A stretch of 64,000 nucleotides of DNA, from the sequence record NZ_CP085281.1; one strand, written 5' to 3'. Of this stretch, positions 1 through 64,000 are shown piece after piece. Position numbers and translations under genes: made by a program. Under the pieces are notes generated by a model, which made no database searches, had not been told where the DNA came from, and saw nothing but the letters and a program-made list of their open reading frames with translations. The DNA is from a plasmid. The first letter of the stretch is position 1, and each line of letters opens with the position of its first letter.

Positions 1-779
1 CCCATGTTCTGCTCGGTCGTCCGGTCGGACTCACGTTGAATGCTGTTCTCGCGGTAGCGAGCCACTGCGGCCTGCGCTTCGGCCTTCTGGGCGCCGTCGG
101 CAGTACGTTGGGCCATCCAGCTGGCCATGGAGGCCAGGCCGCCCACCCTGCCCTTGAGTTGCGCGGCCATGTTCTGGGCTTTGATCGCCTGCAGCTGCAC
201 GCGGTCGGTGGCCGCCATGGCGGCGTTGATGGCTTGGGTGATCAGCGGGGGGAAGCTAGTGACACCGGTCAGCGGCGGCAGTTTGGTGAACGGTTCGAAG
301 GTGGTGTTGGCGACCGTCTGGGCCAGGTAGTTGGTCTGCACGGCGATGTCCTGCATCCACATCTCCTGGTACTGACCTTCCCGGACACCGATGGGGATGG
401 CGTTCATGCCGAGGAAGTTGGTCATGTACAGCACTGCCGTGGTGACCCGGTTCTCCACGATTTCGACCATTTGGGCCATCGTGGTGTAGGCCTCGGTGAA
501 GGCTGCGGCTTGCGCGCCGGTGCGGGCGGCGGAGGTGAGGATCTGGGCCTGCAGCATCCGGTTGACCATGATGAACCGCACGACGGTGCGTTGCATGGCC
601 ATCGCCGCTTCGCCCTGCCATGAGGCCGCCAGGTAGGCCAGCATCGCGGTGAGGCGATCGATGGAGACTTCGTAAGCCGTTGCCGCGGCGGTGAATTCGG
701 TGGACGCTGCGGTCATCGGGGCCGCGCCGGCACCGGACATCAGGCGCCCGGTGATGACTTCGGGAGGACCGAACACCAT
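1..779 (-). CDS. PPE family protein, N-terminal part. The start codon is at 777-779; the gene runs off the window start.
   Basis: My reverse-strand translation from 779 gives MVFGPPEVITGRLMSGAGAAPMTAASTEFTAAATAYEVSIDRL... This carries a PPE motif near residue 5 and matches the PPE N-terminal helical domain. A strong SD (GGAGGGG) lies 6 nt upstream. It is absent from the ORF track because no stop falls inside the window. Confidence 0.8.
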   Translation of the reverse strand, partial: MVFGPPEVITGRLMSGAGAAPMTAASTEFTAAATAYEVSIDRLTAMLAYLAASWQGEAAMAMQRTVVRFIMVNRMLQAQILTSAARTGAQAAAFTEAYTTMAQMVEIVENRVTTAVLYMTNFLGMNAIPIGVREGQYQEMWMQDIAVQTNYLAQTVANTTFEPFTKLPPLTGVTSFPPLITQAINAAMAATDRVQLQAIKAQNMAAQLKGRVGGLASMASWMAQRTADGAQKAEAQAAVARYRENSIQRESDRTTEQNM

Positions 780-899
780 CAGTGGTTCCCCTCCGCTAGG
801 CCGTCCCGCAACGTGGTCCCCGGTATCGACGTCGTGTCGATACCGGCCCCCCGCCGCTGCTGTCGGTCCGCAGTCATGATCGTGTGGTGTGGTTCCCGG

Positions 900-1202
900 T
901 TACAGGAACTGGGTCGCGTTGGCGTCGTCGACCATCGAGTAGTTGGCGTCGGCGACGCCGAGCGTTCCGGCGAAGCGGGCCAACTCCAAGAACCCCATGG
1001 CCGAGGTGCCGAGCATGTCCGCCGAGTGTGCGCTGGTGTTGGCGGTGGCCAGGGCTGATGCCTCGTCGGTGCCCGCCGGTGCCGGCGCCATGATGACCGG
1101 GGCGCCGCCGTCGATGACGGCGGCCGTGGTGGCCACGTTGCTGGCCGTTTCGGCGACGCTGGACAACATGACCGGTGATACGACGTTGGTGATCACTAGC
1201 AA
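900..1202 (-). CDS. PE family protein (~100 aa)
   Basis: 100-aa ORF. APVIMAPAPAGTDEASALATANTSAHSADMLG and the C-terminal YSMVDDANA fit the PE domain consensus. Its position between eccC and PPE is typical of ESX loci. Confidence 0.8.
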   Translation of the reverse strand: MLVITNVVSPVMLSSVAETASNVATTAAVIDGGAPVIMAPAPAGTDEASALATANTSAHSADMLGTSAMGFLELARFAGTLGVADANYSMVDDANATQFL

Positions 1203-1342
1203 ACCTCATTCCCCTTGAGCCAAGGATACCGATCCCACGGCAATGTTACCTGTGATGGTAAAACTCGTCACCAGCATACCGCTACCGCAGAGGGGCGGTG
1301 TCGCACTTTTTCCTGCTCCAGGCAGTCCCAGCAGGCGCCGCA

Positions 1343-4300
1343 TCAGTCGCCCAGAGTGTCGTCGTCGCTGTAACGGATACCCGACCAGGCGCTCTGAACT
1401 CGGCCCTTCCGCGCGAAGCCGGGCTCGATGTATCGGGCCCGCCCCGGGATCCCGAAGTTCTCGAACTTGTCGTCGCCGATCTGGCCGTCGAACTTGTTCC
1501 CCGACAGCATCACCGTCGGGACGGCGTCGCCGAGCATTCGCCGCAGCACAGGGTCTCTGTTGATCGCCATGAACAGCTCTTCGGCTGCGCGGGCGATCAC
1601 GAAGTGCATACCGCGGGCCAGCGGCTCGTGGGCCATGGTGTCGTGCAGCTTGAAGAACGCGGGCTGCTCACCCATGGTTCGGGGGTTGGCGAACAGGTGG
1701 TAGTCGTCGACGACGAAGAAGATCTCCGGGCCGGTCCACCACGACCTGGCTGCACGCGTCTCGGCGTCGACGTTGGGCGGCAGGTCACGCTGATCGATCC
1801 TGAAGCGCTCCCACAGCTTCATCACCGATTCCCGCAGCTCGTCGTCGTTGGTGACGTAGGCGAACAGGTTCTTCTCGCTGATCTTGCCCAGGTGCCGGCG
1901 CCGGGGGTCGATGAAGATGACCGCCGCCTCGTCCAGGCCGCCGGGGAACCGACGCGTAATGCTGTCGTACACCGCCCCGATGGCCTCGCTCTTGCCCGAT
2001 TTGGCGTTGCCGGCGATGAGCAGGTGCGGTTCGCGCCACATCTCGGCGTAGGCCGGGGTGAGACGCTCCTCCTGAATACCGAAGGCGATGCGCAAGCGCC
2101 GCCGCGGGTCCCATCGTCCTTCGCGCTCGATCGCCTTCTCGTCGGCCTCCTTGACCATGACCGCGAGCTGCTCGTAGGTCAGCGACGTCGGCAGGGTCCG
2201 CAGGCGTTCGGCGGAGCTGGCGGCGAACTGCTGGGCGATTTGGCCCACCAGGGCGGTCATGCCTTCGTTGGTGGTGCTCGGGTCGTAGATGCCGTCGATG
2301 CGGGGCAGGGCAACCAGACCCTGGAGTTCGCTTCCCTTCGCCAAGGCGTGCCCGGGCGCGTTGCGGCGCTTCTTGGCCAAGGCGTTGTCGATGCGCGAGA
2401 ACTCCGTATCGGAGTGCAGCTCGATGATGCTGTTCATGTGCGGTTCGATGTCGCGCATTTCCACGACACGGGAGGTGGACAGCACCAGGTGCACGCCGTA
2501 GTTGAGGGCACCCACGATGAGCGATCCGACCTCGCTACCGCGGTACTGCAGGACCTGCCCTTCGCCCACGGCCGCATCCCACCCGTCAATCATGATGTAG
2601 ACGTCGCCGTAGCGGTCCTCGTTGAGCAGCGGATAGTCGGGGTTGGTGCGCAACCGCCGGTAGTCGGCCATGGTGCTGATCTTGTGATCGCGGAAGAGCC
2701 GTTCCCGGTCGGTGATCATGGTGCGGATCTGCAGGAGCATCCGGTTGATGGCGTCGGGCTCGGCGCGGGTGGCAACGCCGCCAACGTGCGGGAGATCGGC
2801 CAAGGGGCCCAGGCCGCCGCCGGCGTAGTCCACCAGGTACATCTGCACCTGCTCGGGGGTGTTGTGCAACGCCAGCGAGCACGCCAGAGTCTTGATCGCC
2901 GTGGACTTGCCCTTCTGCGCGCCGCCGATGATCAAGACGTTCTGATCGGTGGTGTCGACCGTCCAGACGGGCTGGGCATGCTTGATCGGATCGTCGAACA
3001 GCCCCATCGGTACCTTGAGCTTGGGTAGCGCAGTGTTGGCGGGCACCGCCCAGTTCCTCAACGCGGGCTCGGTCTGATCGAGGGTCTTGACCTCCAGCGG
3101 TGGCAGCCACATCCGGTACGGCGGCGGGAAGTCCGCCGAGCGCAGACGGTCGACCACGGTGGTGAAGATGGTCGGGGCGTTCTCGAGTTCCTCTTCGGTG
3201 TGTTCCAGTTCGCTGACCACCTCGACCGAATCGTCGGCGGTCTTGGGCAGCGGCGCCTCGATCGCCGTGAACGCCTGCGGGCCTACGAAACCACCTTCAT
3301 CGGAGCGGGTTTGGGCACGCTCGACGATGGCCTCCGAGGCCGGCGGGAAGTACGCCGCACCGGTGAAGCCGGCGTAGAACTGCGTTAGCTCACCGACCCG
3401 GTCACCGGCACTTGGGAGCAGGATGCCGTGCCCGGGGGTGCCCGGCAGGCGGTAGGCGGCATCGGAGCTGTCCAGCAGGGCCCGCGATTCCTGCGGAGTT
3501 TGGGTCTTCAGGCCGATCTTGTAGCCGATGTTGGACTCCAGCCCGCTGGTGCGGCCCGAGATGTCGAGGTTCTGCGAGGCGAACAGCAGATAGATGCCCA
3601 GCGAGCGGCCGACGCGGCCGATGCGCTTGAACAGCGGGCCGAAGTCGGGGTGCGCGGCGAGCAGCTCGGCGAACTCGTCGATGATCACGAACAGCGACGG
3701 CAGCGGAGGCAGGTCGACACCACGTTCACGCAGCTGCTCGTAGTCGCGAATGTCCTTGACGTCGTAGCGGTTACTCAGCTCATCGGCACCGCGCAGAACC
3801 GCGAACCGGCGGGCGATCTCGCCGTCGATCATCTCCGCCATACGAGACACCAGGTGAGCTTCTTGCTCCATGTTGGTAATGACCGCCGTCACGTGCGGCA
3901 GATCGCCCATGCCCAGGAACGTCGGGCCGCCCTTGAAGTCCACCAGTAGCAAGTTGAGCATGTCCGGCGAATGCGAGACGCACGCATTGATCACCAAGTT
4001 GCGCAGGAACTCCGACTTACCCGACCCGGTGGTGCCCAGCAGCTGCCCATGCGGCCCGGTACCGCCGTCGGCGGCCTGCTTGATGTCCAAATCGAGCCGG
4101 TCACCGTTGGACAGGAACCCAATGGGGATGCGCAGCCGGCGCTTGTCGCCGTAGCGGCTGATCGCACTCCAGATTTCGATCGGATCCAGCGCACCCGGAT
4201 CCCGCACCCTCATCAGGGTCTGCCAATCACGGCCGCGCTCGGACTGCTTGGCTTGGCGTCCAAGGCTGGTCAGCGAGGCCACCTCGTATTTGGCCAGCTG

Positions 4301-5521
4301 CCGCGCGGTCGTGCGCGCATCGGTCAGCGACACCTGGTCGGCCACAGCGACTTTGGTGGGTTCAGCCAGCGGCTTGTCGGCTTCAGTGCGCCACACCGTG
4401 CGGTCAGCGTCGCATCGCAGCACGATGCCTTCACTGGAAGTCAGGGCGTTGTCCGGCGGATTGACCATCAGCCAGGTCACCGCCGCTCTCGGCGCGATGA
4501 CCGAGTCGATCAGCTTGTCGGTCACCGTCGAGTCGACGACCACCAGGACGTGGCGGTACTTGTCATTGGTGAATTCGACGTGGGGATCGAAGTTCAGCGT
4601 GAAGTCGATGATCTTGGCGGGATCATCGTCATCCTCGCCGCCAACCCCGGCCGTCAGCGTCGACCAGTCCGAGTACATCATTCGCGCGCTGCCGAGTCGG
4701 TCGAGCTTGAGCGGATGCTGGGTGTGGGGCAGCCATTTCATCCACGACCATTGCGGGCCGTCGGGATCGTCGGTGAGCACGACCATGGCCAGGTTGTCTG
4801 GGCCGTGGGTGACCGCGGCGTGCAGCAGCATCGCGCGCAGCATGCCCAGCGCCACCTCGCGCTCACCAGAGAACCCGATGATCGGGAAGCGGGCAGTCGC
4901 CAGCGCCAACGGCATCGACGACACGGTGGAGTGGTGTCGCAGGAAGCGGACGGTCTGGACCCAGCCGACCGGCTCCAGGAACTCCCCCGGAGGGGCTTCG
5001 GGGGCCACGATCCGCGCCGCCAACTCCACCTCACCGAGCCCGTAGCGCAGCGCGGTGTATGCGTCGTTGGTGGGGGTGACTTCCCACATGCGTTCGGTCC
5101 CAATGAGACTGGGCAGGATGACTGGGTCCGGAAAGGTGTGCTGGAGTCCTTCGTGCATGCTCAGGCCGCGGTCGAACACCTTCTCGCGGGTGACGCCCAG
5201 GCCGCGGGTTTGCGCCTTGCGATCGGCCAGCAGTTGGGCCCGTGAGGTACCGCCGCCGCTTTGGCCCGACATCATGCCACCCATGCTGGCGATGATCATC
5301 AGCGGGAACAGGACCATCATGGGGTTGAAGCGCCCCGAGCGCAGCATCAGCGCGACCATGCCGGCTACTGCCACCAGCATGAACAGCGGCATGCCGATCG
5401 TTTTCAGCTTGGATGCCGGCTCGCCTTCCTCGATTTCCTTGGGCGGCGGCACGGCAACCTCGTCACGGGAGATCCGCGGCGGCGCAACCGGTGTGAACGG
5501 TCTGTTGAAGCTGATACGCAC
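1343..5521 (-). CDS. eccC: ESX type VII secretion FtsK/SpoIIIE-family ATPase EccC (fused EccCa/Cb form, 1392 aa)
   Basis: 1392-aa ORF with an N-terminal TM region and three P-loop FtsK-like ATPase domains (GTTGSGKSE, GGAQKGKST, GNAKSGKSE). A GTG start overlaps the eccB stop. Confidence 0.9.
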   Translation of the reverse strand: MRISFNRPFTPVAPPRISRDEVAVPPPKEIEEGEPASKLKTIGMPLFMLVAVAGMVALMLRSGRFNPMMVLFPLMIIASMGGMMSGQSGGGTSRAQLLADRKAQTRGLGVTREKVFDRGLSMHEGLQHTFPDPVILPSLIGTERMWEVTPTNDAYTALRYGLGEVELAARIVAPEAPPGEFLEPVGWVQTVRFLRHHSTVSSMPLALATARFPIIGFSGEREVALGMLRAMLLHAAVTHGPDNLAMVVLTDDPDGPQWSWMKWLPHTQHPLKLDRLGSARMMYSDWSTLTAGVGGEDDDDPAKIIDFTLNFDPHVEFTNDKYRHVLVVVDSTVTDKLIDSVIAPRAAVTWLMVNPPDNALTSSEGIVLRCDADRTVWRTEADKPLAEPTKVAVADQVSLTDARTTARQLAKYEVASLTSLGRQAKQSERGRDWQTLMRVRDPGALDPIEIWSAISRYGDKRRLRIPIGFLSNGDRLDLDIKQAADGGTGPHGQLLGTTGSGKSEFLRNLVINACVSHSPDMLNLLLVDFKGGPTFLGMGDLPHVTAVITNMEQEAHLVSRMAEMIDGEIARRFAVLRGADELSNRYDVKDIRDYEQLRERGVDLPPLPSLFVIIDEFAELLAAHPDFGPLFKRIGRVGRSLGIYLLFASQNLDISGRTSGLESNIGYKIGLKTQTPQESRALLDSSDAAYRLPGTPGHGILLPSAGDRVGELTQFYAGFTGAAYFPPASEAIVERAQTRSDEGGFVGPQAFTAIEAPLPKTADDSVEVVSELEHTEEELENAPTIFTTVVDRLRSADFPPPYRMWLPPLEVKTLDQTEPALRNWAVPANTALPKLKVPMGLFDDPIKHAQPVWTVDTTDQNVLIIGGAQKGKSTAIKTLACSLALHNTPEQVQMYLVDYAGGGLGPLADLPHVGGVATRAEPDAINRMLLQIRTMITDRERLFRDHKISTMADYRRLRTNPDYPLLNEDRYGDVYIMIDGWDAAVGEGQVLQYRGSEVGSLIVGALNYGVHLVLSTSRVVEMRDIEPHMNSIIELHSDTEFSRIDNALAKKRRNAPGHALAKGSELQGLVALPRIDGIYDPSTTNEGMTALVGQIAQQFAASSAERLRTLPTSLTYEQLAVMVKEADEKAIEREGRWDPRRRLRIAFGIQEERLTPAYAEMWREPHLLIAGNAKSGKSEAIGAVYDSITRRFPGGLDEAAVIFIDPRRRHLGKISEKNLFAYVTNDDELRESVMKLWERFRIDQRDLPPNVDAETRAARSWWTGPEIFFVVDDYHLFANPRTMGEQPAFFKLHDTMAHEPLARGMHFVIARAAEELFMAINRDPVLRRMLGDAVPTVMLSGNKFDGQIGDDKFENFGIPGRARYIEPGFARKGRVQSAWSGIRYSDDDTLGD

Positions 5522-5522
5522 C

Positions 5523-7106
5523 CTACTTCACTTCCTTCTTGTCCAGGCCGGCGACGATCGGGTTAGGTGGCATACCGTCGTGGCGGATGAGCGCGTCCTT
5601 CTGCGACAGCGTCGGGCCCGGGGCGAACAGTGAGACCACCACCCACGGAGCGGGTACCGGATAGTGCAGTTTCAGCGCGGTCAGGGTGACGTCCCCGGAT
5701 TCCCTGTCGGAGGTGTCCAGCCCGAACCGCACACCCGTGTCGGCGATCCAGAAGTAGGACTCACGCAGCCGTGAATCCGTTGCCGCACTGGTCACTTGGA
5801 CGAACCGACCGGTTGTCGATGGCATGTACACCTGGTCGGCGGTCATGCCCTCCGACGATGGCGCGGAGACCATCGGCACCAACGCCTTGACCTGCTGCGG
5901 TGTGAGCGGCAGGGTGCGCCCGGTGATGACTTCGGTGCGGGAGGTGGGGTCGTCTCCGTAGTGCGACCACGACCAGCAGGTGACCGGCTCGTTGTCGGCG
6001 TCGACCAGCTGCACCGCGTCCTGCGGGTAGAACGACACCGCCAGCTGCGTGGACTTCGGGAACGCGGCCAATGCGTCGGGCCCGACCTCGATGGGGGCGG
6101 TGCTGACTTGGGGATTGGCTGCCCGGATCATCGTCGCCGCGGTCAGGCTCACTTGCTGCACACCGTCGGGCAGCGTGGCGTAGTAGGTCTTCTGACCAGC
6201 CAAGTCACGCGCGGTCAAGATGGACCCCACCGTCAGCGGCTTGTCCCCGGCGAACGCCGGGCGGTCACCAACACCGGCGATGGCTGGGGCCACCAGTGGC
6301 GGTTCGGCCGGGATCGCGTTGAACAGGCCCTGCGAGATCGGCAGCACCAGATCGCTGGCCTTGAGTCCGAGCGCATCAGCGACGATGGGGTCGGTGATGT
6401 TGACCGTCGAGCGCACCACCACCCCGTCGGGTCGCGAGTAGATCAGCCAGGTGCGGTTGTCGTAACCCACCAGCCGCGCCTGGTTGCCACCCATCGTCGC
6501 GGTGTCGGCGCCCTTGGTGAGCGGGCCGCCGATCGCGGTGGTGGTGACCGGGGATCGCGCCGTGGTCGGCAAACCCGAAACCGGATCCAGCGGCACCGCG
6601 GCACCGGTCATCGTGGTGTCGCACACTGTCCAGATCGACGACGAATCCTGCACGTCACGAATATCGTTGGGGGCGCCGGGAATTCCAACAAGAGAGCCGC
6701 GCGGGTACTTGTCGATCTCGGCGGCACTGGCTTTCACCGGATTGTCTGGTTGGCCGACGATCAGCCGCGCGGAGGTCAGGTTGGTCACTGGATCGAGGCG
6801 GTCACCGACACGGATGTAGAGCGCCCCGGTGTCCTTGTCGGCGACGATCTTGGCGTCCTTGACCTGACCGGCCGGGGAGAACAGACCCCACACCACCGCG
6901 CCGATGCACACCACGATCCCGAGTGCGATACCCAGCACCAGGGGTGAAGCTTGCTGACGCTGAGGGTCGTCGATCATGCGGGTGTCGCGGCGGACCAGAG
7001 CATGCTGCAGGCGGCGGTAGAGGAATCGCCACCCGGTGACCTGATACTTCGCCGTGAGCCGGAAGCCACGGCGGCGACGCTGCTCGGGCCCTTCCAGTTC
7101 AGCCAC
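5523..7106 (-). CDS. eccB: ESX membrane component EccB
   Basis: 527 aa. The N-terminus (RLTAKYQVTGWRFLYRRLQHALVRRDTRMIDDP) followed by a single TM then a large periplasmic-type domain matches the EccB family. It lies between eccA and eccC. Confidence 0.85.
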   Translation of the reverse strand: MAELEGPEQRRRRGFRLTAKYQVTGWRFLYRRLQHALVRRDTRMIDDPQRQQASPLVLGIALGIVVCIGAVVWGLFSPAGQVKDAKIVADKDTGALYIRVGDRLDPVTNLTSARLIVGQPDNPVKASAAEIDKYPRGSLVGIPGAPNDIRDVQDSSSIWTVCDTTMTGAAVPLDPVSGLPTTARSPVTTTAIGGPLTKGADTATMGGNQARLVGYDNRTWLIYSRPDGVVVRSTVNITDPIVADALGLKASDLVLPISQGLFNAIPAEPPLVAPAIAGVGDRPAFAGDKPLTVGSILTARDLAGQKTYYATLPDGVQQVSLTAATMIRAANPQVSTAPIEVGPDALAAFPKSTQLAVSFYPQDAVQLVDADNEPVTCWSWSHYGDDPTSRTEVITGRTLPLTPQQVKALVPMVSAPSSEGMTADQVYMPSTTGRFVQVTSAATDSRLRESYFWIADTGVRFGLDTSDRESGDVTLTALKLHYPVPAPWVVVSLFAPGPTLSQKDALIRHDGMPPNPIVAGLDKKEVK

Positions 7107-7120
7107 AGCTGCTCTCCCGA

Positions 7121-8977
7121 CTACTCATGAAATGGAACCCCTTGTGTGGCGCAGACTTCGCGGAATGCCTCGGCGACGTCGCTGTCCTCGATCGTGACGA
7201 GCGCTTCCTTGACCGACAGATCGACGTCGGTGCTGGTGTTGAGCCGGTAATCACGGACCTCGGTGGCCTTCTCGGTGACGTTGCGGATGAAGCGCGCGTT
7301 GCCGGCCTTGTCGATTCCCGACACCACACGTGGGTTACCGCTGGAGTCGACGTCATCGACCTGCATGGCGGCCAGGATCTTCAGCTGCCGCAGCAATAGA
7401 TCCTGCGCGGCCGTCGAGTAAAGCGAATTCTCCGAACTGGCCATCAGATCGGCGATCTGCACCAGGTCCTCGGGGGTGTAGGACTCGAAACGGATCTTGG
7501 ACGTAAATCGTGAGGCCAAGCCCTCGTTCATCGTGAGGAACCGGTCGATATCCGCCTCATAGCCGGCGATCACCGTCACTAGTTTCTTGTTCGGATCCTC
7601 GGTCTTGCGCTCGTTCTCCAGCCGGGCCAGCAGCGTATCCACGGCCTCCTGGCCGTAGGCATCTCCATCGGAGTAGCCCCGCTGATACAGCGAATAGGCC
7701 TCATCAATGAACAGCAGCCCACCCAGCGCCTTATCGATGACGGCGTTGGTCTTCTGCGCCGTCTTGCCCAGGTACGTGTCGACCAACTGGGGCCGGGAGG
7801 CCTCCACGACCTCGGGCCGGGCGATCACGCCGAGCCCGAACAACAACTGGGCCAGCACGCGCGCCATCGTGGTCTTACCGGTGCCCGGAGGGCCGATGAA
7901 GATGTAGGCCGCGCCGACGTCCTTTTTGGCGATGCCCATCTCGGCACGCCTCTGGTCCATCACCGCCTTCGATTCCAGGCGACGGATCTGATCCTTGACC
8001 GCGTTCATGCCGATCTGCTTGTCCAGCAGCGCCATTGCCTCAGCACGCACGGTCTCGCGCCGCTGCTCTCGCGCCTCAGTCTCCAGCGCCGCGGCCGAGG
8101 TACCCGATTCTGGATCCCACACATCGGTCCTGGTGGCCAGCGAGGATGCGGTGACGATCTCGATCGTCTTCTCCGGATCGTCGATCGCGGCCTGCACCTC
8201 GGGCAGATTCATCCAGGCCTGCAGCTCCTTGAACGCCTGCATGGCCTCATCGCGCTGGCCCTGCGCGCGCAACGCGTAGCCCCGCCCCAAAACCAGCTTG
8301 GCGTGGACCTCATTGGGCAAACCACCGCTGGCCAAACCACTTTCGGCGTACCGCTGCGCTTCGGCGGGGTTGCCGGTACCGACCAGCGCCCACACCTTCC
8401 ACACCAGCATGCCGGCGTTGAGCAGCTTGACGAAGTCGGGATTGTCCTGCGAGCGCCACTGTTGCCTGCCTTCGAAGCTGAGCACATCGGGCCAGCGCCG
8501 CGCCAAGCCGAGCAGCCCCAGCCGCACATAGTCGAGCAGGTCCGAATCCAGCGTCGACATGTTCGGTTGACGGGCTTCTCGAGTGATGACCTCGTCGGCC
8601 TTGGCCAGCTGCGGCGGGTGCGCTTCGGCCAATGCGGCGGCATAGGCGATCGCCACGTGCATGCGGGTGTGGGTCGGCATGCCCAGCGCGAACGATCCCA
8701 GCGTCATCGACGTCATGACCTTCAAGTCCGCGACGGTCATCTGTGCGGTCCTGAGCGCGGCCCCCAGGTTGGTCACCGACCGGTAGGCGCCGGCGGCCAC
8801 ATCCAAGGACTTCTCCCCGGCAGCAAGCCGGCCCAACCAGGCATCGCACATGGTGGGGTCTGCCTCGACGGCCTGGCGGAACGCCTCACGCGCCTCATCG
8901 GCTTGACTGTTGCGCAGGTATCTCAACCCCAACACGAATACGTCGAGTGGTTTGGTTCCGACCCCTGTTGTCATCAC
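7121..8977 (-). CDS. eccA: ESX AAA+ ATPase EccA (TPR N-domain plus CbxX-type AAA C-domain)
   Basis: 618 aa. The C-terminal Walker A (IFIGPPGTGKTTMARVLAQLL) and LFIDEAYSL Walker B match the CbxX/EccA family. The N-terminus is TPR-like and helical. Confidence 0.85.
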   Translation of the reverse strand: MMTTGVGTKPLDVFVLGLRYLRNSQADEAREAFRQAVEADPTMCDAWLGRLAAGEKSLDVAAGAYRSVTNLGAALRTAQMTVADLKVMTSMTLGSFALGMPTHTRMHVAIAYAAALAEAHPPQLAKADEVITREARQPNMSTLDSDLLDYVRLGLLGLARRWPDVLSFEGRQQWRSQDNPDFVKLLNAGMLVWKVWALVGTGNPAEAQRYAESGLASGGLPNEVHAKLVLGRGYALRAQGQRDEAMQAFKELQAWMNLPEVQAAIDDPEKTIEIVTASSLATRTDVWDPESGTSAAALETEAREQRRETVRAEAMALLDKQIGMNAVKDQIRRLESKAVMDQRRAEMGIAKKDVGAAYIFIGPPGTGKTTMARVLAQLLFGLGVIARPEVVEASRPQLVDTYLGKTAQKTNAVIDKALGGLLFIDEAYSLYQRGYSDGDAYGQEAVDTLLARLENERKTEDPNKKLVTVIAGYEADIDRFLTMNEGLASRFTSKIRFESYTPEDLVQIADLMASSENSLYSTAAQDLLLRQLKILAAMQVDDVDSSGNPRVVSGIDKAGNARFIRNVTEKATEVRDYRLNTSTDVDLSVKEALVTIEDSDVAEAFREVCATQGVPFHE

Positions 8978-9029
8978 TTACCCCAGCCCTCTACGTCGCC
9001 ACGGACACCGCCACGTCCCAGACGTGCAG

Positions 9030-9800
9030 TTATGCGACGATCCTAGTCGGGCTCGACGGGGTCAACCGGTGCCGACCGTTGACGAAAATGCGGCCTCCAG
9101 CAACACCTGTGTAGTGGCTGGCCTTGGCCTCCTGCGCGCAGGATTCCATCAGCGGGCATCCCTTGCAGAGCATTTCGGCCTCAGCGCAAGCGACCCGGCA
9201 TTGGGTCTTGCTGCCGCCGGCGGCAAAGACGTGCTCGACCCGGTCCTCCCAGGCGGTGATCACCCCGATGTTGGTTCGGCAGTTCGGCACGTTCGCTGCC
9301 GCGGGGGCAGCGCCGGGCCGGCGGGCACCGGGCCCGCGACGGTTGGCCAGCGCCCGCGCCAGTCGAGCGGCCGCGCCGGCGTGCACGGGGCCCGCGGGAA
9401 CAGCACCAGCGGGCCGCGGCCGCGGCGGTGCTGCCGTCACAGCGGCGGCGGTAGCAGCTGCGCTGGCCTGTGCGCGCGCAAGCTGTTGCGCCCGTTCGGA
9501 TGTGGCTTTCTGGATCAGTGCGGTGGCGTCACTGCCGTTGGGGCCGGTTCCCGGCATCGGCACATCACCTAGGACCGCCGGGTCGATGTCCAGTGCCGCC
9601 ATGAACGGGGCCAGCATGCTCGGCGGGGCAGCCAGGACCGCGCTGGCGGTGTCGACCAGGCCGAGACCGTTGAGGTGGTCGACGATCTTGCGCCGCGCGA
9701 GGCGGCTCTGTCGACGGTTGCCGTTGGCGCGGGCGGCGGCCGGATAGCTGGTGCAGCTGGCGCAGCGACGGCGGGTTCCGTCCTTGAGGGATCGGCACAT
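9030..9800 (-). CDS. Fusion protein: N-terminal Cys domain shared with the 10821-12983 product, plus a C-terminal WhiB-like Fe-S motif
   Basis: The C-terminus (CRVACAEAEMLCKGCPLMESC ... GVAGG) matches the WhiB C-X2-C-X5-C plus GVWGG pattern. The start is trimmed to MCRSLKDG (ATG at 9798-9800), by analogy with the paralog start MCRSTQHG. Confidence 0.5.
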   Translation of the reverse strand: MCRSLKDGTRRRCASCTSYPAAARANGNRRQSRLARRKIVDHLNGLGLVDTASAVLAAPPSMLAPFMAALDIDPAVLGDVPMPGTGPNGSDATALIQKATSERAQQLARAQASAAATAAAVTAAPPRPRPAGAVPAGPVHAGAAARLARALANRRGPGARRPGAAPAAANVPNCRTNIGVITAWEDRVEHVFAAGGSKTQCRVACAEAEMLCKGCPLMESCAQEAKASHYTGVAGGRIFVNGRHRLTPSSPTRIVA

Positions 9801-10117
9801 CAGAAGGCCCCCGCAATCGGTTGGGCCGGAGTACGACGAAACATGGTTCCCCTTCCGGTGAAGGTGTCTTTGGCACGGCCAGACTAACCCAAATCCGGAA
9901 AGTTCACCACCCTTGGTAAGTTTTAAGTTGCCTCCCGACACCCTGCGTGTGCCCGTTCGCCCATGTCATAGCCGCTACCTAGGCGGCATTCGTAGTTTCT
10001 CCACGGACACCGGCGCCATGGGGGAAAGTGCAGTCTCGACCGGCGCGCCGCACCGACCGCCAACCCCGCGGCGGGCAGGATTCCAGCTACCACTCAACAC
10101 AGCGGAGATCAGAGCCG

Positions 10118-10501
10118 ATGAACGACGAACCGCACCGCAGCGACGAGGACGCCCCACCCACCGGTGCGCCCCACGACGACTGCACCGGCTTGCTCGAACA
10201 GCTGGCGGCGGCCTCACTGGTGGCCGAAGCCGAAGACCTCACCCGCGGCGTGCGCCACTTGTCGATCGCCACCGGCGACCCCGAAACCGAGGACGAGCTG
10301 GCCCGCATCAACACCCTCACCACCGCAGCGTGGACCTCACGGCCAGGGGCAGCCACGACGTCGATCCGCGGAGGCGGCGACTATCTGACCGTGCGCGTCG
10401 AGGGACCTGATGCAGAAAGGTTCGTCGACGACCTCGCCGAGCTTGCCCGGCAACTCAACCCCGGGTTCTGGCGCATCACACGCTCCGCGCACCCCTTCTG
10501 A
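10118..10501 (+). CDS. hypothetical acidic protein
   Basis: An internal ATG is preceded by GGAG, and the longer ORF shows a compositional shift after that point. No recognisable domain. Confidence 0.3.
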   Translation: MNDEPHRSDEDAPPTGAPHDDCTGLLEQLAAASLVAEAEDLTRGVRHLSIATGDPETEDELARINTLTTAAWTSRPGAATTSIRGGGDYLTVRVEGPDAERFVDDLAELARQLNPGFWRITRSAHPF

Positions 10502-10539
10502 GCAGCCCAGACGACACGTCCACCCGACACTCGGTCTGA

Positions 10540-10722
10540 TTAGTCGTCCACCGCGCGGACCGGCTCCCCGTTGATCAGGTCGTAGGCAGTGGAGCGGATT
10601 GTCACGATGTCGAGTTCGTCGAGGTCGGCCAGCCGGCCGATGGAATCGGCGATCGCCTCCGGGGTCATGCCCTCATCCAGTCGCTGTTGGATCTCGTCGA
10701 TCTGCGCTCTGGTCAACGCCAT
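10540..10722 (-). CDS. small (~60 aa) HTH-like protein, a paralog of 41271-41495
   Basis: MALTRAQIDEIQQRLDEGMTPEAIADSIGRLADLDELDIVTIRSTAYDLIN aligns with MLNILQRNVIRGYLDDGMSPEEIADYLGRVNDLGPLEVVTIRSAAYDMLN. Confidence 0.4.
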   Translation of the reverse strand: MALTRAQIDEIQQRLDEGMTPEAIADSIGRLADLDELDIVTIRSTAYDLINGEPVRAVDD

Positions 10723-10820
10723 GTCGGCCCCTTTCCCTGCCCACCCGCTGCCGGCTGACACCGGCACGGGGACATGCTATTGCCCCAGTTCAGCATGGTC
10801 GTCCGGCGGCACTATCCTCA

Positions 10821-12983
10821 TCAGCCGGCCTTCTTCCAGCCGCCGGCACCGGTGTCCTCGGCTTCAGCCACCAAATCTTCGCCGACCAGGTAGACCGTCG
10901 GCTTACCGGCGATGCCGTTGTGCTCGACGTGTACGCACCGCAGGTGCGAACCCATCGGCAGAATCACCTCGTCCTCACCGGAGAAGTTGGAGATGCTCTT
11001 GACCGGCAACCCCTCCCGGGTGCGCACGACCATGTAGTACGGCGGATGCCCGGCGAACGCCGAGGCCGTTGACTGCTTGGTGGTCGTGCTGGTCACCTTC
11101 CCTACTTCCATGCGAGCACCGACACTGAACACCGCGTCGATGTACTCCGCCGGCGTTCCCTTCCACCCGCTGGGCACCCTCGTCCCGCGCACCACCGTCA
11201 TCGGAGACATGTTCGGGTTGTTCTCGCGGAACTTGTCGAACGCCGACTCGATCCCGGAGACCACCGTCTTGATCGACCCCGAGGGCTTGGCACCGTCACG
11301 CCCGCAGATCGCCGCGTTGATCGCGGTGTAACTGCCGCCGGTGTACGTCGTCAACGCCGAACGCTCCTTGCTGTCGAGCGCCTTCTGCACGAACGCCGCA
11401 TTCGCCGCCGTCAGCTCACTGATGCTCGACGTCTGGACCCCCGGGCCGCTGGTGTTGAAGCCCCACGCCTTGAGGTTGCCCGCCCGCTGGCCGATCACCG
11501 CATAGTCCTCGGCGGTCTCTTTGCCCCACGCGCGGATGCCGCTGCGCCACAACGCTTTGTGCTTGTCCGCACCGAGGCTGTCGGGTGGGATTTTGTGGTC
11601 GAAGTGCGGGATGACCCCGCCACCACGGGTCAATGTGCCCAGCGCGCGCCGATGTGCCGCCGCGTAGGCCTCCTGGGCGGCCGCGGCTCCCTTGCCCGCC
11701 GCCAGGGCCTCGGCGCGGGCGGCCTCGCCGGCGGCCACGGCCGCCTTCTCCCGCACAAGCTTCTTGTGCCGCTTGGTCGCGTCGTAGATGTCGGCGCGCA
11801 CCGGTCCTGCGCCCACGGCCTCGACGAGCTTCTCGCGGGCCTCCCCCATCTTGTCGTCGATGAACTTCTGGTGCTGCTCGGCGTTCCAATGATGTTCTGC
11901 GGCTTGGCCTGCCAGCTGCAACAGCACCTGAGACTTGATGTGGTGGGCCTGAGCCTCGGTGTCGGTGGCGCCCTCGGCAAGTGGGGGCAGCTCGGCCATC
12001 ATGGGCATGCGGTTGGCCTTGTTGAGCGCCGCGGACTTCCCGCCGGCAGCGGCCACGCCGTGGTAAACCCCGTCGCGCTTCTGCAGGATGAGGAAGTCGC
12101 CGGATCCGCGGCGGTGGATCGCCGTCCCACCGTCGAGCAGACGCCCCTCGACTTCGACGGCCCCCGATCCGGTCTCCATCAGGAACTTGCCGGGGGTGTA
12201 GACGGAGGTGTCGCGCACCGCCCCGGCCAACAGCGCCGGCTGCGGCCCCGCATCCAGCGCCCCGGCAGCCTCGGCCGCCACCGACCGGTTCAACGACCGC
12301 GCCAACGCCTCGACGTCCTCGGCACTGAGGTTGGCGCAGTACGCGTCGCGCTCCTCTCCGGGCAGCGTGGTGGCCACCCCGTACTTCGCCGCGACCACGT
12401 CATCGGCTGCCATCGGGACGGCGAGCTTGGCCTGCTCATAGGCCGCCTTGGCCGCGTCGATCTCCTCACCGGCTTGCGCAAGCTGCGTGAGCTGCTCGCC
12501 CGTCAGCGAGTCCCCTTCGGCCGAGCCGAACTCCTTGACCAGCTTGCGGCGCCGCGCCTGGGCCCGCTGCACGGCCTTACGGCCGTCGTCGACGGCCTTC
12601 TCCGCCGCGGCGAGCGCCTCCTGCGCCTGCTCCAGAGCGTGCTCCTCCGGGGAGATCTGCGGGCCGGCCAGTGCGGCCTGCTCGGCCTTGGCCGCGGCGA
12701 TCAGCAGCCCCGCCGAGGGAGGGTTGGAGTGGGTACTGGGCATGGGGGTGTCACCGAGCACCGACTCCTCGATGCCCATCGCCTTCATGAATTCCGGTAG
12801 GACGCTCGGGGGTGCGGCCAGGATCGCCTTCGCGGTGGCGACCAGGCCTTGCTCGGTGAGGTGATCGACCACCTTCTTGCGGGCCAGCCGGCCCAGCCGC
12901 CGATTGCCGTTCGCCTTGGCCGCGGCGCCATAGCTTCCGCAGCCGGGGCAACGCCGGCCACCATGTTGGGTCGATCGGCACAC
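10821..12983 (-). CDS. Multidomain putative toxin: N-terminal Cys domain, Ala-rich coiled-coil, C-terminal mono-ADP-ribosyltransferase domain (R-S-E clade)
   Basis: The C-terminal ~170 aa carry YTGGSYTAINAAI (alpha-3 motif), a catalytic Arg (VVRGTRV), an STS-like motif (STTTKQS) and the ARTT loop FSGEDEVILPMGS. The loop parallels iota Ia FAGEYEMLLP and C3 GEYEVLL. The N-terminal 90 aa are paralogous to the N-terminus of 9030-9800. Confidence 0.7.
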   Translation of the reverse strand: MCRSTQHGGRRCPGCGSYGAAAKANGNRRLGRLARKKVVDHLTEQGLVATAKAILAAPPSVLPEFMKAMGIEESVLGDTPMPSTHSNPPSAGLLIAAAKAEQAALAGPQISPEEHALEQAQEALAAAEKAVDDGRKAVQRAQARRRKLVKEFGSAEGDSLTGEQLTQLAQAGEEIDAAKAAYEQAKLAVPMAADDVVAAKYGVATTLPGEERDAYCANLSAEDVEALARSLNRSVAAEAAGALDAGPQPALLAGAVRDTSVYTPGKFLMETGSGAVEVEGRLLDGGTAIHRRGSGDFLILQKRDGVYHGVAAAGGKSAALNKANRMPMMAELPPLAEGATDTEAQAHHIKSQVLLQLAGQAAEHHWNAEQHQKFIDDKMGEAREKLVEAVGAGPVRADIYDATKRHKKLVREKAAVAAGEAARAEALAAGKGAAAAQEAYAAAHRRALGTLTRGGGVIPHFDHKIPPDSLGADKHKALWRSGIRAWGKETAEDYAVIGQRAGNLKAWGFNTSGPGVQTSSISELTAANAAFVQKALDSKERSALTTYTGGSYTAINAAICGRDGAKPSGSIKTVVSGIESAFDKFRENNPNMSPMTVVRGTRVPSGWKGTPAEYIDAVFSVGARMEVGKVTSTTTKQSTASAFAGHPPYYMVVRTREGLPVKSISNFSGEDEVILPMGSHLRCVHVEHNGIAGKPTVYLVGEDLVAEAEDTGAGGWKKAG

Positions 12984-13254
12984 CGTGCGCCTCCTTCAGG
13001 TGTCTTTGGCAGGTACACCTATGAAGTACCGACGCACAGCGCCTTTTCCGTCACCTCATCTCAGAATTGACCCACAACACGCCTCCTAGCAGCGGCGATG
13101 CCACGTCCCCCCGGACTTGCGGGCGACGACGCACGCAAACGCCCCGCCCGGGGCCGGGCAAGCTTCTGTGAGCAGTCGCGATGGCGCGCCCTGCGCCGAC
13201 AGGCCGCCCATCCGGGCCGCTGTGGCTCTCTCGGAGCGAGGGACTTACCGCCGG

Positions 13255-14190
13255 TCAGCGAGCTGCGTCTGCCGCTTCGGCAATTTGCGTGGCGGCGTCG
13301 ATGTCGCTCCCGTGAGCACGGCGCGCCTGGCTGTGTCTCCACACGCTTTTGGCTCGTGCACCCGGCTTGAGTCCTGCGGCCTTGACCTCCACCCACTGCT
13401 CCGTGACCAGCCATAGAGCCTGGTCGCGGGCGTCGTCAAGATCGCGGAACAAGCGGTCGCCATCTCCGTTGTGCACCTCGACGAGGTCTTCCCAGTTGGG
13501 ACGCCGACCTTCATTGGCGGCAGTGAAACGACGGACTGCCGAGGCGACGCGCCGCCCCATCGAATTGGGCGACCGAACGACTGACGCAAAGTAGCTCGGC
13601 CCAGCACAGAGACTGCGCGTAGAGGTGTTGAACGCAAACCACCCGCGTTGGCGCCCGCTTCGAATCAGATCACGACGCAACGGCCGGTAGGTGCCCTGGA
13701 GGTCCCGGACGCCGAACTCGTTGAGAATCTGCTCGATCGGTGCGCTGCTGAAGAACTCGTTCCACGTCGGGCCTTGGGCATAGACCTGGTGGTATTCGTG
13801 GATCCAGGCCGCACCCAGCTTGCCGAAATGATCGATCTCCTCAACGGTCCACTGCCGCGCAGGTACGTGAGGACGGGGCGGGGCCGCAGCGCCGGCGGCT
13901 ACGGCTCGGCACGTCGGCACCTGCCCCTTCTTGAGTAGAGCGAGGATCATCTGACCGTCCGCCGACATCGGATCGGGCAGCACCAACGGATCCTGATCCG
14001 GCTTGGCAGGATTCAGCGCCCGCTCAAGCAAATCCCTGTTGGCATTTGTGCACTCGACGCCGAGGGCATCGAGAAACGCAGCGATCGCCTGCTTCGTCTC
14101 CACGGACCTGCCTCCTTCGCCCGGCGTGTGCCTCACATTAAGGCCGAATCGTCGCCGCGTAGCCGTACGCACCGCAAGCGGGTCCTCCAA
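13255..14190 (-). CDS. hypothetical protein
   Basis: Long ORF with no recognisable motif. The start may be an internal GTG. Confidence 0.4.
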   Translation of the reverse strand: MEDPLAVRTATRRRFGLNVRHTPGEGGRSVETKQAIAAFLDALGVECTNANRDLLERALNPAKPDQDPLVLPDPMSADGQMILALLKKGQVPTCRAVAAGAAAPPRPHVPARQWTVEEIDHFGKLGAAWIHEYHQVYAQGPTWNEFFSSAPIEQILNEFGVRDLQGTYRPLRRDLIRSGRQRGWFAFNTSTRSLCAGPSYFASVVRSPNSMGRRVASAVRRFTAANEGRRPNWEDLVEVHNGDGDRLFRDLDDARDQALWLVTEQWVEVKAAGLKPGARAKSVWRHSQARRAHGSDIDAATQIAEAADAAR

Positions 14191-14354
14191 CTAGCACTGA
14201 TCACCTCAGCTCACGGGTCACCGCAGGGCTGCTAGCAGCGGCGATGCCACGTCCCCATCGCGGCCGGTCAGGGCGGCGTCGACGACACCTCCAGCGACGG
14301 CCGCATAGCTGCTCACGCACCGCAGACCTTCTACCAGGCACGATGACACGTCCC

Positions 14355-14684
14355 TCAGTCGAGCAAGGTCACGAAGTCGTGCGCGCCGAACTCGAAGTGG
14401 TGAGTCTGCCCGGAGTCGTCGATGAGGACGAGCTTGGTGGGGCCCGGCCGCGGGACACCCTGCCCGTCTCTGGTCAGCGCGAAGGCGGTGGTGGCGACCA
14501 GGCCGGAGATGGTGCCCGTGATGCCGTCGAACTGGGCGCGGCGGCCGTGGTAGGTCACGTAGTCTGCGAGTTCGCGCACCAGCACCCGCCGCGGCGGCGG
14601 TGGCGCAGCAGGGTCCATCGGCAACCTCGGGCTTTCGGCGCCGCCCGGGCCTCCGCCGCGGCGGGCGAACCAGTCGATATCCAT
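14355..14684 (-). CDS. hypothetical protein
   Basis: ORF with coding-like composition. Confidence 0.3.
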   Translation of the reverse strand: MDIDWFARRGGGPGGAESPRLPMDPAAPPPPRRVLVRELADYVTYHGRRAQFDGITGTISGLVATTAFALTRDGQGVPRPGPTKLVLIDDSGQTHHFEFGAHDFVTLLD

Positions 14685-14704
14685 GCGACTTCCCCTTGGT
14701 GCTG

Positions 14705-14914
14705 TTAGTGCCAGATCTTCAACGCGTCGAGGACGGCCCAGCCTCCGCTGGCGCCGGCGCCGCTGGCTGCCGCCAATACTGCCGCAGCCCAGATCATCCG
14801 CCGGACGCGCCGAACGAACCGCAACAGCGCGAGGGCGGCGACCATCCCGATGGCGCCGAGCGCCACCAGCACAATGGGGTCGCCGTGCCCGGCGAGCACC
14901 GAGTCAATTGACAT
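14705..14914 (-). CDS. small membrane protein
   Basis: MSIDSVLAGHGDPIVLVALGAIGMVAALALL forms a single TM helix. Trimmed from a longer ORF. Confidence 0.3.
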   Translation of the reverse strand: MSIDSVLAGHGDPIVLVALGAIGMVAALALLRFVRRVRRMIWAAAVLAAASGAGASGGWAVLDALKIWH

Positions 14915-15006
14915 GTTTGATCTCTCCCGTATCCGTTGACGCTCATCAACTCTCCCAGCGGTGACCGTCGGCGCGACCGGCTGCGGGGACGTGTCATTCC
15001 TGCAGT

Positions 15007-15418
15007 TCAGAACAGTGTGACGACGTGCCAGCGGGTGCCCGCGGTCGCCGCGACCACCTCTCGGGGGAACTGCTTCGGTCCCCTCGGCGCCGACAGCGGG
15101 CGGCACCCGCGCCCACGGCCACCGCGCTGACACAGGAACCCGCCGGCGACCTCGACGTCATGGGCGCGGGTGAAGAAGTCGACCGCGAAGCCGGTCAGCC
15201 GCGATAATGCCTGCAGCTGCTCCCAACTCGGGTACAGCTGTCCGGCTTCCCACTGATCGACCGCAGGCTCCTCGACCCCGCACGCGCGGTCGACCTCGGG
15301 ACCGTAGAGCGCCCGCATGTCCAGGGCGGCCGTGATCGCCCGCGGCGACACCAGCCCATCACGCCACGCCTGGAACGCCCCTGCCTGGCTGCTGCCGTTC
15401 AGGTCGGCGACGCTCACA
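15007..15418 (-). CDS. HTH (XRE-like) protein
   Basis: LYGPEVDRACGVEEPAVDQWEAGQLYPSWEQLQALSRLTGFAVDFF is a typical HTH_3. A GTG start overlaps the DUF4031 stop (TGTGA). Confidence 0.45.
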
Positions 15419-15755
15419 GCAGGGTCTCCTGCACACCGGTCTCCAGCTCGGCGCGGTAGCGGGCGTCGATGATGGCCGCGGCCTGCCGCCAGCTCACCTC
15501 GACCGCACCCAGGGCGACCGCCTGACGGCGCTTTCCTTCGGTCACGTCGTAGTGCCAGTTGTGCGACGCCCGGCTTCCCGGCCGTGCTTTCGGCTTCCCG
15601 GTCTTCACGGGGTCCTGAAACCAACTGCGCCGCAACCCGAGTCGTTGCGCGAAGGCGTGCAGCTCCTCGGTGGTGTCGGCGAACAGATGTGACCACGTCG
15701 AGTCGAGTCGACCCACTTTCGCCGGGATCCGCGCGTCGTCGACGTAGACGGTCAC
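15414..15755 (-). CDS. DUF4031 family protein
   Basis: MTVYVDDARIP ... HLFADTTEELHAFAQRLGL ... WHYDVT matches the DUF4031 consensus. Confidence 0.6.
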   Translation of the reverse strand: MTVYVDDARIPAKVGRLDSTWSHLFADTTEELHAFAQRLGLRRSWFQDPVKTGKPKARPGSRASHNWHYDVTEGKRRQAVALGAVEVSWRQAAAIIDARYRAELETGVQETLL

Positions 15756-16732
15756 GACGCCGCCCCCGCCACCGCCGTGACGGTGGGTTGCCTGCCGACG
15801 GCACGCTCCGCGGTGGCCTCGATGGCCATGGCGCGCCGGATGGCCTGATGTACGACCTGGGGGGCCTCCAGCGGAAGCATGTGCCCGGCTGTGGGGATCT
15901 CGACGTGCTCGGCGCCGGGGATCGCCGCGGCGAGGTCGCGCCCGTGCGCGGCCGGTGTCAGAGGATCAGCGCCACCGGAGAGCACCACCGTGCGGGCCCG
16001 GATACCGGCCAGCATCGGGTACTGGTCGTAATCGCGCAGCGCCGGCAGGAACCCGACCGCGGTGGCCACCGAGACGGCCGCCAGCGCGTCGGCGGCCACC
16101 GCGGCGATCGTCGCCGCCGACGCCCCGCGCCGGCACCTGCCCAGCGCCGCACACAGCGGCCCCACCATCGCTTTGAGCGCTACCTCGGGGGCGCGGTTGA
16201 CCACACCGAATAGCGCCGCGGTCGCCGGCGTCCCCAACATCCTGCCCAGCCCGCGGTGACACAGCTTGCCGGCCGCGGTGGCGACGAGCACCAACCCCGT
16301 GGGCTCGACCGGCCGCCGGTCCAGCCCGAGGTAGCCCAGCGCGGTCATCCCGCCCATGCTGTGTCCCACCAACGTCATCGGGCCCTCGACGTGTAGTCCG
16401 GCCAGCACGGCGGCCAGGTCCTTGGCCAGCCGCTCGATGCGGTAGGTGTTCATCGGCGCCTGCCCGGAGCGGCCATGACCCCGGTGGTCATAGCTGATGA
16501 TCCGCACTGCCGACCCGTATCGGTCTGTCAGGTAATCGATTTGGCGTGCCCAGCATCCTTGCGACAGGCACAGCCCGTGCAGGAACACCACGGTGTGCAC
16601 CGCACCCGGTCCACCGTGGTCGCGCACCGCCAGGACCACACCGTCGTCCATGGTGATCGCCACCTCGCGGCAGCTCCGCCGCGCAACAGCCTGCGTCACG
16701 ACGCGCCCCTTTCTACGCTGATTGGCTGACAT
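15752..16732 (-). CDS. alpha/beta hydrolase
   Basis: HGLCLSQG oxyanion region and the GHSMGG nucleophile elbow. The true start is probably the internal MDDGVVL. Confidence 0.7.
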   Translation of the reverse strand: MSANQRRKGRVVTQAVARRSCREVAITMDDGVVLAVRDHGGPGAVHTVVFLHGLCLSQGCWARQIDYLTDRYGSAVRIISYDHRGHGRSGQAPMNTYRIERLAKDLAAVLAGLHVEGPMTLVGHSMGGMTALGYLGLDRRPVEPTGLVLVATAAGKLCHRGLGRMLGTPATAALFGVVNRAPEVALKAMVGPLCAALGRCRRGASAATIAAVAADALAAVSVATAVGFLPALRDYDQYPMLAGIRARTVVLSGGADPLTPAAHGRDLAAAIPGAEHVEIPTAGHMLPLEAPQVVHQAIRRAMAIEATAERAVGRQPTVTAVAGAAS

Positions 16733-17618
16733 CCATTGCGGTACAGCCTTTTTCGCTGCCCGCGGCCCCTGCAGCCGTCACGCCGTCGAGGGCGTCCGAC
16801 AGGTCGGCGATCGCCTTGCGCGCAGCCTCCGCTGGATTCGCATAGCCCTCGGTGATGCGGTAAGCCACCCGCGCGAGGTTCCCGTGCGCGGTGACCATCC
16901 CGGCGATCTCGCGTAGCGCCTGCAAGCCGATCGCCCCATGCCGGGGCGGCTTGTCCGCGGAGTTCCAGTCGATCGGCGCGCCGCCCAGCGCCTCACGGAC
17001 GAGCGCGAGCTGGTGCTGCAGCTCGGTCACATCGGGCAGCTCGGCGATGCGCGCCGCCAGCGTCGCGGCGGCTTCCTTCTTGGCCTCCTGCTGAGCTTTG
17101 GCCCGCGCGGCCGCCGCCTCGGCGTCCACGGCTTCAGCACGCAGGGTGTCGTAGCGGGCGAACACCGACCGCACCGCATCCCAGGACGGCTGGTGATCGG
17201 CCTTGGCCACCGCGGGGTGATGCACGTTCATCCGGGTCACCGAGCGGCCCGGCGACATCAGACCCCACCCGGTGGGCAGCTCCCCGTCGCGCACGATGGC
17301 GGGGTCGGAGACGACCAACCACCACTGGTGGCACTCGTCGGCCCATGCATCGGCTTTGCCGTTCTTGCGACCCATCTCGGCCACCCAGTCCGAGCGCGAC
17401 ACCTTGATTTCGTGGCCAATCATCTGACGCCCGCTGGTGGTGGTGAACCCCACGTACACGGCGTCACACCGGCGCCCTGCCCCGTACCCGCCATTCATCC
17501 CGACCTCGGGGACGAAGATCCCGCCCGGCAGGCGCCGGGACGGCTCGATGTAGTGGCGACGGAGCCGACCCAGCAGGTCGGTAGCCGTCATCGTCGAGGT
17601 GTCGCGCGTCGCGGTCAT
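16713..17618 (-). CDS. PD-(D/E)XK nuclease-fold-like hypothetical protein
   Basis: RCDAVYVGF ... GHEIKVSRSD resembles a D...E-x-K core. Weak. Confidence 0.35.
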   Translation of the reverse strand: MTATRDTSTMTATDLLGRLRRHYIEPSRRLPGGIFVPEVGMNGGYGAGRRCDAVYVGFTTTSGRQMIGHEIKVSRSDWVAEMGRKNGKADAWADECHQWWLVVSDPAIVRDGELPTGWGLMSPGRSVTRMNVHHPAVAKADHQPSWDAVRSVFARYDTLRAEAVDAEAAAARAKAQQEAKKEAAATLAARIAELPDVTELQHQLALVREALGGAPIDWNSADKPPRHGAIGLQALREIAGMVTAHGNLARVAYRITEGYANPAEAARKAIADLSDALDGVTAAGAAGSEKGCTAMDVSQSA

Positions 17619-17625
17619 CGCGGCC

Positions 17626-18108
17626 CTACTTCACGTCGGTCACGACGATCGGGAGCCAGTTGCGCACCGACACCGACCATTTGCCCTCCTGGACGAGGTC
17701 GGCCAGCTCCTGGCACTGCTCGTCGGTGGTGACGTCCCAGCCTTGCCCGATCACATTGACCGGGCCGCGCACACCCGCACGCCAATCGAGCACGGAGTAC
17801 TCCAAGGCGCCGCGCCGCCGAAACGGCGCCTGTCGGGTGAGCACGACGACGTCCTGCCCGGCCACCGCCCGTATCGTCCACCACCCCCGCTCGGCGTCGA
17901 GCCTGACCCGCTGACCGACTGCCATGGCCACCGGCGTCATCGGCTCGACCTGGTAGTACCGGCGCTGCTGCGATCGTTCGGCATTGGTGAGCGTGTCCGT
18001 AGTGGTCATGACCGTGCCTCCTGAACTGTGGTGGATGCTCCTACCTGGTAAGTACCGCCGCGGGCGGGCGTTTCCGTCATTGCGGACGGATATTGATCCC
18101 AGGTCCAC
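17626..18108 (-). CDS. hypothetical protein
   Basis: ORF only. The likely start is the internal MTTTDTL. Confidence 0.3.
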   Translation of the reverse strand: MDLGSISVRNDGNARPRRYLPGRSIHHSSGGTVMTTTDTLTNAERSQQRRYYQVEPMTPVAMAVGQRVRLDAERGWWTIRAVAGQDVVVLTRQAPFRRRGALEYSVLDWRAGVRGPVNVIGQGWDVTTDEQCQELADLVQEGKWSVSVRNWLPIVVTDVK

Positions 18109-18592
18109 CCGTCCAGGACTCGCCCGGCGCGATGCTTGCCGACGCGGACAGCGATCGTGTCGCGGTCGAGTAGCACGGTGTTGGTGGTGCGCTCGCCCAC
18201 CTCCATCAGCCGCTCATGCCCGCCCCGCAGGGTGGTTGCCCCCGGCGCGGGCACGCGGATCACCGGCGAGCGCCGGCCTCCCAGGGGGTGGTCGTAGGCG
18301 CGCCCGAAGCGGAAGTCCTCGTCATCGGTGACCGCGACGGGCAGGTACTCACCGAATTGCTTGAAGTAGAACGCGATGCCTGCTTGCACGCATTCGTCGC
18401 GGATGCCGCGCACCCAGTCCGGATGCAGGGGGCGTGCCTGGGGGCCCGATTCGCCGCCGGCGATGACCCAGTGCAGCACCTCCCGCACGTTCAGACGTTG
18501 CCCGTCCCAGGTCGGATGATCTTGTGGTGGCGTCCATTTCCGCAGAGCCTGACGCAACGCGACGTATTCGAGCAACGGCTCCATCGACAGGT
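18006..18592 (-). pseudogene. Gp37/Gp68 (DUF5131) gene, C-terminal fragment
   Basis: YLSMEPLLEY ... WVIAGGESGPQARPLHPDWVRGIRDECVQAGIAFYFKQFG is the conserved C-terminal half of phage Gp37/Gp68. The N-terminal half lies at 26116-26703. Confidence 0.7.
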
Positions 18593-18638
18593 AGCTTCTC
18601 CGAACTTCCCGAGTCGGGCTCGGGACGATGTTCTGGGT

Positions 18639-18875
18639 TCACGTACGCCCCGGAGGTTCCTCCGTGTGCCGGGCACCAGGGAGCCCAAGTGTGACAATCT
18701 TCTGCATTCTCTGCAGCTTCTGCTCGGCTGCCGCAATACTAATTGCAAGCCCTTCTATTTCACCGAGCCATCCTTGTGCCTTCGCTTCTTTTGTGCGCTC
18801 TTGGAGATTGTCGATTATTTCGATCAGTCGACTCTGCTGGGCTGGGTCCGGCTGAAGCATCGCGCAGCGGATGCA
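18639..18875 (-). pseudogene. Displaced 3' end of element A tnpB (zinc-ribbon tail)
   Basis: ACIRCAMLQPDPAQQSRLIEIIDNLQERTKEAKAQGWLGEIEGL is homologous to the C-terminus of the intact paralog (ACVRCSLLRPDPAQRPRLEEIRSNLEDRIEEAKLHGWLGEVEGL). It continues the frame of 22653-24833. Confidence 0.6.
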
Positions 18876-18913
18876 AGCTTCTCTGAACTTAGCTGGGGCA
18901 CTTAGCGATCCGT

Positions 18914-21376
18914 TCATCGTGGCCGCGCATTTGTTGGTAGGGAGGGGGTTCCGAGGTCGACCGCGAGGCGACGGCTCGTGTCGATCTGAGTGAGTTTGTC
19001 TTTCACCCCGGCGAGGCTGACTTGGAGTCCCTCGACTTCGCCGAGCCAGCCGTGAAGTTTGGCCTCCTCGATTCGGTCCTCGAGGTTGCTGCGGATCTCT
19101 TCCAGGCGTGGTCGTTGCGCTGGGTCCGGCCGGAGAAGCGAACATCGGACGCAAGCGTGCTCGTGAAAACACGGCGTTCCAAACGCGCGGCCGCACGTCC
19201 CGACCGACACCTTGCGCTTCTCGAAGTGGGCGAGGAAGTCGTCCCACTCGTCCTCGGTCGGGGTCCGGTACTCCTCGCTGGGTCGGGTTGCCCGTCGGCG
19301 AGCGATGAACGCTCGGTGGGCTTCGATCGCTTCCATGGGGTAGACGGCTTTGTATCCCATGGTTGTGTCAATTGTCTTGTGCCCGCAGATGATTTGGGCG
19401 ATGTGCGGTGGTAGCCCGCTCATGATTGCGTCGGTGACGAAGATCCTTCTGAAGTCGTGGGGCGAGAAAATCAGCGGTTCGCCGGTGGCGTCGGTGAGCC
19501 CGCTGGCGGCGAGTGCGTCGATGAGCAGTTTGCGGATCGCACTGGGTGTGAAGGGGCGGTGCTCGTTGCCGATGGCGCGTTGGAACAGCAGCGGCATCGG
19601 CGGGTTCCAGACTCGCTCTCGGGTGTCGTAGGACGGCACCAGGGGTATCGCACCGCTTGGTGCGCGGAGGCGGGTGATGATGGCGCTGAGCACGTCGGCG
19701 AGTTCGGGGCTGACGAGCAGCAGGCGTTCGGTGTCGGTCTTGGAGGGGGCGATCTGCAGCAGCGGCACCACTTCGCCGCTGGAGGGCAGGCGGTATTCGG
19801 TGATGCTGTGGTGGCTGAGTTCAAGCAGTTCCTCACAGCGGATGCCGGTCAGTCGCAATACTTCAATCGTCGCGAACGCCCAGAACGCCTCGTCGTCCTC
19901 GTAGGACAGGTTGCGCCGTTTGCCCGTGGCCGTGTCGTCGGCCCAGACGTGGCGGCCTATGGCTTTGGGGACGTGCGCTTTCCGTAATTTGGCGTCGGTG
20001 CCGGGGATCAGGGTTCCAGACACCGTCTGGTCAGCGGCCTGCAAGAACTGTTGTGCGGTGCGGCGGCGCTCGTTCGCGGTGCGCACCAGCACCGGCAGCA
20101 CAGGCAGTCGTTCGCGGGTGCGCTGGTCCATCCGAGCCTTGCGGTGTTTGCGTTCCTTGGCTCGTCGGATCTCGGCGTCGCCAATCGGGCAGGGAGCCGC
20201 CCACCGGGCCCATCGGGCGGGATCGTCGACGGCCCATTGAGCGATGTCGAGGTAGAACGCTCGCACCCGGAGTAGTTCGTCTTTGGCGTTGAGTCGCGGG
20301 GTTGCGACCTCGATCTGCTCACCGGCGGCGTTGGTGATCGTTCGCTTCTTGGTGGCCAGGTCGTCCTTCCAGGTCCGGATGACGTCCTGGGGCAGCTGCA
20401 GGGTGTCGATGCCCGGTGCGATGGCTTCGATGCGGGCCCAGAACAGCCCGGCCAGGCTGCGGGAGATCGCGTCGATGCTGGCGAAGTCCAGCGACGGCTG
20501 ACGTTCCCGCAGGTAGTCGACAAGCAGGTCGCGAATGGGTCGGCAACGCAACGGATATCGATCCACTAATTCTTCGATCGTGAGTCGCCCGGTGGCTTGC
20601 CCGAATGCGCGAATCGTGTGCGGCGCATCGTCGGGGAAGATGCCAATCGCACGCAGGCGTAGGTAGAAGTCGACCTTCTTTTGTCCGCCGCGAGCGTGTA
20701 CCTGGCGCAGGGTGTCGACCAGTTCGACACAGTCGCCGACAGTGATGTCGGCGACACGTCCGCCCTTGCACGCGAGGATGGTCGCGATCCTGGTCGCCGC
20801 GACCCGCGCGTCGACGGCGGAGCTGGCCGGTTGGGTCTCGGCGAGTCGCCGCAGCTGGGCGAACCCTTGCGGGTCTCTGATGTGCGCCATCGCACCGGCC
20901 AGCCGGGCGTGGGTGCGGGTAAGCATCCACGGCACACCCGGACGGATGACGTCGCCGCAGATCAACACGAGCAGGCCCGAGGCCAGATCGTCGACGTCGT
21001 ACGACGCGTCCTGACCGCGCTCCTGCAGCCACCTCAGTGAGAGCCCGGTCCAGGTCTTGCCGGGATGCTGCTCGACGCCACTGAGTTCCCAACGCTGTTG
21101 CCAGGTGTCGCCCGGAAACGTCGCCAGCCAGTCCAGCAGCTTGGTCACACCGCGTCGTCGACCCGCCTGGGTCCCCTTGACATCCGAGGTAAACAATCCG
21201 GAGGTCAGCCTGACCATGGTGTCCTGGGCGGTTCCGGCCGTGGCTGCCCCACAATGCTCGGGCTGACGGGCGGGGAACCGTTCGCGCAGCTGCTTGTTCC
21301 GCCCGCTGATCTGAGTCTTGGTCGCATTCGCCACGGCAAGTGGTTTGCGCGCAACGTGTTTGGCGATCGTGGTCAC
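18914..21376 (-). CDS. Large tyrosine recombinase (TnpB-like) of element B
   Basis: Catalytic SPHDFRR, HKTIDTTMGY and a terminal Tyr. C-terminal Cys/His tail (GTCGRAFGTPCFHEHACVRC). A GTG start overlaps the tnpA stop (ATGTGA). The annotated 990-aa ORF's N-terminal extension is rejected. Confidence 0.7.
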   Translation of the reverse strand: MTTIAKHVARKPLAVANATKTQISGRNKQLRERFPARQPEHCGAATAGTAQDTMVRLTSGLFTSDVKGTQAGRRRGVTKLLDWLATFPGDTWQQRWELSGVEQHPGKTWTGLSLRWLQERGQDASYDVDDLASGLLVLICGDVIRPGVPWMLTRTHARLAGAMAHIRDPQGFAQLRRLAETQPASSAVDARVAATRIATILACKGGRVADITVGDCVELVDTLRQVHARGGQKKVDFYLRLRAIGIFPDDAPHTIRAFGQATGRLTIEELVDRYPLRCRPIRDLLVDYLRERQPSLDFASIDAISRSLAGLFWARIEAIAPGIDTLQLPQDVIRTWKDDLATKKRTITNAAGEQIEVATPRLNAKDELLRVRAFYLDIAQWAVDDPARWARWAAPCPIGDAEIRRAKERKHRKARMDQRTRERLPVLPVLVRTANERRRTAQQFLQAADQTVSGTLIPGTDAKLRKAHVPKAIGRHVWADDTATGKRRNLSYEDDEAFWAFATIEVLRLTGIRCEELLELSHHSITEYRLPSSGEVVPLLQIAPSKTDTERLLLVSPELADVLSAIITRLRAPSGAIPLVPSYDTRERVWNPPMPLLFQRAIGNEHRPFTPSAIRKLLIDALAASGLTDATGEPLIFSPHDFRRIFVTDAIMSGLPPHIAQIICGHKTIDTTMGYKAVYPMEAIEAHRAFIARRRATRPSEEYRTPTEDEWDDFLAHFEKRKVSVGTCGRAFGTPCFHEHACVRCSLLRPDPAQRPRLEEIRSNLEDRIEEAKLHGWLGEVEGLQVSLAGVKDKLTQIDTSRRLAVDLGTPSLPTNARPR

Positions 21377-22626
21377 ATCGACCTCCCGAACAGGACGCTC
21401 AGCGACTGCGGGTCGTAGCCCGGCGCCGGCGGCGGTGGAACCGGATCTTCGCGCCGCGCCGCTTGCCGCGCGTGGTGAGCCAGCACACTCGCTACGACCT
21501 CCTCTTTGGAGGGCGTCAAATACAACTCGGTGGTGGTCAAGTGGGCGTGGCCCATCACCCACTGCACGTCGCTCAACGTCATCTGCGGATCCCGCGCCAT
21601 CCGCATCGCGGCGCTGTGCCGCAGGTCGTGCAACGTCCAATCCGAGCCCAGGCAGGCATTGGCCCGCTCGAACATCCTGTGCGCGGCGTGATAGGTCAGC
21701 GGACGGTGTGGTCGGCGTAGTGTCCACCACAGCGGCCGGGTCCGGCCACGCGGCAACTTGGCCTGCAGGTCTTGCTGATACAGGCGGAGCCACACAAATG
21801 CGTCCGCCGCCGCGGGCAGTTGCTGTATGGCGCGGGAACCCTTGCGCACCACGGTGATCAGTTGTTGGCCTGGGTCGACATCGCACTGGCGAACCCCCAG
21901 CAGCTCGGACGCGCGGGCTCCCGTTGAGATCCAGAATGCAACCATTGCTCGGTCCCGATTCGACGGCAGCGCGGTGAACAGCGTGTTGAACCGATCGTCG
22001 GGTATCGCCCGCGGAATCCGCTGCGGCATTTTGGGGCGATAGCGCCCTACACGGTCGTGCTTCCAGGCCTCCATCGGGTTGTGGTGGGCATTCGCCCGCT
22101 CCGACCGACGTGCGATATCGAGGGGAAACGGATTCAAGATCGGTCCGGCACCGAGGTCACGCTGGAAGTCGTAGAAGCCGCGTAGCACCGTCTCGCTGTG
22201 AGCGATCGTCGCCGGGGCATACCCGGGGCCGAGGGCGGCCTTGCCCGTTACGGGGTTCGGCGGCCCAACCGACTCCACGGTTGCAACCACTTGGTCCGAC
22301 GATGGCCTTCTCCGGTGTTTGACCGTCAGCTGAATCCAACAGCTGAAATCGCGCGCTTCGATCCGCGTCGCGCGGCGCCAATCGACATCGACCGCGCCGA
22401 GGAATCTCCACCACCGCAGCAAGTCCATGCCGTAGGAACGCAGCGTCGCTGGAGAACGCCCAGCCGCGAGCAGCTCCCGTAGAAACGCGGCCACTGATTC
22501 CACGACGGCGCCCTCGGCGTCGATCAACCGGTAAGGCTCACCCAGATCGCCGGTTGAGGCGAGCTCCCCACAGCGAGAAACAACAAGACGGGCTACATCC
22601 CTGGTTTGTACTGGCTCTTGGTTCAT
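21373..22626 (-). CDS. Small tyrosine recombinase (TnpA-like) of element B
   Basis: 417 aa with a phage-integrase catalytic domain (R ... HDLRHSAAMRM ... GHAHLTTTELY). Confidence 0.75.
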   Translation of the reverse strand: MNQEPVQTRDVARLVVSRCGELASTGDLGEPYRLIDAEGAVVESVAAFLRELLAAGRSPATLRSYGMDLLRWWRFLGAVDVDWRRATRIEARDFSCWIQLTVKHRRRPSSDQVVATVESVGPPNPVTGKAALGPGYAPATIAHSETVLRGFYDFQRDLGAGPILNPFPLDIARRSERANAHHNPMEAWKHDRVGRYRPKMPQRIPRAIPDDRFNTLFTALPSNRDRAMVAFWISTGARASELLGVRQCDVDPGQQLITVVRKGSRAIQQLPAAADAFVWLRLYQQDLQAKLPRGRTRPLWWTLRRPHRPLTYHAAHRMFERANACLGSDWTLHDLRHSAAMRMARDPQMTLSDVQWVMGHAHLTTTELYLTPSKEEVVASVLAHHARQAARREDPVPPPPAPGYDPQSLSVLFGRSM

Positions 22627-22652
22627 GGCCGAAAGCTATCGGGGCCGGCGCA

Positions 22653-24833
22653 TTACGCCGCGCCACGCCACGCGGCTGGGCCAGTTAGTTCAGTCAACGG
22701 TGCGTGTTCGTGTGCGCAAGGAGTGCCGTAAGCGCGGCCGCAGACTCCCAATTCGACTTTCCTCTTGGTGAAATGTTGATGGAATTCATCGAGTTCATCT
22801 TCGGTTGGCTCTCGATACTCTTCGGATGGCCGCATGGATCGTCTGCTCTCAACGAACTTGCGGTAGTGGTTAATGACGTCTTCTTGGTAAATCGCTGTGT
22901 AGCCCTGGGTTGTGTTGATGTTCTCGTGACCCATGAGCCTCGCGAGGATGTGCACGGGCAGCCCGCCCGCCAGCGCGTCTGTCGCAAACACTCGCCTGAA
23001 GTCATGCGGCGACACCTTCAGGGGCTGTCCCGCCGCGTCGGTCAGGCCGCTCTGCGTGATCGCGTTCGAGATCATCGTGGTCATGTGGCCGGCGGACATT
23101 ATTCGCCTCTGGGTCCCGTGAACACGCTGGAATAGATAGGGCAACGGCACCGTGGTCACTCGCTCGTAGGGGTCGTACCGTGGAACGCAGGGAACTTGGG
23201 CGCTGCCAGCCCGCACACGGTGGCGGACTTGAGCCAGGACGTGGGCCAGTTCGGGGGGCACCATCAAGATGCGTTCCTTGTCGGACTTCGATGGGGCGAT
23301 CTGTAGTAGCGGGATCACGCCTCCGTCTGGTAGCCGATAGGTGAAGAGGGCAGTCGCGGTGATCTCCGAAAGTTCCTCCAGCCGAACTCCGGTGTAGTAG
23401 AACGTGTTGACGACCGCCCACGTCCAGAACGCAAGATCCTCGGATCGATCGAGGTCAACGCGTTCACCGGTATCAACTTTCGTGGCCCAGGTTCGTCCGG
23501 TCGGCTTATAGGACCCCATACTGGCGGAGGTGAGTTCAGTTCGTTCGTAGACATTGCCATCGAAGGTGAACCGCTGTCCCGCTGAATGTCTCAGCGCCAA
23601 CGCTAAGAAGTCGCGCTGGGACTGGCGCTGCTCATCGACGGCGGCGAGCAACTTCGGCATCGCAGGCAAGATCTGCCGGGTCTTTTGCTGCAGTCGGGCC
23701 TGGACCTGGCGCTTGTGCTTAGCCGCTCCGCGTGTGTCATCACGCGTGAGGAAACACGGTGCAGCCCAATGAGCCCATTCTGCATCTTGGGTAGCCCAGT
23801 GCGCGATGTCGAGGTAGAACGCTCTGACCGCGATGAGCATTGGGTACGGATCCGTGCCGGCTGCATGGTTAGCCTGCTTCCACCGACGACCGACCTCTGC
23901 CGGCAGAGCGAAGGTCGTTAGCCCAGGATTCTCGTCCTGGATCACTCTCCAAAACCGTCCGCAGAGCTTGTAGGCAAGTGAGCGCAGCGTCACGTAGTCC
24001 GTCACTGCCGCCCGCTCGTGGAGGTACCGGACGAAGACGTCCCGTTGTGGTTGCGCGATCTCGTAGAAGTCAACCATCTCTTCAACGGTGTACTGCCCTC
24101 GGCGGGCGATCTGGCGCAGCGGAAGAGCGTCCGCTGGGATGGCTCCGTGCATCTGAAGCAGATCCCAGGCGTAGTCGACCCCGTCGTTCTTCCCCTTCGT
24201 GCGCAGAATCTCCTGGCGGTAGAACAGGACATCATCTGCCTTCAGGTCTCGAATAGCCTTGCCGGTAAACAGCATCATCCGCTCAATCGCTGTCACAGCC
24301 TGGTGGAATTGCCTTGAAGCGGTTCCTTTTTCATCGTCGAAAGTCTTGGCCTTCGTATAGAAGTCGGGATCCCTGAGCTTGCCGGCGACTGTCGGTGCTG
24401 TGTTGAGCCTCGCGAACCTGAGCCAGTAGTAGGACGGTCGGATCGCGTCGAGGATCAGCAGTACGCCCACAGCAATCTTGGATTCCTGGGACTGTGAGAC
24501 GGCGGACAGATGGCTCCACGGATCTCCCAATCGCTGCATCCAGTCGGCGCCCTCCTCGTCACAGCCGGCATTAATCCACCGCTGCTGCCAAGAGTCTCCT
24601 TCGAAGGCCTGCAACGCAACGCAGAGTACGCGTAGCCCACGCTTCACCGTATCCGGGCGGGCCTTGTGAATCGGAAGCCGAAGAGCTTGCTCAGTTAGGC
24701 TGTCCACATCCAATCTGGTTGCAGGCCAGCTTGTGTCACGGCGAGGCGGCATGACGGCGGCTCTCATACCCAGTGGTACGGGGGCCTGCGGAGCGACGGG
24801 CCCGATCGCGGGTGCGGCGCCAAGTCTCGTCAC
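22653..24833 (-). pseudogene. Large tyrosine recombinase (TnpB-like) of element A, 3'-truncated by the insertion of element B
   Basis: Paralog of 18914-21376. Ends ...GTPCAHEHA then runs into element B sequence. The GTG start overlaps the tnpA(A) stop (caGTGA at 24830-24833). Confidence 0.65.
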
Positions 24834-26056
24834 TGTGCACCGCCGAACAGCTCGTCCATGTCGGCCGCCGAGTAATCCGCGGCGAGGGTGGCCGAGATTG
24901 CGCTGTCGATCTGCGGGCCCGCAGCCATTCGCTCTCTGAGCCACTTGTAGTGGGTTTGGGCATGAGTGAAGACGTCGGCTTCTCTAGGCCGGAGGTACTT
25001 CTGGGTCGTTACGAGCGACGAATGCCCGAGAATCGTCTGAATATCGGTGAGGGTCATGTTCGGGTCCTCCTGCATCCGCATCGCTGCGGTGTGGCGCAAA
25101 TCGTGCAGCGACCAGTTGGCCCCGAGTGTGTCGTTGACGCGACGCAGGACTGCTCTCAACGCGTCGTATCCGAGTGGTCGATAGGGTTTGCGAATGGTCC
25201 ACCACGCCATCGACTCTGGTTGCGTCAGTTCCGTCGGCAGGGTCGCTTGGTAGAGGTTGAACCAGACAAAAGCGTCAGGCGATGCTGGGATACGCTGCAA
25301 CACGCGAGTGCCCTTCCTCAGGACCGTTATCGTCTGCTCGTCCCACCGCACCATCCCGTTAGTGAGGCCGAGCAGCTCAGCTGGCCGGGCAGCACTTGAT
25401 AGGTAGAAGGCGATCAGCGCACGGTCGCGATGAGACGAGAGGCCACGAAACACATTGTCTACGTCTGCGTCTGAGAGATGGCGTGGTGTCAGTGATGGGG
25501 CCTTCTGGCGGTAGTCGCCGCGCCGCTCCGTAGGGAGCAGGCGCATCGGGTTGTGGTGAGCTGCATAGCGGTCACCGTCGCGAGCCACCCTGGTCGGCAC
25601 TGGGTTCACCAACGGCCCCGTTCGTGCGTGCACGTGGAAGTCGTAGAACGCGGCCACCACCGAAAGGTTGTGATTGATGGTGGTGGGCGCGTAACCGTCG
25701 CCCGCGTACCGTTTTCCCGTCACCGAATTCACAGAGCCTGGAATGTGCTTCTTGGCGACGCGACGACGGTACTTGACGGCAACCTTCATCCACGCCACGA
25801 AATCTCGCACATCCTCGCGTGTGGCCGCCGCCCATGGACGATCGATATGCCAGAGAAAGCGAAACCAGCGGAGTAGCGCCTGGGAATACGACTTCGCGCT
25901 TGAATTGCTGTTATCGCGAATTGTGAAATCGAGCAGGAACTCACTGCAGCATTGAACCGCATCGCCGGAACCGTCGAGCACAATCCAGGAAGGGATCCCG
26001 CTCGGCTGAGCGATTATTCGACCAATCCTACAAATTTCGTATATCGGCATTGGCAA
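24830..26056 (-). CDS. Small tyrosine recombinase (TnpA-like) of element A
   Basis: 408 aa. HDLRHTAAMRM ... GHSSLVTTQKY. Paralog of 21373-22626. Confidence 0.75.
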   Translation of the reverse strand: MPMPIYEICRIGRIIAQPSGIPSWIVLDGSGDAVQCCSEFLLDFTIRDNSNSSAKSYSQALLRWFRFLWHIDRPWAAATREDVRDFVAWMKVAVKYRRRVAKKHIPGSVNSVTGKRYAGDGYAPTTINHNLSVVAAFYDFHVHARTGPLVNPVPTRVARDGDRYAAHHNPMRLLPTERRGDYRQKAPSLTPRHLSDADVDNVFRGLSSHRDRALIAFYLSSAARPAELLGLTNGMVRWDEQTITVLRKGTRVLQRIPASPDAFVWFNLYQATLPTELTQPESMAWWTIRKPYRPLGYDALRAVLRRVNDTLGANWSLHDLRHTAAMRMQEDPNMTLTDIQTILGHSSLVTTQKYLRPREADVFTHAQTHYKWLRERMAAGPQIDSAISATLAADYSAADMDELFGGAQ

Positions 26057-26115
26057 TTGGTCCTTCCGTGCGGCGAGAGAAGCCGACTCCAGTCGACCAG
26101 CCTCAGGCCCCTTCG

Positions 26116-26703
26116 CTAAGCCGACACACCGGTAGTTCGGTCAACATGTCGAACGGCGGCCGGAGTGTCCAGCAGCGCCGGGATCCGCCTGTCGGCCCAG
26201 TACTGACTCTCCACGCTGACACCCAGCCACACGTTCGGCAGAAACCCCTGCAGTTGCCCGTGATTGGGCCAGTACTGCTCGCGTGACGGCCGCTGCGCCA
26301 TGACGTGCTCACCGAAATCGGTGACCGCCGCCCAGAACCGAGCACTCCTGAGCAGGGAGCGCATCCGACCGTGCCGCTTGGTCAACACCTGAAAGGTGTG
26401 GGTGGCGCAGCTCTGCATCACCGCGAACACGTGCGCGATGTACTCGTCGGGCACCTTCTCGTGGAACAAGTCACCGGTGGAACACACGAACACCTTGCGC
26501 GGCGCCCGCCAACGCATCGGCTGATCGAGCCGCTCCGGCCACAACGTGACATCAAACCCGTTGGGCCACGCCTTGGTTCCCGCAAATCGGCGAGCATTCC
26601 TGGCGGCGTAGCAGTTGTCGCATCCCGGCGAGATTGGGGTGCACCCGGTGACCACCGGCCACGTCGAATTGGTCCATTCGATCTTGCTGCGAGCCCCCAT
26701 CAC
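26116..26703 (-). pseudogene. Gp37/Gp68 (DUF5131) gene, N-terminal fragment
   Basis: SKIEWTNSTWPVVTGCTPISPGCDNCYAARNARR is the hallmark N-terminus. The frame ends 8 codons into element A. Confidence 0.7.
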
Positions 26704-26981
26704 AGCACCCCGTCATCGGGCCGCCACGTCTCGGGCTTGCCTTCAGCCTGCACCAGCGGGTAGGCCGGAACACACCCGCGGTTGCGTGCGTGACTCAGCG
26801 CGTCGACGACAGCCGCCTTCGGCAGCAGCCACCGTCGCGGCCCTTCCCAGCCGCAGCTGCACACGGCCTGGCGGCGCCGGCGCCCGGGCGCGGCCAGCAC
26901 GCCGACCACCGCTGCGCGCGGCGTGTCCGGATCTGTTGGCACCGGCCTCGTTTCGGTACGCACTGCGTCAACGTTGATCAT
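26700..26981 (-). CDS. small hypothetical protein
   Basis: Stop/start overlaps with both neighbours (ATGA), so it is operonic. Confidence 0.35.
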   Translation of the reverse strand: MINVDAVRTETRPVPTDPDTPRAAVVGVLAAPGRRRRQAVCSCGWEGPRRWLLPKAAVVDALSHARNRGCVPAYPLVQAEGKPETWRPDDGVL

Positions 26982-27703
26982 CGCGATTCTCCTGTCGCAC
27001 TGGTGATGTCGATGCCGTGATGCGTCGCCACGGCGGTCAGCACCGAACACGGGGACCGCACGATGCACTCGCACGACCCGATGGTGTCTTCGAACTCTCC
27101 GGCCCACGAACCAGCAATGAACGTGCACGCCCAGCACGCCACGATCGCCTCAGGGCAGTGCTTCGCTCCGACGCCGTGCGTGTCCTCGATCCCGCCGTCC
27201 CAGCAGCCCTCGCACACCACCCCAACCGGGCGATGCCGAGTGATGTGGGCCAGCAGCTCGGACACCGCACCGGGCTCCAGCCGCCCGGACACCGCGTCGT
27301 TGTGGGCGGCCAGGACCGCACGCACGATGACGGCCAACAGATCGGGATCGTGCCCGGTGTTCTCGATCAATCCCCGCTCGACTGGATCTGGTGCGTAGGA
27401 GCCGATTTCGTCTTCCACTGTGTTCAGGTGCAGAGCGACGATCCAGCCGCACCGCTCACAGCGGCGCGTACTCAAATGCGGGTTGGCGTAGTCGTAGCGA
27501 CCCCATTTACGGGCCAGCGTGACCCGTTCCCCGCACACCCCGTGCAGCTCGGCGTCACGGGCCGCTCGCCCCCTGCGCCGGCCTTCGTCGATCAGGGGCA
27601 CGGCCTCCAGCAGGTCCACCGCGTGGCGGCGATGCCGTCCGGGCCCAACGCCGAATCGGTCAGCCGGCGTCATCACCGCGGCACCGACACCGTCGGCGTT
27701 CAC
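26978..27703 (-). CDS. Cys-rich hypothetical protein
   Basis: C-terminal cluster of Cys/His (CEGCWDGG ... CPEAIVACWACTF ... CECIVRSPC). The GTG start overlaps the ASCH gene stop (GTGA). Confidence 0.4.
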   Translation of the reverse strand: MNADGVGAAVMTPADRFGVGPGRHRRHAVDLLEAVPLIDEGRRRGRAARDAELHGVCGERVTLARKWGRYDYANPHLSTRRCERCGWIVALHLNTVEDEIGSYAPDPVERGLIENTGHDPDLLAVIVRAVLAAHNDAVSGRLEPGAVSELLAHITRHRPVGVVCEGCWDGGIEDTHGVGAKHCPEAIVACWACTFIAGSWAGEFEDTIGSCECIVRSPCSVLTAVATHHGIDITSATGESR

Positions 27704-28215
27704 CGCGTCACCCCGGCGCGCTCGACGACATCGACGGGCGGAATCCAGAGCCCAAGTGCGCCTGGACATGGGATGGGCTCCGCCAGCGGCGTGCGGTCTT
27801 CGAGCACCAGATGCACCACGCGCCGCCGCTGCCGCCCGCCGTGTTCGACATAGCTCGATTCCCCCCACGGCTTGCAGCAGCCGGCGTCGAGATGGCAGTC
27901 GACGAGGACCGCGGCCCCGATGACGGCCGACATGTCCAGAGCGCCGGCCAGCGAGCGCCCGTGGGCGGCCTGTTGAATCAACGGCGACTCATCGCCGCGC
28001 TGTGACCACCGCGCCCCCGCGTGGATGAGTAGCGGGCCCCGATGAGCCCACGCCTGCGAGCGGTTTTCCACGTCCTTGCCGGCCGACACAATCGCCCACG
28101 CCCACGGCTGCTGAATGGTGATCGCCCGCACGCCGAGGTCGGCGACACGGGCACCCCGCCGCGGTTGGCGCGTCGACGGCGTGGCCCCCGAGATCACGGT
28201 GGACGGGTGTGGCAT
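27700..28215 (-). CDS. ASCH domain protein
   Basis: ITIQQPWAWAIVSAGKDVENRSQAWAHRGPLLIHAG fits the ASCH/PUA-like fold signature. Confidence 0.55.
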   Translation of the reverse strand: MPHPSTVISGATPSTRQPRRGARVADLGVRAITIQQPWAWAIVSAGKDVENRSQAWAHRGPLLIHAGARWSQRGDESPLIQQAAHGRSLAGALDMSAVIGAAVLVDCHLDAGCCKPWGESSYVEHGGRQRRRVVHLVLEDRTPLAEPIPCPGALGLWIPPVDVVERAGVTR

Positions 28216-28482
28216 CGGCAATCCTCTCCTGGAGTTGCTGCAGATCGTAACGCCAGATTCCGCGCACTCATGGGCTCGCTGCCTGCGAGTTTCACGGCAC
28301 AAGGGCCATTGTTTTCCACCTACGGTGACTATTTGCGGCTTGGGCTGGCCGAGTCGCACCGCCACACCAGCGGCGATGCCACGTCCCCCGACTCCGACCG
28401 AACTGATCGACCGCCTGAACCGCCCGACGGCGCCCGAGGCGCTTCGTGAGTAGGGGAACGCTGAGGGACGGAGCGCGGCGGC

Positions 28483-29877
28483 CTACCGCACCGAGGTGCG
28501 GTGCAGCCGCGGATGGGTGGGATCGTCGTTGTCGATCACGAAGTCTGCGCTCTGGAGCGGGTTGATCTCGTCGATGTACATGTGCGATGCCGCGTGATAG
28601 CGCTGGGCGTATCGCTGCTCGGCCGCCGCATGTCCACCGAATTGTGCTGCGTCACGGTTGATTCCCCGTCGCAAGGCTTCATCGAAGCTGGTGTTGACGA
28701 CGACCACGACATCCCAACTGCTGCGATGGTGACGTTGCATGAAGCTGCCATCGGCGATCAGGATGCTCTCCGGAGCGGCGCGCTCGGGGGGTTCGTCGAT
28801 GACGGTGTCCGAGGCGAGGTCGATGACGCGGCGGCTGAACAGGCGATCGCCGCCGGGGCTGAGGGGCTGCAGGACGCGCTCATTGAGTGCTTCGAAGTCG
28901 TAGGCGTCGTCGTAGTAGCCCCGGGCGGAGTCTTTGCCCTGGCGGTAGCGGTGCTCACGGCGGTGGTGGAAATCGTCCATCCGGATCCGGACTACCGGGT
29001 GGCCTCGCTCGGCGATCGCCTCGGCCAGCTCGTCGGCGAGGGTCGTCTTGCCTGAGGCGGTGATGCCGTCGATGGCCACCCGCAGCGGGTGCGCGGATTG
29101 CCGTTCGATCAGCAATCCGGCCAAGCTGCGCAGCACGTCGGCGCGTGCCGCGCGGTCGTCACTGGTGGCGGCGTAGAGCAGCGAGTCCCGCCAGGTCCCG
29201 CGTTTGAGGCGATGGCTGCGCATGCGGCCTTCGAAGAGCAGGCCTGCCTTCTGCAGCACCTTCGCCGAACCGTGGTTGTCGGGATCGCATGTGGCGCTGA
29301 TTCTGCGGAGGCCCAGGTGGTCGAACCCGAACCGCAAGAGAAGGCGCGCGGCTTCGGTGGCGATCCCTCTTCCCCAGAACTCTGGATGGACGATGTAGCC
29401 GATCTCGGCTCGCCGGTGCTCGGCGCTGGTCACCGACAGCACGGCGCCGCCGACGAGCGTCTTCGATGCGATGTCGACGATCGCGAGGTCGAAGACGGTG
29501 CGAGGAGTTCGGCCCGCTTGCTCGGCCGCGCGCCGCAGGAAGCTGCGGGTGTCCTCGATGCTGTTGGGTCCCCATTCCAGGAATCGGGTGACCACGGGGT
29601 CGCAGGCGTAGGACTGCACGCCGTCCAGGTCGGCATCGTCGAACTCGCGCAGGATCAGGGTGTCGCCGACCAGTTCGGTTCCGGCATCGCTCGTATGACC
29701 ATGCGTACCCGGCACGGGCTTGCCGTCCGGGCTCTCTATGGGCGGCGGACGGTGGGCACCCGGTGACCCTGCAAGCGCTCCTTGGCGACGTCGGCCTTCT
29801 TGCTGTCCTGCAGGATCAGCCGGACTAGTTGAGCGCGAGCGTCGGCGTTGAAGGGGTCGTCGTGCAGTTCGTCGCAC
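28483..29877 (-). CDS. GNAT N-acetyltransferase fused to a P-loop nucleoside/nucleotide-kinase-like domain
   Basis: The N-terminal part is RimJ/RimL-like GNAT (EIGYIVHPEFWGRGIATEAARLLLRFGFDHLGLRRISATCDPDNHGSAKVLQKAGLLFEG). The C-terminal part has Walker A (AIDGITASGKTTLADE). The start is probably internal; the first ~55 aa are Arg-rich. Confidence 0.6.
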   Translation of the reverse strand: MRRTARRPLQRRRSRSTSPADPAGQQEGRRRQGALAGSPGAHRPPPIESPDGKPVPGTHGHTSDAGTELVGDTLILREFDDADLDGVQSYACDPVVTRFLEWGPNSIEDTRSFLRRAAEQAGRTPRTVFDLAIVDIASKTLVGGAVLSVTSAEHRRAEIGYIVHPEFWGRGIATEAARLLLRFGFDHLGLRRISATCDPDNHGSAKVLQKAGLLFEGRMRSHRLKRGTWRDSLLYAATSDDRAARADVLRSLAGLLIERQSAHPLRVAIDGITASGKTTLADELAEAIAERGHPVVRIRMDDFHHRREHRYRQGKDSARGYYDDAYDFEALNERVLQPLSPGGDRLFSRRVIDLASDTVIDEPPERAAPESILIADGSFMQRHHRSSWDVVVVVNTSFDEALRRGINRDAAQFGGHAAAEQRYAQRYHAASHMYIDEINPLQSADFVIDNDDPTHPRLHRTSVR

Positions 29878-30035
29878 GCGATCTTCAACTCGCGGGAGTA
29901 GCTCCGGACCAGGGCGAGGTCAGAGTCGGCCGTGGGGAGGGGAATGCACGTCCCGATTGTCCTGAGGTCGCGGTGCGATGCTGCTGTCAGTGATGGGTGC
30001 GGCGACTTACTGACCATGACGTCGTTTATAGCCAT
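29736..30035 (-). CDS. small acidic protein with IACDELHDDP motif, a paralog of 55893-56147
   Basis: Its KIACDELHDDPFNADARAQLVRLIL aligns with RIACDELHDDPTDVDARWTLLALL of the paralog 55893-56147. Confidence 0.3.
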   Translation of the reverse strand: MAINDVMVSKSPHPSLTAASHRDLRTIGTCIPLPTADSDLALVRSYSRELKIACDELHDDPFNADARAQLVRLILQDSKKADVAKERLQGHRVPTVRRP

Positions 30036-30120
30036 AAATTTTCGACGGTGCAATGTGTACCCATGTAAATATGGCAGGCTGATTACGTGCTTGACGCCCG
30101 TCCAATCTCGCCCGGCAGAC
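30000..30120. promoter_or_regulatory. AT-rich divergent intergenic region with a near-palindrome CCATGTAAATATGG (30061-30074)
   Basis: Local AT enrichment in a ~67% GC background, between divergent genes. A TTGACG hexamer sits at 30091. Confidence 0.25.
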
Positions 30121-30214
30121 CCCGATGCAGTCCTTCTACCTGCAACGATAGCGGAACAGGACCCTGTAGTAACATCAGTACACGACCGGGCCCGACACGT
30201 GAAACGAGAGTACT

Positions 30215-30670
30215 TTGAGCGAATCGACGCCCGACACCGCACAACCCTCCGAGCTGTCGATCAAGCTCAACAAGCTCTTCGAAACCATGCGCAAACCCTC
30301 GCAGCCACCGCTGTCCAACGCCGCGGCCGCCGAGGCCATCACCCGCAAAACCGGCGTGTCCATCAGCGCGGCCTACCTCTGGCAGCTACGCCAGGGCATG
30401 AAGAACAACCCCACCGTCGCCCACCTGCGCGCGATCGCCGAATTCTTCGGCGTCACCCCCTCCTACCTGATCGACCCCGGTATCGACCCCAAGATCGACG
30501 AGCAGCTCAACCTGCTGGCTGCCCTGCGCGACGCCGGCGTGCGCGACCTCGCGATGCGGGCCAGCGGCCTCACCCCCCAAGCCATCAGCAGCCTGCGCGC
30601 TATGGTCGATCATGCGCGGCAACTCGAGCAATTGCCGCCTGTGGACGTGGCCGGGGGCAGGGAGCCGTAA
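30215..30670 (+). CDS. XRE-family HTH transcriptional regulator
   Basis: HTH_3-like AAEAITRKTGVSISAAYLWQLRQG. A TTG or internal ATG start. Confidence 0.65.
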   Translation: MSESTPDTAQPSELSIKLNKLFETMRKPSQPPLSNAAAAEAITRKTGVSISAAYLWQLRQGMKNNPTVAHLRAIAEFFGVTPSYLIDPGIDPKIDEQLNLLAALRDAGVRDLAMRASGLTPQAISSLRAMVDHARQLEQLPPVDVAGGREP

Positions 30671-31171
30671 ATGGCGATCTCGAATGAAGACATGCTCGCG
30701 ATGGCTCGCGAGCTGCCCATTCCTGTCCCCTGGGACAGGGACCTGTTCATCCAGAACATCGCCGAGATGCGCGGCCGCCCCATCACCCTGATCCCCACCG
30801 AGACCGCCGCCCTGGCCGACAGCCCCTGCGGCCTGTGGCTCACCCGCGACGACGACGACCTGATCCTGCATGAAATCGGCACCTCCGAGTACCACATCGA
30901 CCAGATCGTCTGCCACGAGATCGGCCACATGGTGCTCGGCCATGGACGCACCCGCGCCTTCGGCGCCGACCGCGACCGCGAGATTGAGATGTGCCGCCTG
31001 GTCATGCCCGACATCGACCCCGCAGCGGTCAACGCCGTCCTAGGCCGCACCGACTTCGCCAGCGACCAGGAACGCGACGCCGAGATGTTCGCCAGCATCC
31101 TGATGATCGCGGCCGCCGAACGTGCCGACCACCAGTCGATGATGCGCAGCGTGTTCTTCCGGTCGAGGTGA
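30671..31171 (+). CDS. ImmA/IrrE-family (DUF955) zinc metallopeptidase
   Basis: HEIGHMVLGH is an HExxH motif. Begins 1 nt after the xre stop. Confidence 0.7.
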   Translation: MAISNEDMLAMARELPIPVPWDRDLFIQNIAEMRGRPITLIPTETAALADSPCGLWLTRDDDDLILHEIGTSEYHIDQIVCHEIGHMVLGHGRTRAFGADRDREIEMCRLVMPDIDPAAVNAVLGRTDFASDQERDAEMFASILMIAAAERADHQSMMRSVFFRSR

Positions 31172-32361
31172 CCACCTCAGTCCCGGCCTACCTCACCTGG
31201 CCGCTACTGGTCTTCATGGTCATCGTCGTCGCCACCCGCTACCTGTTCTTCAACAGCAGCGCCTACGAGACCTACCTCAACCACACCCTCGCGCTCATGG
31301 TGGCCTCCAACCTGCTGCGCGAACACGCCATCGAAACCGCCCTCGCCGACCGCGGCATCCTGTCGATCACTGCCGCCCAACAGCTTTCACTGGCAGTCAT
31401 GATCTTCGCCGCCGCCGAGTTCCTGGGCTTCGTCACCCTCTGGTCGGCCCTGTCGCCGGAACACACGCGCCGGCGACACCGCTACCACCGCGCGGCCGCC
31501 GCCGCACTGGCCGTCGGATTCCTGCTGGCCGCCACTCCCGCCCGCCGCGCCGGCCAAACCCTCGAAGAGTTCGGCGGTTGGTCCAGCGTCCTGGCCTGGG
31601 CCCTGCTGACGAGCATCTTCATCGCCCTGGCCTACCGGCTGCTGCGCATGGCGATCAACGAACTGCTGCGACCCGACGCCAAACCCCGCGAACGCCTCCT
31701 GGCCGCCGGCGGCTTCGTCATCGGCATCGCCGTCGGCAGCACCAGCATCGACGCCGTCATCCTCTCCGCCCTCCAACAACTCGGCTGGCTCGACACCGTC
31801 GCCTTCCGCCTGAACCTGCACGGCTCCAACATCTTCTGGGAAACCGTCGGCGTCAGCATCATCGCCGCCGTCCCGGCCGCCAAGGCCCTCACCGCACGCA
31901 TCGGCCTCGACGCCACCAGCCGACACTGGCGCCAGCTGCAACCCCTACGCGCCGCCATGACCGACGCCGTTCCGGCCAGCGCATTCGAACTGCGCCACCC
32001 CAACACCCGCCGCCAGAAGACCCCGCTGGACCTGCACCAAACCACCGTCCAGATCCGCGACGCGATCCTCCAACTACGCGGCTACTTCCACGACGTCGCA
32101 CCCAACCAGGCCGCCCTGTTCGTGCAGCGCTACTCGATCCCCGCCAGCCAGCGCGACACCGCCCTTGCCGCCTTACAACTGGCCAACGCCGTCCACACCA
32201 AAGCCGCCGGCGCCACACCTACACCGGTCGACAGCACGGTCATCCTGCAGTCCCGATCGACCAACCTCGAACAGGAAACCGCCGAACTGCTACGCCTGGC
32301 CCGATGGTGGCCCCACGCCCTCCAAGACGCCCACCCCAGCACCAACGAGATGAGCGAATAA
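31168..32361 (+). CDS. polytopic membrane protein
   Basis: Several hydrophobic helices. The GTG start overlaps the ImmA-like stop (GGTGA). The upstream part of the 456-aa ORF is rejected. Confidence 0.5.
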   Translation: MTTSVPAYLTWPLLVFMVIVVATRYLFFNSSAYETYLNHTLALMVASNLLREHAIETALADRGILSITAAQQLSLAVMIFAAAEFLGFVTLWSALSPEHTRRRHRYHRAAAAALAVGFLLAATPARRAGQTLEEFGGWSSVLAWALLTSIFIALAYRLLRMAINELLRPDAKPRERLLAAGGFVIGIAVGSTSIDAVILSALQQLGWLDTVAFRLNLHGSNIFWETVGVSIIAAVPAAKALTARIGLDATSRHWRQLQPLRAAMTDAVPASAFELRHPNTRRQKTPLDLHQTTVQIRDAILQLRGYFHDVAPNQAALFVQRYSIPASQRDTALAALQLANAVHTKAAGATPTPVDSTVILQSRSTNLEQETAELLRLARWWPHALQDAHPSTNEMSE

Positions 32362-32363
32362 CC

Positions 32364-33767
32364 ATGCCCACCAACACTTCCACCGCACTACCGCACCCCC
32401 GCTGGCGCCTGCCTATCGTCGGCGACCTGCTCACCATCGACCTCGCCAAACCCTGCCAAGGGCTAGCCAAGGACAACGTCGCCCGCGGCGGCATCGTCGA
32501 ACAACGCATCTTCAACGTCCCGGTCATCGTCTTGTCCGACGCCGGCCTCATCGACGACGTCAACAACGAAGCCGCCTGGGAAAAGCACGTCGGCCACTCC
32601 CTGCGCAAACTGCGCCCCGTAGCCGGGGACGGCCTGTTCACCGCCTACAACCACGAACCCAACTGGAGCAAGGCCCACAACATCCTCATGCCCGCCTTCA
32701 CCAAGGCGGCCATGGAGTCCTACCACCCCACCATGACCGCCACCGTGCGCGAACTCACCGACACCTGGACCACCCGCGCCGCCGACAACTCCTGGATCGA
32801 CATCCCCGCCGAGGCCAATCGACTCACCACCGAGATCGTCGCCCGCGCCGGCATCGGCCACTCCTTCAACAAGCTCGACGACACCAGCGAAGACCCCTTC
32901 ATCACCACCGTCCTGCGCGAGCTCAAATACGCCAACCGCCGCACCGACGCGATCCCGTTCTACGAGAAGTTCTTCGGGCAGGCCCAGCGCCGCCAACACC
33001 AGCAGGACAAGGTCTGGCTGCGCGAGCAGGTCGCCTCCATCATCAACGACCGCCGCAACGCCGGCCCTCACACCGGTCCCCGCGACATGCTCGACTACAT
33101 GCTCAACAGCGCCGACCCCGACAGCGGTGAGCACCTCGACGACGCCAACATCACCAACCAGATCCTCACCCTGCTCGTCGCCGGCAGCGAAACCTCAGCC
33201 AACGCCATCGGATTCGCCCTGCACTTCCTCGCCCACCACCCCGACGTCGCCGCGGCCGCCCGCGCCGAGATCGACCAACGTTGGCCCGGCCGCGACTTCC
33301 CCGACATCGCCTTCGACGACGTCGCCCGTCTGCGCTACCTACGCCGCGTCGTTGACGAGACACTGCGCCTGTGGCCCGTGGCGCCCGGCTACTTCCGCCA
33401 AGCCAAGACCGACACCACCATCGGCGACGGCAAGTACCACTTCGCTACCGGCGACTGGGTTTTCGTCCTCCTCCTGGCCGCCCACCGCGACCCCAACACC
33501 TGGGGCCCCGACGCCGACCAGTTCCGCCCCGACCGCTTCCTGCCCGAGAACCTGCGCAGCCTGCCCCGCTACGTCTACAAGCCGTTCGGCACGGGTGCCC
33601 GCGCCTGCATCGGCCGCCAGTTCGCACTCCACGAAATCATGCTCACCCTGGCCGCCGTCCTGCACCAGTTCGACCTGCAACCCGAACCCGGCTACACCCT
33701 GAAGGTCTCTGAAACCCTCACACTCAAACCCGACGCACTGCGCCTACGGCTACAACCGCGCCGATAG
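32364..33767 (+). CDS. cytochrome P450, CYP102 (BM3 heme-domain)-like, stand-alone
   Basis: Heme loop FGTGARACIGRQFA and the ExxR region (VVDETLRLWP). AGDGLFTAYNHEPNWSKAHNILMPAF parallels BM3 [26 protein letters not shown]. Confidence 0.85.
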   Translation: MPTNTSTALPHPRWRLPIVGDLLTIDLAKPCQGLAKDNVARGGIVEQRIFNVPVIVLSDAGLIDDVNNEAAWEKHVGHSLRKLRPVAGDGLFTAYNHEPNWSKAHNILMPAFTKAAMESYHPTMTATVRELTDTWTTRAADNSWIDIPAEANRLTTEIVARAGIGHSFNKLDDTSEDPFITTVLRELKYANRRTDAIPFYEKFFGQAQRRQHQQDKVWLREQVASIINDRRNAGPHTGPRDMLDYMLNSADPDSGEHLDDANITNQILTLLVAGSETSANAIGFALHFLAHHPDVAAAARAEIDQRWPGRDFPDIAFDDVARLRYLRRVVDETLRLWPVAPGYFRQAKTDTTIGDGKYHFATGDWVFVLLLAAHRDPNTWGPDADQFRPDRFLPENLRSLPRYVYKPFGTGARACIGRQFALHEIMLTLAAVLHQFDLQPEPGYTLKVSETLTLKPDALRLRLQPRR

Positions 33768-33790
33768 CCTCAGTACTCGCGCACCAAGTC

Positions 33791-34108
33791 ATGACGACAG
33801 CCCGCTCCTCGCCGTGGCTCGACGCTCGCGCCAATCTGCTCATCACGCTGCTCGCCGAGCGCCACGGCCTGACCGTCAGCCTCGACATCGCGCGCCAGGA
33901 CATCTCCGATGACCTCGACCACGTCGCCCGACTGATGCGCATCGGCCGCCAGGCCGCCAAGGTGTACATCACCGACGACACGATCAGCGCGATGGCCGAC
34001 CGTATCGCCGCGGCCGTAGCCGAGCACCGCGCAACAGCCTCGGCTCCCCAGCCGGAGTCCGGACCTGTCGTCGACCTCGACACGGAACGACGCCGGCGCC
34101 GAAGCTGA
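33791..34108 (+). CDS. hypothetical protein
   Basis: ORF only. Confidence 0.3.
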   Translation: MTTARSSPWLDARANLLITLLAERHGLTVSLDIARQDISDDLDHVARLMRIGRQAAKVYITDDTISAMADRIAAAVAEHRATASAPQPESGPVVDLDTERRRRRS

Positions 34109-34348
34109 CCCCCACTCATCACGGATGGGTGACGACGGGCATACAAAGATCGACCTCCTGCTGATGCGACTCCCGAAACCATTGCCTCACAGCGATATTC
34201 CGCCGCAGTCATCCCGGGTCGGAGCCACCCTCGGGGACAGCAACCGTGAACACGCCGTCGGTGGGTAGATCGTCGCGATCTAACACGAAGAGGTCGCAGG
34301 AGCAGCCCTCGCCAGCCCACATGGGGCACAGCTCGGCCCGGCACTGAC

Positions 34349-34825
34349 TCATTGCCGTGCACCGGCCGGCACTGGACAGGCCGTGCAGATTCCGGTGTTG
34401 TCGTCGAAGGTGACCGTCCACGCACACGGCCCGCAAAGCGTGTCGCAGGCGGCGTACTCGGTGCACCCACAGCCGCGGCAGATCCGCGGATACCGCCACT
34501 CGATCCGTGTCACGTCGTCGTCCGCAGTAACGCCCTTGTGGGTGCCGCAGAAGAACTTTACGAATTCGGCCACGGTCATCTCGGGGAAGCCTTCGGCCGC
34601 GACGTCGGCGGCCGTGATGGCGTCCAGACGTTCGCGCGTCACCGAGACGACGTCGACTGTGACGATCCGCTCTAACTCCTCGCCTGGGCGTCGGCCACGC
34701 ACCTTCGGGCACAGCGTGAGTTGGTCTCCTGGCCTCAGCATGCGCCAGCCCGCGCGCCGGGTCACCGTCTTGGTCCGATCGCGCACCAGGTGCGCGGTGT
34801 GCGCAACCTCCATCAGCCGAGCCAT
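34349..34825 (-). CDS. ASCH-like domain protein with a C-terminal Cys cluster
   Basis: DRTKTVTRRAGWRMLRPGDQLTL, then CRGCGCTEYAACDTLCGPC. Confidence 0.35.
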   Translation of the reverse strand: MARLMEVAHTAHLVRDRTKTVTRRAGWRMLRPGDQLTLCPKVRGRRPGEELERIVTVDVVSVTRERLDAITAADVAAEGFPEMTVAEFVKFFCGTHKGVTADDDVTRIEWRYPRICRGCGCTEYAACDTLCGPCAWTVTFDDNTGICTACPVPAGARQ

Positions 34826-34928
34826 CAGTTCGGCCCGTCCTTGTCGGCGGCGGCGCGGATGTCGGCCTTGGTGACACCGGGGAGAGGACCGTTGCCTTTT
34901 GGTGAGTGAACGTGAGTTCTGCTCATCG

Positions 34929-36386
34929 TTAGGCAGCCTCGCCTTGCGGTGAGGCGGTCCCCGTCTGACCCACCGGCTGGTGGTGCGGGGTTGACGTTTC
35001 ATCGCCTGCTGCGTTGCCCGCTAGCGCGGGTTCGGTCTCACGCGTGGCTCCACGTCCTGCCACCGGGCCACTCCCGGCGGGACTCTGTTCACCCAGTGTG
35101 GGTACGCCGAGTCGGGCGAGGTTGATCGCAGCACCCAGATCACGATCGATCCGTGTGCCGCAGCCGTCACAGTCGAAGACTCGATCGGCGAGGGTGAGGT
35201 TTGGCTTTCGCCTCCCACACGCCGTGCACGTCTTCGACGACGGAAAATATCGGTCGGCCTCCACCAAATGGCTGCCATACCAACGTGTCTTGTAGCCGAG
35301 CATCCGCCGGATCTCGGCCAGCGCGGCATCAGCCAACGCCCGGTTGAGTCCTCGTTTGCGTGCTCCACCCTTGGCGCGCATCCCGGCGGCGTTCAACGTT
35401 TCGACCACGATCACCTGGTGTTGCTGGGCCAGGGCGGTAGTGGCCTTGCGCAGCACGTCGCGGCGCACCGCCGCGGCATGGGCATGGGTGCGACCGATCC
35501 GCGCTTGGGTGGCCCGCCACCGCTTCGACGGAATCTGCTTGGTCTTGGTGGCCGGATCGTAGGGTCCGTGCTGACGCGCGGACCGGCGTTGCAGGGCCCG
35601 CAACCGCGATTGCGCGGCGGTCAGCGACTTCGGCGCGCGGATGCGGTCGACCTCGACACCGTCGGGGGCCGCGACGACGAGCAGACTGTCGGCCTTGACG
35701 CCGACGTCGACGCCGACCACCGCATGTGCCGACCGGCGTGCGTGGGCGGGCCGCGCCTTGGCTGCGACGAGGGTCTGCAGGGCGCAGTGCCACCGCCCGG
35801 CGCTGTCCTGGCGCACGGTGGCCGACAGAATCCTCGCGGCGCCCGTCTCGATGCGGCGCGCCAGTTTGCGGGTCGACTCATGGGTACGAATCGTCCCCAG
35901 CCGGGGCAGGGTGACGTGGCGGCGATCGGGCTCGATGCGGATGGTCCCGGTGGTGAACCGCACGGCCTTGGGGGCGCGTGCGGACTTGAACCGGGGGAAC
36001 CCAACCGGCCGGCCGGCGCGCTGGCCGCGCCGCGACGCCGACCACGCATCCAACGCGCGGGCCAACCCGTCCAGGCCGGTGTTGTAGGCCTCTTTGGAGT
36101 TCTCGGCCCACCACGGCGCGCAGTCGACCTTGCGCTGATTCCAGGTCTTGCGCAGCGCCGGTAACGACCACCGCAGCGCCGGGGTCAACTGGTTCTCGGG
36201 GATGCCGTAGCTGCGTTCGGCAGCTCGTTGATCCACCACGGCCTTCACCAACGCCAGCATGTGGTTGTGCGCAAACCGCGCCGCACCCGCATGCGACGCC
36301 AACGCCCGCAGTTGTGCCGGTGTGGGCTCCAGGGCGAAGCGGTACGCCTGCACGGTCCACCCGTCGGGTACCTCGAACCTAGCCAC
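34929..36386 (-). CDS. tnpB: IS607/IS605-family TnpB (OrfB, RuvC-like plus zinc finger)
   Basis: C-terminal CTACGRRKPNLTLADRVFDCDGCG zinc finger with RuvC-like motifs. The GTG start overlaps the tnpA stop. Confidence 0.8.
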   Translation of the reverse strand: MARFEVPDGWTVQAYRFALEPTPAQLRALASHAGAARFAHNHMLALVKAVVDQRAAERSYGIPENQLTPALRWSLPALRKTWNQRKVDCAPWWAENSKEAYNTGLDGLARALDAWSASRRGQRAGRPVGFPRFKSARAPKAVRFTTGTIRIEPDRRHVTLPRLGTIRTHESTRKLARRIETGAARILSATVRQDSAGRWHCALQTLVAAKARPAHARRSAHAVVGVDVGVKADSLLVVAAPDGVEVDRIRAPKSLTAAQSRLRALQRRSARQHGPYDPATKTKQIPSKRWRATQARIGRTHAHAAAVRRDVLRKATTALAQQHQVIVVETLNAAGMRAKGGARKRGLNRALADAALAEIRRMLGYKTRWYGSHLVEADRYFPSSKTCTACGRRKPNLTLADRVFDCDGCGTRIDRDLGAAINLARLGVPTLGEQSPAGSGPVAGRGATRETEPALAGNAAGDETSTPHHQPVGQTGTASPQGEAA

Positions 36387-36984
36387 CGCCGACCACCTCG
36401 GTCTGCTTGGCGGCGGTGATCGCGCGCATCGCCCGGTTGCGCGCCCCACGGCGGCCATACAGGCGCGCGCACATCGAGGTCAGCACCTCGATCATGTCGC
36501 GCACCAGATCATCGGTGGTCTCACCGCGATCGGCAACGATGATCGTCCGGCCATGCGCGGACAATGCGGCTTCAAGGTGCTCGACACCGAAGCGCGCCAA
36601 CCGGTCTCGATGCTCCACGACCACCACCGAAGCAGACGGATCCGACAAAATCCGGCGCAACTTCGGCCGTTTCCCGTTCAGCCCCGACCCGACCTCGGTC
36701 ACCACCTCGCCGATCACGTGGCCGTTGGCGGTAGCCCACTGCGTCAACCGCGCCACTTGCCGGTCCAGATCGCCCCGTTGATCATGCGAGGACACCCGCG
36801 CGTAGACGACCGTGCGACCGGTCGCCGCGCACGCTGCCGAATCGACCCAGATCGTTCCCGACGCCAACCGGCGCGCGGGTACCGGCATCCGGTCCTCGCG
36901 GAACCACCTGTAGGCGGTCTGCGGATGCACACCATTCGCGCGCGCCCACTCAGCCAACTTCACACCACTCACTAAAACACACAT
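36379..36984 (-). CDS. tnpA: IS607-family TnpA (MerR-like HTH plus serine recombinase)
   Basis: VVYARVSSHDQ catalytic serine region and resolvase fold. Confidence 0.75.
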   Translation of the reverse strand: MCVLVSGVKLAEWARANGVHPQTAYRWFREDRMPVPARRLASGTIWVDSAACAATGRTVVYARVSSHDQRGDLDRQVARLTQWATANGHVIGEVVTEVGSGLNGKRPKLRRILSDPSASVVVVEHRDRLARFGVEHLEAALSAHGRTIIVADRGETTDDLVRDMIEVLTSMCARLYGRRGARNRAMRAITAAKQTEVVGGG

Positions 36985-37172
36985 TCGATCACAAATGTGC
37001 ACACACAGCCGAGCAGTTCACGACCCCTTCTCGTTCACCGCTGCCTTCAATTGTCGTGCCCTTTCGGCGGCATACAGGCGGGCGCCGCCGGACCTTGTGG
37101 GGCTATGTCATCGGCCCAGGTGTGGGACGCAGCGCTGAGCCGGCTAGGGAGACACTCAGGTGGCAGCCAATG

Positions 37173-38288
37173 TCAGCCGCTGTCGGCAGTGGGTCGGGGA
37201 AGCCGCACCTTGTCCCGCACGACGAGGGGTGCATCCTCGGGTCCGGCAATGTGGTCGGTGATCCAGATGGGTTTGTGCCGCTGGAGCGTCGGATACCACT
37301 GGCGACGCCAGTGACCGCGCACTATCCAGCGGTGGTTGTACGACCGGGATAGGGGCACCGCTGAGGCAGCTTGGCTGCGGCGGTAATACGACAGGTAGGT
37401 GACGGTCTCCCTGCGGTTGCGCCGATGCCCGTGCTGGTTCGGCGGGCCTGGCACGCGATGTACCTGATCGGTGGCGTCGATGAGGCGCTCCTGCTGAATC
37501 ATGTGCGCAAGGGACAGCAGGTACGTCAGCGCCGTAGCCGGGTCGCGGGGATCAGCGATGGAGGTACTTCGGTACACACCGTCGTCTAATCGTGGCGGGT
37601 TGTCCGTGCCGGGTTCGGACATCTGCGCCCGCGTGAAGGCCAAGCACGGCATTCGATCTGGGCCCCATGCCTTCTTGGGCTTGGGCGCAAGCCATAGCTG
37701 CATATCCGCCGACTCGGTCAGCGAGGCTTCGATACTGCCACTGTCGGTCACGGCCCACAGGAGAATGCGCACATGCCCTGGCTGCCACAGGTATGCGATC
37801 CCGGTCGGTGAGGGCAGTTCGTCCGGAGTTGCCGACATGGTGAGAAGCTCCGGCGCGGCGCCGGCGGCCACCAGCGCCGAAACCTCTTCGGTGCAGAAAT
37901 AGGCGAACCTGTCTTGCGTAGCAGCCTTCGTCAGCTGCATGTAATTCCAGACCGGCACGGTGCGTTGAACCCAGTCCTCGAAGAGGACGCCATCGGCCAA
38001 GTAGCTCGACCTCATGTGCCCGATAAGCTCCGGCAAAGTCAGCCCTGTTTCCTCCATGTAGCGCAGCAGCTGTGGCCCGGGCGGAAACCCCGCAGCCGCT
38101 GCTTCGACTTGCTCCTCCACCAACGCCATCCAGCTGCCGTCAACACGGACGCTGACTGCTCGCTCCTGAAGCGCATCCAGCAGAACAGGCAGCTGTCCCG
38201 GCGACATGCGCGGGATCAACATGGAAGCTCGCCGTAGCAGTGCAGTGTCGATCCCCTTGCGCCCCTTGGAGTTAGTCACCGCACCCAC
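37173..38288 (-). CDS. conserved hypothetical protein, paralog 1 (C-terminal HRW-VRGHWRRQWYP motif)
   Basis: Shares FCTEE..ALV, LPSP.G.A.L, TYLSY and SYNHRWIVRGHWRRQWYPTLQRHKPIWITDHIAGP with 40116-41252. Confidence 0.45.
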   Translation of the reverse strand: MGAVTNSKGRKGIDTALLRRASMLIPRMSPGQLPVLLDALQERAVSVRVDGSWMALVEEQVEAAAAGFPPGPQLLRYMEETGLTLPELIGHMRSSYLADGVLFEDWVQRTVPVWNYMQLTKAATQDRFAYFCTEEVSALVAAGAAPELLTMSATPDELPSPTGIAYLWQPGHVRILLWAVTDSGSIEASLTESADMQLWLAPKPKKAWGPDRMPCLAFTRAQMSEPGTDNPPRLDDGVYRSTSIADPRDPATALTYLLSLAHMIQQERLIDATDQVHRVPGPPNQHGHRRNRRETVTYLSYYRRSQAASAVPLSRSYNHRWIVRGHWRRQWYPTLQRHKPIWITDHIAGPEDAPLVVRDKVRLPRPTADSG

Positions 38289-38344
38289 CGAGGCGCTCCG
38301 CAGTCATCCAACTTCCCCAGTGCCGCGAGCTATCGTGTTTTCGG

Positions 38345-39520
38345 TTAGCATCCATCGGGCACCCGCGCCACCCGGCGTCCGACGTCACGCACCAGTTCCG
38401 GCGACACCATGAAACCCTGGAACGCGACCGGTTCAGCCCCCGGTCTCGACACATACAACCCGCTGCCTCGCGCCGACGGCACCCGTACTGCATTGCTGCC
38501 GTCCATGGGATCTGATCCCATCGTGATGCGGTACGTGGTGTGGTTGGAGATTCGCCCAGCCGTGATGGGATCGAGGACCTGGTTGGCAATCAGGACGTGG
38601 ATGCCTAGTGATCGGCCCTTGCGCAACACGGATTCCACCGCGTAACCCAAGCCCGGATCTTGCCGCGTCAACTCTCCGAGTTCACTGAGCACCAACACGG
38701 TGTAGGGCAACGGCGGCAGGGCTCCGTCGACTACCTGGCTCCGGACATAGTGATAGTCCCCGATGGTCCCCGCCTGCGGGGCGGCGCGGACGGCGCGGAC
38801 GCTGCCCGCGCCGAAGTGCTCGTCGAGGTTCTCCACGCTCGGGTTGGTAGTCGGCTCATCCTCGACGGCCGTGTCCGCTTCCTCGATGCCCTCTGAGCCC
38901 GAGTCTGCATCGTCGGCGGGCAAGTCATCGACGCCGTCTGCGATCCAGTCCTCGTCGGACAGTGCATCCACCCGCCGCAGCGTCTCGATGCGGTCAGCAA
39001 TCAGCGCTGACAACAGCTCCGTGTAGTCAGAACCGTCCGGGACGGTGGTCACGTGCGGATAGTCGGCGAAGTTGGTGAAAGCCGTTTCCCCTTTGCCGCT
39101 GATCAACATCACCTGAAGGTTGTCGGGCGAATTCTGGGCACAGAGACCGAACAAGAGTGATTGCAGGACAGTCGTTTTCCCAGTACCGGTTGTACCCGAG
39201 AGAACACCGTGAGGGCCGTCGCCGCCCGAGAAGCCTTCTCGGAGATCCAGCCACACAGGGGACCCATCGACTTTCAGCCCGATCGGCGTGCGTAGGTGTG
39301 CGTTTGTCTCCTCCGGTAGTGGGCGAGCCCATAACGTCGTCACATCGGGAATGTCGCCCTGTCCGAGCCCGAGGAGCGAAAGTAACCGTTGCTGCGACGC
39401 GGTCGGGGACGCACCGTCCTTGTCAGCGTCGTCGAGTTGGCGCCGTGCGCGCATGTAAGACTCACCGGTAGCCGCTTGTTGGCGTCGTACCTTCTTTTTA
39501 CGCGAGGAATCACTAGACAT
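38345..39520 (-). CDS. single-domain FtsK/SpoIIIE-like ATPase
   Basis: Walker A GTTGTGKTTVLQSL. The Walker B region and an acidic insert are present. About 390 aa, one ATPase domain only. Confidence 0.7.
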   Translation of the reverse strand: MSSDSSRKKKVRRQQAATGESYMRARRQLDDADKDGASPTASQQRLLSLLGLGQGDIPDVTTLWARPLPEETNAHLRTPIGLKVDGSPVWLDLREGFSGGDGPHGVLSGTTGTGKTTVLQSLLFGLCAQNSPDNLQVMLISGKGETAFTNFADYPHVTTVPDGSDYTELLSALIADRIETLRRVDALSDEDWIADGVDDLPADDADSGSEGIEEADTAVEDEPTTNPSVENLDEHFGAGSVRAVRAAPQAGTIGDYHYVRSQVVDGALPPLPYTVLVLSELGELTRQDPGLGYAVESVLRKGRSLGIHVLIANQVLDPITAGRISNHTTYRITMGSDPMDGSNAVRVPSARGSGLYVSRPGAEPVAFQGFMVSPELVRDVGRRVARVPDGC

Positions 39521-39742
39521 CGAGAAACACACATCCCGTCCAAAGTCCTTGCCGCAGCAGCCCACATCTGCAATGCGACAGATCTCTGTCAGGGTGTGCG
39601 CGGAGCCCCGTGGACCTTGTCCTGGTCGATTGCGACCGATCGATGTGGGCGATCAATCCACTGCCAGGAGTCGCGCCGCCGCGGCGACGGCGCTGGCCCT
39701 AATATACCGCCCTCTCCGGCGACCGAGGGTCGCGCGCGGGGC

Positions 39743-40081
39743 CTATTTCAGCCCGGTCGCGGCGTCCGCGGTGGGACTCGCCGAACGAGTGGCGGTTGCG
39801 GTCTTGCTGACCTGGATGTCGAACTTCGTCCCGTCCTTGAAGTCGATCACCAGGCCGCCGTCGTAGTGCTTGATGATGTGCTCGGCAACGACCCGGATGG
39901 CCATGTCGGTGCAGTCTTCGTGATGCAGTCGCGACAGCCAGTCGTCCATGCCGGGGGCCAGCTCGCCGTCGTCGGGATCGATGATGTCTTCGCCGGCGAG
40001 AAATTCGGTGTGGGCCGGGTTGAGGAGTCCTACGTTCAGCTTCCCGGAGAATGGCCCTTCTTGAATTCCGAAGTACATCAT
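39743..40081 (-). CDS. hypothetical protein
   Basis: ORF only. Confidence 0.3.
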   Translation of the reverse strand: MMYFGIQEGPFSGKLNVGLLNPAHTEFLAGEDIIDPDDGELAPGMDDWLSRLHHEDCTDMAIRVVAEHIIKHYDGGLVIDFKDGTKFDIQVSKTATATRSASPTADAATGLK

Positions 40082-40115
40082 CGGTGGTTCTCCTTCATAG
40101 CGGGTGGGTGCTTGT

Positions 40116-41252
40116 TTATTCGGCGTCAGTGTCGTCTGTGGCGGCGGGTGGGCGGGCGATCAGAACTTTGTCGCGATGCTCGATCGGGAGGTCTGCCGGG
40201 CCCGCGATGTAGTCGGTGATCCAGATCGGCACGTGCCGATTGAGGCTGGGGTACCACTGGCGTCGCCAGTGCCCGCGAACCACCCACCGGTGCGAGTAGG
40301 ACCGGCTGGAGCCGTCCTCGCGCCGGCGGCCTTGATGTTCGGTGGCGTTGTAGCTCAGGTAGGTGATGGAGTCGGTGCGGGTCCGGCGGCGACCACGGCG
40401 ATCCTTGCCCGGCGATCGCACCGTCTGCACTTCGGCGCTGGCCAGCTTCGCCTGTCGCGCCAGATGACTGAGCGCGAACAAGGTGTTCATCGCATTGTCC
40501 GGTCGGATCTGTGAGTACTGCCCGTCGGCGCCGAACGGCTTGAACACCTCCACCGCGCTCGGCGGCTGATCGGTCATCGGTGGGCTCAGCCTGGCCTGCT
40601 CGAACGGCTGCGGCACATGCATGTCCGGATCGGTGAACCGATCAGACACGATGCGCCGAAGTCCCTCCACCTCAGCGAGATTGGCCGACACCATGCCCTC
40701 CGACGTCGTCACCCACCGCAACAACAGGGGTTCGGCCCTGTCATACAGGAACGCCACACCGGCCGGGCTCGGCAGATCCGCCAACGACAACGCGCTCTCT
40801 GCAACCTGCGCCGTTGCCGCGCTGCGGACGAGCGCCGTCATCTCCTCGGTACAGAAGATCGCGTGCCGAGTCTGGACACTGCCGCTGGCAAGCACCTGAC
40901 CGAAGTAGATCGCCCGAGTCGAGGAATAGTCCAGTCCTTCCTCGACGTTGTGCGTCCGCCACCGCTCCGCCATCTCCGCCGGCGTGGTGCCCAGGCGCTC
41001 CGCAGTCGAGGCGAGCCGCGCCGAGGGCTCGTCGACCTCGCCGCGGGCGTACGCCCGCCAGTCCTCATTGAGCAGATACCGCGGCTCGACGACCTTGATC
41101 GATTGGGCGGCGTGTGCGGTGAGCGCATCAAGCAGAACGGGCATGCTCTTGGGCGTCAGCGCATCCAGGACGAGATCAGCACGCCTCATCAAGGTGAGGT
41201 AGTCCGCATCCAGCACTACGCCCTTACTCAAAGCGTGGTCCCCCGCTTCCAA
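40116..41252 (-). CDS. conserved hypothetical protein, paralog 2 (C-terminal HRW-VRGHWRRQWYP motif)
   Basis: SYSHRWVVRGHWRRQWYPSLNRHVPIWITDYIAGP. Paralog of 37173-38288. Confidence 0.5.
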   Translation of the reverse strand: MEAGDHALSKGVVLDADYLTLMRRADLVLDALTPKSMPVLLDALTAHAAQSIKVVEPRYLLNEDWRAYARGEVDEPSARLASTAERLGTTPAEMAERWRTHNVEEGLDYSSTRAIYFGQVLASGSVQTRHAIFCTEEMTALVRSAATAQVAESALSLADLPSPAGVAFLYDRAEPLLLRWVTTSEGMVSANLAEVEGLRRIVSDRFTDPDMHVPQPFEQARLSPPMTDQPPSAVEVFKPFGADGQYSQIRPDNAMNTLFALSHLARQAKLASAEVQTVRSPGKDRRGRRRTRTDSITYLSYNATEHQGRRREDGSSRSYSHRWVVRGHWRRQWYPSLNRHVPIWITDYIAGPADLPIEHRDKVLIARPPAATDDTDAE

Positions 41253-41270
41253 GCTGCTTCTTGGTGGTGG

Positions 41271-41495
41271 TTAGGCAGCGCCGCCGCTGATCAACGTCAG
41301 TATCGGTTTACCGGTCGTGGCAGCCGGCGCTGCCGGCGCCTGGTCGTTGAGCATGTCGTAGGCGGCTGACCGGATGGTGACCACCTCCAGCGGGCCCAGG
41401 TCGTTGACTCGACCCAAGTAGTCGGCGATCTCCTCAGGGCTCATTCCGTCGTCGAGGTATCCTCGAATCACGTTGCGTTGCAATATGTTCAGCAT
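41271..41495 (-). CDS. small HTH-like protein, a paralog of 10540-10722
   Basis: GMSPEEIADYLGRVNDLGPLEVVTIRSAAYDMLN aligns with the 10540-10722 product. Confidence 0.4.
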   Translation of the reverse strand: MLNILQRNVIRGYLDDGMSPEEIADYLGRVNDLGPLEVVTIRSAAYDMLNDQAPAAPAATTGKPILTLISGGAA

Positions 41496-41512
41496 TTGGG
41501 TCTCGTCTCTCT

Positions 41513-41896
41513 TCAGTTCGCTACGACCATCACTTGGCATTGGATGCCTGCTGCGGCGCTGAGGGAGGCGTCGGCGGTCACGACCGTGCAGTCCAGCGCT
41601 TCGGCCAGCGCGACGTAGCTGGCCGCGCCGGCGTCGAGGACCTCGCGCAGTTCCCACACCCGCGGGAGCAGTCCCAGCTCGCCGACCCGCCGGACTCCCA
41701 GGCCACGCCAGGCGTTCACGGCCGCCTGCGCCGTCTTCTCGTCGAGCTGCCCGAGCGCCAGGCAGCGCCGCAAGCCGTTGACCACCTCGATGTCGATCAC
41801 CTCCGGGGCCCATACCCGGTCACTGGCCAAGACCTTGCGGGCCTGCCCGGCATTGAGCAGCCCAGCCAGCGCGGCGGAGGCGTCCACGACGATCAC
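41513..41896 (-). CDS. vapC: PIN-domain toxin VapC
   Basis: VIVVDASAALAGLL at the N-terminus with conserved acidic residues. A GTG start overlaps the vapB stop (GTGA). Confidence 0.6.
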   Translation of the reverse strand: MIVVDASAALAGLLNAGQARKVLASDRVWAPEVIDIEVVNGLRRCLALGQLDEKTAQAAVNAWRGLGVRRVGELGLLPRVWELREVLDAGAASYVALAEALDCTVVTADASLSAAAGIQCQVMVVAN

Positions 41897-42114
41897 TTTC
41901 CTGAACGTCCCTCGTCGACCGCGGCGACGATGTCGGTGGTGTCCACGCTGAGATCGGGTAATGCTGCCAGGAGGTCGGCGTTGTCGGCGCGCCGTGCCGC
42001 TTCGGCCAGCTCCCGCATCGCGTAGGTGTTCACCGAGACACGCTCGCGGGCGGCGAGCCGTTCGAGCCGTTCGATCACGTCGGCTGGCACGTTCCGTAGG
42101 TACACCGTTCCCAT
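41893..42114 (-). CDS. vapB: VapB-type antitoxin
   Basis: 73-aa MGTVYLRNVPADVIERLERLAARERVSVN RHH/AbrB-like N-terminus, upstream of the PIN gene. Confidence 0.55.
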   Translation of the reverse strand: MGTVYLRNVPADVIERLERLAARERVSVNTYAMRELAEAARRADNADLLAALPDLSVDTTDIVAAVDEGRSGK

Positions 42115-42148
42115 GTTGCACAATGCTAGCAGAATGCAACATCCGTCT

Positions 42149-43219
42149 CTATGCGCCTGCCTGGAGCGCCACCACCGACTCCGTATCGGCAAGCCCATGC
42201 GCGTACGCGTAACGATCCGCCTTCTCCAACAACCGCCGGATCCGCCCCGCCATCGCATCCTTCGACAACGGCGGCACCGCCAACCGCCCCAACTCCTCCA
42301 ACGTCACCGACCGATGCTCCAGACGCAGCCGCCCCGCCTCAACCAGGTCCTCCGGGACGCCATCGCCCAGGATCTCCAGCGCACGCTCCACCCGCGCCGC
42401 CGCCGTCGCAGCAGCTGCCGCCGCCCGATGGGTGTTCTGCTCCCGGAAACCTTGGGCCGCACGCCCAGCGGGTGTGACCTGATGGCGGCCACACCGCTCG
42501 ACCCACCGCGCTGCCGACTCCACCGCACCCATCGCCACGAGCAGCGCCGCGACCGCCTCGTCATCGGACACCACCACCAGCACCGCGCCCCGCACCTCGC
42601 GGACTTTCGCCGCGACGCCCAGGCGCCGCGCGGCACCGGCCAAAGCGATGGCAGCCTCCAACGCCGGCGCCTTCACCTGCAATGCCCGTGCCCGTCCCGG
42701 CTTACTGAGTTCCCCGCTGGCCATGAACGCTCCTCGCCATACCGCTCGCATGGCGTCGCGATCGCCGGCGACCACAGACGGCGGAAGACCGCGCACACGC
42801 TGGCCACCTCGATCGACCAGACCGACCCGCCGGGCGAATTCCTCGACGTCGTGGCGGATCTGCACTTCATGGCAGCGAGGGCGGTACTGGCGCACCTTCG
42901 ACGCCGAGACAACGCTGCGGCCCGGCTTCACCCTCAGCAACACCCTGGGCTCGTAAAGGTCCTTGATCATGACGTGCAGCCGGCGCGCGGCCTCGACGCT
43001 GTCCAGCTCGGCGGACACGATCGACTGTCCGTCGACGCAATCCAGGACGCCGGCGAACCGCATCACGGTGGCGACCTCGACGCGCCGCAGGGCCGGTGAC
43101 TGCACCGGCACGCCGGACAACTCGAGCTTCACTTCACTGGCCACCTGCTTGAGCCTTCCCACTCGGCGATCACTCCAGCCTAAGGCGGGTTTCGGGCCCA
43201 AACCGTTGCCGAACGACAT
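42149..43219 (-). CDS. whiA: WhiA-family DNA-binding protein (paralog-like copy)
   Basis: AAATAAARVERALEILGDGVPEDLVEAGRLRLEHRSVTLEELGRLAVPPLSKDAMAGRIRRLL matches the WhiA C-terminal HTH region nearly position by position. The LAGLIDADG-like core is also conserved. Confidence 0.8.
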   Translation of the reverse strand: MSFGNGLGPKPALGWSDRRVGRLKQVASEVKLELSGVPVQSPALRRVEVATVMRFAGVLDCVDGQSIVSAELDSVEAARRLHVMIKDLYEPRVLLRVKPGRSVVSASKVRQYRPRCHEVQIRHDVEEFARRVGLVDRGGQRVRGLPPSVVAGDRDAMRAVWRGAFMASGELSKPGRARALQVKAPALEAAIALAGAARRLGVAAKVREVRGAVLVVVSDDEAVAALLVAMGAVESAARWVERCGRHQVTPAGRAAQGFREQNTHRAAAAAATAAARVERALEILGDGVPEDLVEAGRLRLEHRSVTLEELGRLAVPPLSKDAMAGRIRRLLEKADRYAYAHGLADTESVVALQAGA

Positions 43220-43259
43220 GATCTGCGGGGCACTTCGGCGGGTCGAGGAGTCGCTGCAG

Positions 43260-43856
43260 CTATTGCGACAGCAGATTTGCCCACCAAGCGATGCCGGGGT
43301 TCAGACGGACTGCCACATCCTGCACGTGCCGCTTGTCGCCTTCATAGAACCCCGGAACACTGGCGCCATTGGGCAGCGCACCCGAGGACATCCATTCGTT
43401 GAAGGTGTCGAACATCGCAGTCATGCTCAAGAACACCGGGGCTGGAATCTCACCCAGGAAATCGTCGATGACTCGACGGTTGCCGGTCTCGTCTGCCTGG
43501 GTCTCAACCAGGTAGGCATTGCCGTCATCTTGCAGCAACGGGAACGCGTCCTGCCACGGCGGTTCCGCGTAGTCGTTCGACCGCCGATAAGCCCACTCTT
43601 GAAGGGCATCCTCGAAGCTCAACAGCCAGTAAATTCCGTAGAACCTCGGCTGATCGGGACCGTATTGGTAGCCCGAGACCAGGTTGAACGCCCCGTAGAA
43701 CTCGCGGATATCCGATGGTGGTTGCGGCAGCCCGGCCTGACCAAGCAGGTCATCCATTCGCTTCACCGAAACGCCCGGAAGCAGGTACCGGGTGAACTCA
43801 TCGCCCGCTGCCGATAGCCGCTCGAACAGCCGGGTCGCCGACTCAACTACTGACAC
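43260..43856 (-). CDS. SMI1/KNR4 (SUKH)-like protein
   Basis: The pattern F..DDGNAYLVE...G.V.D.....P.......FL and size ~200 aa fit SUKH-1 immunity proteins. Weak. Confidence 0.35.
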   Translation of the reverse strand: MSVVESATRLFERLSAAGDEFTRYLLPGVSVKRMDDLLGQAGLPQPPSDIREFYGAFNLVSGYQYGPDQPRFYGIYWLLSFEDALQEWAYRRSNDYAEPPWQDAFPLLQDDGNAYLVETQADETGNRRVIDDFLGEIPAPVFLSMTAMFDTFNEWMSSGALPNGASVPGFYEGDKRHVQDVAVRLNPGIAWWANLLSQ

Positions 43857-43952
43857 CGGCTCAGACTAAGGGGGCTCGCGTGAACCGATTCTCCTGCGAC
43901 AGTTGACCGGAGATAACGGCCGGGGCCGTGCCATTTCCCCTGGTCAGGCCAG

Positions 43953-44921
43953 TCAGCGGCGTTCACGGGCAAGGTCTCCGTCGGTGAACCGTGCGATGGC
44001 TTCCCGCACGGCCGCGCCCATGGCGGGGCTGCCGGTATGTCCGGAGTCCTCGATCACCACCAGCTCGGCGGCCGGCCACGCCTGGGCCAGCTCCCACGCT
44101 GAAATCAGCGGACAGGACAGGTCCAGACGACCGTGAATGAGAATCCCAGCGATTCCGGCGAGCCCTCCTGCGTCGCGCAGCAGCTGATCCTCGGTCAGCC
44201 ATCCGTAGTGAGCGTAGAAGTGTGTGCAGATCCGCACGAACGCCAACTTCTCCTCCGCGGGCTTGGCGCTGAACTGGCCTGGCCGCCCGTGTGTTTCGTG
44301 CGCGATCGCCGCGTCCTCCCACAGGCCCCACTCATGGGCGGCGTGGTCACGCACGCTTCGGTGGGGGTGTTCCATGAGCTGCCGGTAGGCCTCGACGAGA
44401 TTGCCACCTCGCAGATGTGTGGGCACCGCGGCCCGGAACCGGTCCCACTGCTCGGGAAGCAGAATCCGCAATCCGCCGTACAGCCAATCGATCTCGCGAC
44501 GACGAGTTGTCGAGATGCTGATCAGGATGATGCCTTCGACCCGCTCTGGATGGCGCTGCGCGTACGCCAGGATGAGCGTCGAAGCCCAGGAGCCGCCGTA
44601 CAGCAACCACCGCTCCACGCCCAGGGCCTGCCGTAGCTTCTCCATGTCGCCCAGCAGGTGTTCCGTGGTGTTGACGCTCATATCCGTGGACGGGTCCGCG
44701 GCGCTCGGCCTGCTGTCCCCGCAGCCACGCTGATCGAACGACACAATGCGAAAGACGCTGTGGTCGAACGCTTTATGGGCGGTGCGGGAGCGGCCACTAC
44801 CGGGCCCGCCGTGAACGAGCAGCACGGTGCGACCCACCGGATTGCCGCGCTCCTCCCAGAACATCTGGTTGCCGTCGCCGACGTCGAGCCAGTCACCCAT
44901 CAGCGACGGCTCCCGGCTCAC
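43953..44921 (-). CDS. pip: prolyl aminopeptidase (alpha/beta hydrolase)
   Basis: LLVHGGPGSG ... GGSWAS nucleophile. Typical Pip length (322 aa). Confidence 0.8.
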   Translation of the reverse strand: MSREPSLMGDWLDVGDGNQMFWEERGNPVGRTVLLVHGGPGSGRSRTAHKAFDHSVFRIVSFDQRGCGDSRPSAADPSTDMSVNTTEHLLGDMEKLRQALGVERWLLYGGSWASTLILAYAQRHPERVEGIILISISTTRRREIDWLYGGLRILLPEQWDRFRAAVPTHLRGGNLVEAYRQLMEHPHRSVRDHAAHEWGLWEDAAIAHETHGRPGQFSAKPAEEKLAFVRICTHFYAHYGWLTEDQLLRDAGGLAGIAGILIHGRLDLSCPLISAWELAQAWPAAELVVIEDSGHTGSPAMGAAVREAIARFTDGDLARERR

Positions 44922-45895
44922 CGTGAGGCGGGCGGGGCGACGACGGTCGTCGTCGGAGCAACCGGGGCCGGGCCCGCCGGGGCAGCGCTACCAGCCGCGG
45001 GGGTGCCGGAGCTGGCGGCCGGAGCCGCGGCGGTCGGGGCCGGCGTCGGGCTCACTTCAGTACCTGACGGTGTGCTCGCCCCCGTAGACGGGACCGGTGT
45101 TCCCGTGCTGCCTGGCACCGGCGTGCCTGTGCTGCCAGGCACCGGCGTGCCTTGACTTCCTGGGGCGACCGGGGTGCCTGCACTACCTGGTTCGGCTGGG
45201 GTTCCGGCGCTACCTGGGGAAACGGGTGTGCCCTGGCTGCCCGGAACGGGCGCGCCGGCGCTGGCCGGCGCTGCCACAGGAGTGGCGCCCGCCGGCGCGG
45301 CCTCAGCCGCGGCCGTAGGAGCCGCCCCGCCTGTTGCTGAACTCGCCGACGATCCCGAACCGGACGACGCAGTCCGCGGCGGTGCGGGCGGCGGCTGCAC
45401 CCACACCGCGAGATCCGGGCCACCTGCGTTGTAGACCACGCTGTCGGGGACATCACCGGTGACGTCGAAGTACACCTTGCCCGAGGTCTGCTGTCCCTGG
45501 GCCAGCGCAGCCGGGTTGACCCCTTGCGGTGTCGCCACACCGAAGAGCACCCGGTAGGTCTGACCACTGCGGGCCCGGGCATTGAGATTGGACACCACGG
45601 GCTGCACGGTGCCCCGCACTGCTACGTCGGAAGCCGTTGCCTCCCAGAGCGTTCCGGCCACCGCGTACGGGATGGCGTCCGCGCTCGGCTTGAGGCCCGT
45701 GACCGTCCACGCCTGCACCACATCGCCATTGACCAGCTGGGCTGGGCCCCCCAGCGTATGGATCACCGAGTCCTCAGCCGAGGCCACGGGCGCGAACACC
45801 GCCCCAACGCTGACTACCGCGGCGGCGGCGATCACGGCTCTCGAAGCAGCACTCAACGGTTCATCTCCTTGATCGACGAAGCGGCTATCAACCAA
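44918..45895 (-). CDS. secreted protein with possible MPT63-like (DUF1942-like) domain and C-terminal Pro/Thr/Gly repeat
   Basis: Signal-like AVIAAAAVVSVGAVFAPVASA. The MPT63/DUF1942-like assignment is low confidence and rests only on the overall architecture. The C-terminal GSQGTPVPGSTGTPVPGSTGTPVP repeats are evident. Confidence 0.5.
   Translation of the reverse strand: MVDSRFVDQGDEPLSAASRAVIAAAAVVSVGAVFAPVASAEDSVIHTLGGPAQLVNGDVVQAWTVTGLKPSADAIPYAVAGTLWEATASDVAVRGTVQPVVSNLNARARSGQTYRVLFGVATPQGVNPAALAQGQQTSGKVYFDVTGDVPDSVVYNAGGPDLAVWVQPPPAPPRTASSGSGSSASSATGGAAPTAAAEAAPAGATPVAAPASAGAPVPGSQGTPVSPGSAGTPAEPGSAGTPVAPGSQGTPVPGSTGTPVPGSTGTPVPSTGASTPSGTEVSPTPAPTAAAPAASSGTPAAGSAAPAGPAPVAPTTTVVAPPASR
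45093..45270. repeat. degenerate ~21-24 nt tandem repeat inside 44918-45895 (encodes G-T-P-V-P-G-S heptads)
   Basis: accggcgtgcctgtgctgccaggc repeated at least 6 times with drift. Confidence 0.5.
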
Positions 45896-46085
45896 AAGCT
45901 AACAGCGCTGGCCACCGAAACCGCCTCCCGCGGGCCAGTGGAATCCCATTGCTGCGACGGGGCCTCGCACGTTATCGATCCTCGGCCATCCCGCAGCCCC
46001 TCTAACCAGGCCACATGCCACGTCCCCATCAATTGCCCAGCCGCCACACGCTCGCCAACGCCTCGAACGGAAATACCCTTGACCG

Positions 46086-46970
46086 ATGGACTGGCCAGAC
46101 GCAGCCGCGGGTCGCGATCGCCGCCAAAGCGGCGACTTCGACGTCGACTGGCCATACCGCGACCACGACGTCGCCGGCTTCCTCGCCCACGCAACCCCAG
46201 TCGGAACCATCGACGAGGACGCGCTCCCACCACAACTCGCCGCCAAGCGCCGACGCCGCGGCCACCAACACACCACCTATCCACCAATCACCTGGCGCCA
46301 ACTCGCCACCCATCCCGCATGGCGCTACACACCATCCGAACGCCGCGCCCTGCGTGCCGCCACCATCTGCTGGCCCACCTCGCGCGAGGACCTCGCCGGC
46401 TACGCCAACGCCGACGTCCTCGAAGCCGAATGGGACGCCCGCTTCGGCCACACCCACTACACCCACGCCGGCGCCGCCGCGCTCGTCTGGCCCGAACCAA
46501 ACGCCATCACTGCGGCCTACAGATCAGCCAAATCCGCGCGCCACAGCCGACTCTGGAAGACCGACCTCCTCGATGTCCACCACGCTCGCATCGATATCGA
46601 CGGCCGCCTCAACCTCATCGTCGCCGCGGCCCACCGGCTGTGGCGGACACACGCCGACACGCACCTGCACTTCGGCTCCACCGACACCGATGACTGGACG
46701 CGACTACTGACAGCCATCGACGCCCTCACCGAATACGCACGCATTCTCAATGGTCGGGCAGACCGACTGATCGCCTACCGCGAGATCCTGTGCCTCGACG
46801 TAGAGGACCGCTGGATCCGACTCGAGTTCGGCCTGCCGCTGGAATCGACCGCGCTGGACCGCCAGGCCCTCGATCGCGTGGTTGAGCAGGAACTATCTGA
46901 CCTCCTCGATGGGCTGGCCAGCACGGTTCGAGATGCCGACGTCCCGCCGTCGTTGGGAGCGCCGGAATGA
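46086..46970 (+). CDS. hypothetical protein
   Basis: ORF with coding-like composition. Confidence 0.35.
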   Translation: MDWPDAAAGRDRRQSGDFDVDWPYRDHDVAGFLAHATPVGTIDEDALPPQLAAKRRRRGHQHTTYPPITWRQLATHPAWRYTPSERRALRAATICWPTSREDLAGYANADVLEAEWDARFGHTHYTHAGAAALVWPEPNAITAAYRSAKSARHSRLWKTDLLDVHHARIDIDGRLNLIVAAAHRLWRTHADTHLHFGSTDTDDWTRLLTAIDALTEYARILNGRADRLIAYREILCLDVEDRWIRLEFGLPLESTALDRQALDRVVEQELSDLLDGLASTVRDADVPPSLGAPE

Positions 46971-47039
46971 TTCCTCACGCTGCCGTGTTGCAATGTGCTA
47001 GCATGGTGCTATCAATCTAGTCTCGGAAGGAGGCCCGCC

Positions 47040-47672
47040 ATGGCACAAAACGCACAGCTGGACGCTCCCTTTACCAGTGACGCACCGAACTGGGAGAGCT
47101 ACGCTTTACCCATGGAGGGAAACCGACCGCCCCTGAGCGCACCACCTGGGCCTCCCGCCCAGTGGCCGCCCTACTATCCGCCCGCCAAGCCGGCGCGGCG
47201 GTGGCTTCCCGTCGCCATCATCGTCGCAGCCATCATCATCGCCACGGCGATCATCGGCGCTGTCGTCCTGACCCGCAGCCCCAACACCGCTGCCCCTGCC
47301 GCCGGCCCGGCCCCGACCGCGATCGGCAGCGCGCCCGCTCAAGCCGGCAACACCGCTAGCAACTCGACCTGCGAGGCATGGCCATCTACAAAGGCCGCGC
47401 TCAACGCGATCCCGCAGCTGCCATCGGGATGGGACTGGAACACCCCCAATATCGACACGTACATCCAGAACCGGACGGCTGCGATCGCCAAAGCCCTTGA
47501 TCTCTTCGAGCCGGAGATCTCCGGCGAGCCAGCCGCTACGACGGCACGGCAGTACGTTGCTGAGCGCCGCAATGAGATCACCATGCTCCGCAATCACACC
47601 TACACGCAGGCGGATGGTGTGGCTGCAACGGCTGCATCTGCACGGCTTGATCAGCTCTGTGGTGTGAGCTAG
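47040..47672 (+). CDS. membrane-anchored hypothetical protein
   Basis: ATG preceded by GGAAGGAGG. One TM helix (WLPVAIIVAAIIIATAIIGAVVL), a Pro-rich N-terminus and an extracytoplasmic C-domain. Confidence 0.45.
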   Translation: MAQNAQLDAPFTSDAPNWESYALPMEGNRPPLSAPPGPPAQWPPYYPPAKPARRWLPVAIIVAAIIIATAIIGAVVLTRSPNTAAPAAGPAPTAIGSAPAQAGNTASNSTCEAWPSTKAALNAIPQLPSGWDWNTPNIDTYIQNRTAAIAKALDLFEPEISGEPAATTARQYVAERRNEITMLRNHTYTQADGVAATAASARLDQLCGVS

Positions 47673-47688
47673 GGCGGTAGTCGAGGAC

Positions 47689-50277
47689 GTGCCTCCAAAA
47701 CCGACTACGCCGCACGCTTCTGAGATCCTCCAGAACTACTGGGAGGATTCATTGGATCCGGGCGAGCTGATGCGGCGCTCGGTGGAGATGACGACCCTCT
47801 CGGGCAAGCTCGTAGCTGCCGCTGAGGACGGCCAGGTCGCCGCCATACGACTGCTCAACTACGGGCAGGGCGACCTGGCCGACGTCATCTCCGGCGCCTG
47901 GACCAAGTACTTCGTCAACGTAGGCCTCGTAGGCGCTCAGGTCGGCGAGGCCGGTGCATGCCTCGGCGCTTGGGCCACCACGCTTGGCGCCATGCTGGCA
48001 GAAATGGACGCGGTCGTCGGCTGGGCCGAAGCCGCCATCGAAGCCTTCGAAGCTGCACGTGTCGCAGAAGAGATGGCCGGCATCGACGTCGACCAGCTCA
48101 TCGAGCAAGTCAAGAACGAAGCAAAGACCCAAATTCAAGCTATTTCTGGCGCCGCCATGGGCGCACTCGCCGCCGTACCCAGCTGGGCCGGGAGTGTTCC
48201 CGCCTCGATGCCCATGCCGGGGAGCATGCCGGGGGGCGTTGGGAAGCCCGGCAGCGAAGTTACTGCAGGACCCGGTCAGGCACCCGCAACGCCGGCTACT
48301 ACCGGAAGCTCATCCGGAGTGACCACTGGCCCCGGGCAAAGCGGTTCAAGCGCTCAGCCACTTAGTAATTCGTCAGGTGTGACCCAGGGACCGAGTCAGG
48401 CAGGTGGTACTCCTACCACCCAAGGGGCTGCCAACCCCTCCGGCGTCACTAACGGACCCGGGCAAGCTGCGGTCAGCCCGGCCGGATACAACGCCCAGGG
48501 CGGCATGAGTGGTGGCGCGCCATCCACTTCCGGCCCAGCTAGTGGGGCTGGCGGCTCGGGTTCTATGCCGGGATCTTCGACTCCCAGTGGGGCCGCCGCT
48601 GGTGGGCCTGCTGGCAGCACAACAACACCCGCAGGTGCATCTTCGCCGGCTACGCCTTCTTCCGGTGCAAGCGCCGGCGGACCTGGCGTTGGCGCCAGCT
48701 CCGGAACTGGGTCAGGCAGCTCTGCGCCCGGCACGCCTAATAGTGCGTCAGGCGGTGCTGCTCCTGCTTCTTCCACAAGCCCTGCAGCGGAGCCCGTTTC
48801 GCATTCGTCTGCTACGGCGTCGCCCGCGGCTCAAGGGCCGGCGGCCGCGCCGGCCGCAGTCCATGCTGCGGGTTCTGAAGTCGCGGCTCCGGTTGCGGCT
48901 AATGCCGCTGGTCCTGCTGCGGCTGCGCCTGCTGCGGCGTCTGCGCCGTTGTCTGCGGCGCCATTGAGTGCGGCGGCTTCGCCTTTGGCTTCGGCTGCTG
49001 CTGGAGCCGTGCCGGCGCCGCCGCCGGCGCCTGCGCCGCCGCCGGTGTCTCCGTTGTCGCCGATGGCTCCGGGTGGTGCTGTGCCGCCGCCTCCTCCGTC
49101 GGTTGCGGCTCCGCCGCCTCCTGTGGCTGGTGTGCAGGCAGCTGCTACGCCGGGGCCTGCTCCCGCGCCGGCTCCGGCTCCGGGTCATGCGCCGCCGCCT
49201 GGTCCTCCCGCTCCGTCCGCGCACACTTCGGCGCCGTCGTCGACGCCGGTGTCCAACTCGCAGCAGCAGAATCAGGATTCCTCTGCGCCGCCGGCGGCCG
49301 GTCCGTCCGCGGGTGGCGGGTCGGGTCCGATCATTGCGCCTCTTGGTGGTGGAAACGATGCGTTGATCGTGCCCGCTGTGCTGGTGCCTCCGGTGAGTCC
49401 TGTTGTGTCCTTTGGTGATCAGGATTTGGCGACGGTGCGGTCGGTGGTTGAGGCGGCCGGTGGCGCGGCTCATGTGCATTGGGCTGCTGGCATGGTGGTG
49501 ACGAGTGGTCGGCGCCAGGTTGTGCTGACGTCTGACCGTGGCCGCGGTTGGATTCCGGCCGAGGCGTTCGTCCCTGCTGATGTGATGAGCCCGTGGTCGC
49601 ATGAGGACTCGTGGCGGTGGGAGGGGCTGCTTGACCCGGCCCGGGTGATCGTTGAGTTCGCGGCGGCCGCCGGCGGCCAGTTGACTGCGCTGGCGACGAC
49701 GTTCTCCAGTGCACCTGCCGTGGCGGCGGGTGTGCCGTGGGCTTTGGTGGATGGGACTGATCGAGCGCATCCCGAGCTGCTCAGCGGTCCTGTCGTGACC
49801 CGGTTCGAGCTGCAGGTGTCGACCGAGCGGCGCCGCGCGGTGAAAACCATCACAGATTCGGTGAAGCAGCGGGAGCAGGTGCTGTGGCTGGCGTTCAGCG
49901 CTGATGAGAAGGCGGGATCGTCGCCGACGCGGCTGCGGATGCTGACGACGTTCCGTGACCAGCTGAGCCGGATCGACAATGCGCGGTGGGTGGCTGCGTT
50001 GCCGTGGGAGCCGCTGGAGGAAGAGCACCACCAGCTTTGTGTGCAGGAACGTGCGGCGCGGGTTGATGTGCGCGATGTGCCCGTTGGCCAGGTGGACACT
50101 GAGGGCGGGGCGGGGCGTGCACTGTTGGCGCAGGCGTATGCGACTGAGGCCGTGATGGCGCTGCGCAACCCGGTGGCGTTGCGTGCGTTGGCCGACGCTA
50201 CATACTCATGGTCCATGCTGCTGGACAATCAGGCCTCAGAGCCTGCACCGACGGCTCCTGAATTCGCCGGCCGGTAA
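47689..50277 (+). CDS. large Pro/Ala/Ser-rich protein with helical N-domain and globular C-domain (EspK-like architecture)
   Basis: 862 aa: a ~170-aa helical N-terminus, ~400 aa of low-complexity P/A/S/G sequence, then a ~280-aa C-domain. The family assignment is tentative. Confidence 0.4.
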   Translation: MPPKPTTPHASEILQNYWEDSLDPGELMRRSVEMTTLSGKLVAAAEDGQVAAIRLLNYGQGDLADVISGAWTKYFVNVGLVGAQVGEAGACLGAWATTLGAMLAEMDAVVGWAEAAIEAFEAARVAEEMAGIDVDQLIEQVKNEAKTQIQAISGAAMGALAAVPSWAGSVPASMPMPGSMPGGVGKPGSEVTAGPGQAPATPATTGSSSGVTTGPGQSGSSAQPLSNSSGVTQGPSQAGGTPTTQGAANPSGVTNGPGQAAVSPAGYNAQGGMSGGAPSTSGPASGAGGSGSMPGSSTPSGAAAGGPAGSTTTPAGASSPATPSSGASAGGPGVGASSGTGSGSSAPGTPNSASGGAAPASSTSPAAEPVSHSSATASPAAQGPAAAPAAVHAAGSEVAAPVAANAAGPAAAAPAAASAPLSAAPLSAAASPLASAAAGAVPAPPPAPAPPPVSPLSPMAPGGAVPPPPPSVAAPPPPVAGVQAAATPGPAPAPAPAPGHAPPPGPPAPSAHTSAPSSTPVSNSQQQNQDSSAPPAAGPSAGGGSGPIIAPLGGGNDALIVPAVLVPPVSPVVSFGDQDLATVRSVVEAAGGAAHVHWAAGMVVTSGRRQVVLTSDRGRGWIPAEAFVPADVMSPWSHEDSWRWEGLLDPARVIVEFAAAAGGQLTALATTFSSAPAVAAGVPWALVDGTDRAHPELLSGPVVTRFELQVSTERRRAVKTITDSVKQREQVLWLAFSADEKAGSSPTRLRMLTTFRDQLSRIDNARWVAALPWEPLEEEHHQLCVQERAARVDVRDVPVGQVDTEGGAGRALLAQAYATEAVMALRNPVALRALADATYSWSMLLDNQASEPAPTAPEFAGR

Positions 50278-50313
50278 GACCGGGTTCGCACATCGTCGTT
50301 GTGCGGCAGGCCC

Positions 50314-50552
50314 TTACGTTGCTGGGCTACAGGCTTTGATCGCGGCGTTCTTCTCGCTGATGGTGATCGGCAGTTCGTACTTGGCGAGAATGGTCACGTA
50401 CTGGGTAGCGAAGGGGCAACGAGCCGCGGGGTTCGGAGGCATCCACTCATCAAGGCCGTCATCGGATTTCGCGTTGTTGACCGAGGAAGAGATGGCGCGT
50501 AGCTCGATGGGGTCATTGGCGAAGATCTGACGCTTGCGCGAATCCCATTGCT
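50314..50552 (-). pseudogene. DUF1524 (GmrSD C-terminal, HNH-like) gene, 3' fragment
   Basis: WDSRKRQIFANDPIELRAISSSVNNAKSDDGLDEWMPPNPAARCPFATQYVTILAKYEL. Confidence 0.6.
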
Positions 50553-50736
50553 GTCCGTGGCCATGAAAAAGTACCCACTGGTGGCCAAGTGGAGGTATCC
50601 GCTGGTGGCCGGATAAAAGTACCCACCCCGTGTTCGTCGTGTCGATCAGGAACTGCGGGCCCCGGTGGTGACGGTGAAGGTGCCAACCACTCATCGTCAC
50701 CACCGGGGAGTTCCATTGAAGTCTGCGAGGGACCGC

Positions 50737-52224
50737 ATGGACATCATTTCTGCTTATCAACAAGTCGGGTCATACCGCGGCGCCGCGCAGCTGTGCGGCA
50801 CCACCCATAGGACCGTCAAGAAAGTCGTCGAGAAATTCGAAGCCGGTGAGAGCGCACCGCCGCGGGTCGAGCGGGCCCACAATTACGATGCGGTGGCCGA
50901 TCTGGTCGCCGAGCGTGTCGAGAAGTCGGCGGGTCGGATGTCGGCGAAGCGGATGTTGCCGATCGCGAAGGCCGCCGGTTACGACGGGTCGGCACGCAAC
51001 TTCCGTCGCCTCGTTGCTGAGGCGAAGGTGTTGTGGCGCAACGAACATCACCGGGGACGTCGCCCGGCGGTGTGGTCACCGGGTGAGTATCTGGTGATCG
51101 ACTGGGCCCAAGCCGCACCCGGGTTGTTCCTGTTCTGCGCAGTGCTGGCGTTCTCCCGGTGGCGCTTCGTCGCGTTCGCCACCGACCAGAAGGCGTCCAC
51201 GACGTTGGCGTTGATCGCCGAAGCGATGGCCGGGATAGGTGGTGTCCCGGCCCGGGTGCTGGCCGACCGGATGGCCTGTCTGAAGGGCGGCGTGGTCGCC
51301 AACGTGGTGATCCCTACCGCCGAATACGTCCGGCTGGCAGGTCATTACGGTTTCGCGCCGGACTTCTGCCATGCATCCGACCCTAAATCGAAGGGCATCG
51401 TGGAGAACTTGTGCGGCTACGCCCAACGCGACCTCGCCGTCCCGCTGCTCACCGACGCCGCCATCGCCGGGGTGCCGGTTGATCTGCGTGCTGCCAACGT
51501 TGCGGCCAGGGCGTGGTGTCTGGAGGTCAATGCCGCGGTGCATTCGGAGATCTGTGCGGTCCCCGATGAGCAACTGCTGATCGAACGGGAACTCCTGCAA
51601 CCGTTGCCGTCGCTGCAACTTCGAATCGGGGCACCGTCGGTGATCCGCAAGGTCGACCGGCTGTCGTGTGTCCGGTATGCCTCGGCCCGCTACTCGGTGC
51701 CCACCCGACTGATCGGGACCAGCGTGGCCGTCGTCGTCGATCACGGCGCGCTGTGCATCGTGGAGCCCGCGACTGGGGTGATCGTGGCTGAGCACGAACT
51801 GGGTGCCCCAGGCAGCGCATCAGTCCTCGACGATCACTACGACGGTCCCCGCCCGGAACCTAGCCGCGGACCACGACCCAAAACTCATGCTGAGCAACAG
51901 TTCTGCACACTCGGCGAGGATGCTCAAGCATTCCTGGTCGGGGCCGCCGCGATCGGCAACACTCGGCTGGGCTCCGAACTGGAAGTCCTACTGGCGTTGG
52001 GCGCCGCCCACGGCACCGACGCCTTGGTCGGCGCGCTTCGCCGGGCGGTCGCGTTCCGGAGGTTCCGCGCGATCGACGTGCGGTCCATCCTGGCCGCCGG
52101 CGCCGGAACGCCGCAGCCCCGCCCCGCCGGGGATGCGTTGATCCTGGACCTCCCAGTCGCCCCGACCCGATCCCTGGCTGCCTACACGGTCAACCCGGCC
52201 GCAGACGGTGGTGCCACGTCATGA
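50737..52224 (+). CDS. istA: IS21 transposase IstA
   Basis: N-terminal HTH then DDE integrase core. Stop overlaps the istB start. Confidence 0.85.
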   Translation: MDIISAYQQVGSYRGAAQLCGTTHRTVKKVVEKFEAGESAPPRVERAHNYDAVADLVAERVEKSAGRMSAKRMLPIAKAAGYDGSARNFRRLVAEAKVLWRNEHHRGRRPAVWSPGEYLVIDWAQAAPGLFLFCAVLAFSRWRFVAFATDQKASTTLALIAEAMAGIGGVPARVLADRMACLKGGVVANVVIPTAEYVRLAGHYGFAPDFCHASDPKSKGIVENLCGYAQRDLAVPLLTDAAIAGVPVDLRAANVAARAWCLEVNAAVHSEICAVPDEQLLIERELLQPLPSLQLRIGAPSVIRKVDRLSCVRYASARYSVPTRLIGTSVAVVVDHGALCIVEPATGVIVAEHELGAPGSASVLDDHYDGPRPEPSRGPRPKTHAEQQFCTLGEDAQAFLVGAAAIGNTRLGSELEVLLALGAAHGTDALVGALRRAVAFRRFRAIDVRSILAAGAGTPQPRPAGDALILDLPVAPTRSLAAYTVNPAADGGATS

Positions 52225-53030
52225 ACGGCACGCCAGCCAAGGCAACCAAACCCGTTGCACCACTGTCCACTCCGCAATTCGCCGCTGATCTCGACGCCGG
52301 GCTGCGGCGGCTCAAGCTCGCCGCGATCCGGCGCACCGCCCCCGAAGTCCTAATCACCGCCAAGACCCAGCGCTGGACCCCCGAAGAAGTGCTACGGACC
52401 CTCGTCGAGACCGAACTGGCGGCACGGGATGCCTCCAACGTCGTCAACCGGCTCAAGGCTGCCGGGTTCCCGGTCACCAAGACCTTGGAGTCCTTCGACG
52501 TGGCCGCATCGTCGATTCAGCCCAAGGTGTTCGACTACCTGTCGAGCCTGGAATGGGTTCGCACACAACAGAATCTGGCGATCATCGGACCGGCTGGGAC
52601 CGGCAAGTCCCACACCCTGATCGGACTGGGGGTCGCTGCGATTCATGCTGGGCACAAGGTCCGGTACTTCACCGCCGCCGACCTCGTCGAAACCCTCTAC
52701 CGCGGCTTGGCCGACAACACCGTCGGCAAGATCATCGAATCCCTGCTCCGTGTCGATCTGATCATCCTCGACGAACTGGGCTTCGCCCCACTCGACGACA
52801 CCGGCACCCAGCTGCTGTTCCGCCTCGTCGCCGGCGCCTACGAACGCCGCTCCCTGGCCATCGGCTCGCACTGGCCCTTCCAAGAGTGGGGTCGATTCCT
52901 GCCCGAGCAGACCACCGCCGTCAGCATCTTGGACCGGCTCCTGCATCACGCCACCGTCGTCATCACCGACGGCCAGTCCTACCGAATGAAGGACGCCCAA
53001 CACCGGAAGGAGAACCCCCAACCAATCTAA
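52221..53030 (+). CDS. istB: IS21 helper ATPase IstB
   Basis: GPAGTGKSHTLIGLG Walker A and DELGF Walker B. Confidence 0.85.
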   Translation: MNGTPAKATKPVAPLSTPQFAADLDAGLRRLKLAAIRRTAPEVLITAKTQRWTPEEVLRTLVETELAARDASNVVNRLKAAGFPVTKTLESFDVAASSIQPKVFDYLSSLEWVRTQQNLAIIGPAGTGKSHTLIGLGVAAIHAGHKVRYFTAADLVETLYRGLADNTVGKIIESLLRVDLIILDELGFAPLDDTGTQLLFRLVAGAYERRSLAIGSHWPFQEWGRFLPEQTTAVSILDRLLHHATVVITDGQSYRMKDAQHRKENPQPI

Positions 53031-53096
53031 GAATCACTGCACGGGGTGGGTACTTTTATCCGGCCACCAGCGGGTACTTCTACTTGGCCATTGACA

Positions 53097-53562
53097 ATTG
53101 CCATGCACCGGCATTCCAGACGTGATGGAGGGCAACGGTGTGGTCGATTTGCACGTCGGCCAGGTCGACTCGTTCACCGCTGTAGGGATCGTTGAGCCAG
53201 CCCGCGATGACTTTGCAGTTGTGGGTGCCGTCCTTGTAGGTAACGTCGTTGAGATCCCTGGCCAAAATTCTCGAGCGTGTGTCGCAACCCGATCTGTCGC
53301 TGGGGTCGTTCCACGCGGGCCCGAACACACAGCCCTGACCCTTCTTGCAGCTGCGCTCGTAGCCGGGTACCGAGTCGATGTGGTCGACGACCTTGACTTG
53401 ATCGAGCAGGGAGGTCAAGTCGGCCGAGGTGGCCGCGGGCGCGGCGATCGCCACCGTGTCCCCGCGGTATCCGAAGTCGACGAGTGTGGGATGCAGCCAG
53501 GCAGCGATCGCGACGGCGGCGGCGCCGGCGATCGCGATGGCGCGGACTCGTCTAACGCTCAT
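53097..53562 (-). pseudogene. DUF1524 (HNH-like) gene, 5' fragment with signal peptide
   Basis: VQIDHTVALHHVWNAGAWQ His-Me finger region. The frame runs into the IS21 end. Confidence 0.65.
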
Positions 53563-53734
53563 GTTCGGTTGCCTCCCCGGGACATTTGTTGTGCTTGCTC
53601 AGCCTATGCGAGCGCAGAGACAAATCCGGCTGCGGCGAGAAGCGAATTCCGCTGTACCGCAGACACTCCCGTCATCTGAGCCCGCGACCAGCGGAGACGG
53701 CATGTCCCCCCGCGTGGCGATCTCTGGCTGGGCG

Positions 53735-54586
53735 CTACGAGGACTCGATCGCCGCTGCGCCGGCCTGCAGGATCTTGCGGATCGTCTCGTGGTGAAGACC
53801 GGTGCTCGACGCGATCGCACGCTGGGATTGCCCACCATCGTGTGTGGCTTCCAGAACGTCGGCGATCTGCTCGACCGGTCGTTCGACGATCGCTTTCTGC
53901 GTCGACTGCTCCTGGATGTCCCGCGCAAGGGTGACCCAGTACCGGCGGCGATCGGCCGCTCGCTGCGCCTGCTGGTTTTCCTGTTGCACCCGTACGGCTT
54001 TCACCGTCATCGGGCGCACACGGGACAAGATCGCGGCGCCATGGGCGGTCGCCAGGAGCGAGACCGGAGGCACGACGCCGATCGCCGCTTTCAACCACGG
54101 GCCCAGCTCGGTGCCGGGTTCGGTGATGGCGTGCAAGGCGTTTGATCCGATACTGGCCAAGGCGGCCAGGGCGAGCACCCACCAGAAGAATCGGCGATTG
54201 GCACGCTGCTGGGCACCGTAGGCGCCCAGGGCCAGGACCGCCATCGTGGCCGAGAGGATGGTTCCGTCGACGATGATCGGCCACAGCGGGGCGAGGTTGT
54301 GTGGGTAGCCGGCACGGATGGCGAGGTCGGTCAGCGAGGCGAAGCTCAGGATGAATGAGGCGACGCCGATGACGGCGGTGATGGACACCGCGGCGAAGCG
54401 GGTGGCCCGCAGCATCTTGGCCGAGCCGGGCGCGGCGAGTACTTCCTCACCGCCGGCCAGCACCAGGTCGTCGTCGTCGACCGCCACGGCGGTCAGTGGG
54501 GTGATCGGTGCGGTCGACGCTGATGTCGGAGAGTTCCCGTTGCGGGTGGGCTGAAGGTCAAGTAGGGCGTCGTCGACGACAGTCAT
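53735..54586 (-). CDS. DUF2637-like membrane protein with C-terminal HTH
   Basis: Four TM helices then QRAIASSTGLHHETIRKIL HTH. This architecture is common in actinomycete conjugative elements. Confidence 0.45.
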   Translation of the reverse strand: MTVVDDALLDLQPTRNGNSPTSASTAPITPLTAVAVDDDDLVLAGGEEVLAAPGSAKMLRATRFAAVSITAVIGVASFILSFASLTDLAIRAGYPHNLAPLWPIIVDGTILSATMAVLALGAYGAQQRANRRFFWWVLALAALASIGSNALHAITEPGTELGPWLKAAIGVVPPVSLLATAHGAAILSRVRPMTVKAVRVQQENQQAQRAADRRRYWVTLARDIQEQSTQKAIVERPVEQIADVLEATHDGGQSQRAIASSTGLHHETIRKILQAGAAAIESS

Positions 54587-54750
54587 GGCGTCCTCAGGCT
54601 CGGCGGTGGAATCGAGTGTTCACAGACAGTGATGAACCGAATTAGCGTGGCGCACATCGCCACTGGTGCATCTGCTGTCGCAAATCGTAACACCGCTGCA
54701 TCGTTGTTCCGGGTGCCGCGACCTGCGAGATGGCATGGCCCCGGACGGCG

Positions 54751-55767
54751 TCAGTGGCCGGCGGTCTGGGTGCCTGAGGTGCCGAAGGGCGGTTCTTCGG
54801 ATTCGATTTCGGGGATGGCGCCGAAGGTCTGCTCGACACCCACTGGGGCGTCGTAGAGCTTGTCCTCGGGGAAGATGGCCGGGTCCCGCTTGGTGGTCTC
54901 GCCTTCGCCGTCCTTGTGCCCTCGGGCGCCGTGCATCGGCATCATCGGCATCATCGGCATCCGATTGCCTGCGGCGGCCGCCGGCGAGCCGGCGCCGGGG
55001 CCCTGCAGCGGGCTGGCTTGCAGGGCGCTGGAGCCGTTCATCGGCGTCACCGGGGTCTCCAGGCCGGCGGGCATGGTCGTGCCCGGGTCGATGCCTCCCC
55101 CGCCACCGCCGCCGAAGCCTCCGCCACCACCGCCGAGGCCGTCGAGGCCGAGGTCTGGCTTGGCGACCTCGGATGCGGCCTTGGTTGCGGATTCGACCGC
55201 CTTGCTGGCGAGCTGGCCGACCTGCTCGCCGGCCTTGCTGACGGCCTCGCTGAGCTTGCTGCCGATTTGGGACAACTGCTGGGAAAGCTGTTGGGCGATC
55301 TGCGATCCCGTTTGCATGCCCATCTGGAGTAGCTGCTGCATCTCCTGCTGGGTTTTGTCGCCACCCAGCATGTCTTGGGCCTTCTCCTTGGCTTCCTTAT
55401 CGATCGAGTCGGGATCGAGCTGGCCAGCAGTGTCGGATCCAGCCAACCCAGCGCCCGGGGTGGAACCGTCCTTGAAGCCCGCGGCGTTCTGGGCGTCCTG
55501 GTTCTCAATGCTCGACATGCCCTGCTGCACCGCGTTGGTGAGATCGGTGGCGCCGTTGGTGAGCGCGGGGCCCGCGGGCGAGAGACCGGTTTGCAGCTGG
55601 CCCGTGAACATGGAGATCTGATTGCCCACCGGGCTGGACGCTCCGGGCGGGGACAGCGCCGACTGCACGCCGCTGGACAGGTCCGATGCTGCTTGATGGC
55701 CCTGGTCTCCCAGACCGTCCGACCCACCCCGGAACTCCGGGATGTTGAAGGTCATCGGTTGGCTCAT
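54751..55767 (-). CDS. Gln/Gly/Ser-rich protein with EspB-like C-terminal features
   Basis: Poly-Gly block GGGGGGFGGGGGGG, then MPMMPMMPMHGARG and a charged tail (DPAIFPEDKLYD). These resemble the EspB C-terminus. The N-domain is not PE/PPE-like. Confidence 0.4.
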   Translation of the reverse strand: MSQPMTFNIPEFRGGSDGLGDQGHQAASDLSSGVQSALSPPGASSPVGNQISMFTGQLQTGLSPAGPALTNGATDLTNAVQQGMSSIENQDAQNAAGFKDGSTPGAGLAGSDTAGQLDPDSIDKEAKEKAQDMLGGDKTQQEMQQLLQMGMQTGSQIAQQLSQQLSQIGSKLSEAVSKAGEQVGQLASKAVESATKAASEVAKPDLGLDGLGGGGGGFGGGGGGGIDPGTTMPAGLETPVTPMNGSSALQASPLQGPGAGSPAAAAGNRMPMMPMMPMHGARGHKDGEGETTKRDPAIFPEDKLYDAPVGVEQTFGAIPEIESEEPPFGTSGTQTAGH

Positions 55768-55892
55768 GAAGGCCAGTTTATCTGCGCCGACACGCTCCAG
55801 AGGTGCTGCGGAGTCCCGGATCTATTCGCCCGCCGGCGGATCCTTCTGCGATCGCACAACGGGGACGTGGCATTTGCCCTGGTGGTGGGCGG

Positions 55893-56147
55893 TCAGGCTC
55901 GCACGCCTGAGCCGACCATGGGCCGTCCGAGCAGCGCCAGCAGCGTCCAGCGCGCGTCGACGTCGGTGGGGTCGTCGTGCAGCTCGTCGCAGGCGATTCG
56001 GATCCTGCGGGCGATGTCGCGCTCGTCCGCCGGCGGCGTGGAGCGCAGGAGCACGTCGCGGGCGTTGGCTTGAGCCACCGGATCTAGAGGTGCGCAGTAG
56101 AGGTCGTCGCAGGCCAGCTGAATGTGCTGGGCGAGTGCATCCGCCAT
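55893..56147 (-). CDS. small acidic protein with two IACD(D/E)L repeats, a paralog of 29736-30035
   Basis: HIQLACDDLYCAPLDPVAQANARDVLL and RIRIACDELHDDPTDVDARWTLLALL. Confidence 0.3.
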   Translation of the reverse strand: MADALAQHIQLACDDLYCAPLDPVAQANARDVLLRSTPPADERDIARRIRIACDELHDDPTDVDARWTLLALLGRPMVGSGVRA

Positions 56148-56289
56148 CCCGGCTCCTTCAAGTCAATAACAAGTCGCATTGTCAGCGCTTATCAACTTCT
56201 CTTGTCACTATAGCGACGGCGAACTGGTATTCAAGACCCGTTGTGCACGAATACTCAGCCGAGTTGAACTGACGCGTTAATCTGCCTGC

Positions 56290-56691
56290 GTGGCATTCGA
56301 CGACCTCAGCGCCGAGGACCTGGCGGCCGCCAGCAGCCGCGTTGCCGAGGACGCCTTGCACTCAGCCAGACTGCTGGCCGCCGAGTACCTCGTTGCGGGC
56401 CCCGGATCGAGCGTCGGTGACGCAGCCACTGCCGTGCGCGTCCTTCTCACCCAGGACCCCGGCGACACCCGCTACGAACTCCTTCAGGCGTTCGAGAAGC
56501 CCTGGGCGGCGCTGACCATCCGCATCTTGGCACCAGTCGCCGACCCCACCCCGGCTATGCAAGATGCCCGCGATCGAGGTGTCACCGCGGGCAAGATCGC
56601 CGAAGCGCTGGGCGTCAGTCAGCAGGCCCTTTATCAGAATCCGCGGTACGCCGACATCGTGCGCCGGCCGCGAAGAAACTCTGAAACTTAG
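56290..56691 (+). CDS. putative HTH regulator
   Basis: C-terminal GVTAGKIAEALGVSQQALYQNP helix-turn-helix. Confidence 0.4.
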   Translation: MAFDDLSAEDLAAASSRVAEDALHSARLLAAEYLVAGPGSSVGDAATAVRVLLTQDPGDTRYELLQAFEKPWAALTIRILAPVADPTPAMQDARDRGVTAGKIAEALGVSQQALYQNPRYADIVRRPRRNSET

Positions 56692-57059
56692 TTCCCGCGA
56701 CTGGTTCCGCCCCGGCCGGCAGCTCTACTGCCGTGCGCCACCCCGCGTCGACGGGTGCATCGTGCGCGGGGACAGTGATGGTGCGCTCGCCGGCGAGGGT
56801 GCGGGAGATTCGGGTCGCTTCGGGGACGCGGTGGTGCGGAACGAGGTCGTGGCGGACGATGATCAGTCCGCGTTCTTCCAGGGAGCTGAAGGTGCGGCCC
56901 TGTTGGTTGTATGCGGCGTGTCCGTCGATCGGAAGAAACGTAGCGCGGCGGACCCCGGGTTTTAACCCTGGGGGTGAGCGCGTCGATGGTGTTCCTGTGG
57001 TGACTTGGGTCGGGTCCGGTGCGGCGCGTTGATCACATTAGACAGGTGCAGGAAGTCTA

Positions 57060-57470
57060 ATGTTGTCGGTTGTGGGTGTTACGTTGCGGACGAACGCGAA
57101 CATCGCTTTCCAGTGTGCGTATCACGTGGTGTGGTGCCCGAAGTACCGGCGCAGTGTGATCGGTGGCCGCATGGAGGCGCGGCTCAAAGAGATCATCGCC
57201 GAGGTGATCGCAGAGAAGGGGGCATGGATGATCGAACTCGAAACCATGCCCGACCATGTGCACCTGCTGGTGGAGGTGGATCCGCAGTACGGGGTGCACA
57301 AGCTGGTCAAGGCCATCAAGGGCCGCTCGTCACGTCTGCTGCGTGAGGAATTTCCGTGGTTGAAGTCGCGATTGCCGTCGCTGTGGACGAACTCGTATTT
57401 CGTCGCCACCATCGGGGGAGCCCCGTTGTCGGTGATCAAACGGTACGTCGAGACGCAAAAGGACCGTTGA
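57060..57470 (+). CDS. tnpA: IS200/IS605 transposase TnpA (HUH Y1)
   Basis: HVHLLV HUH motif and SYFVAT catalytic Tyr. Confidence 0.85.
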   Translation: MLSVVGVTLRTNANIAFQCAYHVVWCPKYRRSVIGGRMEARLKEIIAEVIAEKGAWMIELETMPDHVHLLVEVDPQYGVHKLVKAIKGRSSRLLREEFPWLKSRLPSLWTNSYFVATIGGAPLSVIKRYVETQKDR

Positions 57471-57473
57471 TTC

Positions 57474-58727
57474 ATGTTGACGGGCAGGCGGTTTCGGGTC
57501 GAGTTCACCGGCGAGCAGGCTCAGTTCGCCGAACAGATCGGCGCGGCCTGCCGGGCGGTGTGGAACACCGGCCTGGAGCAGCGCCGGGAGTACCGGCGCC
57601 GCGGCGCGTGGATGAACTACGGGCCCCAGGCCAAAGAACTGGCTGACGCTAAGACCGAGCATCCGTGGCTCAAAGACGTTCCGGGGCACTGCCTGCAGCA
57701 GACGTTGATGGATCTGGACAAGGCCTGCCGCGCGCACGGCACTTGGAAGGTGCATTGGCGCTCAGGCCGACGATGGGCGCCGTCGTTCCGGTTCCCCGAG
57801 GGCAACAAGATGGCGGTAGAGAAGCTCAACCGACGCCATGGCCGGATCAAGTTGCCCAAGCTCGGCTGGGTGAAGTTCCGCCAGACGCGCAGTCTGGTTG
57901 GTGAAACCATCCGGTCGGCCACCTTGACTCGGGAAGGCGGCCGGCATTGGTTCCTGTCGCTGCTGGTCGACGATGGCGCCGGCAGTCCGGCCGCTCACAC
58001 GATGCCGGGGACGGCTGTCGGGGTTGATCGTGGTGTCGCGGTGGCGATCGCGACCAGCGGCGGCGACCTGATCGACCGCGTGTTCCTCAGCGCCGCTGAG
58101 CGGCGTCGCGTCGCGACGTTGCAGCGCAAGCTGTCTCGGTGCGCGAAGGGATCGGCCAACCGCGCCAAGGCGCGGTCCGCGCTGGCACAGGTTCGGGCCC
58201 GGGAACGCCGCCGCCGCCAAGAATTTTGCGCCCAGACCGCTCACCGGCTCGCGGCCGCCCATGCGGTAGTGGTGCTGGAAGATTTGAAGACCCGCAACAT
58301 GACCCGTACGGCGAAAGGAACCTTGGATCAGCCCGGCCTCAACGTGAAAGCCAAGTCCGGGCTCAACCGCGCCATCCTGGCCAAAGGATGGCATCAGTTC
58401 GCGTTGGCACTGTCCTCAGCGGCCCGGTACACCGGGACCGCTGTGGTGACGGTGCCGGCGCCGTACACGTCGCAACGCTGCTCGCAGTGTCAGCAGGTGG
58501 ACCCGAAATCCCGCGAGAGCCAAGCGGTATTCCGGTGCACCCACTGCTCGCACCACGAGCATGCGGACGTCAACGCCGCCAAGAACATTTTGGCCGCAGG
58601 GCTTGCGGTCACCGCCTGCCAAGACCAACCCCGGCCCACGGGCAAGGAACGGTCGCCGAAGCAGGAACCAGCAGGAAACCGCGAGGAATTACTGCTCCAA
58701 CACCCTCACCGCACACCCGCGGCGTGA
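57474..58727 (+). CDS. tnpB: IS605-family TnpB
   Basis: RuvC motifs with a CSQCQQVD ... CTHCSHHEHADVNAAKN zinc finger. Confidence 0.85.
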   Translation: MLTGRRFRVEFTGEQAQFAEQIGAACRAVWNTGLEQRREYRRRGAWMNYGPQAKELADAKTEHPWLKDVPGHCLQQTLMDLDKACRAHGTWKVHWRSGRRWAPSFRFPEGNKMAVEKLNRRHGRIKLPKLGWVKFRQTRSLVGETIRSATLTREGGRHWFLSLLVDDGAGSPAAHTMPGTAVGVDRGVAVAIATSGGDLIDRVFLSAAERRRVATLQRKLSRCAKGSANRAKARSALAQVRARERRRRQEFCAQTAHRLAAAHAVVVLEDLKTRNMTRTAKGTLDQPGLNVKAKSGLNRAILAKGWHQFALALSSAARYTGTAVVTVPAPYTSQRCSQCQQVDPKSRESQAVFRCTHCSHHEHADVNAAKNILAAGLAVTACQDQPRPTGKERSPKQEPAGNREELLLQHPHRTPAA

Positions 58728-59015
58728 CCACGTTGGAATCCCCCCGGCTTCAGCCGTGGGGAGGAAGTCAAGGCCAGTGCTGGTATCTGCACTGCAGGGG
58801 AGGCGGTGGCCGAGTGGATGTTGACGCCGCCGACTATGGCGGTGGCGTGGAATGCCATGTACGAGCGGGCATATCCCGCTGCGCTGCAGTCGGTTACGGG
58901 TCTGGACGCGTCGACCTTGCTCGACGCGCAGCGGTGGGTCGGGGCACTTCTGGCGTAGCTGTCGGTGCCTGATCGGGTGTAGCACCGCCGTCCGTCCGGT
59001 GCTACACTTAGGTCT

Positions 59016-59279
59016 ATGCCAACGACCCGCCCGCGCCACTTCGTAACCGAGACAGACGACCTCGCGTCAGCCCTGGACCGGGCAGCCGAACGCTGGCCAG
59101 GAGTGAGCCGTCCCCAGCTCTTGGTGCGCCTGGCCATGGAAGGCGATCGCGCGGCCACCGCGGCGCGGGAGGACTTGCGGGCGCGGCGGCTGAGAGCAAT
59201 TGAGGAGCTGAGCGGCGCACTGACTGGGATTTATGAGCCCGGGTACTTGGAGGATCTGCGGGCGGATTGGCCGGCGTGA
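59016..59279 (+). CDS. vapB: RHH-type antitoxin (VapB-like)
   Basis: 87 aa, immediately upstream of and overlapping the PIN gene. Confidence 0.5.
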   Translation: MPTTRPRHFVTETDDLASALDRAAERWPGVSRPQLLVRLAMEGDRAATAAREDLRARRLRAIEELSGALTGIYEPGYLEDLRADWPA

Positions 59280-59677
59280 CTGTCGTCGTGGACACCTCGG
59301 TGCTGATTGCATTCTTCAACAGCAAGGATGCCCATCATCAGTCGGCGAAGGACGTGCTGGCGCAGGTGGCCGATGAGGCTCTGGTGGCAAGTTCAATGAC
59401 ATGGGCCGAGGTGCTGGCCGGACCGGCACGCAGCGGTGAAGAGTCTGTTCAGACGGCGTTGTCTGCGTTGGCGCAACTCGAGATTTACGAGGAAGCCTTT
59501 CCTCGTGACGTGGCCGTGCGGCTGGCTTGGCTTCGAGCGGAAACGGGTTTGAAGATGCCCGATTGCTGCGTCCTGCTGGCAGCTGAGACCGCGCAGGCGG
59601 ATTCGGTCGCAACCTTCGACGGTCAGCTCGCATCAGCGTCCATTCAGCGCGGCCTGACGGCGCGGACCGGCAAGTAA
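59267..59677 (+). CDS. vapC: PIN-domain toxin VapC
   Basis: VVVDTSVLIAFF N-terminal PIN signature with conserved D/E residues. Confidence 0.65.
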   Translation: MAGVTVVVDTSVLIAFFNSKDAHHQSAKDVLAQVADEALVASSMTWAEVLAGPARSGEESVQTALSALAQLEIYEEAFPRDVAVRLAWLRAETGLKMPDCCVLLAAETAQADSVATFDGQLASASIQRGLTARTGK

Positions 59678-59765
59678 TCAGGCAGCGGTCTTGGACCGTG
59701 GTCTTCGGTCAGGCCGAAGTACGGACGGAATTGCGATGTTTCGCAAGGCCTGGTGGTCTGACGCG

Positions 59766-61745
59766 TTAAGCAGCGGCGGCGTGCTTGGGTGCGGAGTCGC
59801 TGGCTGCGGCGTGCCGCGGCGAGGTCGCCGAGGCGTGCTTGGGCGTCTTCGCGGTGGCGGCGGAGGTGCCGTCCGACGGTCCGTTGTTGGGTGACGTCGA
59901 GGCGGTCTTACCGGGTGCGCTGCCGCTGGTCTTGTCGCCGTTGGTGTTCTTGGTGCCGGAGGGGCGTGGTTTCTTCGGCGCGGTGACGTTGTCGGTCTTG
60001 TCCGGATTGGAGGCCCCGTTCGCGGCGCCGGCTGAGGTCGTGGTGTCGTCCTTGTCGGCGGTTGAGGTGGTGGTGCGGTCCTTGGTGCTCGCCGATGCGC
60101 CCTTGCTGTCGTCGGCTGCCTCGGTCTTGGCGTCGGTGGCCGTCGACGCTGCGGTGCTCGCGGTCGCATCGGTGGCAGCTGCTGCTTCGGCGGCGGGGGT
60201 GGGGTTCGGGCTCTCCTCGGTCGCCGGGTTCACCGTGGGCTCGGCTGCCTCGCTGGCGGTGTCCTCCGCCGGGTCGGTTGGCTCGGCGGCGTTGGCGGTC
60301 TTCGGTTCTGCCGCTGCTGTTTTCGGGCCGCGTCCGGTGGTGGTGTTCGCCGCGGTGGTGTCGGTGCTCGGCGTGGTGTCGGCGGTGAGGCTGAGGGTGA
60401 CCGTTTTGTGGGTGGCCGCCGGGGCGGCGGTCGCGGTGAGGCTGCCGGTGATGGCCGAGCCGAAGTCCAGGGCCGCGGCGATGGTGCGCAGTCCTGCGGC
60501 GGTGGTGGTGGCGGCCGCTTTGACGAGGAGGTTGACCGTGGTGGCCATCGCGTGCGGGATGCCTGTGACGAGGGATGGCAGCCCGGCGGCTTGGAGGATT
60601 CCGCTGGCGGCGGTGGCCAGGCCGCTGGTGAAGGCGGTGAAGACGTTGGCGGCGGCGACGGTGATGTCGGCGCCGGCGGTGAAGGGTACCGACGCCAGGG
60701 AGCCGACGGTGTGTGCGGCGGTGGTGAGGGTGGAGGTCCCGGCGCCGACGAGGACGGAGATGGCGTGTGCGTAGGTGGCGGGGCTCAGCGGCGCGGTGCC
60801 GATGGTGTTGATGACCTTCTGGATTGCGCCGGGGTCGGTTCCGTTGCCGATCCAGGTGGCGACCGCGTCTGAGGCGCCGTCGGTGACGCGGTCGAGGATC
60901 GTGGTGGCGGCGTTGGTGATCGTGGTGGAGGCTCCGTTGACGGCTGCGACGGCGGCGGCCACGGGTGCGGAGACGATGCCCTGGACGGCGGTGATGAGGC
61001 CGTTGACGAGGTCGATCCCGGTGAGTTTCTTGCTGGCGTCGAGCAGGCCGTTGAAGGTGTCGAGGGCGTTGGAGACCTGGCGGGTGACGCCGGTGACGAC
61101 GGTGTTGGTGACGGTCAGGACGTTGGCGCCGAGGTGGTTGACGGTGCCGATGCCCTGGGTGAGGGCCAGTCCGGCGATGTCGATCGGGGCGTTGATGAGG
61201 CCGGTGTAGCTCGGGAGGGCGAGCGGGTTGTTGATGACGGTGGCCACGGCGTTCAAGGCGGTGCCGAGGGAGCCGGTGAGTGTGGAGGTCAGCAGGTCGG
61301 CGAGCTGTCCGGTGGTCAGGACGATGGAGCCGTTGACGTCGTCGATGGACTTCGAGAGGTCTGAAAGTCCGTTTCCTGCTGACGCTTTGAGCGTTTTGAG
61401 GATGGCGGTGAGGGTCTTGTTGTCGGTGGCGGCGATGAGACCGTTCCACAGGCTGTCGTTGAGGGTGACCGCCGAGGTCAGCGCCTGGGTCAGGGTTTGG
61501 CCTGGGGCGCCGACCAATCCGGTGACGGTCGTCGAGGCCGATGCCATCGCCGATTCGAGATTGTCGACGAGCTTGGCGATGTCGGCCGGGTTGATGACGG
61601 CGGTCAGCTGCAGTCGGGGGGTGGAGATGTGCGGGACGGTGAGGTCGCGGGCTGCCATCGGCAGCGGTGTCATGAAGGGGGTGAAGGCGAGGGCGGCGGC
61701 GGTGGTCAGCGCCAGGGCGGGGGTGGCGGTACGGGCGGCGGGCAT
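59766..61745 (-). CDS. secreted Ala/Thr/Gly-rich protein with low-complexity Thr/Ala/Lys C-terminal tail
   Basis: N-terminal signal peptide MPAARTATPALALTTAAALAFTPFMTPLPMAA. 659 aa with no catalytic motifs. Confidence 0.5.
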   Translation of the reverse strand: MPAARTATPALALTTAAALAFTPFMTPLPMAARDLTVPHISTPRLQLTAVINPADIAKLVDNLESAMASASTTVTGLVGAPGQTLTQALTSAVTLNDSLWNGLIAATDNKTLTAILKTLKASAGNGLSDLSKSIDDVNGSIVLTTGQLADLLTSTLTGSLGTALNAVATVINNPLALPSYTGLINAPIDIAGLALTQGIGTVNHLGANVLTVTNTVVTGVTRQVSNALDTFNGLLDASKKLTGIDLVNGLITAVQGIVSAPVAAAVAAVNGASTTITNAATTILDRVTDGASDAVATWIGNGTDPGAIQKVINTIGTAPLSPATYAHAISVLVGAGTSTLTTAAHTVGSLASVPFTAGADITVAAANVFTAFTSGLATAASGILQAAGLPSLVTGIPHAMATTVNLLVKAAATTTAAGLRTIAAALDFGSAITGSLTATAAPAATHKTVTLSLTADTTPSTDTTAANTTTGRGPKTAAAEPKTANAAEPTDPAEDTASEAAEPTVNPATEESPNPTPAAEAAAATDATASTAASTATDAKTEAADDSKGASASTKDRTTTSTADKDDTTTSAGAANGASNPDKTDNVTAPKKPRPSGTKNTNGDKTSGSAPGKTASTSPNNGPSDGTSAATAKTPKHASATSPRHAAASDSAPKHAAAA

Positions 61746-62153
61746 GGAGGCTCCTGCGATCAGGTCGTCCGGCCCTCACGGGCGGGAGTCACAAGCGGTG
61801 TTTACCTGTGAGGGGAAATTACCAGCTACGGCGATGTTTCCGTGAGTGGTAATCCGCTTGTGGTCTGAGGAGCTGGACGTGGGAGATCGGCCGCATGGCC
61901 GGGGGCCATGCCGTCGTCGCAGCTCAGGCCCGGTGTCGTGGGTTGCCGGCGCCGGCCTCGGGTCACGACTCTTCGTGTGGGGGACGTGCTATCGGCGCTG
62001 GTCGGTGGCGCTACGAGGGATCAGGATCGGTTGAGCGCCACCAGAGCCACTGATCCTGCGGCTGAGGCTGCTGGGTGACCATCTGCTGCAGCTGGTGTGG
62101 CAGCTGGTCGCATAGCTGCTCCGCCGGCTGAGCCTTCGGCCTGCCTTCGCCGC

Positions 62154-62609
62154 TCACGACGGCCACGGCAGATTCTCGTGCTGGTGCTTCCGCGTGGTCC
62201 GGACGGCGCGAAGTTCGCGTCGCTGGTCTTGGGCGTAGCGGCGGGCCAGCACCAGGTCTTGCCACCAGGGGGTGCGCTCGACGTGGCCGGCCAAGGTGTC
62301 GATCTGCAGATCGGTCAGGCCGGCCAGGGCGCCGGCGGCATCGTGTGCGGCCAGGACGACGATACCGCGCATCAGGGGCACGTTGCTGGGCGTGAAACCT
62401 GTTGTGGCGAGGTAGATCTCGGTGGCGTTGCGGTTGACGCGGCGGTGCGAAGATCGGGTCGACGGCGTGAACCAGAAGTCGATGGTCCCGTCGCTGCTGG
62501 TGAGCGTCTCCAGGTCGCATTCGCGGATGAGGTCGGCGATGTCGTCGACGCAGCGGACACGACGCTTGTACAGCTGGCCGTTGTGGCTGGCGACAAGTAC
62601 TTGGAACAT
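62154..62609 (-). CDS. hypothetical protein
   Basis: Trimmed to MFQVLVASHNGQLYKRRV. Confidence 0.3.
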   Translation of the reverse strand: MFQVLVASHNGQLYKRRVRCVDDIADLIRECDLETLTSSDGTIDFWFTPSTRSSHRRVNRNATEIYLATTGFTPSNVPLMRGIVVLAAHDAAGALAGLTDLQIDTLAGHVERTPWWQDLVLARRYAQDQRRELRAVRTTRKHQHENLPWPS

Positions 62610-63860
62610 GTGGTCCTCCTCGGCGCGTCGTTGCTGTGAAAGGTAGCCCGTCGGCGCCCCCACGGCGGCCCGCCGCGTCGGGGGACCTGCCATTTGCCGT
62701 GGTCAAGCGGCGTGCCTAGCGGTTCCGATAAGGAGGCTTATCAGTTCGAGATTGGCGGTAGTGCTTGCGAATGAGGTGTGCTGGGACGGTGGATGACGAC
62801 GTGTTGGAGCGGGTTCGCCAAGCGGTAGCCGGGCTGGATGGCCGGTGGTTCGCCGACTTCGAGGAGGTCTGCTCCTTGGCGGAGGTTCTCGTCGAGATGG
62901 ACGTCCTGACCGCGCGGCGCGACGTCGTCGACTTCTTCCGCCGGCCGTGGCGCTTCACCGCCGAGCACGACGTGTGGGTGCGGTGCGGGCGGCCGGTGGA
63001 CGTGCGCGGGTCCGCCGGCGCGGCGCTGGAGAACTTGGTGGACGCTGCCGGCCGCGGCGATACGCCGCTGACACTGACCCGATAGCGCGTGTGACCTCGG
63101 GCGATAGCACGTCCCCGACTGGGGGTCAGCCGCTGGCTGCTCCTTGAGCGCCGTCTTGCGCGGTGCCCTCCTGGGGCCAGGATCCTGGAGTCGGGTTATC
63201 GCCGGGGACATGTCATCGCCGCTGGTCAGCACGCTGCCGCGCCTGTGGCAGCGGCGGCATCGACGATCTTCGGACCCGGGCGCGAGTCAACGTTCTGCCA
63301 GAAACGCTGACGGTCCTCGGGTGCTGAGCCGGCCGTAGGTCTCCTGAGTGGCCAGCTGCAACGCAGTGTCGCCGCGGCCGCGGTACGCCGGGCTGCGGAG
63401 ATCGTCGATGCCGCCGGGAGGGTGGTCGCCTCCTCCATCTGGTTTTTGGTCGTCTACTCAAGAAGTACCTGCGCCGACCGGTGTTTCCGTCAATTCGATG
63501 TGGGCGAATTTCACCGGTGGCGAGTCGGCAGGGGTGTCGTTGCGCGCTGCTAGCGTGGATTTCGACGTCCTCCTCCCCCCGAGGACGTTCCCCGCGCCCC
63601 GGTCGCCCTCCCCCCTGGCGGCCGGGGCGCATCACGTTTCAGCCCGGTCGGCGAGGCCTTCAGACGGTTCCGCGTGCTTACACTGGGCCCATCGCCACGC
63701 ACGGCGGCGTGAATCCCGGCATCGACTGCAGCCGCCCACATCGGCCAGTCACGTCAGACCGGGACAAGACCCACCGGGTTCCGTGTCACTACCCAGCAAA
63801 GAGACTTCCGCGCAGATGTGGGGCGACGCGGAGGATTTACTTTGGATGGGAGCAATCATC

Positions 63861-64000
63861 ATGTCTCGCAACGAATCGCGCGAACGCGCCGCCCGTGAGT
63901 TCCAGGCGGCCAATCCGGGGACGTCCTACACCCGCGCTCTTCGGCAGGTCAGCCGCGGCGGTCAGCGGCGCCCGCTGTTGGCGGTCCTCGGCACCGGTTC
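63861..64000 (+). CDS. hypothetical protein, 5' part (runs off the window end)
   Basis: ATG preceded by GGATGGGAG. MSRNESRERAAREFQAANPGTSYTRALRQ... Confidence 0.3.
   Translation, partial: MSRNESRERAAREFQAANPGTSYTRALRQVSRGGQRRPLLAVLGTG

Follow-up and report, generated by a model that had tools for sequence, protein, structure and literature searches.

Two adjacent minus-strand genes of a Mycobacterium avium-type plasmid (NZ_CP085281.1), of which a stretch of 64,000 nucleotides (the window) was analysed, encode proteins of 720 and 256 amino acids that begin with a common domain, here called the N-module, and lie directly upstream of the ESX-P gene eccA (Table 1). A first-pass annotation regarded the longer protein as a mono-ADP-ribosyltransferase (ART) toxin, possibly a secreted effector, and the shorter one as a WhiB-like (Wbl) regulator. 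The locus raises the question of whether the ART is exported by the ESX system or works for the plasmid inside bacterial cells. Since the ART family occurs mostly on plasmids without ESX, a plasmid host-manipulation factor is more likely than an ESX-secreted toxin.

Table 1. Features of the ART/N-Wbl locus (positions in the window).
Feature	Position	Strand	Remarks
720-aa multidomain ART gene	10821..12983	minus	ORF; GTG start, stop included
N-module of ART, aa 1-95	12699..12983	minus	Cys motif MCRSx5-6RRCxxC, Arg-rich helix, two to three short helices, PMP end
Conserved beta-rich middle domain, aa ~257-335	11979..12215	minus	invariant columns and predicted strands
Highly conserved helical/loop segment, aa 400-520	11424..11786	minus	5' of ART core; GTPTRGGGVIPHFDHKIPP, RSGIRAWGKETADDY, AWGF
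R-S-ExE mono-ADP-ribosyltransferase domain, aa 521-712	10848..11423	minus	two Pfam families, fold, motif matches
Codons of ART key residues	R599, 11187-11189; S632, 11088-11090; E670, 10974-10976; E672, 10968-10970
Promoter-like motif CGGAAA-N13-CGGTAC	13026..13050	minus	upstream of ART
60-aa HTH-like ORF	10540..10722	minus	MALTRAQIDEIQ...; directly 3' of ART
Opposite-strand ORF	10028..10501	plus	listed at 157 aa; about 127 aa probable, with start at internal ATG
14-codon upstream ORF	9800..9844	minus	MFRRTPAQPIAGAF; TGA overlaps N-Wbl ATG (cTGATG); GGAAGGGG precedes
256-aa N-module-Wbl (N-Wbl) chimera gene	9030..9800	minus	ATG at 9800
Parts of N-Wbl	N-module, 9516-9800; Wbl domain, 9033-9299	minus
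N-Wbl cysteine codons	C174, 9279-9281; C212, 9165-9167; C215, 9156-9158; C221, 9138-9140
eccA	7121..8977	minus	first ESX-P gene after N-Wbl; Pfam T7SS_EccA1_N E=1.3e-47, AAA
eccB	5523-7106	minus	T7SS_ESX1_EccB E=1.6e-155
eccC	1343-5521	minus	name taken from syntenic plasmid's annotation

The C-terminal enzyme of the 720-aa protein is of the R-S-ExE type and its core is intact, as the first annotation had proposed. The protein exceeds the cut-offs of two Pfam families, ADPrib_exo_Tox (E=2.2e-10, 40.6 bits vs 23.4) and ART PF01129 (24.0 bits vs 22.3, residues 528-687), and both are matched by 36/36 homologues, in whose alignment R599, T631/S632, E670 and E672 are invariant. The RG, STS and EQE (ExE) motifs of ExoT stand in register with the ART residues in the HMM alignment. 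Structural comparison agrees, because the AlphaFold2 model (mean pLDDT 86.4) matches ExoS, Plx2A, C3, CDTa, VIP2 and Tre1 in Foldseek (E=1e-6 to 1e-4), and the ART domain also matches a Listeria pair of an ART and an ADP-ribosylglycohydrolase (ARH). The PHROG family 'Alt-like RNA polymerase ADP-ribosyltransferase' is matched as well (E=4.6e-6). By motif, the family is arginine-type, and catalytic activity is predicted. The GTG start has the ribosome-binding site GAAGGAGG 6 nt on its 5' side. The arrangement had been called undescribed, which is partly correct: the protein already bears a name at NCBI, 'ADP-ribosyltransferase (plasmid) [M. avium subsp. hominissuis]' (100% identity), which predates our analysis, and we found no paper dealing with this family, with the N-module or with the Wbl paralogue.

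The members of this family are soluble multidomain proteins that span the plasmids of Mycobacteriales in full length and belong to the plasmid backbone. The approximately 400 residues between N-module and ART had been described as a coiled-coil linker, and they are not merely that, for they contain conserved globular parts. The beta-rich domain has five predicted strands (pLDDT about 85-93) and eight invariant residues (Y262, G280, R281, D284, T287, R291, F297, L300) in the alignment of 36 homologues, and it matched neither Pfam nor PDB sequences. In the segment 400-520, which has no family match, invariant columns are densely packed from R405 to F509. Conservation runs end to end through all 720 residues, and the C-terminal domain is constant within the family, which does not fit the polymorphic-toxin-like architecture that had been suggested.

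The N-termini of the two proteins share 60 of 102 residues (59%, E=1e-31, BLASTP), with the alignment starting at residue 1 in both. An assembly artefact was considered for this duplication and rejected, since the copies are only 59% identical and the pair recurs in the same order in the M. avium plasmid p1-JPH1 and in nine more genome loci of different mycobacterial species. In the ART protein, helices of the N-module are predicted at 16-44, 48-56 and 59-69 (AlphaFold2), and residues 1-45 hold ten Lys and Arg against two Asp and Glu. A profile search gave 80 representatives, with three false positives among them that are TPR-repeat proteins, and the matches nearly always start at residue 1. 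The idea of one N-module on differing effector domains holds and can be widened: further fusions are PI3/4-/HipA-like kinases, a Peptidase_M78 protein, ARTs with unrelated middle regions (among the ARTs is a short form of 345 aa) and a small alarmone synthetase headed by a short form of the module (Cys motif). The N-module is a new modular N-terminal unit, carried by several different C-terminal domains. No structure or family matches it significantly (LisH_PAC1 appears sporadically, in 4/28 Wbl paralogues), so that the term 'targeting module' is argued from the architecture. Some Wbl paralogues carry the helical part in two or three tandem copies, an arrangement more in keeping with a binding module than with a leader signal.

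The C-terminus of the 256-aa protein is best described as a divergent Wbl domain with a predicted Fe-S cluster. Pfam Whib scores only 16.4-16.8 bits, under the cut-off of 23.6, but the WhiB-like assignment is upheld by 28/28 homologues that match Whib (no other family is matched by more than four), by a PDB profile search that returned only WhiB4, WhiB3 and WhiB7, and by C174, C212, C215 and C221, which are invariant among the homologues. Several of these are named '4Fe-4S Wbl-type domain-containing protein' in UniRef. Between the end of the gene and eccA lie 52 nt, L001 and L005 keep a similar gap of about 56-57 nt, and a leader ORF of 13-15 codons with the same overlap of the N-Wbl ATG was found in all ten other mycobacterial loci scanned. 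The promoter-like motif upstream of ART occurs three times in the window, always on the minus strand (0.09 matches expected), and is kept in all mycobacterial ART leaders.

Two small ORFs belong to the neighbourhood. The HTH-like ORF, which has weak matches of the HTH_7, HTH_38 and sigma-70 region 4 type, immediately follows ART in 20/22 genome loci (one exception ends within ART) and also in L001-L005. It has a paralogue at 41271-41501 in the window and is found apart from any ART as well. The opposite-strand ORF is confined to the mycobacterial arrangement, where L001, L005 and 8/9 genome loci keep it; the annotation of p1-JPH1 has it as a hypothetical protein, and it gave no significant family match.

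The adjacency to ESX genes suggested an ART toxin secreted or contact-delivered by ESX-P (type VII), with the N-module as ESX targeting domain and a WhiB6-like regulator beside it. The order ART, small ORF, N-Wbl, eccA, eccB is indeed invariant in p1-JPH1, M. rhodesiae and every mycobacterial locus long enough to show it, the eccA adjacency (9/9) could reflect a functional ESX-P link in that lineage, an EccA-like gene lies near a 1667-aa N-module protein, and the structural neighbours 6drh and 8za7 are ART-ARH toxin-immunity pairs of other secretion systems. However, the order up to eccA is limited to one mycobacterial ESX-P lineage, and the link does not extend to the ART family, most carriers of which are without ESX (Rhodococcus, Prescottella equi pVAPN): 38 of the 40 N-module plasmids are from Rhodococcus or Prescottella, with EccB on no Prescottella and only two Rhodococcus plasmids, and the N-module occurs on 1/82 EccB-bearing Mycobacterium/Mycolicibacterium plasmids. 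The secreted effector also lost ground at the level of the protein. Neither WXG, LXG, PE or PPE domains nor a conserved YxxxD/E were seen in the ART family, whose only invariant Trp are W507 and W607, and the 720-aa protein shows no hydrophobic segment, signal peptide or membrane segment. The N-module is also carried by a transcription-factor domain, necessarily cytoplasmic in a bacterium, which argues for a cytoplasmic site of action. Together with the constant C-terminus and a window without an immunity-like ARH, this makes ESX secretion of the ART unlikely, and we give this explanation the lowest probability of those considered.

Somewhat less doubtful, though still improbable, is a plasmid addiction or abortive-infection system analogous to DarT-DarG, with ART as toxin; the antitoxin would be ARH, its place being taken in mycobacteria by the 60-aa protein or the ORF on the opposite strand. 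Carriers without ESX have ART beside partition and transfer genes, followed by an HTH-like ORF of 57-61 aa and ARH, in the recurring Nocardiaceae order ParA-DUF2637-cutinase-ART-small ORF-ARH; the last three recur as a block in 9/11 Nocardiaceae loci and are tightly packed, with a 4-nt overlap of small ORF and ARH in pVAPN1571. ARH is also paired with the 345-aa ART, so the pairing recurs independently. The Shine-Dalgarno sequence and start codon are predicted to be base-paired in the ART leader, and the HipA-like kinase and alarmone synthetase of sister fusions are known toxin folds. But 720 residues in four domains conserved end to end are atypical of such toxins, none of the mycobacterial loci examined has ARH, the small ORF can also stand without ART, PADLOC defence-system models do not match the locus, and the Wbl and M78 fusions are left unexplained. 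A better, if still unlikely, candidate is delivery during conjugation: as a recognition signal or adaptor, the N-module would load ART, like the kinase, alarmone-synthetase, M78-peptidase and Wbl proteins related to it through the module, onto a T4SS-like transfer machinery, coupled to ESX-P in these mycobacterial plasmids, to enter the recipient with the DNA and act there during establishment. The near-constant position at residue 1 before varied effector-type domains is in keeping with this, and of six other fusions read in their contigs, three sit in conjugative clusters. Kinase and M78 fusions are encoded collinearly with, and immediately 3' of, transfer genes: one adjoins genes for AAA_10 (VirB4-like), a DUF87/HerA-type ATPase and a ParA-like protein, and two come after AAA_10 and Peptidase_M23, one of them with an FtsK-like gene too. 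ART itself adjoins the eccA region in mycobacteria and, in pVAPN1571, lies amid Rep, ParA, DUF2637 and cutinase genes with a MobF relaxase just after. Against delivery, T4SS substrate signals known so far are C-terminal, tandem helices are unusual for a signal, the Cys motif is missing in some Wbl paralogues, and it is not always terminal, as the likely start in Rhodococcus lies 10 codons upstream of MCRS. Conjugation of pRAW-type plasmids requires both T4SS and ESX-P genes (PMC4173767), yet pRAW lacks the N-module. Co-transfer of effectors with DNA has been proposed for polyvalent proteins (PMC5512222).

We tentatively put first the reading that ART is a cytoplasmic host-modifying enzyme and N-Wbl a sigma-A-directed regulator, the two sharing a targeting module. 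ART most likely acts within bacterial cells for the benefit of the plasmid, and at least one host protein of the cytoplasm would be its ADP-ribosylation substrate, with the transcription apparatus as the leading guess; on Nocardiaceae plasmids, the adjacent ARH may reverse or limit the modification. The backbone position of ART, its recurring pairing with ARH and the conjugative clusters around other fusions speak for this reading too. The N-module, a Cys knuckle with a strongly basic helix and short helices, would be a portable targeting or adaptor unit rather than an export signal to the medium, bringing varied enzymatic and regulatory domains to one common partner, for which nucleic acid, RNA polymerase or the transfer apparatus are candidates. 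In one mycobacterial ESX-P lineage, it may have been duplicated, one copy becoming joined to the divergent Wbl (Fe-S) domain. The resulting N-Wbl, with a putative sigma-A-like promoter of its own and a probably translationally coupled leader ORF, is most likely a sigma-A-binding regulator of ESX-P and transfer genes. Some points weigh against this favoured reading. If ART is harmless, the ARH of its relatives needs another explanation, and if it is harmful, the plasmid of the window needs an inhibitor other than ARH; moreover, ART, HipA-like kinase and alarmone-synthetase are classic growth-arrest toxin domains, which a delivered toxin or a toxin-antitoxin system fits equally.

A role of this kind has been suggested before: ARTs from conjugation loci were put forward as modifiers of host proteins at the establishment stage (PMC5512222). 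A parallel for the cytoplasmic enzyme proposed here may be Alt of phage T4: as Alt serves its phage inside the host cell, so the ART would serve its plasmid.

The C-terminal part of the 720-aa protein (ART) was matched by Pfam PF03496 with 40.6 bits (cut-off 23.4) and by PF01129 with 24.0 bits (cut-off 22.3), and both families were also matched by all 36 aligned homologues (36/36). In these 36 sequences R599, T631/S632, E670 and E672 are invariant, and the arginine, the T/S pair and the ExE are in register with RG, STS and EQE, the corresponding motifs in ExoT. The AlphaFold2 model of ART (mean pLDDT 86.4, pTM 0.69) gave ART-fold matches in Foldseek to ExoS, Plx2A, C3, CDTa, VIP2, Tre1 and the ART of the Listeria ART-ARH pair (ARH, ADP-ribosylglycohydrolase), with E-values from 1.5e-6 to 1.2e-4; for ExoS, Plx2A, C3, CDTa and VIP2 the probability was 1.00 and the target TM 0.6-0.69. 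The R-S-ExE end described in the first-pass annotation is thus borne out by Pfam scores above the cut-offs, by invariant motifs and by the structural matches to C3, VIP2 and CDTa. As judged from sequence and model, the C-terminus is a bona fide R-S-ExE mono-ADP-ribosyltransferase domain with predicted activity. The ART core is followed by a conserved acidic C-terminal helix (aa ~700-712, ...EDLVAEAED), in which V700, E702 and A706 are invariant and DLV and E707 nearly so; it may loosely resemble the C-terminal cofactor-binding helix of ExoS/ExoT.

Between the N-terminal unit and the catalytic core, a linker of about 400 aa of Ala/Glu/Lys-rich coiled coil had been proposed. The region is more than a coiled coil: a long helical hairpin at residues ~112-204 precedes a conserved five-strand beta domain (~257-335), and beyond further helices comes a very conserved segment at 400-520 (GTPTRGGGVIPHFDHKIPP, RSGIRAWGKETADDY, AWGF). 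Pfam and PDB sequence searches gave no match for the hairpin, the beta domain or the 400-520 segment. The family, found in Mycobacterium, Mycolicibacterium, Rhodococcus, Prescottella, Nocardia, Aldersonia, Gordonia, Tomitella and Dietzia, is conserved from end to end (mean column identity 59%; 43-92% to the window protein), so its C-terminus is not polymorphic within the ART family. Neither ART nor N-Wbl, the 256-aa protein encoded nearby, has a hydrophobic segment (maximal 19-residue Kyte-Doolittle values 1.18 and 1.49), and no export signal was seen in ART. NCBIfam and PADLOC gave no significant match for ART, N-Wbl or the opposite-strand ORF between them and only a 12.9-bit JetC match for the small ORF, neither the N-terminal unit nor the ART region was matched in a phage collection (50,697 records, tblastn), and an Rfam scan of window positions 8900-14300 found nothing.

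The window protein is 100% identical to a named NCBI protein entry on a 215,734-bp contig, and the region has 85% DNA identity to the Mycobacterium avium plasmid p1-JPH1. The sequence GAAGGAGG precedes the GTG start of ART with a spacing of 6 nt. The p1-JPH1 gene (L001:16785-18947, minus) is called as a 688-aa protein in RefSeq (WP_306453515.1), with a start inside the N-terminal unit; the conserved ribosome-binding site and GTG support the 720-aa form, and the RefSeq call therefore clips the N-terminal unit. In several Rhodococcus entries, too, the annotated start is late or early. The 311-aa ORF that is first in transcription order has no homologue in the first set of related loci.

Features of the window around the ART gene and elsewhere, in order of position
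Feature	Position	Strand	Remark
eccC	1343-5521	-	downstream of N-Wbl
eccB	5523-7106	-	downstream of N-Wbl
eccA	7121-8977	-	downstream of N-Wbl
N-Wbl, 256 aa	9030-9800	-	precedes eccA
Upstream ORF of N-Wbl	9800-9844	-	14 codons
GCCAAAGACACC, N-Wbl copy	9863-9874	-	5' leader of N-Wbl
Opposite-strand ORF	10028-10501	opposite to ART	between small ORF and N-Wbl
Small ORF, 60 aa	10540-10722	-	after ART
ART, 720 aa	10821-12983	-
Acidic C-terminal helix of ART	10824-10880	-	aa ~700-712
GCCAAAGACACC, ART copy	12999-13010	-	5' leader of ART
Promoter-like motif	13026-13050	-	upstream of ART
311-aa ORF	13255-14190	-	first in transcription order, before ART
126-aa hypothetical gene	~17629-17985
DUF5131 gene, C-terminal half	18006-18584	-
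Promoter-like motif	18052-18076	-	upstream of 126-aa gene
Insert in DUF5131 gene	~18585-26115		~7.5 kb
XerD-like tyrosine recombinase	21373-22626		within insert
DUF5131 gene, N-terminal half	26116-26703	-
Other cargo: GNAT acetyltransferase-P-loop kinase/zeta-toxin-like fusion, two IS605-type TnpB genes, IstB-like ATPase	28483-29877, 34929-36458, 57474-58727, 52221-53030	-, -, +, +
FtsK/SpoIIIE-like gene, 406 aa	38345-39565
378-aa protein	40116-41252	-	directly downstream of small-ORF paralogue
Small-ORF paralogue	41271-41501	-
WhiA homologue	42149-43219	-	all three WhiA Pfam domains
Promoter-like motif	63465-63489	-	upstream of third unit

The first ~100 residues of ART and N-Wbl are the same unit (N-module), as had been noticed from the sequence: 60 of 102 positions are identical (E=1e-31). 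An assembly artefact was rejected as its origin, since the copies are only 59% identical and the pair recurs in ~10 independent assemblies. Residues 1-45 are strongly basic (10-12 K+R against 2 D+E); the Cys motif (C2, C12 and C15 in ART) is modelled at low confidence (pLDDT 55-62), and the helices after it at ~90. Distant N-modules retain MCRSxxxGGRRCPxC and HNERRR, and the motifs kept in these members suggest a C3H metal site with an Arg-rich helix after it. The Cys residues are missing in a few Wbl (WhiB-like) paralogues, the helical part may be tandemly repeated, and translation in Rhodococcus probably begins at a GTG that lies 10 codons ahead of MCRS. N-modules fall into an ART-type and a Wbl-type clade: identities are 82-99% inside the former, 72-93% inside the latter and 57-73% from one to the other, which indicates one old duplication. 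Co- or concerted evolution of paired ART and Wbl N-modules was rejected, as there are two clades and no cognate-pair preference. One paralogue, P0118, carries an ART-like patch.

For the C-terminus of N-Wbl, a WhiB-type motif had been proposed, and this is supported. C174, C212, C215 and C221 are invariant in 28 sequences with the pattern C-Xn-C-X2-C-X5-C, all 28 homologues were matched by Pfam Whib (PF02467), no other family was matched by more than 4 of them, and a PDB profile search returned only WhiB4, WhiB3 and WhiB7. On the other side, N-Wbl itself scored 16.4-16.8 bits, every homologue stayed below the gathering cut-off of 23.6 (best 22.1 bits), and the G[VI]WGG turn appears as YTG[VI]AGGRIF, with Trp replaced by Ala in all 28. 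The closest folds were WhiB7, WhiB1 and WhiB3 in complex with sigma-A region 4. Sequence and model together qualify this C-terminus as a divergent Wbl domain. The N-Wbl gene lies 52-57 nt upstream of eccA in every mycobacterial locus; it carries a conserved promoter-like element of the TANNNT type, together with a coupled leader ORF. The 14 codons of the latter, MFRRTPAQPIAGAF, are preceded by GGAAGGGG, and its TGA overlaps the ATG of N-Wbl (cTGATG). An ORF of 13-15 codons with the same overlap was present in 10 of 10 other mycobacterial loci scanned, with a similar peptide in nine and a different one in M. rhodesiae, which suggests that the Wbl gene is controlled by translational coupling or by a leader peptide. 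WhiB6 is known as a regulator at ESX-1, and by analogy N-Wbl is the obvious candidate, as a prediction, for the regulator of the plasmid type VII secretion locus (ESX-P) and the transfer operon. A WhiA homologue is encoded on the same plasmid.

The sequence GCCAAAGACACC occurs in the 5' leaders of both N-module genes in the window, in p1-JPH1 and in M. rhodesiae, so the duplication that created N-Wbl seems to have taken in the ART leader. Another, promoter-like element, CGGAAA-N11-16-GGTAC, occurs three times in the window against 0.09 expected. Searches with a covariance model built on the ART leader also return the leaders of 126-aa genes on other plasmids. In its predicted fold (z = -2.5), the ART leader has the Shine-Dalgarno sequence and the start codon base-paired; the covariation counts come from an alignment fitted to the model and from weak matches, and their support is weak. 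A structured leader in which CGGUAC pairs with the start region was rejected in favour of a promoter, because CGGAAA-N-CGGTAC also stands ahead of genes that lack the ART start sequence. The three copies may mark a plasmid regulon under an alternative sigma factor.

The DUF5131 gene (phage Gp37/Gp68-like) is split by what is probably an integrated recombinase element: an insert of lower G+C whose large ORFs form two paralogous pairs (repeat spacing 3547 nt) and include a XerD-like recombinase. The remaining cargo and an FtsK/SpoIIIE-like gene are listed in the table.

A search of plasmids for the N-module alone, suggested along with the first-pass annotation, was carried out by tblastn against 72,556 plasmids and gave 40 records: 26 from Rhodococcus, 12 from Prescottella equi (pVAPN type), one from Microbacterium and one from Mycobacterium. 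Nearly all genes under these matches are annotated as ADP-ribosyltransferase. EccB was found on 122 plasmids, none from Prescottella and only two from Rhodococcus, and the N-module on one of 82 Mycobacterium/Mycolicibacterium EccB plasmids, namely p1-JPH1. A link to the 'high-conjugation' transposon site before p00530 of pRAW was dropped, since pRAW has EccB and no N-module. In pVAPN1571 the gene order is Rep, ParA, DUF2637, cutinase, HNH, ART, a 57-aa ORF, ARH and MobF relaxase; here ART is part of the housekeeping backbone, and the small ORF and ARH share 4 nt at the ARH start. Among the window ORFs scanned, no relaxase was found.

Neighbourhoods were compared at 22 genome loci, including 9 mycobacterial and 11 Nocardiaceae loci. 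Where their contigs extend far enough, the mycobacterial loci read DUF4031 ... ART, small ORF, (opposite-strand ORF), N-Wbl, eccA and eccB, and the Nocardiaceae loci read cutinase (mostly with ParA and DUF2637 ahead), ART, small ORF and ARH. The ARH gene (Pfam ADP_ribosyl_GH, E=4.3e-37) is present in 9 of the 11 Nocardiaceae loci, and in one of the two others the contig stops just past the small ORF; the Aldersonia ARH lies upstream of ART on the other strand. No ARH was found in the 64-kb window (best tblastn E=1.3) or in any of the nine mycobacterial loci, and ARH and N-Wbl occur together in none of the 22. Therefore, the invariant core consists of ART and the 57-61-aa HTH-like ORF, and the ESX neighbourhood and the Wbl paralogue belong to a single mycobacterial lineage.

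The small ORF has a second paralogue in the window (55% identity), directly upstream of a 378-aa protein whose sole match is the phage family phrog_15934 of unknown function; the small ORF is thus not exclusive to ART. A 48-aa ORF beside the ARH in one locus (L032) was rejected as a homologue of the 60-aa ORF. On a Nocardia tengchongensis contig, two full-length ART-family paralogues lie 4 kb apart (including L004:14181-16307), with 44% identity to the window protein and the ExE kept as EHE, and a canonical 89-aa WhiB is encoded nearby. Between the ART operon and N-Wbl of M. rhodesiae, the opposite-strand ORF is preceded by a 73-aa NikA-like ribbon-helix-helix gene (L005:13361-13582, minus; 25.4 bits, just under the cut-off of 27) that the window lacks. 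This gene may point to an oriT or a small divergent regulatory unit.

Beyond the two window proteins, an N-module profile searched against 1.84 billion representative proteins gave 80 matches, almost always beginning at residue 1, which were classified by local HMMs and Pfam. Three TPR proteins (P0174, P0192 and P0196) were rejected as repeat-driven false positives. Besides the canonical arrangement of the window family (N-module, middle, ART), there are proteins with an unrelated middle before the ART domain (P0158, P0161-P0164, P0167-P0169, P0173, P0178, P0182, P0190 and P0191), short N-ART proteins (P0186 and P0199) and N-modules with one to three copies of the helical part before a Wbl domain (P0120, P0130, P0137 and others). 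In others the N-module is joined to a PI3_PI4/HipA-like kinase with DRHxxN and DHG motifs (P0198, 29.0 bits, cut-off 27.1; seven more below the cut-off), to a Peptidase_M78 domain (P0177, 34.5 bits, cut-off 22) or, in several including the 1667-aa P0193, to no recognisable domain. The middle region of P0177 looks, by eye only, similar to the N-terminal ssDNA-binding domain of ArdC. Furthermore, a 268-aa protein in three Rhodococcus plasmid loci, ~9-10 kb downstream of ART (L017:19701-20288, L020:19149-19955 and L027:13663-14131), has MCRSDKEGGHRC at its N-terminus, followed by a small alarmone synthetase domain (PDB 8vx3, E=4.4e-15).

The contigs of six profile matches outside the ART family and the Wbl group were read for context. 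The M78 fusion comes after ParA-like, AAA_10 (VirB4-like) and DUF87/HerA genes and is followed by an N6_N4 methyltransferase gene; two kinase fusions come directly after AAA_10, a large ORF and a Peptidase_M23 gene, with an FtsK_SpoIIIE gene in one cluster; opposite the short N-ART lies an ARH homologous to that of pVAPN (36% identity); and the 1667-aa protein has an EccA-like AAA gene nearby. The surroundings of the distant fusions examined are conjugative or mobile.

The data are best fitted by ART as a cytoplasmic, plasmid-serving enzyme of the T4 Alt kind, whose modification would be reversed or contained by ARH where this is present, and by the N-module as a common targeting or adaptor unit. 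The strongest argument that the N-module is not an export device to the medium or a eukaryotic host is its presence on a Wbl transcription-factor domain, and the kinases, alarmone synthetase and peptidase that it also carries, all with bacterial cytoplasmic targets, argue in the same direction. Its basic helix and Cys knuckle suggest a nucleic acid as the partner, and its genomic company suggests the transfer apparatus. Another explanation is that conjugation machinery delivers N-module proteins into recipients; we consider such delivery rather unlikely. Spelled out, the N-module (MCRS-x5-6-RRC-x2-C, basic helix, short helices) would be a previously unrecognised loading/translocation adaptor of actinobacterial conjugative systems, bringing the arginine ART, HipA-like kinases, small alarmone synthetase, M78 peptidase and WhiB-like factor into recipients by a route coupled to the type VII apparatus in mycobacterial ESX-P plasmids; this, too, has only a small chance of being right.

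A toxin-antitoxin or addiction module would find its parts in the small ORF and ARH downstream of ART in the relatives; such a module appears improbable. Directly downstream of the window ART there is no ARH that could serve as a cognate immunity gene. The ART gene of the window abuts the ESX-P locus, and the first-pass annotation had seen in the protein a possible secreted or contact-delivered effector. This was not borne out, as most carriers lack a type VII secretion system (T7SS) and ART has no T7SS substrate feature: no WXG100, LXG, PE, PPE or Esp-hairpin domain was found by Pfam, and the invariant columns contain no WxG or YxxxD/E. For these reasons of distribution and missing features, an ESX-secreted toxin is the weakest explanation and improbable.

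Known examples of ADP-ribosylating enzymes on mobile elements are those of phages (T4 Alt) and of secreted toxin-immunity pairs; to our knowledge, such enzymes have no established role in actinobacterial plasmid biology. The strict conservation of the ART family in plasmid backbones, including the Rhodococcus equi virulence plasmid pVAPN and M. avium plasmids, implies a function that plasmids need. The N-module provides a search handle for plasmid-borne enzymes and regulators that probably have one partner or route, and finding this partner would explain all N-module proteins at once. N-Wbl at the head of ESX-P is a concrete candidate for the regulator of plasmid type VII and conjugation genes. 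If the N-module is a transfer signal, the question opens what besides DNA the mycobacterial T4SS/T7SS apparatus moves, and the adaptor, if real, would provide the first protein substrates and a recognisable signal for this hybrid conjugation machinery. The arrangement had been called undescribed, which is too broad for the ART core, a known kind and already annotated, but fits the rest. Literature searches found no paper on the multidomain architecture of the ART family or its strict pairing with the small HTH-like ORF, none on the alternation of ARH and N-Wbl, no description of an N-module shared among the ART, kinase, alarmone-synthetase, M78 and Wbl proteins that actinobacterial conjugative elements encode, and nothing specific on the family on pVAPN, pRAW or Rhodococcus plasmids.

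Among known systems, the exotoxins with PF03496 (C3, ExoS/ExoT, Plx2A and iota/CDTa/VIP2) are the best sequence and structure matches of ART, with R, STS and ExE in register and an identity of only 15-22%. These toxins are exported and act on eukaryotic proteins. Unlike them, the window protein lacks an export signal, and its family is a backbone gene of soil and clinical actinomycete plasmids. The ART fold is also shared with Serratia Tre1-Tri1 (PDB 6drh, E=1.2e-4) and the Listeria monocytogenes ART-ARH pair (PDB 8za7; 8za7_B, E=6.1e-5, target TM 0.69), and like Tre1-Tri1-type pairs the Nocardiaceae relatives have an adjoining ADP_ribosyl_GH gene. In contrast to these pairs, the family has no recognised secretion or trafficking domain, and a small ORF separates ART from ARH. 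With its 720 aa the protein also greatly exceeds the matched ART chains (178-185 residues), and the window and all mycobacterial loci lack ARH.

With type VII polymorphic toxins (LXG/WXG100-type, CpnT), the wider N-module superfamily shares a constant N-terminus with variable C-terminal domains of toxin type, and some members have an immunity-like gene downstream. The polymorphic-toxin-like architecture proposed for ART is not seen within the 720-aa family, where the C-terminus is constant; variable C-termini are found across the wider set (ART variants, kinase, M78, alarmone synthetase and Wbl), of which Wbl and the M78 peptidase are non-toxin domains. In contrast to those toxins, no WXG100, LXG, PE or PPE domain is present, and most carriers are without T7SS. 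N-Wbl has the invariant four-Cys pattern in common with WhiB6, WhiB7 and WhiB1, and its position at the head of an ESX locus recalls whiB6, which adjoins ESX-1; it differs by a 165-aa N-terminal extension with the N-module, the G[VI]AGG turn and the coupled 13-15-codon leader ORF.

The RNA-polymerase ADP-ribosyltransferases of phage T4, Alt and also ModA/ModB, are R-S-E type ARTs of a mobile element too; they act on cytoplasmic proteins of the bacterium to the benefit of the element, as ART is predicted to do. Residues 525-603 of ART match the PHROG 'Alt-like RNA polymerase ADP-ribosyltransferase' (E=4.6e-6). The window family differs from Alt in being plasmid-borne, with an N-module, conserved middle domains and an ARH partner in relatives. 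For the ARTs of conjugative elements, Alt has been taken as the model (PMC5512222), and the polyvalent proteins of such elements are multidomain, lie in conjugation loci, have ART and metallopeptidase domains among others and are proposed to act on the host during establishment (PMC5512222: Iyer, Burroughs, Anand, de Souza, Aravind 2017). WhiB and Rhodococcus do not occur in the text of that paper, and its polyvalent-protein ARTs belong to the H-Y-D (Tox-ART-HYD2) clade (PMC5512222), against R-S-E for the window ART. The fusions of the N-module sit in conjugation loci as those proteins do, and the polyvalent/early-phase effector proteins of conjugative elements are the closest concept to the N-module set.

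Follow-up and report, generated by a model that had tools for sequence, protein, structure and literature searches.

How did four tyrosine recombinase genes come to lie inside a single gene of the DUF5131 (phage Gp37/Gp68) family on a large plasmid of Mycobacterium avium subsp. hominissuis? We analyzed a 64,000-nucleotide stretch of this plasmid (NZ_CP085281.1; hereafter, the window), in which all of the features described below lie on the minus strand. A first-pass annotation had proposed two nested, precise insertions of Tn554-like units carrying two tyrosine recombinases each. This proposal was borne out, with remote homology of both recombinases to those of the Tn554 family. Our best explanation, to which we assign a probability of about 0.75 as a whole, is that the outer unit (element A) is a TnpC-less, Tn554-related tyrosine-recombinase transposon of an actinobacterial class recognized in 2012 that inserted precisely into DUF5131, and that the lineage of the inner unit (element B) has, as judged from sequence comparison, exactly the HEHA|C site in large-recombinase genes of its relatives as its normal target.

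The DUF5131 5' part (26150..26703) matched positions 2-158 of the 243-position Pfam DUF5131 profile (E 1.8e-54), and the 3' part (18006..18594) matched positions 160-243 (E 1.1e-27), so the profile is unbroken across the split that the first-pass annotation had recognized. Homologues place the start codon at the ATG at 26700. The 5' part is collinear with the intact genes of locus L001 (92% DNA identity) and of plasmid p1-JPH1. A PLSDB search did not return the exact plasmid; only p1-JPH1 was found (83% identical), with its DUF5131 gene intact. Homology to L001, whose empty site reads GCG|CTAC|CTG, ends at 26150/26149; the G at 26150 is the final target base before element A, and the 3' part opens with the target tetranucleotide CTAC (18594-18591). 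Deletion at the end motifs had been predicted to restore both interrupted frames, and both were intact after rejoining, but the residue at the DUF5131 join is Tyr rather than His: with 26151 joined to 18595, the protein reads ...AAVRYLSMEPLL..., which is what every close homologue has, and not AAVRHLSM. The search for uninterrupted genes that had been suggested returned intact 379-aa DUF5131 homologues (94, 83, and 80% identical) and an intact A-like tnpB, confirming the reconstruction.

Element A totals 3,730 bp (26149..22703 plus 18877..18595). Its left segment (22703..26149) begins at the break in homology to the L001 empty site with a four-nucleotide spacer, X, here ACAT (26149-26146). This is followed by the left end GTTGACCGAACT (26145-26134), with the subterminal repeat arm CCGAACTACCGGTGT, by tnpA(A) (26056-24830; 408 aa), and by the 5' part of tnpB(A) (GTG at 24833 to 22703), which halts after ...GTPCAHEHA, where element B begins. 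In the right segment (18595..18877), the remainder of tnpB(A) (18877-18639), which encodes the Cys/His motif and C-terminal helices, is followed by the right end AGTTCGGAGAAG (18606-18595). The assignment of this distant tail to the outer tnpB held up: the rejoined TnpB(A) of 789 aa aligned without gaps to TnpB(B) across HEHA|CIRC (...CFHEHACVRCSLLRPDPAQ in B), and the predicted empty site, CACGAACACG-CTTG-CATCCG, matched an intact A-like gene in locus L084 (CACGAACACGCTTGCATCCGA). Because B separates the last ~80 residues from TnpB(A), no complete large recombinase should now be encoded by element A itself.

Element B (22702..18878) is complete and 3,825 bp long. It consists of the spacer CACC (22702-22699), the left end GTTGACTGAACT (22698-22687), tnpA(B) (22626-21373; 417 aa), tnpB(B) (GTG at 21376 to 18914; 820 aa), and the right end AGTTCAGAGAAG (18889-18878). 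The two genes of each pair overlap by GTGA (caGTGA in A, atGTGA in B), as annotated. The target is the HEHAC-coding segment around CACGAACACGCCTGCATCCGC, and the insertion point is the Ala|Cys boundary within the conserved C..C.HEHAC..C motif of tnpB(A). A second copy of B was found in Mycobacterium parascrofulaceum (locus L003, 4675-8503, scaffold NZ_GG770554), 100% identical over 3,829 bp but with unrelated flanks; it occupies the corresponding codons of another recombinase gene. Comparison of A with the L001 empty site and of B with the L003 copy revealed no target duplication, in agreement with the earlier claim, beyond a single base (G) shared by the two junctions for A and two bases (GC) for B. 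Element B, a distant member of A's class, would have landed later, exactly between the Ala and Cys codons.

The motifs GTTGAC[CT]GAAC and GTTC[GA]GAGAAG each occurred twice in the 64-kb window (both strands searched), at the four places predicted for them. The exact boundaries of the units had been misplaced by 2-4 nt, and the last G of the left consensus is not conserved, as the left motif of A (GAACTACCGGT) demonstrates. The terminus previously given as GAGAAGCT must be shortened: the real end is GAGAAG, and the CT that follows is target DNA, because CT belongs to the L001 empty site and in L003 the two bases after B are CC. Inverted repeats, said to be missing, are present as imperfect subterminal arms, with 12 of 15 positions matching in A (CCGAACTACCGGTGT versus CCGAACTTCCCGAGT) and 13 of 14 in B. 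Likewise, the description of the inner unit as a sister copy does not stand; TnpA(A) and TnpA(B) are 42% identical and the TnpB proteins 39%, and the DNA can be aligned in patches only, making the two elements distant relatives.

We considered whether an A::B composite formed once elsewhere and was moved or inherited as a unit, leaving one insertion event in the window. The similarity of the ends means that the enzymes of B might act on those of A in trans, and no copy of element A lacking the interruption turned up above 76% identity. However, the C/T and G/A differences between the repeat arms are compensatory (CCGAAC/GTTCGG in A, CTGAAC/GTTCAG in B), the G+C contents differ (about 0.59-0.62 in A and 0.65-0.67 in B), and L003 contains an identical B on its own. 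Moreover, B must have inserted into tnpB(A) in either order. A single insertion of a ready-made composite is thus unlikely, and we favor two successive insertions, that of A and then that of B.

All four genes matched the Pfam Phage_integrase profile (E 7e-16, 6e-14, 7e-18, and 8e-10). In an alignment of 22 TnpB family sequences, R514, H641, R644, H667, and Y676, corresponding to the R/H-x-x-R/H/Y catalytic positions, were invariant, and both TnpA proteins contained the motifs GARASEL, HDLRH, and GH..TT..Y. All catalytic residues of tyrosine recombinases are therefore present, and the proteins are predicted to be catalytically competent. An AlphaFold model of TnpB(B) (mean pLDDT 77) had XerH, Cre, and Tn1549 Int as its best fold matches; pLDDT was below 50 at residues 669-708 and 714-738, which cover the catalytic Tyr and the start of the Cys/His motif, and what the model contributes is a predicted generic recombinase fold alone. 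BLASTP comparison with Tn558 gave 19% identity for TnpA (E 6e-12) and 22% for TnpB (E 2e-12, residues 470-799, including the Cys/His motif), with the C-terminal CPHANAC/CFHEHAC motif of TnpB in common. A tblastn search of the window with Tn558 TnpC found no match (best E 4.0), and the two genes leave only 38-90 nt uncovered, supporting the annotation that no tnpC-like gene is present.

These features place A and B in a class that was itself already described. TnpC-less, Tn554-related pairs of a short (~350-420 aa) and an abnormally long (611-828 aa) recombinase were identified in silico in actinobacteria in 2012 (Van Houdt, Mob DNA 3:6, PMC3414803), where Table 2 lists a TnpC-less Famint41/36 pair on Arthrobacter FB24 plasmid 1 (NC_008537). 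TnpB(B) matched this plasmid at 38.7% identity over 90% of the query (E 8e-134). As in that class, the genes of A and B are adjacent and codirectional (408/417 and 789/820 aa), TnpC is absent, the hosts include actinobacterial plasmids, and identical copies occur in different replicons, as B does in NZ_GG770554. The class was, however, defined by protein clusters alone; ends, targets, nesting, and polarity are not in PMC3414803, and we found no later literature describing them.

The Tn554 family of Staphylococcus and Enterococcus (Tn554, Tn558, Tn6674, and others) has the same tnpA-tnpB order, distantly homologous TnpA and TnpB proteins including the TnpB Cys/His motif, imperfect terminal repeats, no target duplication, and a conserved coding motif as target; in locus L083, for example, radC is interrupted by Tn558 close to the codons for HNHPS. 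In contrast, A and B lack cargo and TnpC (DUF6262), which is needed for or stimulates Tn554 transposition, and their TnpB N terminus is longer by about 170 residues. Their ends also differ, those of Tn558 in L083 being AT-rich with no obvious likeness by inspection, and att554 in radC, with its 6-bp core and carry-over, stands against DUF5131 and tnpB targets and a lineage-constant X. SE/GInt elements (PMC10214605) resemble A and B in site preference and in a polar outcome without duplication, but they encode four proteins, including the noncatalytic Tfp/GinC and the small Srap/GinD, leave a 6-bp donor fingerprint, and have undetectable sequence similarity to A and B, which carry two genes in 3.7-3.8 kb and show the reverse polarity. 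RIT (recombinase-in-trio) elements carry three tyrosine recombinase genes in tandem and have long terminal inverted repeats, whereas A and B have two recombinases per unit and subterminal repeats of only ~14-15 bp. Elements moved by phage or ICE integrases are flanked by attL and attR with an identical core of at least 6-8 bp that is also present in attB, unlike the G and GC found here and the family-wide identity at -1 and +1 described below.

The rules of junction formation were derived from 50 insertions. Element junction and target were identical at position -1 in 88% and at +1 in 68% of cases, with +2 at background; permuted pairs gave 41% and 31%, respectively, and none of 5,000 permutations matched the observed values. 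X was constant within lineages (CCCC in 11 insertions, ACCT in 19, and CACC in 3) and equaled the target tetranucleotide in one of the 50 insertions. Polarity was uniform: X always stayed beside tnpA, and the bases of the target itself were always found at the tnpB-distal end.

We infer that the elements are excised as circles with the junction AGTTCAGAGAAG-X(4 nt)-GTTGACTGAACT, in which two inverted arms of ~12 bp would flank a short crossover region. A complex of TnpA and TnpB would then recombine this junction with a target having just one to three bases in common, which in the B lineage would be G|CC in A.GC..GC.T-like sites. The product would take one strand polarity only, with X next to tnpA and the target bases at the tnpB-distal end, possibly through exchange of a single (top) strand followed by replication, or through a strongly strand-biased reaction. 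The usual overlap of tyrosine recombinases is 6-8 bp, longer than the 4-nt spacer, and the true cleavage points may lie one nucleotide further out on each side. When metagenome contigs were scanned for right ends joined to left ends, 10 matches were returned, one of which was genuine: contig L090 contains a right end, CCCT, and a left end, followed by a B-like tnpA. This arrangement fits a circle but could equally be a head-to-tail tandem. The other nine matches were unrelated chance palindromes of low G+C content without a recombinase. None of the ~3.7-3.9-kb metagenome contigs tested as circles had a terminal overlap; several end exactly at GAGAA(G) or begin at GTTGAC, which fits repeat-induced assembly breaks and is not proof of circles.

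A stricter parallel with Tn554 and the strand-biased circularizing elements (SEs) would have a few bases of donor flank enter the circle and be left behind at the new site, so that X would be the footprint of the previous site. In support of this, TnpA and TnpB both have homologues in Tn554, insertion is polar and without duplication, the X present in the DUF5131 gene does not belong to that target, and a 6-bp carry-over has been published for Tn554 relatives and SEs (PMC10214605). However, X is kept within lineages and never equals the lineage's usual target tetranucleotide, which is CCTG/CAGG for B, and the polarity is opposite to that of SEs, the target bases here being recombinase-distal. 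No Tn554-style carry-over of flanking bases was seen, although with conserved targets it would be difficult to detect. We consider this version distinctly improbable and retain a lineage-constant X that is part of the element.

To determine the usual targets, we compared 80 loci selected as the best matches to the TnpB of B, and the target frequencies given here therefore describe a biased sample. Frames across rejoined flanks were assigned using both longest-ORF and GC3 lists and confirmed with Pfam, as either list alone often picks the wrong frame in these high-G+C genomes. B-like elements occupied the HEHA|C Cys/His-motif codons of other recombinase genes in 18 of 19 resolvable cases and in both orientations, in hosts ranging from Mycobacterium to Streptomyces. 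Insertions were forward in the window and in L004, L006, L012, L014, L015, L018, and L023, reverse in L010, L011, L013, L016, L019, L020, and L021, and at the equivalent codons of other recombinases in L003, L009, and L024; L017, inserted elsewhere, was the sole exception. The outer elements at these loci are not A-like, indicating that the nestings were independent events. Among A-like relatives, no common target was found in L084, which is rearranged and adjoins a DUF932 gene, L085 (X = ATTT), or L086. Other lineages used fixed motifs in IS21, Tn3, IS110, IS5, and group II intron genes. Together with the recurrence of the B-like site, this indicates that the nesting reflects dedicated targeting. 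The annotation had correctly seen that the inner unit targets the outer tnpB, but its suggestion of a relaxed choice is at odds with these data. What is new here is the identical copy of B in M. parascrofulaceum, the target common to 18 of 19 B-like insertions, and the fixed motifs of the other lineages.

Landing of B in tnpB(A) by chance, with nesting but no specificity, would agree with the position of A itself in an unrelated gene with 1 nt of identity to its junction, and with the many different targets hit by the family as a whole; yet 18 of 19 insertions at one Ala|Cys boundary, and an identical B at the equivalent position of another recombinase gene, largely refute it. An assembly artefact, or homologous recombination between two recombinase paralogues, has nothing specific in its favor except that repeated elements often break assemblies, and its probability is negligible given that both frames are restored to the base, that the divergence between A and B is too great for homologous recombination, and that the same truncated TnpB(A) is encoded on a 215-kb M. 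avium plasmid (NCBI protein P0121, 653 aa, 100% identical over the aligned region).

The class (about 1,000 TnpB clusters at 50% identity) could form a large guild of compact tyrosine-recombinase transposons in which each lineage targets one short conserved coding motif, mostly in mobile-element genes, by polar insertion with 1-3 nt of identity and probably single-strand exchange, the B lineage being a hyperparasite of its own family; we give this wider picture about an even chance. The motifs found lie in the elements' own tnpB (two hot spots, HEHA|C and PSKTDxERL|L), in Tn554-type tnpB, in IS21 istA, in Tn3, IS110, IS5, and ISAs1-like transposases, and in group II intron reverse transcriptase. 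The strategy would resemble that of various elements that insert into mobile DNA, among them the "Res hunters" of the Tn5053/Tn402 family, DDE transposons that recognize a resolvase-res complex and prefer other mobile elements. Tyrosine recombinases of the A/B type would instead recognize short coding motifs, including the recombinase gene of their own family.

Tn554-type elements carry antibiotic resistance among staphylococci and enterococci, and their transposition pathway is unresolved (PMC10214605). Their actinobacterial relatives are smaller, consist of two genes, and are abundant; natural empty sites are available here, the ends are defined, and the 10-bp target can be predicted, so duplication-free transposition by two tyrosine recombinases would be directly testable in them. 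Lineage-specific targets, if true, would provide a natural panel for determining which part of the protein reads the target. In practical terms, such insertions could account for truncated "integrase" ORFs and orphan tails of ~80 aa in annotations of actinobacteria and allow them to be rejoined. If true, the habit of inserting into transposase genes, the family's own among them, would be a clear case of mobile elements parasitizing mobile elements.

The DUF5131 (Gp37/Gp68) gene lies on the minus strand in two pieces, matching profile positions 2-158 and 160-243 of 243. The ORF listing and Pfam search placed four Phage_integrase genes between them on the same strand, arranged as two short-plus-long recombinase pairs (tnpA and tnpB), each with a GTGA overlap. 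The outer long gene, tnpB(A), reads ...GTPCAHEHA and then runs into foreign sequence, with the missing tail located 3.8 kb downstream. Once rejoined, the 789 aa protein aligned without gaps to the inner TnpB(B) across HEHA↓CIRC versus HEHACVRC (arrow, insertion point). The 11-mers GTTGAC(C/T)GAAC and GTTC(G/A)GAGAAG were each found at only two places in the 64-kb window, coinciding with the four ends predicted. The G+C content was ~0.59-0.62 in the outer element (A), 0.65-0.67 in the inner element (B), and 0.68-0.72 in the flanks, and no additional copies or fragments of A or B were found across the window. The nesting described in the first-pass annotation was confirmed, with slightly corrected coordinates.

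Intact 379-aa homologues of the reconstructed DUF5131 protein (94, 83, and 80% identity) all contained the junction AAVRYLSMEPLL. The related metagenome contig L001, which was 91-93% identical to both flanks of A, carried the empty site GCCGCCGTGCG-CTAC-CTGTCG. In the window, the left junction was ...GTTCG-ACAT-GTTGACCGAAC... and the right junction ...GTTCGGAGAAG-CTAC-CTGTCG. These comparisons define A as ACAT-GTTGAC...GAGAAG (26149..22703 plus 18877..18595, minus strand), inserted with a single ambiguous base (G) and no duplication. The gene was likewise uninterrupted in the related M. avium plasmid p1-JPH1. The limits of B, CACC-GTTGAC...GAGAAG (22702..18878, minus strand), were set by a 3,829 bp copy in M. 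parascrofulaceum (L003), which was 100% identical but had unrelated flanks. The predicted empty site of B, CACGAACACG-CTTG-CATCCG, was matched by the intact A-like tnpB of locus L084, and the best protein match (P0121, the truncated TnpB(A)) assigned the window to an M. avium subsp. hominissuis plasmid of 215 kb.

The insertions have inactivated the DUF5131 gene. Recent activity of B is probable, given that it is intact and that another species carries an identical copy. In A, tnpA is intact, but tnpB has lost the Cys/His motif along with the C-terminal helices; A is probably non-autonomous. B may have followed A as a second insertion in situ, or the A::B composite may have come in as one unit.

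Other features were present in the window. An apparently intact IS21-like element occupies 50665-53030, where istA (519 aa, rve plus Mu-transpos_C_2) overlaps istB (269 aa, IstB_IS21, E 5e-60). Two IS605/IS1341-type TnpB ORFs (OrfB_IS605 plus Cas12f-like TNB domains) lie at 34929-36458 (minus strand) and 57474-58727 (plus strand); the region around the first (~34969-37024) had no counterpart in L001 and looks like an insertion. A further ~5.9 kb (~28389-34244), including a GNAT acetyltransferase/kinase fusion ORF (28483-29877), was also without counterpart in L001, representing another indel between related plasmids. A 1,392-aa FtsK/SpoIIIE-family protein (1343-5521, minus strand) and a 720-aa protein ending in an ADP-ribosyltransferase toxin domain (10821-12983, minus strand) represent plasmid transfer/secretion and toxin functions close to the locus.

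TnpA and TnpB show distant homology to their Tn558 (Tn554 family) counterparts, and the TnpB similarity takes in the C-terminal Cys/His motif (CPHANAC in Tn558 versus CFHEHAC here); in contrast to the Tn554 family, A and B lack TnpC. TnpB(B) matched Arthrobacter FB24 plasmid 1 (38.7% identity), one example of Van Houdt et al. (PMC3414803), who gave no ends, targets, or nesting; full-text literature searches found no later description of these for the TnpC-less actinobacterial class. A 2023 review-like paper confined its list of Tn554 relatives to Staphylococcus and Enterococcus and called the pathway unresolved (PMC10214605). The family is large: relatives were encoded in 592 of 600 candidate genome stretches, and 1,041 clusters (50% identity) matched at E <= 1e-30 among 1.84 billion representatives. 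A and B add new members to a class that had already been recognised in silico; reading them as sister copies was wrong. In Tn558 on pY8P168P-cfr (L083, 1780-1960 and 8330-8520), a radC/JAB gene is split near the codons for its conserved HNHPS motif; the classical Tn554 family, too, seems to insert into a conserved coding motif.

Each unit carries imperfect subterminal inverted repeats (12/15 in A, 13/14 in B), contradicting the earlier claim that there were none, and the differences between them are compensatory (CCGAAC/GTTCGG in A versus CTGAAC/GTTCAG in B). Joined head to tail, the ends would give two ~12-bp inverted arms, AGTTCAGAGAAG and GTTGACTGAACT, flanking a 4-nt spacer, X. In 50 insertions with both ends, the conserved termini were X4-GTTGACTGAAC... 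and ...AGTTCAGAGAA(G/T), with X and the last base varying by lineage (CCCC/CACC with G; ACCT/GCCT with T). The 3,728 nt Logan contig of DRR317412 (L086) consists of a single complete A-like unit that runs from CGATGT-GTTGACCGAAC to GGTTCGGAGAAG. This contig, L033, L067, and L075 begin or end precisely at element ends, which suggests multicopy elements interrupting assemblies at their boundaries. Several B-like elements (L010, L006, L013, L016, L018, L020, L023, and L024) measured 4.3-6.2 kb versus 3.8 kb, the extra DNA lying between tnpB and the right end; in L010, a 219-aa ORF (8850-9509) is presumably methyltransferase-like, judging by its sequence. The family can carry cargo.

For the same 50 insertions, the right end followed by X, as the putative junction of a circle, was compared with the left flank followed by the target bases. 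Identity was 88% at -1 and 68% at +1, against 41% and 31% for permuted pairs, and the observed values were reached by 0 of 5,000 permutations; the remaining positions were at background. X always adjoined tnpA and the target bases always lay at the opposite end, the reversed polarity (X at the tnpA-distal end) never being seen in these insertions. Because X is fixed within a lineage and differs from that lineage's usual target bases (CCCC versus CCTG), it looks like element DNA rather than the footprint of a previous site. In the 1,203 nt metagenome contig Ga0307406_10317929 (L090), a right end, 4 nt, and a left end are directly abutted (GTTCAGAGAAG-CCCT-GTTGACTGAAC) and followed by a B-like tnpA (83% identity). 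This could be the junction of the predicted circle or of a head-to-tail tandem.

From these patterns we infer that the element probably forms a circle, whose junction would be paired with the target by a TnpA/TnpB complex. The first strand exchange would need pairing of just the first 1-3 bases (G↓CC or T↓AC), the rest of the spacer being non-homologous to the target. Either the second exchange would be absent and insertion completed by replication, or the reaction would be strongly strand-biased; both would give a polar outcome without duplication. The TnpB(B) model had an ordinary two-domain recombinase fold (best matches XerH, Cre, and Tn1549 Int) and a long helical N-terminal region, with low confidence around the catalytic Tyr and the Cys/His motif.

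TnpA and TnpB were mapped and flanks read in the loci most similar to B. Forward insertions at ...CA(C/T)GA(A/G)CACG↓C.TGC... were found in L004, L006, L012, L014, L015, L018, L023, and the window, and reverse insertions at the identical HEHA↓C site in L010, L011, L013, L016, L019, L020, and L021. In L003 and L009, a Tn554-type recombinase was interrupted at the corresponding CPHANA↓CLTC, and L024 had its insertion in a third recombinase type; L017 was the only B-like locus inserted elsewhere. Rejoining the flanks gave ...CKHEH↓ACIRC... and similar motifs. The interrupted genes were not A-like and showed ~31 to 83% identity to TnpB(B), indicating that the nestings were independent events. While the main points of the first-pass interpretation stood, its suggestion of relaxed target choice did not, the same site having been hit recurrently in both orientations. 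Insertion in both orientations would be accounted for by the partly palindromic target (A.GC..GC.T). Orphan tails starting at residues 737-741 were present in plasmid records.

In L003, the B copy (4675-8503) splits a Tn554-type large recombinase, ...GYCGLPVQQSCPHANA↓CLTCPMF..., followed by a TnpC-like ORF (8716-9069; 29% identity to Tn558 TnpC, E 1.9e-9), implying that B-type elements also attack three-gene, TnpC-containing actinobacterial relatives. The HEHAC Ala codon in B-like elements was mostly GCT, GCA, or GCG (GCC in only 3/23), while GCC-TGC, which gives the preferred target ACG-CCTG-C, was seen most often in other lineages. Partial avoidance of self-targeting may be at work, on codon counts that ignore phylogeny; B's own site (GCT TGC) is the same as that used in A.

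In other lineages, removing X plus the element restored ORFs recognised by Pfam: Tn3 transposase (L026), DDE_Tnp_1 (L057), IS5-type (L043), IS110 (L038), IS21-like rve plus Mu-transpos_C_2 at H↓YGF (L049, L081, L082), group II intron reverse transcriptase (L051), AAA_22 ATPases (L036, L042), Ku (two independent insertions; L035, L069), WhiB (L070), T2SSE ATPase (L062), and ABC ATPase (L064). Mobile-element genes were the majority of identified targets, in a sample biased to B relatives. Fixed-motif insertions were seen in L026 (Tn3), L038/L040 (IS110), L043 (IS5), L049/L068/L080/L081 (IS21, H↓YGF), L057/L034 (ISAs1-like transposase genes), and L051 (the group II intron gene). The family's own tnpB had another hot spot at PSKTDxERL↓L (L029, L037, L041). 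These three loci (4625-8410 in L037) form a separate lineage with X = ACCT/GCCT and right end GAGAAT, nested after PSKTD(A/T)ERL. Fragmentary proteins among the library representatives also tended to stop at residues ~554-558 and ~739-747.

That these elements repeatedly home into their own family's recombinase gene, and into other transposase genes, seems not to have been described in the searchable literature, and this is the part that merits follow-up.

Follow-up and report, generated by a model that had tools for sequence, protein, structure and literature searches.

A diverged WhiA paralog outside the canonical operon on a large plasmid of Mycobacterium avium

In mycobacteria and other Gram-positive bacteria, WhiA generally counts as an essential division regulator that is encoded by one gene at a syntenic position, and a study of Mycobacterium kansasii states that whiA paralogs are absent from that species. 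A whiA-like gene on the minus strand of a 64-kb stretch of plasmid DNA (the whole stretch analysed, hereafter the window) raises the question of what such a gene is doing there: whether it is the chromosomal gene seen in a misleading local view, a selfish relative, a spare copy, an interfering mimic of the host protein or a regulator with a role of its own. Plasmid whiA genes are already in databases, as PGAP names them WhiA and at least five Mycobacterium plasmids in PLSDB carry other WhiA lineages; a full-text literature search for WhiA and plasmids found no paper describing or analysing a plasmid-borne WhiA. Here we combine profile searches, structure prediction, residue-by-residue comparison, locus comparison and phylogeny to address what the plasmid protein is and what it may do.

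Identity and plasmid setting of the gene

The open reading frame at 42149..43219 on the minus strand was confirmed and encodes 356 amino acids when counted from the ATG at 43219; its GC content by codon position (0.77/0.51/0.81) is typical of genuine genes in a window of 66% GC. The true start is most likely the GTG at 43144, which gives a coding sequence at 42149..43144 (minus strand, stop included) for a protein of 331 amino acids. We prefer this start because all relatives of the gene begin at the homologous GTG or TTG, the NCBI annotation of the protein likewise has 331 amino acids, and the N terminus read from GTG 43144 lines up with residue 1-2 of Streptomyces venezuelae WhiA, and because the 25 extra codons of the longer frame contain a Shine–Dalgarno sequence (GGGAAGG, 43154-43160, minus strand, 10 nt before the GTG) as well as a promoter-like stretch that is conserved. 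The conserved upstream region spans about 70 nt (43145..43215, minus strand) and is kept in the window and in the related plasmid loci L001, L012 and L010; it also contains a TANNNT-type −10-like hexamer, TAGGCT (43177-43182, minus strand). Its conservation in four plasmids, together with the hexamer, suggests that the gene probably has its own promoter. Scanning its surroundings for consensus promoters and terminators gave nothing exceeding chance.

The open reading frame is a real gene and its product a WhiA-family protein. All three WhiA domains in Pfam are recognized past their gathering scores: WhiA_N (PF10298; 5e-11, 42.9 bits against 23.4), LAGLIDADG_WhiA (PF14527; 4e-15, 56.1 bits against 23.2) and HTH_WhiA (PF02650; 1e-12, 48.7 bits against 27). 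The NCBIfam WhiA equivalog TIGR00647 scores 194.1 bits (cut-off 44.1; 357 bits for the chromosomal WhiA of M. avium), and a phmmer search of PDB sequences returns S. venezuelae WhiA 8dy9_I (E = 9e-75, residues 2-324), the WhiA chain of the cryo-EM complex of RNA polymerase (RNAP), WhiA and WhiB (PMC10243135). The first-pass annotation of this DNA had noted a close alignment to WhiA that included the C-terminal helix–turn–helix (HTH), and these matches bear it out; the C-terminal block ARVERALEILGD..VPE.L..AGRLR.EHR..LEELGRLA.PP.SKDA.AGRIRRLL occurs in the protein, in gapless alignment with the WhiA HTH.

Architecturally the protein is a complete WhiA, in which a degenerate double LAGLIDADG domain is joined through a long helix to a sigma-4-like HTH. 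The N-terminal double LAGLIDADG-like domain (residues 1-213; 42506..43144, minus strand) has nine inserted residues when compared with S. venezuelae WhiA, the long-helix linker (residues 214-258; 42371..42505, minus strand) is the most diverged part, and the sigma-4-like HTH (residues 259-310; 42215..42370, minus strand) conserves the equivalents of the five residues that contact the GACAC motif. The best Foldseek matches of an AlphaFold2 model (pLDDT 87.8) are 8dy9_I, 8dy7_I (TM 0.88, N-terminal domain) and the Thermotoga WhiA 3hyi. The homing endonucleases I-DmoI, PI-SceI and I-SceI are matched as well, ranked behind the WhiA structures.

That the N-terminal domain has a homing-endonuclease fold and the context is mobile could speak for an active LAGLIDADG homing endonuclease, or another selfish mobile gene, in place of a regulator. 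We consider this very improbable. The C termini of the two LAGLIDADG-like helices are FAGV and MASG (from sequence and DSSP), neither of which contains an acidic residue, so endonuclease activity is not expected, and other WhiAs are likewise without the catalytic residues (PMC3781837). The closest structures are by far those of WhiA, and the insertion contexts differ, with no recognizable interrupted host gene. Searches of defence systems (PADLOC) and phage families (PHROGs) gave no match for the protein. A candidate phage-borne WhiA, in the 'Bacteriophage sp.' record MT835916, was rejected, as it is really a chromosomal rapZ-yvcK-whiA-gap fragment; Enterococcus and Listeria WhiA matches in the phage collection are partial matches at 27% in unannotated records.

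The plasmid protein is 100% identical to WP_342314816.1/WZT99951.1, recorded as 'DNA-binding protein WhiA (plasmid)' on a 215,734-bp contig of M. avium subsp. hominissuis, and the window is part of this 215.7-kb plasmid. Its content fits a large mycobacterial plasmid: an ESX (ESX-P) type VII locus with PPE, EccC, EccB and EccA occupies 1-9 kb of the window; further genes encode an ADP-ribosyltransferase-domain protein, several tyrosine recombinases, a P450, an FtsK/SpoIIIE ATPase and an MPT63-family protein; and IS607, IS21 and IS200/IS605 elements lie 5-14 kb from whiA. Megablast of the 12 kb around whiA against PLSDB gave only patchy matches of 78-86%, all to Mycobacteriaceae plasmids, which indicates that this plasmid family is absent from PLSDB.

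An M. avium chromosome (CP042454) carries the canonical arrangement uvrC-rapZ-CofD/yvcK-whiA, with a WhiA that is 51% identical to the plasmid protein. Tblastn with Tsukamurella queries found none of rapZ, yvcK, gap, pgk and tpiA in the whole 64-kb window, and tblastn found none of them beside any plasmid-type whiA examined. In the positive controls for the canonical neighbourhood (L006, L009 and L015-L027), comprising a contig of Tsukamurella that wrongly bears the label 'plasmid 5', the chromosomal fragment recorded as 'unverified Bacteriophage sp.' and 13 Microbacteriaceae genomes, neighbours were found beside each chromosomal whiA; in the Microbacteriaceae these were rapZ, pgk, tpiA and usually gap, with yvcK undetected. 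We reject the canonical-operon hypothesis for the plasmid gene on the absence of these five genes from the window. The suggestion of the first-pass annotation that this is an extra or mobile copy, as opposed to a whiA in a rapZ/yvcK neighbourhood beyond its local view, is upheld by the exact match to a plasmid-labelled record, the ESX-P and IS context and the missing canonical neighbours, and a second, canonical whiA of the kind that it proposed to look for is present on an M. avium chromosome. A canonical chromosomal whiA in a misleading view, or a decaying pseudogene, is thus extremely unlikely: nothing beyond family membership speaks for it, and, besides the missing neighbours and the plasmid label of the protein record, the reading frame is intact, the ratio of nonsynonymous to synonymous substitution (dN/dS) among its relatives is about 0.15 and the predicted structure has a high pLDDT.

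Residues kept and replaced

How the plasmid protein departs from chromosomal WhiA was assessed in an alignment of 34 sequences, with 18 chromosomal actinobacterial WhiAs as the reference for invariance and 10 members of the clade formed by the plasmid protein and its nearest relatives (the plasmid clade, described below). The roles of residues were established by cryo-EM and mutagenesis for S. venezuelae WhiA (PMC10243135), the numbering of which is used for contact residues and substitutions; 15 further-listed WhiA residues contact WhiB in that work. There are 143 columns invariant in the 18 chromosomal proteins; 72 are kept throughout the plasmid clade and 31 differ in every one of its members. 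Retention varies along the protein, from 26 of 29 chromosomally invariant positions in the HTH, through 34 of 48 in N-terminal subdomain B and 18 of 27 in subdomain A, to 16 of 34 in the long helix.

The DNA-reading head is intact. The HTH residues that touch the GACAC motif are R266, L274, K287, R293 and R295 (PMC10243135), and their equivalents are identical in the plasmid protein and in all 34 aligned sequences. The N-terminal basic patch that clasps the DNA backbone comprises R174, R177, R181 and R185 (PMC10243135). R174 and R177 are retained in the plasmid protein; R181L and R185S are found in all 10 clade members, at positions where the 18 chromosomal WhiAs invariably have arginine.

The long helix, which contacts DNA through R221, L222, F225 and N229 (PMC10243135), carries R221A and L222A across the clade, at positions invariant in the 18 chromosomal WhiAs, and retains F225 and N229; R210C, R216T and R231H are further clade-wide changes. 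Over this helix, Streptomyces and M. avium chromosomal WhiA are 96% identical, compared with 49% for the plasmid and M. avium proteins, and the AlphaFold2 model falls below pLDDT 50 at residues 224-234 of the plasmid protein, within the helix. Among the residues that contact the β′ dock, namely K21, Q98 and Q115 (PMC10243135), the plasmid clade has Q98R, which replaces a chromosomally invariant residue, and Q115S/A; Q115 varies among chromosomal WhiAs too, so this comparison weighs less, and K21R in the plasmid protein is also the mycobacterial chromosomal state.

Judged by its sequence, the plasmid protein lacks the complete sets of basic-patch, long-helix and β′-dock residues that characterize an activation-competent actinobacterial WhiA, an activator of the WhiA/WhiB/sigmaA class. 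In Streptomyces, a quadruple R-to-E mutant of the basic patch and a triple mutant of the dock are null (PMC10243135), and by analogy the loss of R181, R185 and the β′-dock residues might abolish activation.

This pattern brings in what we regard as the main rival to a regulator working for the plasmid, namely a competitive antagonist, or dominant-negative mimic, the HTH of which would occupy host GACAC sites while the altered patch, long helix and dock residues kept WhiB2, sigmaA and RNAP from assembling with it productively. In that case, host division and replication would be slowed or reshaped by the plasmid, for instance while it establishes itself or transfers. Such antagonism is plausible by analogy, although we rate it as unlikely. 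It would accommodate HTH contacts that are intact while residues critical for activation in Streptomyces (the R174/177/181/185 patch and the K21/Q98/Q115 dock; PMC10243135) are replaced, and there is a precedent in the WhiB of phage TM4, which competes with host WhiB2 and phenocopies WhiB2 depletion (PMC6282962); the host genes whiA and whiB2 are both essential to mycobacteria and regulate their division (PMC13473873). However, just two of the four basic-patch residues are lost and K21R is ordinary among mycobacterial chromosomal proteins. A constitutive block of an essential regulator should moreover carry a cost; this gene has nevertheless been retained stably, under purifying selection.

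Neighbouring genes, relatives and selection

Directly downstream of whiA lie two context genes, for a VapB-like RHH antitoxin of 73 amino acids (41893..42114, minus strand) and a PIN-domain VapC toxin of 127 amino acids (41513..41896, minus strand), which overlap by 4 nt (GTGA). The toxin scores 31.5 bits against the PIN profile, past the gathering score of 23.6, and the antitoxin 23.2 bits against a FitA-like RHH profile, below the threshold of 27; a PIN toxin gene overlapping a small RHH antitoxin gene that precedes it identifies the pair as a VapBC type II toxin–antitoxin system. Genes for proteins of 74 and 378 amino acids and a DUF7446 gene (39743..40081, minus strand) follow. Upstream of whiA come a 198-amino-acid SUKH-1-like gene (43260..43856, minus strand), an alpha/beta hydrolase gene and a DUF1942/MPT63-family gene (44918..45895, minus strand). 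The 198-amino-acid product matches SMI1_KNR4/SUKH-1 (PF09346) over profile positions 19-124 of 125 at E = 0.003 and 18.6 bits, below the gathering score of 25.4, and the gene is seen in the window only, with no counterpart among the relatives examined. Of the flanks named in the first-pass annotation, vapBC and the IS elements are present, and the SUKH-like assignment corresponds to a sub-threshold match. On a 322-kb plasmid of Mycobacterium intracellulare with a different WhiA lineage, a gene of the MPT63 family is likewise found two genes away from whiA.

Related loci show how far this arrangement extends. Two of them (L001 and L012), with a WhiA that is 89% identical, match the window in gene order. 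In a third (L010; 73% identity), the vapBC-74aa module lies 9 kb from whiA and a homolog of the DUF7446 gene follows whiA directly, for which reason the vapBC-74aa-378aa block of the window looks inserted. In a fourth (L011; 58% identity), whiA adjoins the ESX genes EccD and MycP and an FtsK-like ATPase gene. The vapBC pair and the SUKH-like gene were considered as functional partners of whiA and rejected, as their adjacency is not conserved in the related loci. The plasmid whiA appears to belong to the backbone of a family of plasmids in which insertions have been reshuffling the gene order. No WhiB/Wbl gene was found in the open reading frames of the window, which covers 64 kb of the 215.7-kb plasmid, or in 13 related loci, by phmmer with a WhiB1 sequence as query and by a regular expression for the Wbl cysteines and GVWGG, apart from one marginal 52-amino-acid open reading frame in L010.

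Relatives in the protein database (P0001-P0013) form a clade at 58-100% identity to the plasmid WhiA and are encoded by M. avium, by Mycolicibacterium sp. Y3 and on metagenomic contigs of Mycobacterium that measure 138-244 kb. Across these sources, whiA is retained on plasmid backbones that are collinear or rearranged, and Mycolicibacterium sp. Y3 has two different clade copies on two large contigs. One clade variant is indexed in 55 blocks of the searched collection; the GTDB species representatives add only one further clade member.

All chromosomal actinobacterial WhiAs are about 50% identical to the plasmid protein, whereas the mycobacterial chromosomal proteins are 90-97% identical to each other. 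A neighbour-joining tree with 200 bootstraps and an Enterococcus outgroup, of the kind that the first-pass annotation had called for, places the plasmid copy apart from chromosomal WhiA in its own monophyletic clade, with 100% support and a long stem. This clade and five other plasmid or accessory WhiAs fall inside the Mycobacteriales group (96%); the mobile lineages group with one another at an unsupported 21-40%, and this grouping may be long-branch attraction. In neither synteny nor distance does the plasmid gene behave as an ortholog of the host lineage's whiA.

Nei–Gojobori dN/dS within the clade lies at about 0.13-0.17 when close pairs are compared and stays under 0.25 in every domain, which indicates that the gene is selectively maintained and not decaying. 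These figures bear on a further explanation, that the plasmid captured a chromosomal whiA and holds it as a redundant spare copy, with the function of the host gene or with no distinct role. Passing the NCBIfam WhiA equivalog threshold, being named simply WhiA by PGAP and nesting within Mycobacteriales WhiA in the tree are all what a spare copy would show, but identity to the M. avium chromosomal protein is 51%, against 73% between Streptomyces and M. avium chromosomal WhiA, and half of the 143 chromosomally invariant positions are changed in the clade. Diversification of the clade to 58% identity under purifying selection argues instead for an old, distinct and selected role. Given this depth and pattern of divergence, redundancy is the less likely account, and we hold it to be quite improbable.

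Proposed function and relation to known systems

We consider it fairly likely that the plasmid WhiA is a functional paralog belonging to the plasmid backbone, additional to the essential whiA of the host, and a GACAC-type DNA binder and regulator that would serve the plasmid. We infer that it would recognize GACAC-type sites as a monomer, binding DNA sequence-specifically, and would regulate transcription. With its clamp and dock surfaces altered, it would be expected to cooperate differently with WhiB2, sigmaA and RNAP; given the replacement of the long helix, half of the basic patch and β′-dock contact residues, its geometry or partner dependence at promoters is probably unlike that of host WhiA. 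It could serve the plasmid by controlling plasmid genes or by acting at the division and replication promoters of host WhiA/WhiB2, with host WhiB2 and sigmaA as partners, or with none. The conserved HTH residues suggest that the protein may let the plasmid tap host cell-cycle control.

The DNA of the window itself does not point to targets. GACAC is not enriched in the 64 kb (168 observed against 191 expected by shuffling), nor is GACACGCC, the 8-mer WhiA motif of Mycobacterium tuberculosis (PMC13473873), with 3 observed against 6.9 expected by shuffling, and the upstream region of the plasmid whiA contains no site of either kind. We regard such motif counts in the window as uninformative on the plasmid regulon.

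A bolder extension, which we put forward tentatively and think doubtful, is that large conjugative mycobacterial plasmids carry a WhiA mimic that reads host GACAC sites and, by way of a rewired long helix, N-terminal patch and RNAP dock, overrides or retunes the WhiA/WhiB2 programme of host division and replication, for instance when the plasmid transfers or becomes established. If true, such mimicry would be the counterpart of TM4 WhiB interference, and it would be a recurrent strategy, given at least six independent mobile WhiA lineages with a conserved HTH and a relaxed long helix.

For a protein so commonly treated as single-copy, a strongly diverged and selectively maintained version carried by large plasmids both in the M. 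avium complex and in environmental mycobacteria is of interest in several respects. With its intact DNA-reading head and altered clamp and polymerase surfaces, the plasmid WhiA offers a natural separation-of-function variant for dissecting activation by WhiA and WhiB. Plasmids of clinically relevant non-tuberculous mycobacteria may, as an idea, tune the growth, division or drug-tolerance programmes of their hosts. Should the plasmid WhiA regulate plasmid genes only, it would still be the first candidate regulator for a poorly understood plasmid family.

Among known systems, the WhiB of phage TM4 and the Wbl genes of plasmid SCP1 are likewise mobile-element homologs of a host regulator in the WhiA/WhiB pathway, and the TM4 copy interferes with host septation (PMC6282962); these are Wbl Fe-S proteins, a family different from that of the plasmid WhiA, and the likeness is one of analogy. 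The enterobacterial plasmid H-NS homolog Sfx and RamAp similarly represent diverged plasmid copies of a global regulator involved in plasmid–host crosstalk, in protein families and hosts unrelated to those considered here, so that the parallel is again an analogy only.

The closest comparison is with chromosomal WhiA, as represented by S. venezuelae (8DY7/8DY9) and M. tuberculosis (Rv1423). The plasmid copy shares their three-domain architecture and fold, with 49-52% full-length identity, and the GACAC-reading HTH residues are identical. It differs in standing outside the uvrC-rapZ-yvcK-whiA-gap-pgk-tpiA synteny and in a separate long-branch clade, and in its 9-residue N-terminal insertion, R181L/R185S, rewritten long helix and Q98R/Q115S. 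The other mobile WhiAs, on M. avium p1-JPH1, the 322-kb and 437-kb plasmids of M. intracellulare and pMYCSM02 of Mycobacterium sp. JS623 and as an accessory copy in Tsukamurella, are likewise extra genes outside the canonical operon, on mobile DNA. These five lineages also have their highest retention in the HTH and their lowest in the long helix, as in the plasmid clade, but they are only 36-49% identical to the plasmid WhiA and to each other, and most of them keep both R181 and R185, the basic-patch arginines that the plasmid clade has lost.

The whiA upstream region and coexisting copies

The approximately 70 nt immediately 5′ of the start of plasmid whiA (window 43145-43215, minus strand) are conserved across four plasmids, namely the window and the related plasmid loci L001, L012 and L010, and a CCGAAAC block lies within them, as does a TANNNT-like hexamer. 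A GACAC site, the motif contacted by the WhiA HTH, is absent from this conserved stretch, and canonical WhiA-type autoregulation is therefore not evident. One isolate, Mycolicibacterium sp. Y3 (GCA_051188035.1), carries two different members of the plasmid WhiA clade (L001 and L011); the window protein is 89% identical to the first and 58% to the second. Each copy has a large contig of its own (223,647 and 244,228 bp, respectively), and two WhiA-bearing replicons thus seem to coexist in this isolate.

Other genes of the plasmid

An ESX/type VII secretion locus encoding PPE, a probable PE, EccC (1392 aa), EccB and EccA is followed by a gene for a 720-aa protein with an ADP-ribosyltransferase toxin domain at its C terminus (together window 1-8977 and 10821-12983, minus strand); this protein may be a toxin delivered by the type VII system. 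The 659-aa low-complexity product of a further minus-strand ORF (59766-61745) is rich in Ala, Thr and Gly and may be secreted or surface-exposed; the ORF has a very high GC3 (0.90), and GC skew is strong (+0.29) in the segment where it lies.

The minus-strand region 37173-41252 holds two paralogous genes, for products of 378 and 371 aa that share 34% identity and whose C termini each match phrog_15934. They lie on either side of a DUF7446 gene and a small FtsK/SpoIIIE-family ATPase gene (38345-39565, minus strand), which the PADLOC mad8/SspH models also match.

IS21 and recombinase genes

An IS21 element (istA, 50665-52224; istB, 52221-53030) adjoins a GmrSD_C-like gene (53080-53562), the whole spanning 50665-53562. 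On L012, a plasmid collinear with the window, the latter gene encodes 232 aa; the window version, of 160 aa, thus appears to have been truncated by IS21.

Four neighbouring minus-strand genes (18914-26056), each with a tyrosine-recombinase (Phage_integrase) domain, occupy 24830-26056, 22653-24944, 21373-22626 and 18914-21886, and are located in the lowest-GC segment within the window (0.61). Their arrangement is suggestive of a 'recombinase in trio' element with one extra gene.

Public records and chromosomal whiA loci

MT835916.1 (L009), publicly titled 'UNVERIFIED: Bacteriophage sp.', contains rapZ-yvcK-whiA-gap-pgk-tpiA, which identifies it as a chromosomal actinobacterial fragment. The canonical chromosomal whiA locus is also found in Tsukamurella 'plasmid 5' (L006, NZ_LR134447.1), and both labels are misleading. 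In the Microbacteriaceae chromosomal loci L015-L027 (Aquiluna, Leucobacter and Cryobacterium), tblastn of the 6-kb flanks found no yvcK between rapZ and whiA. Whereas the usual order is rapZ-yvcK-whiA, here whiA directly follows the end of rapZ.
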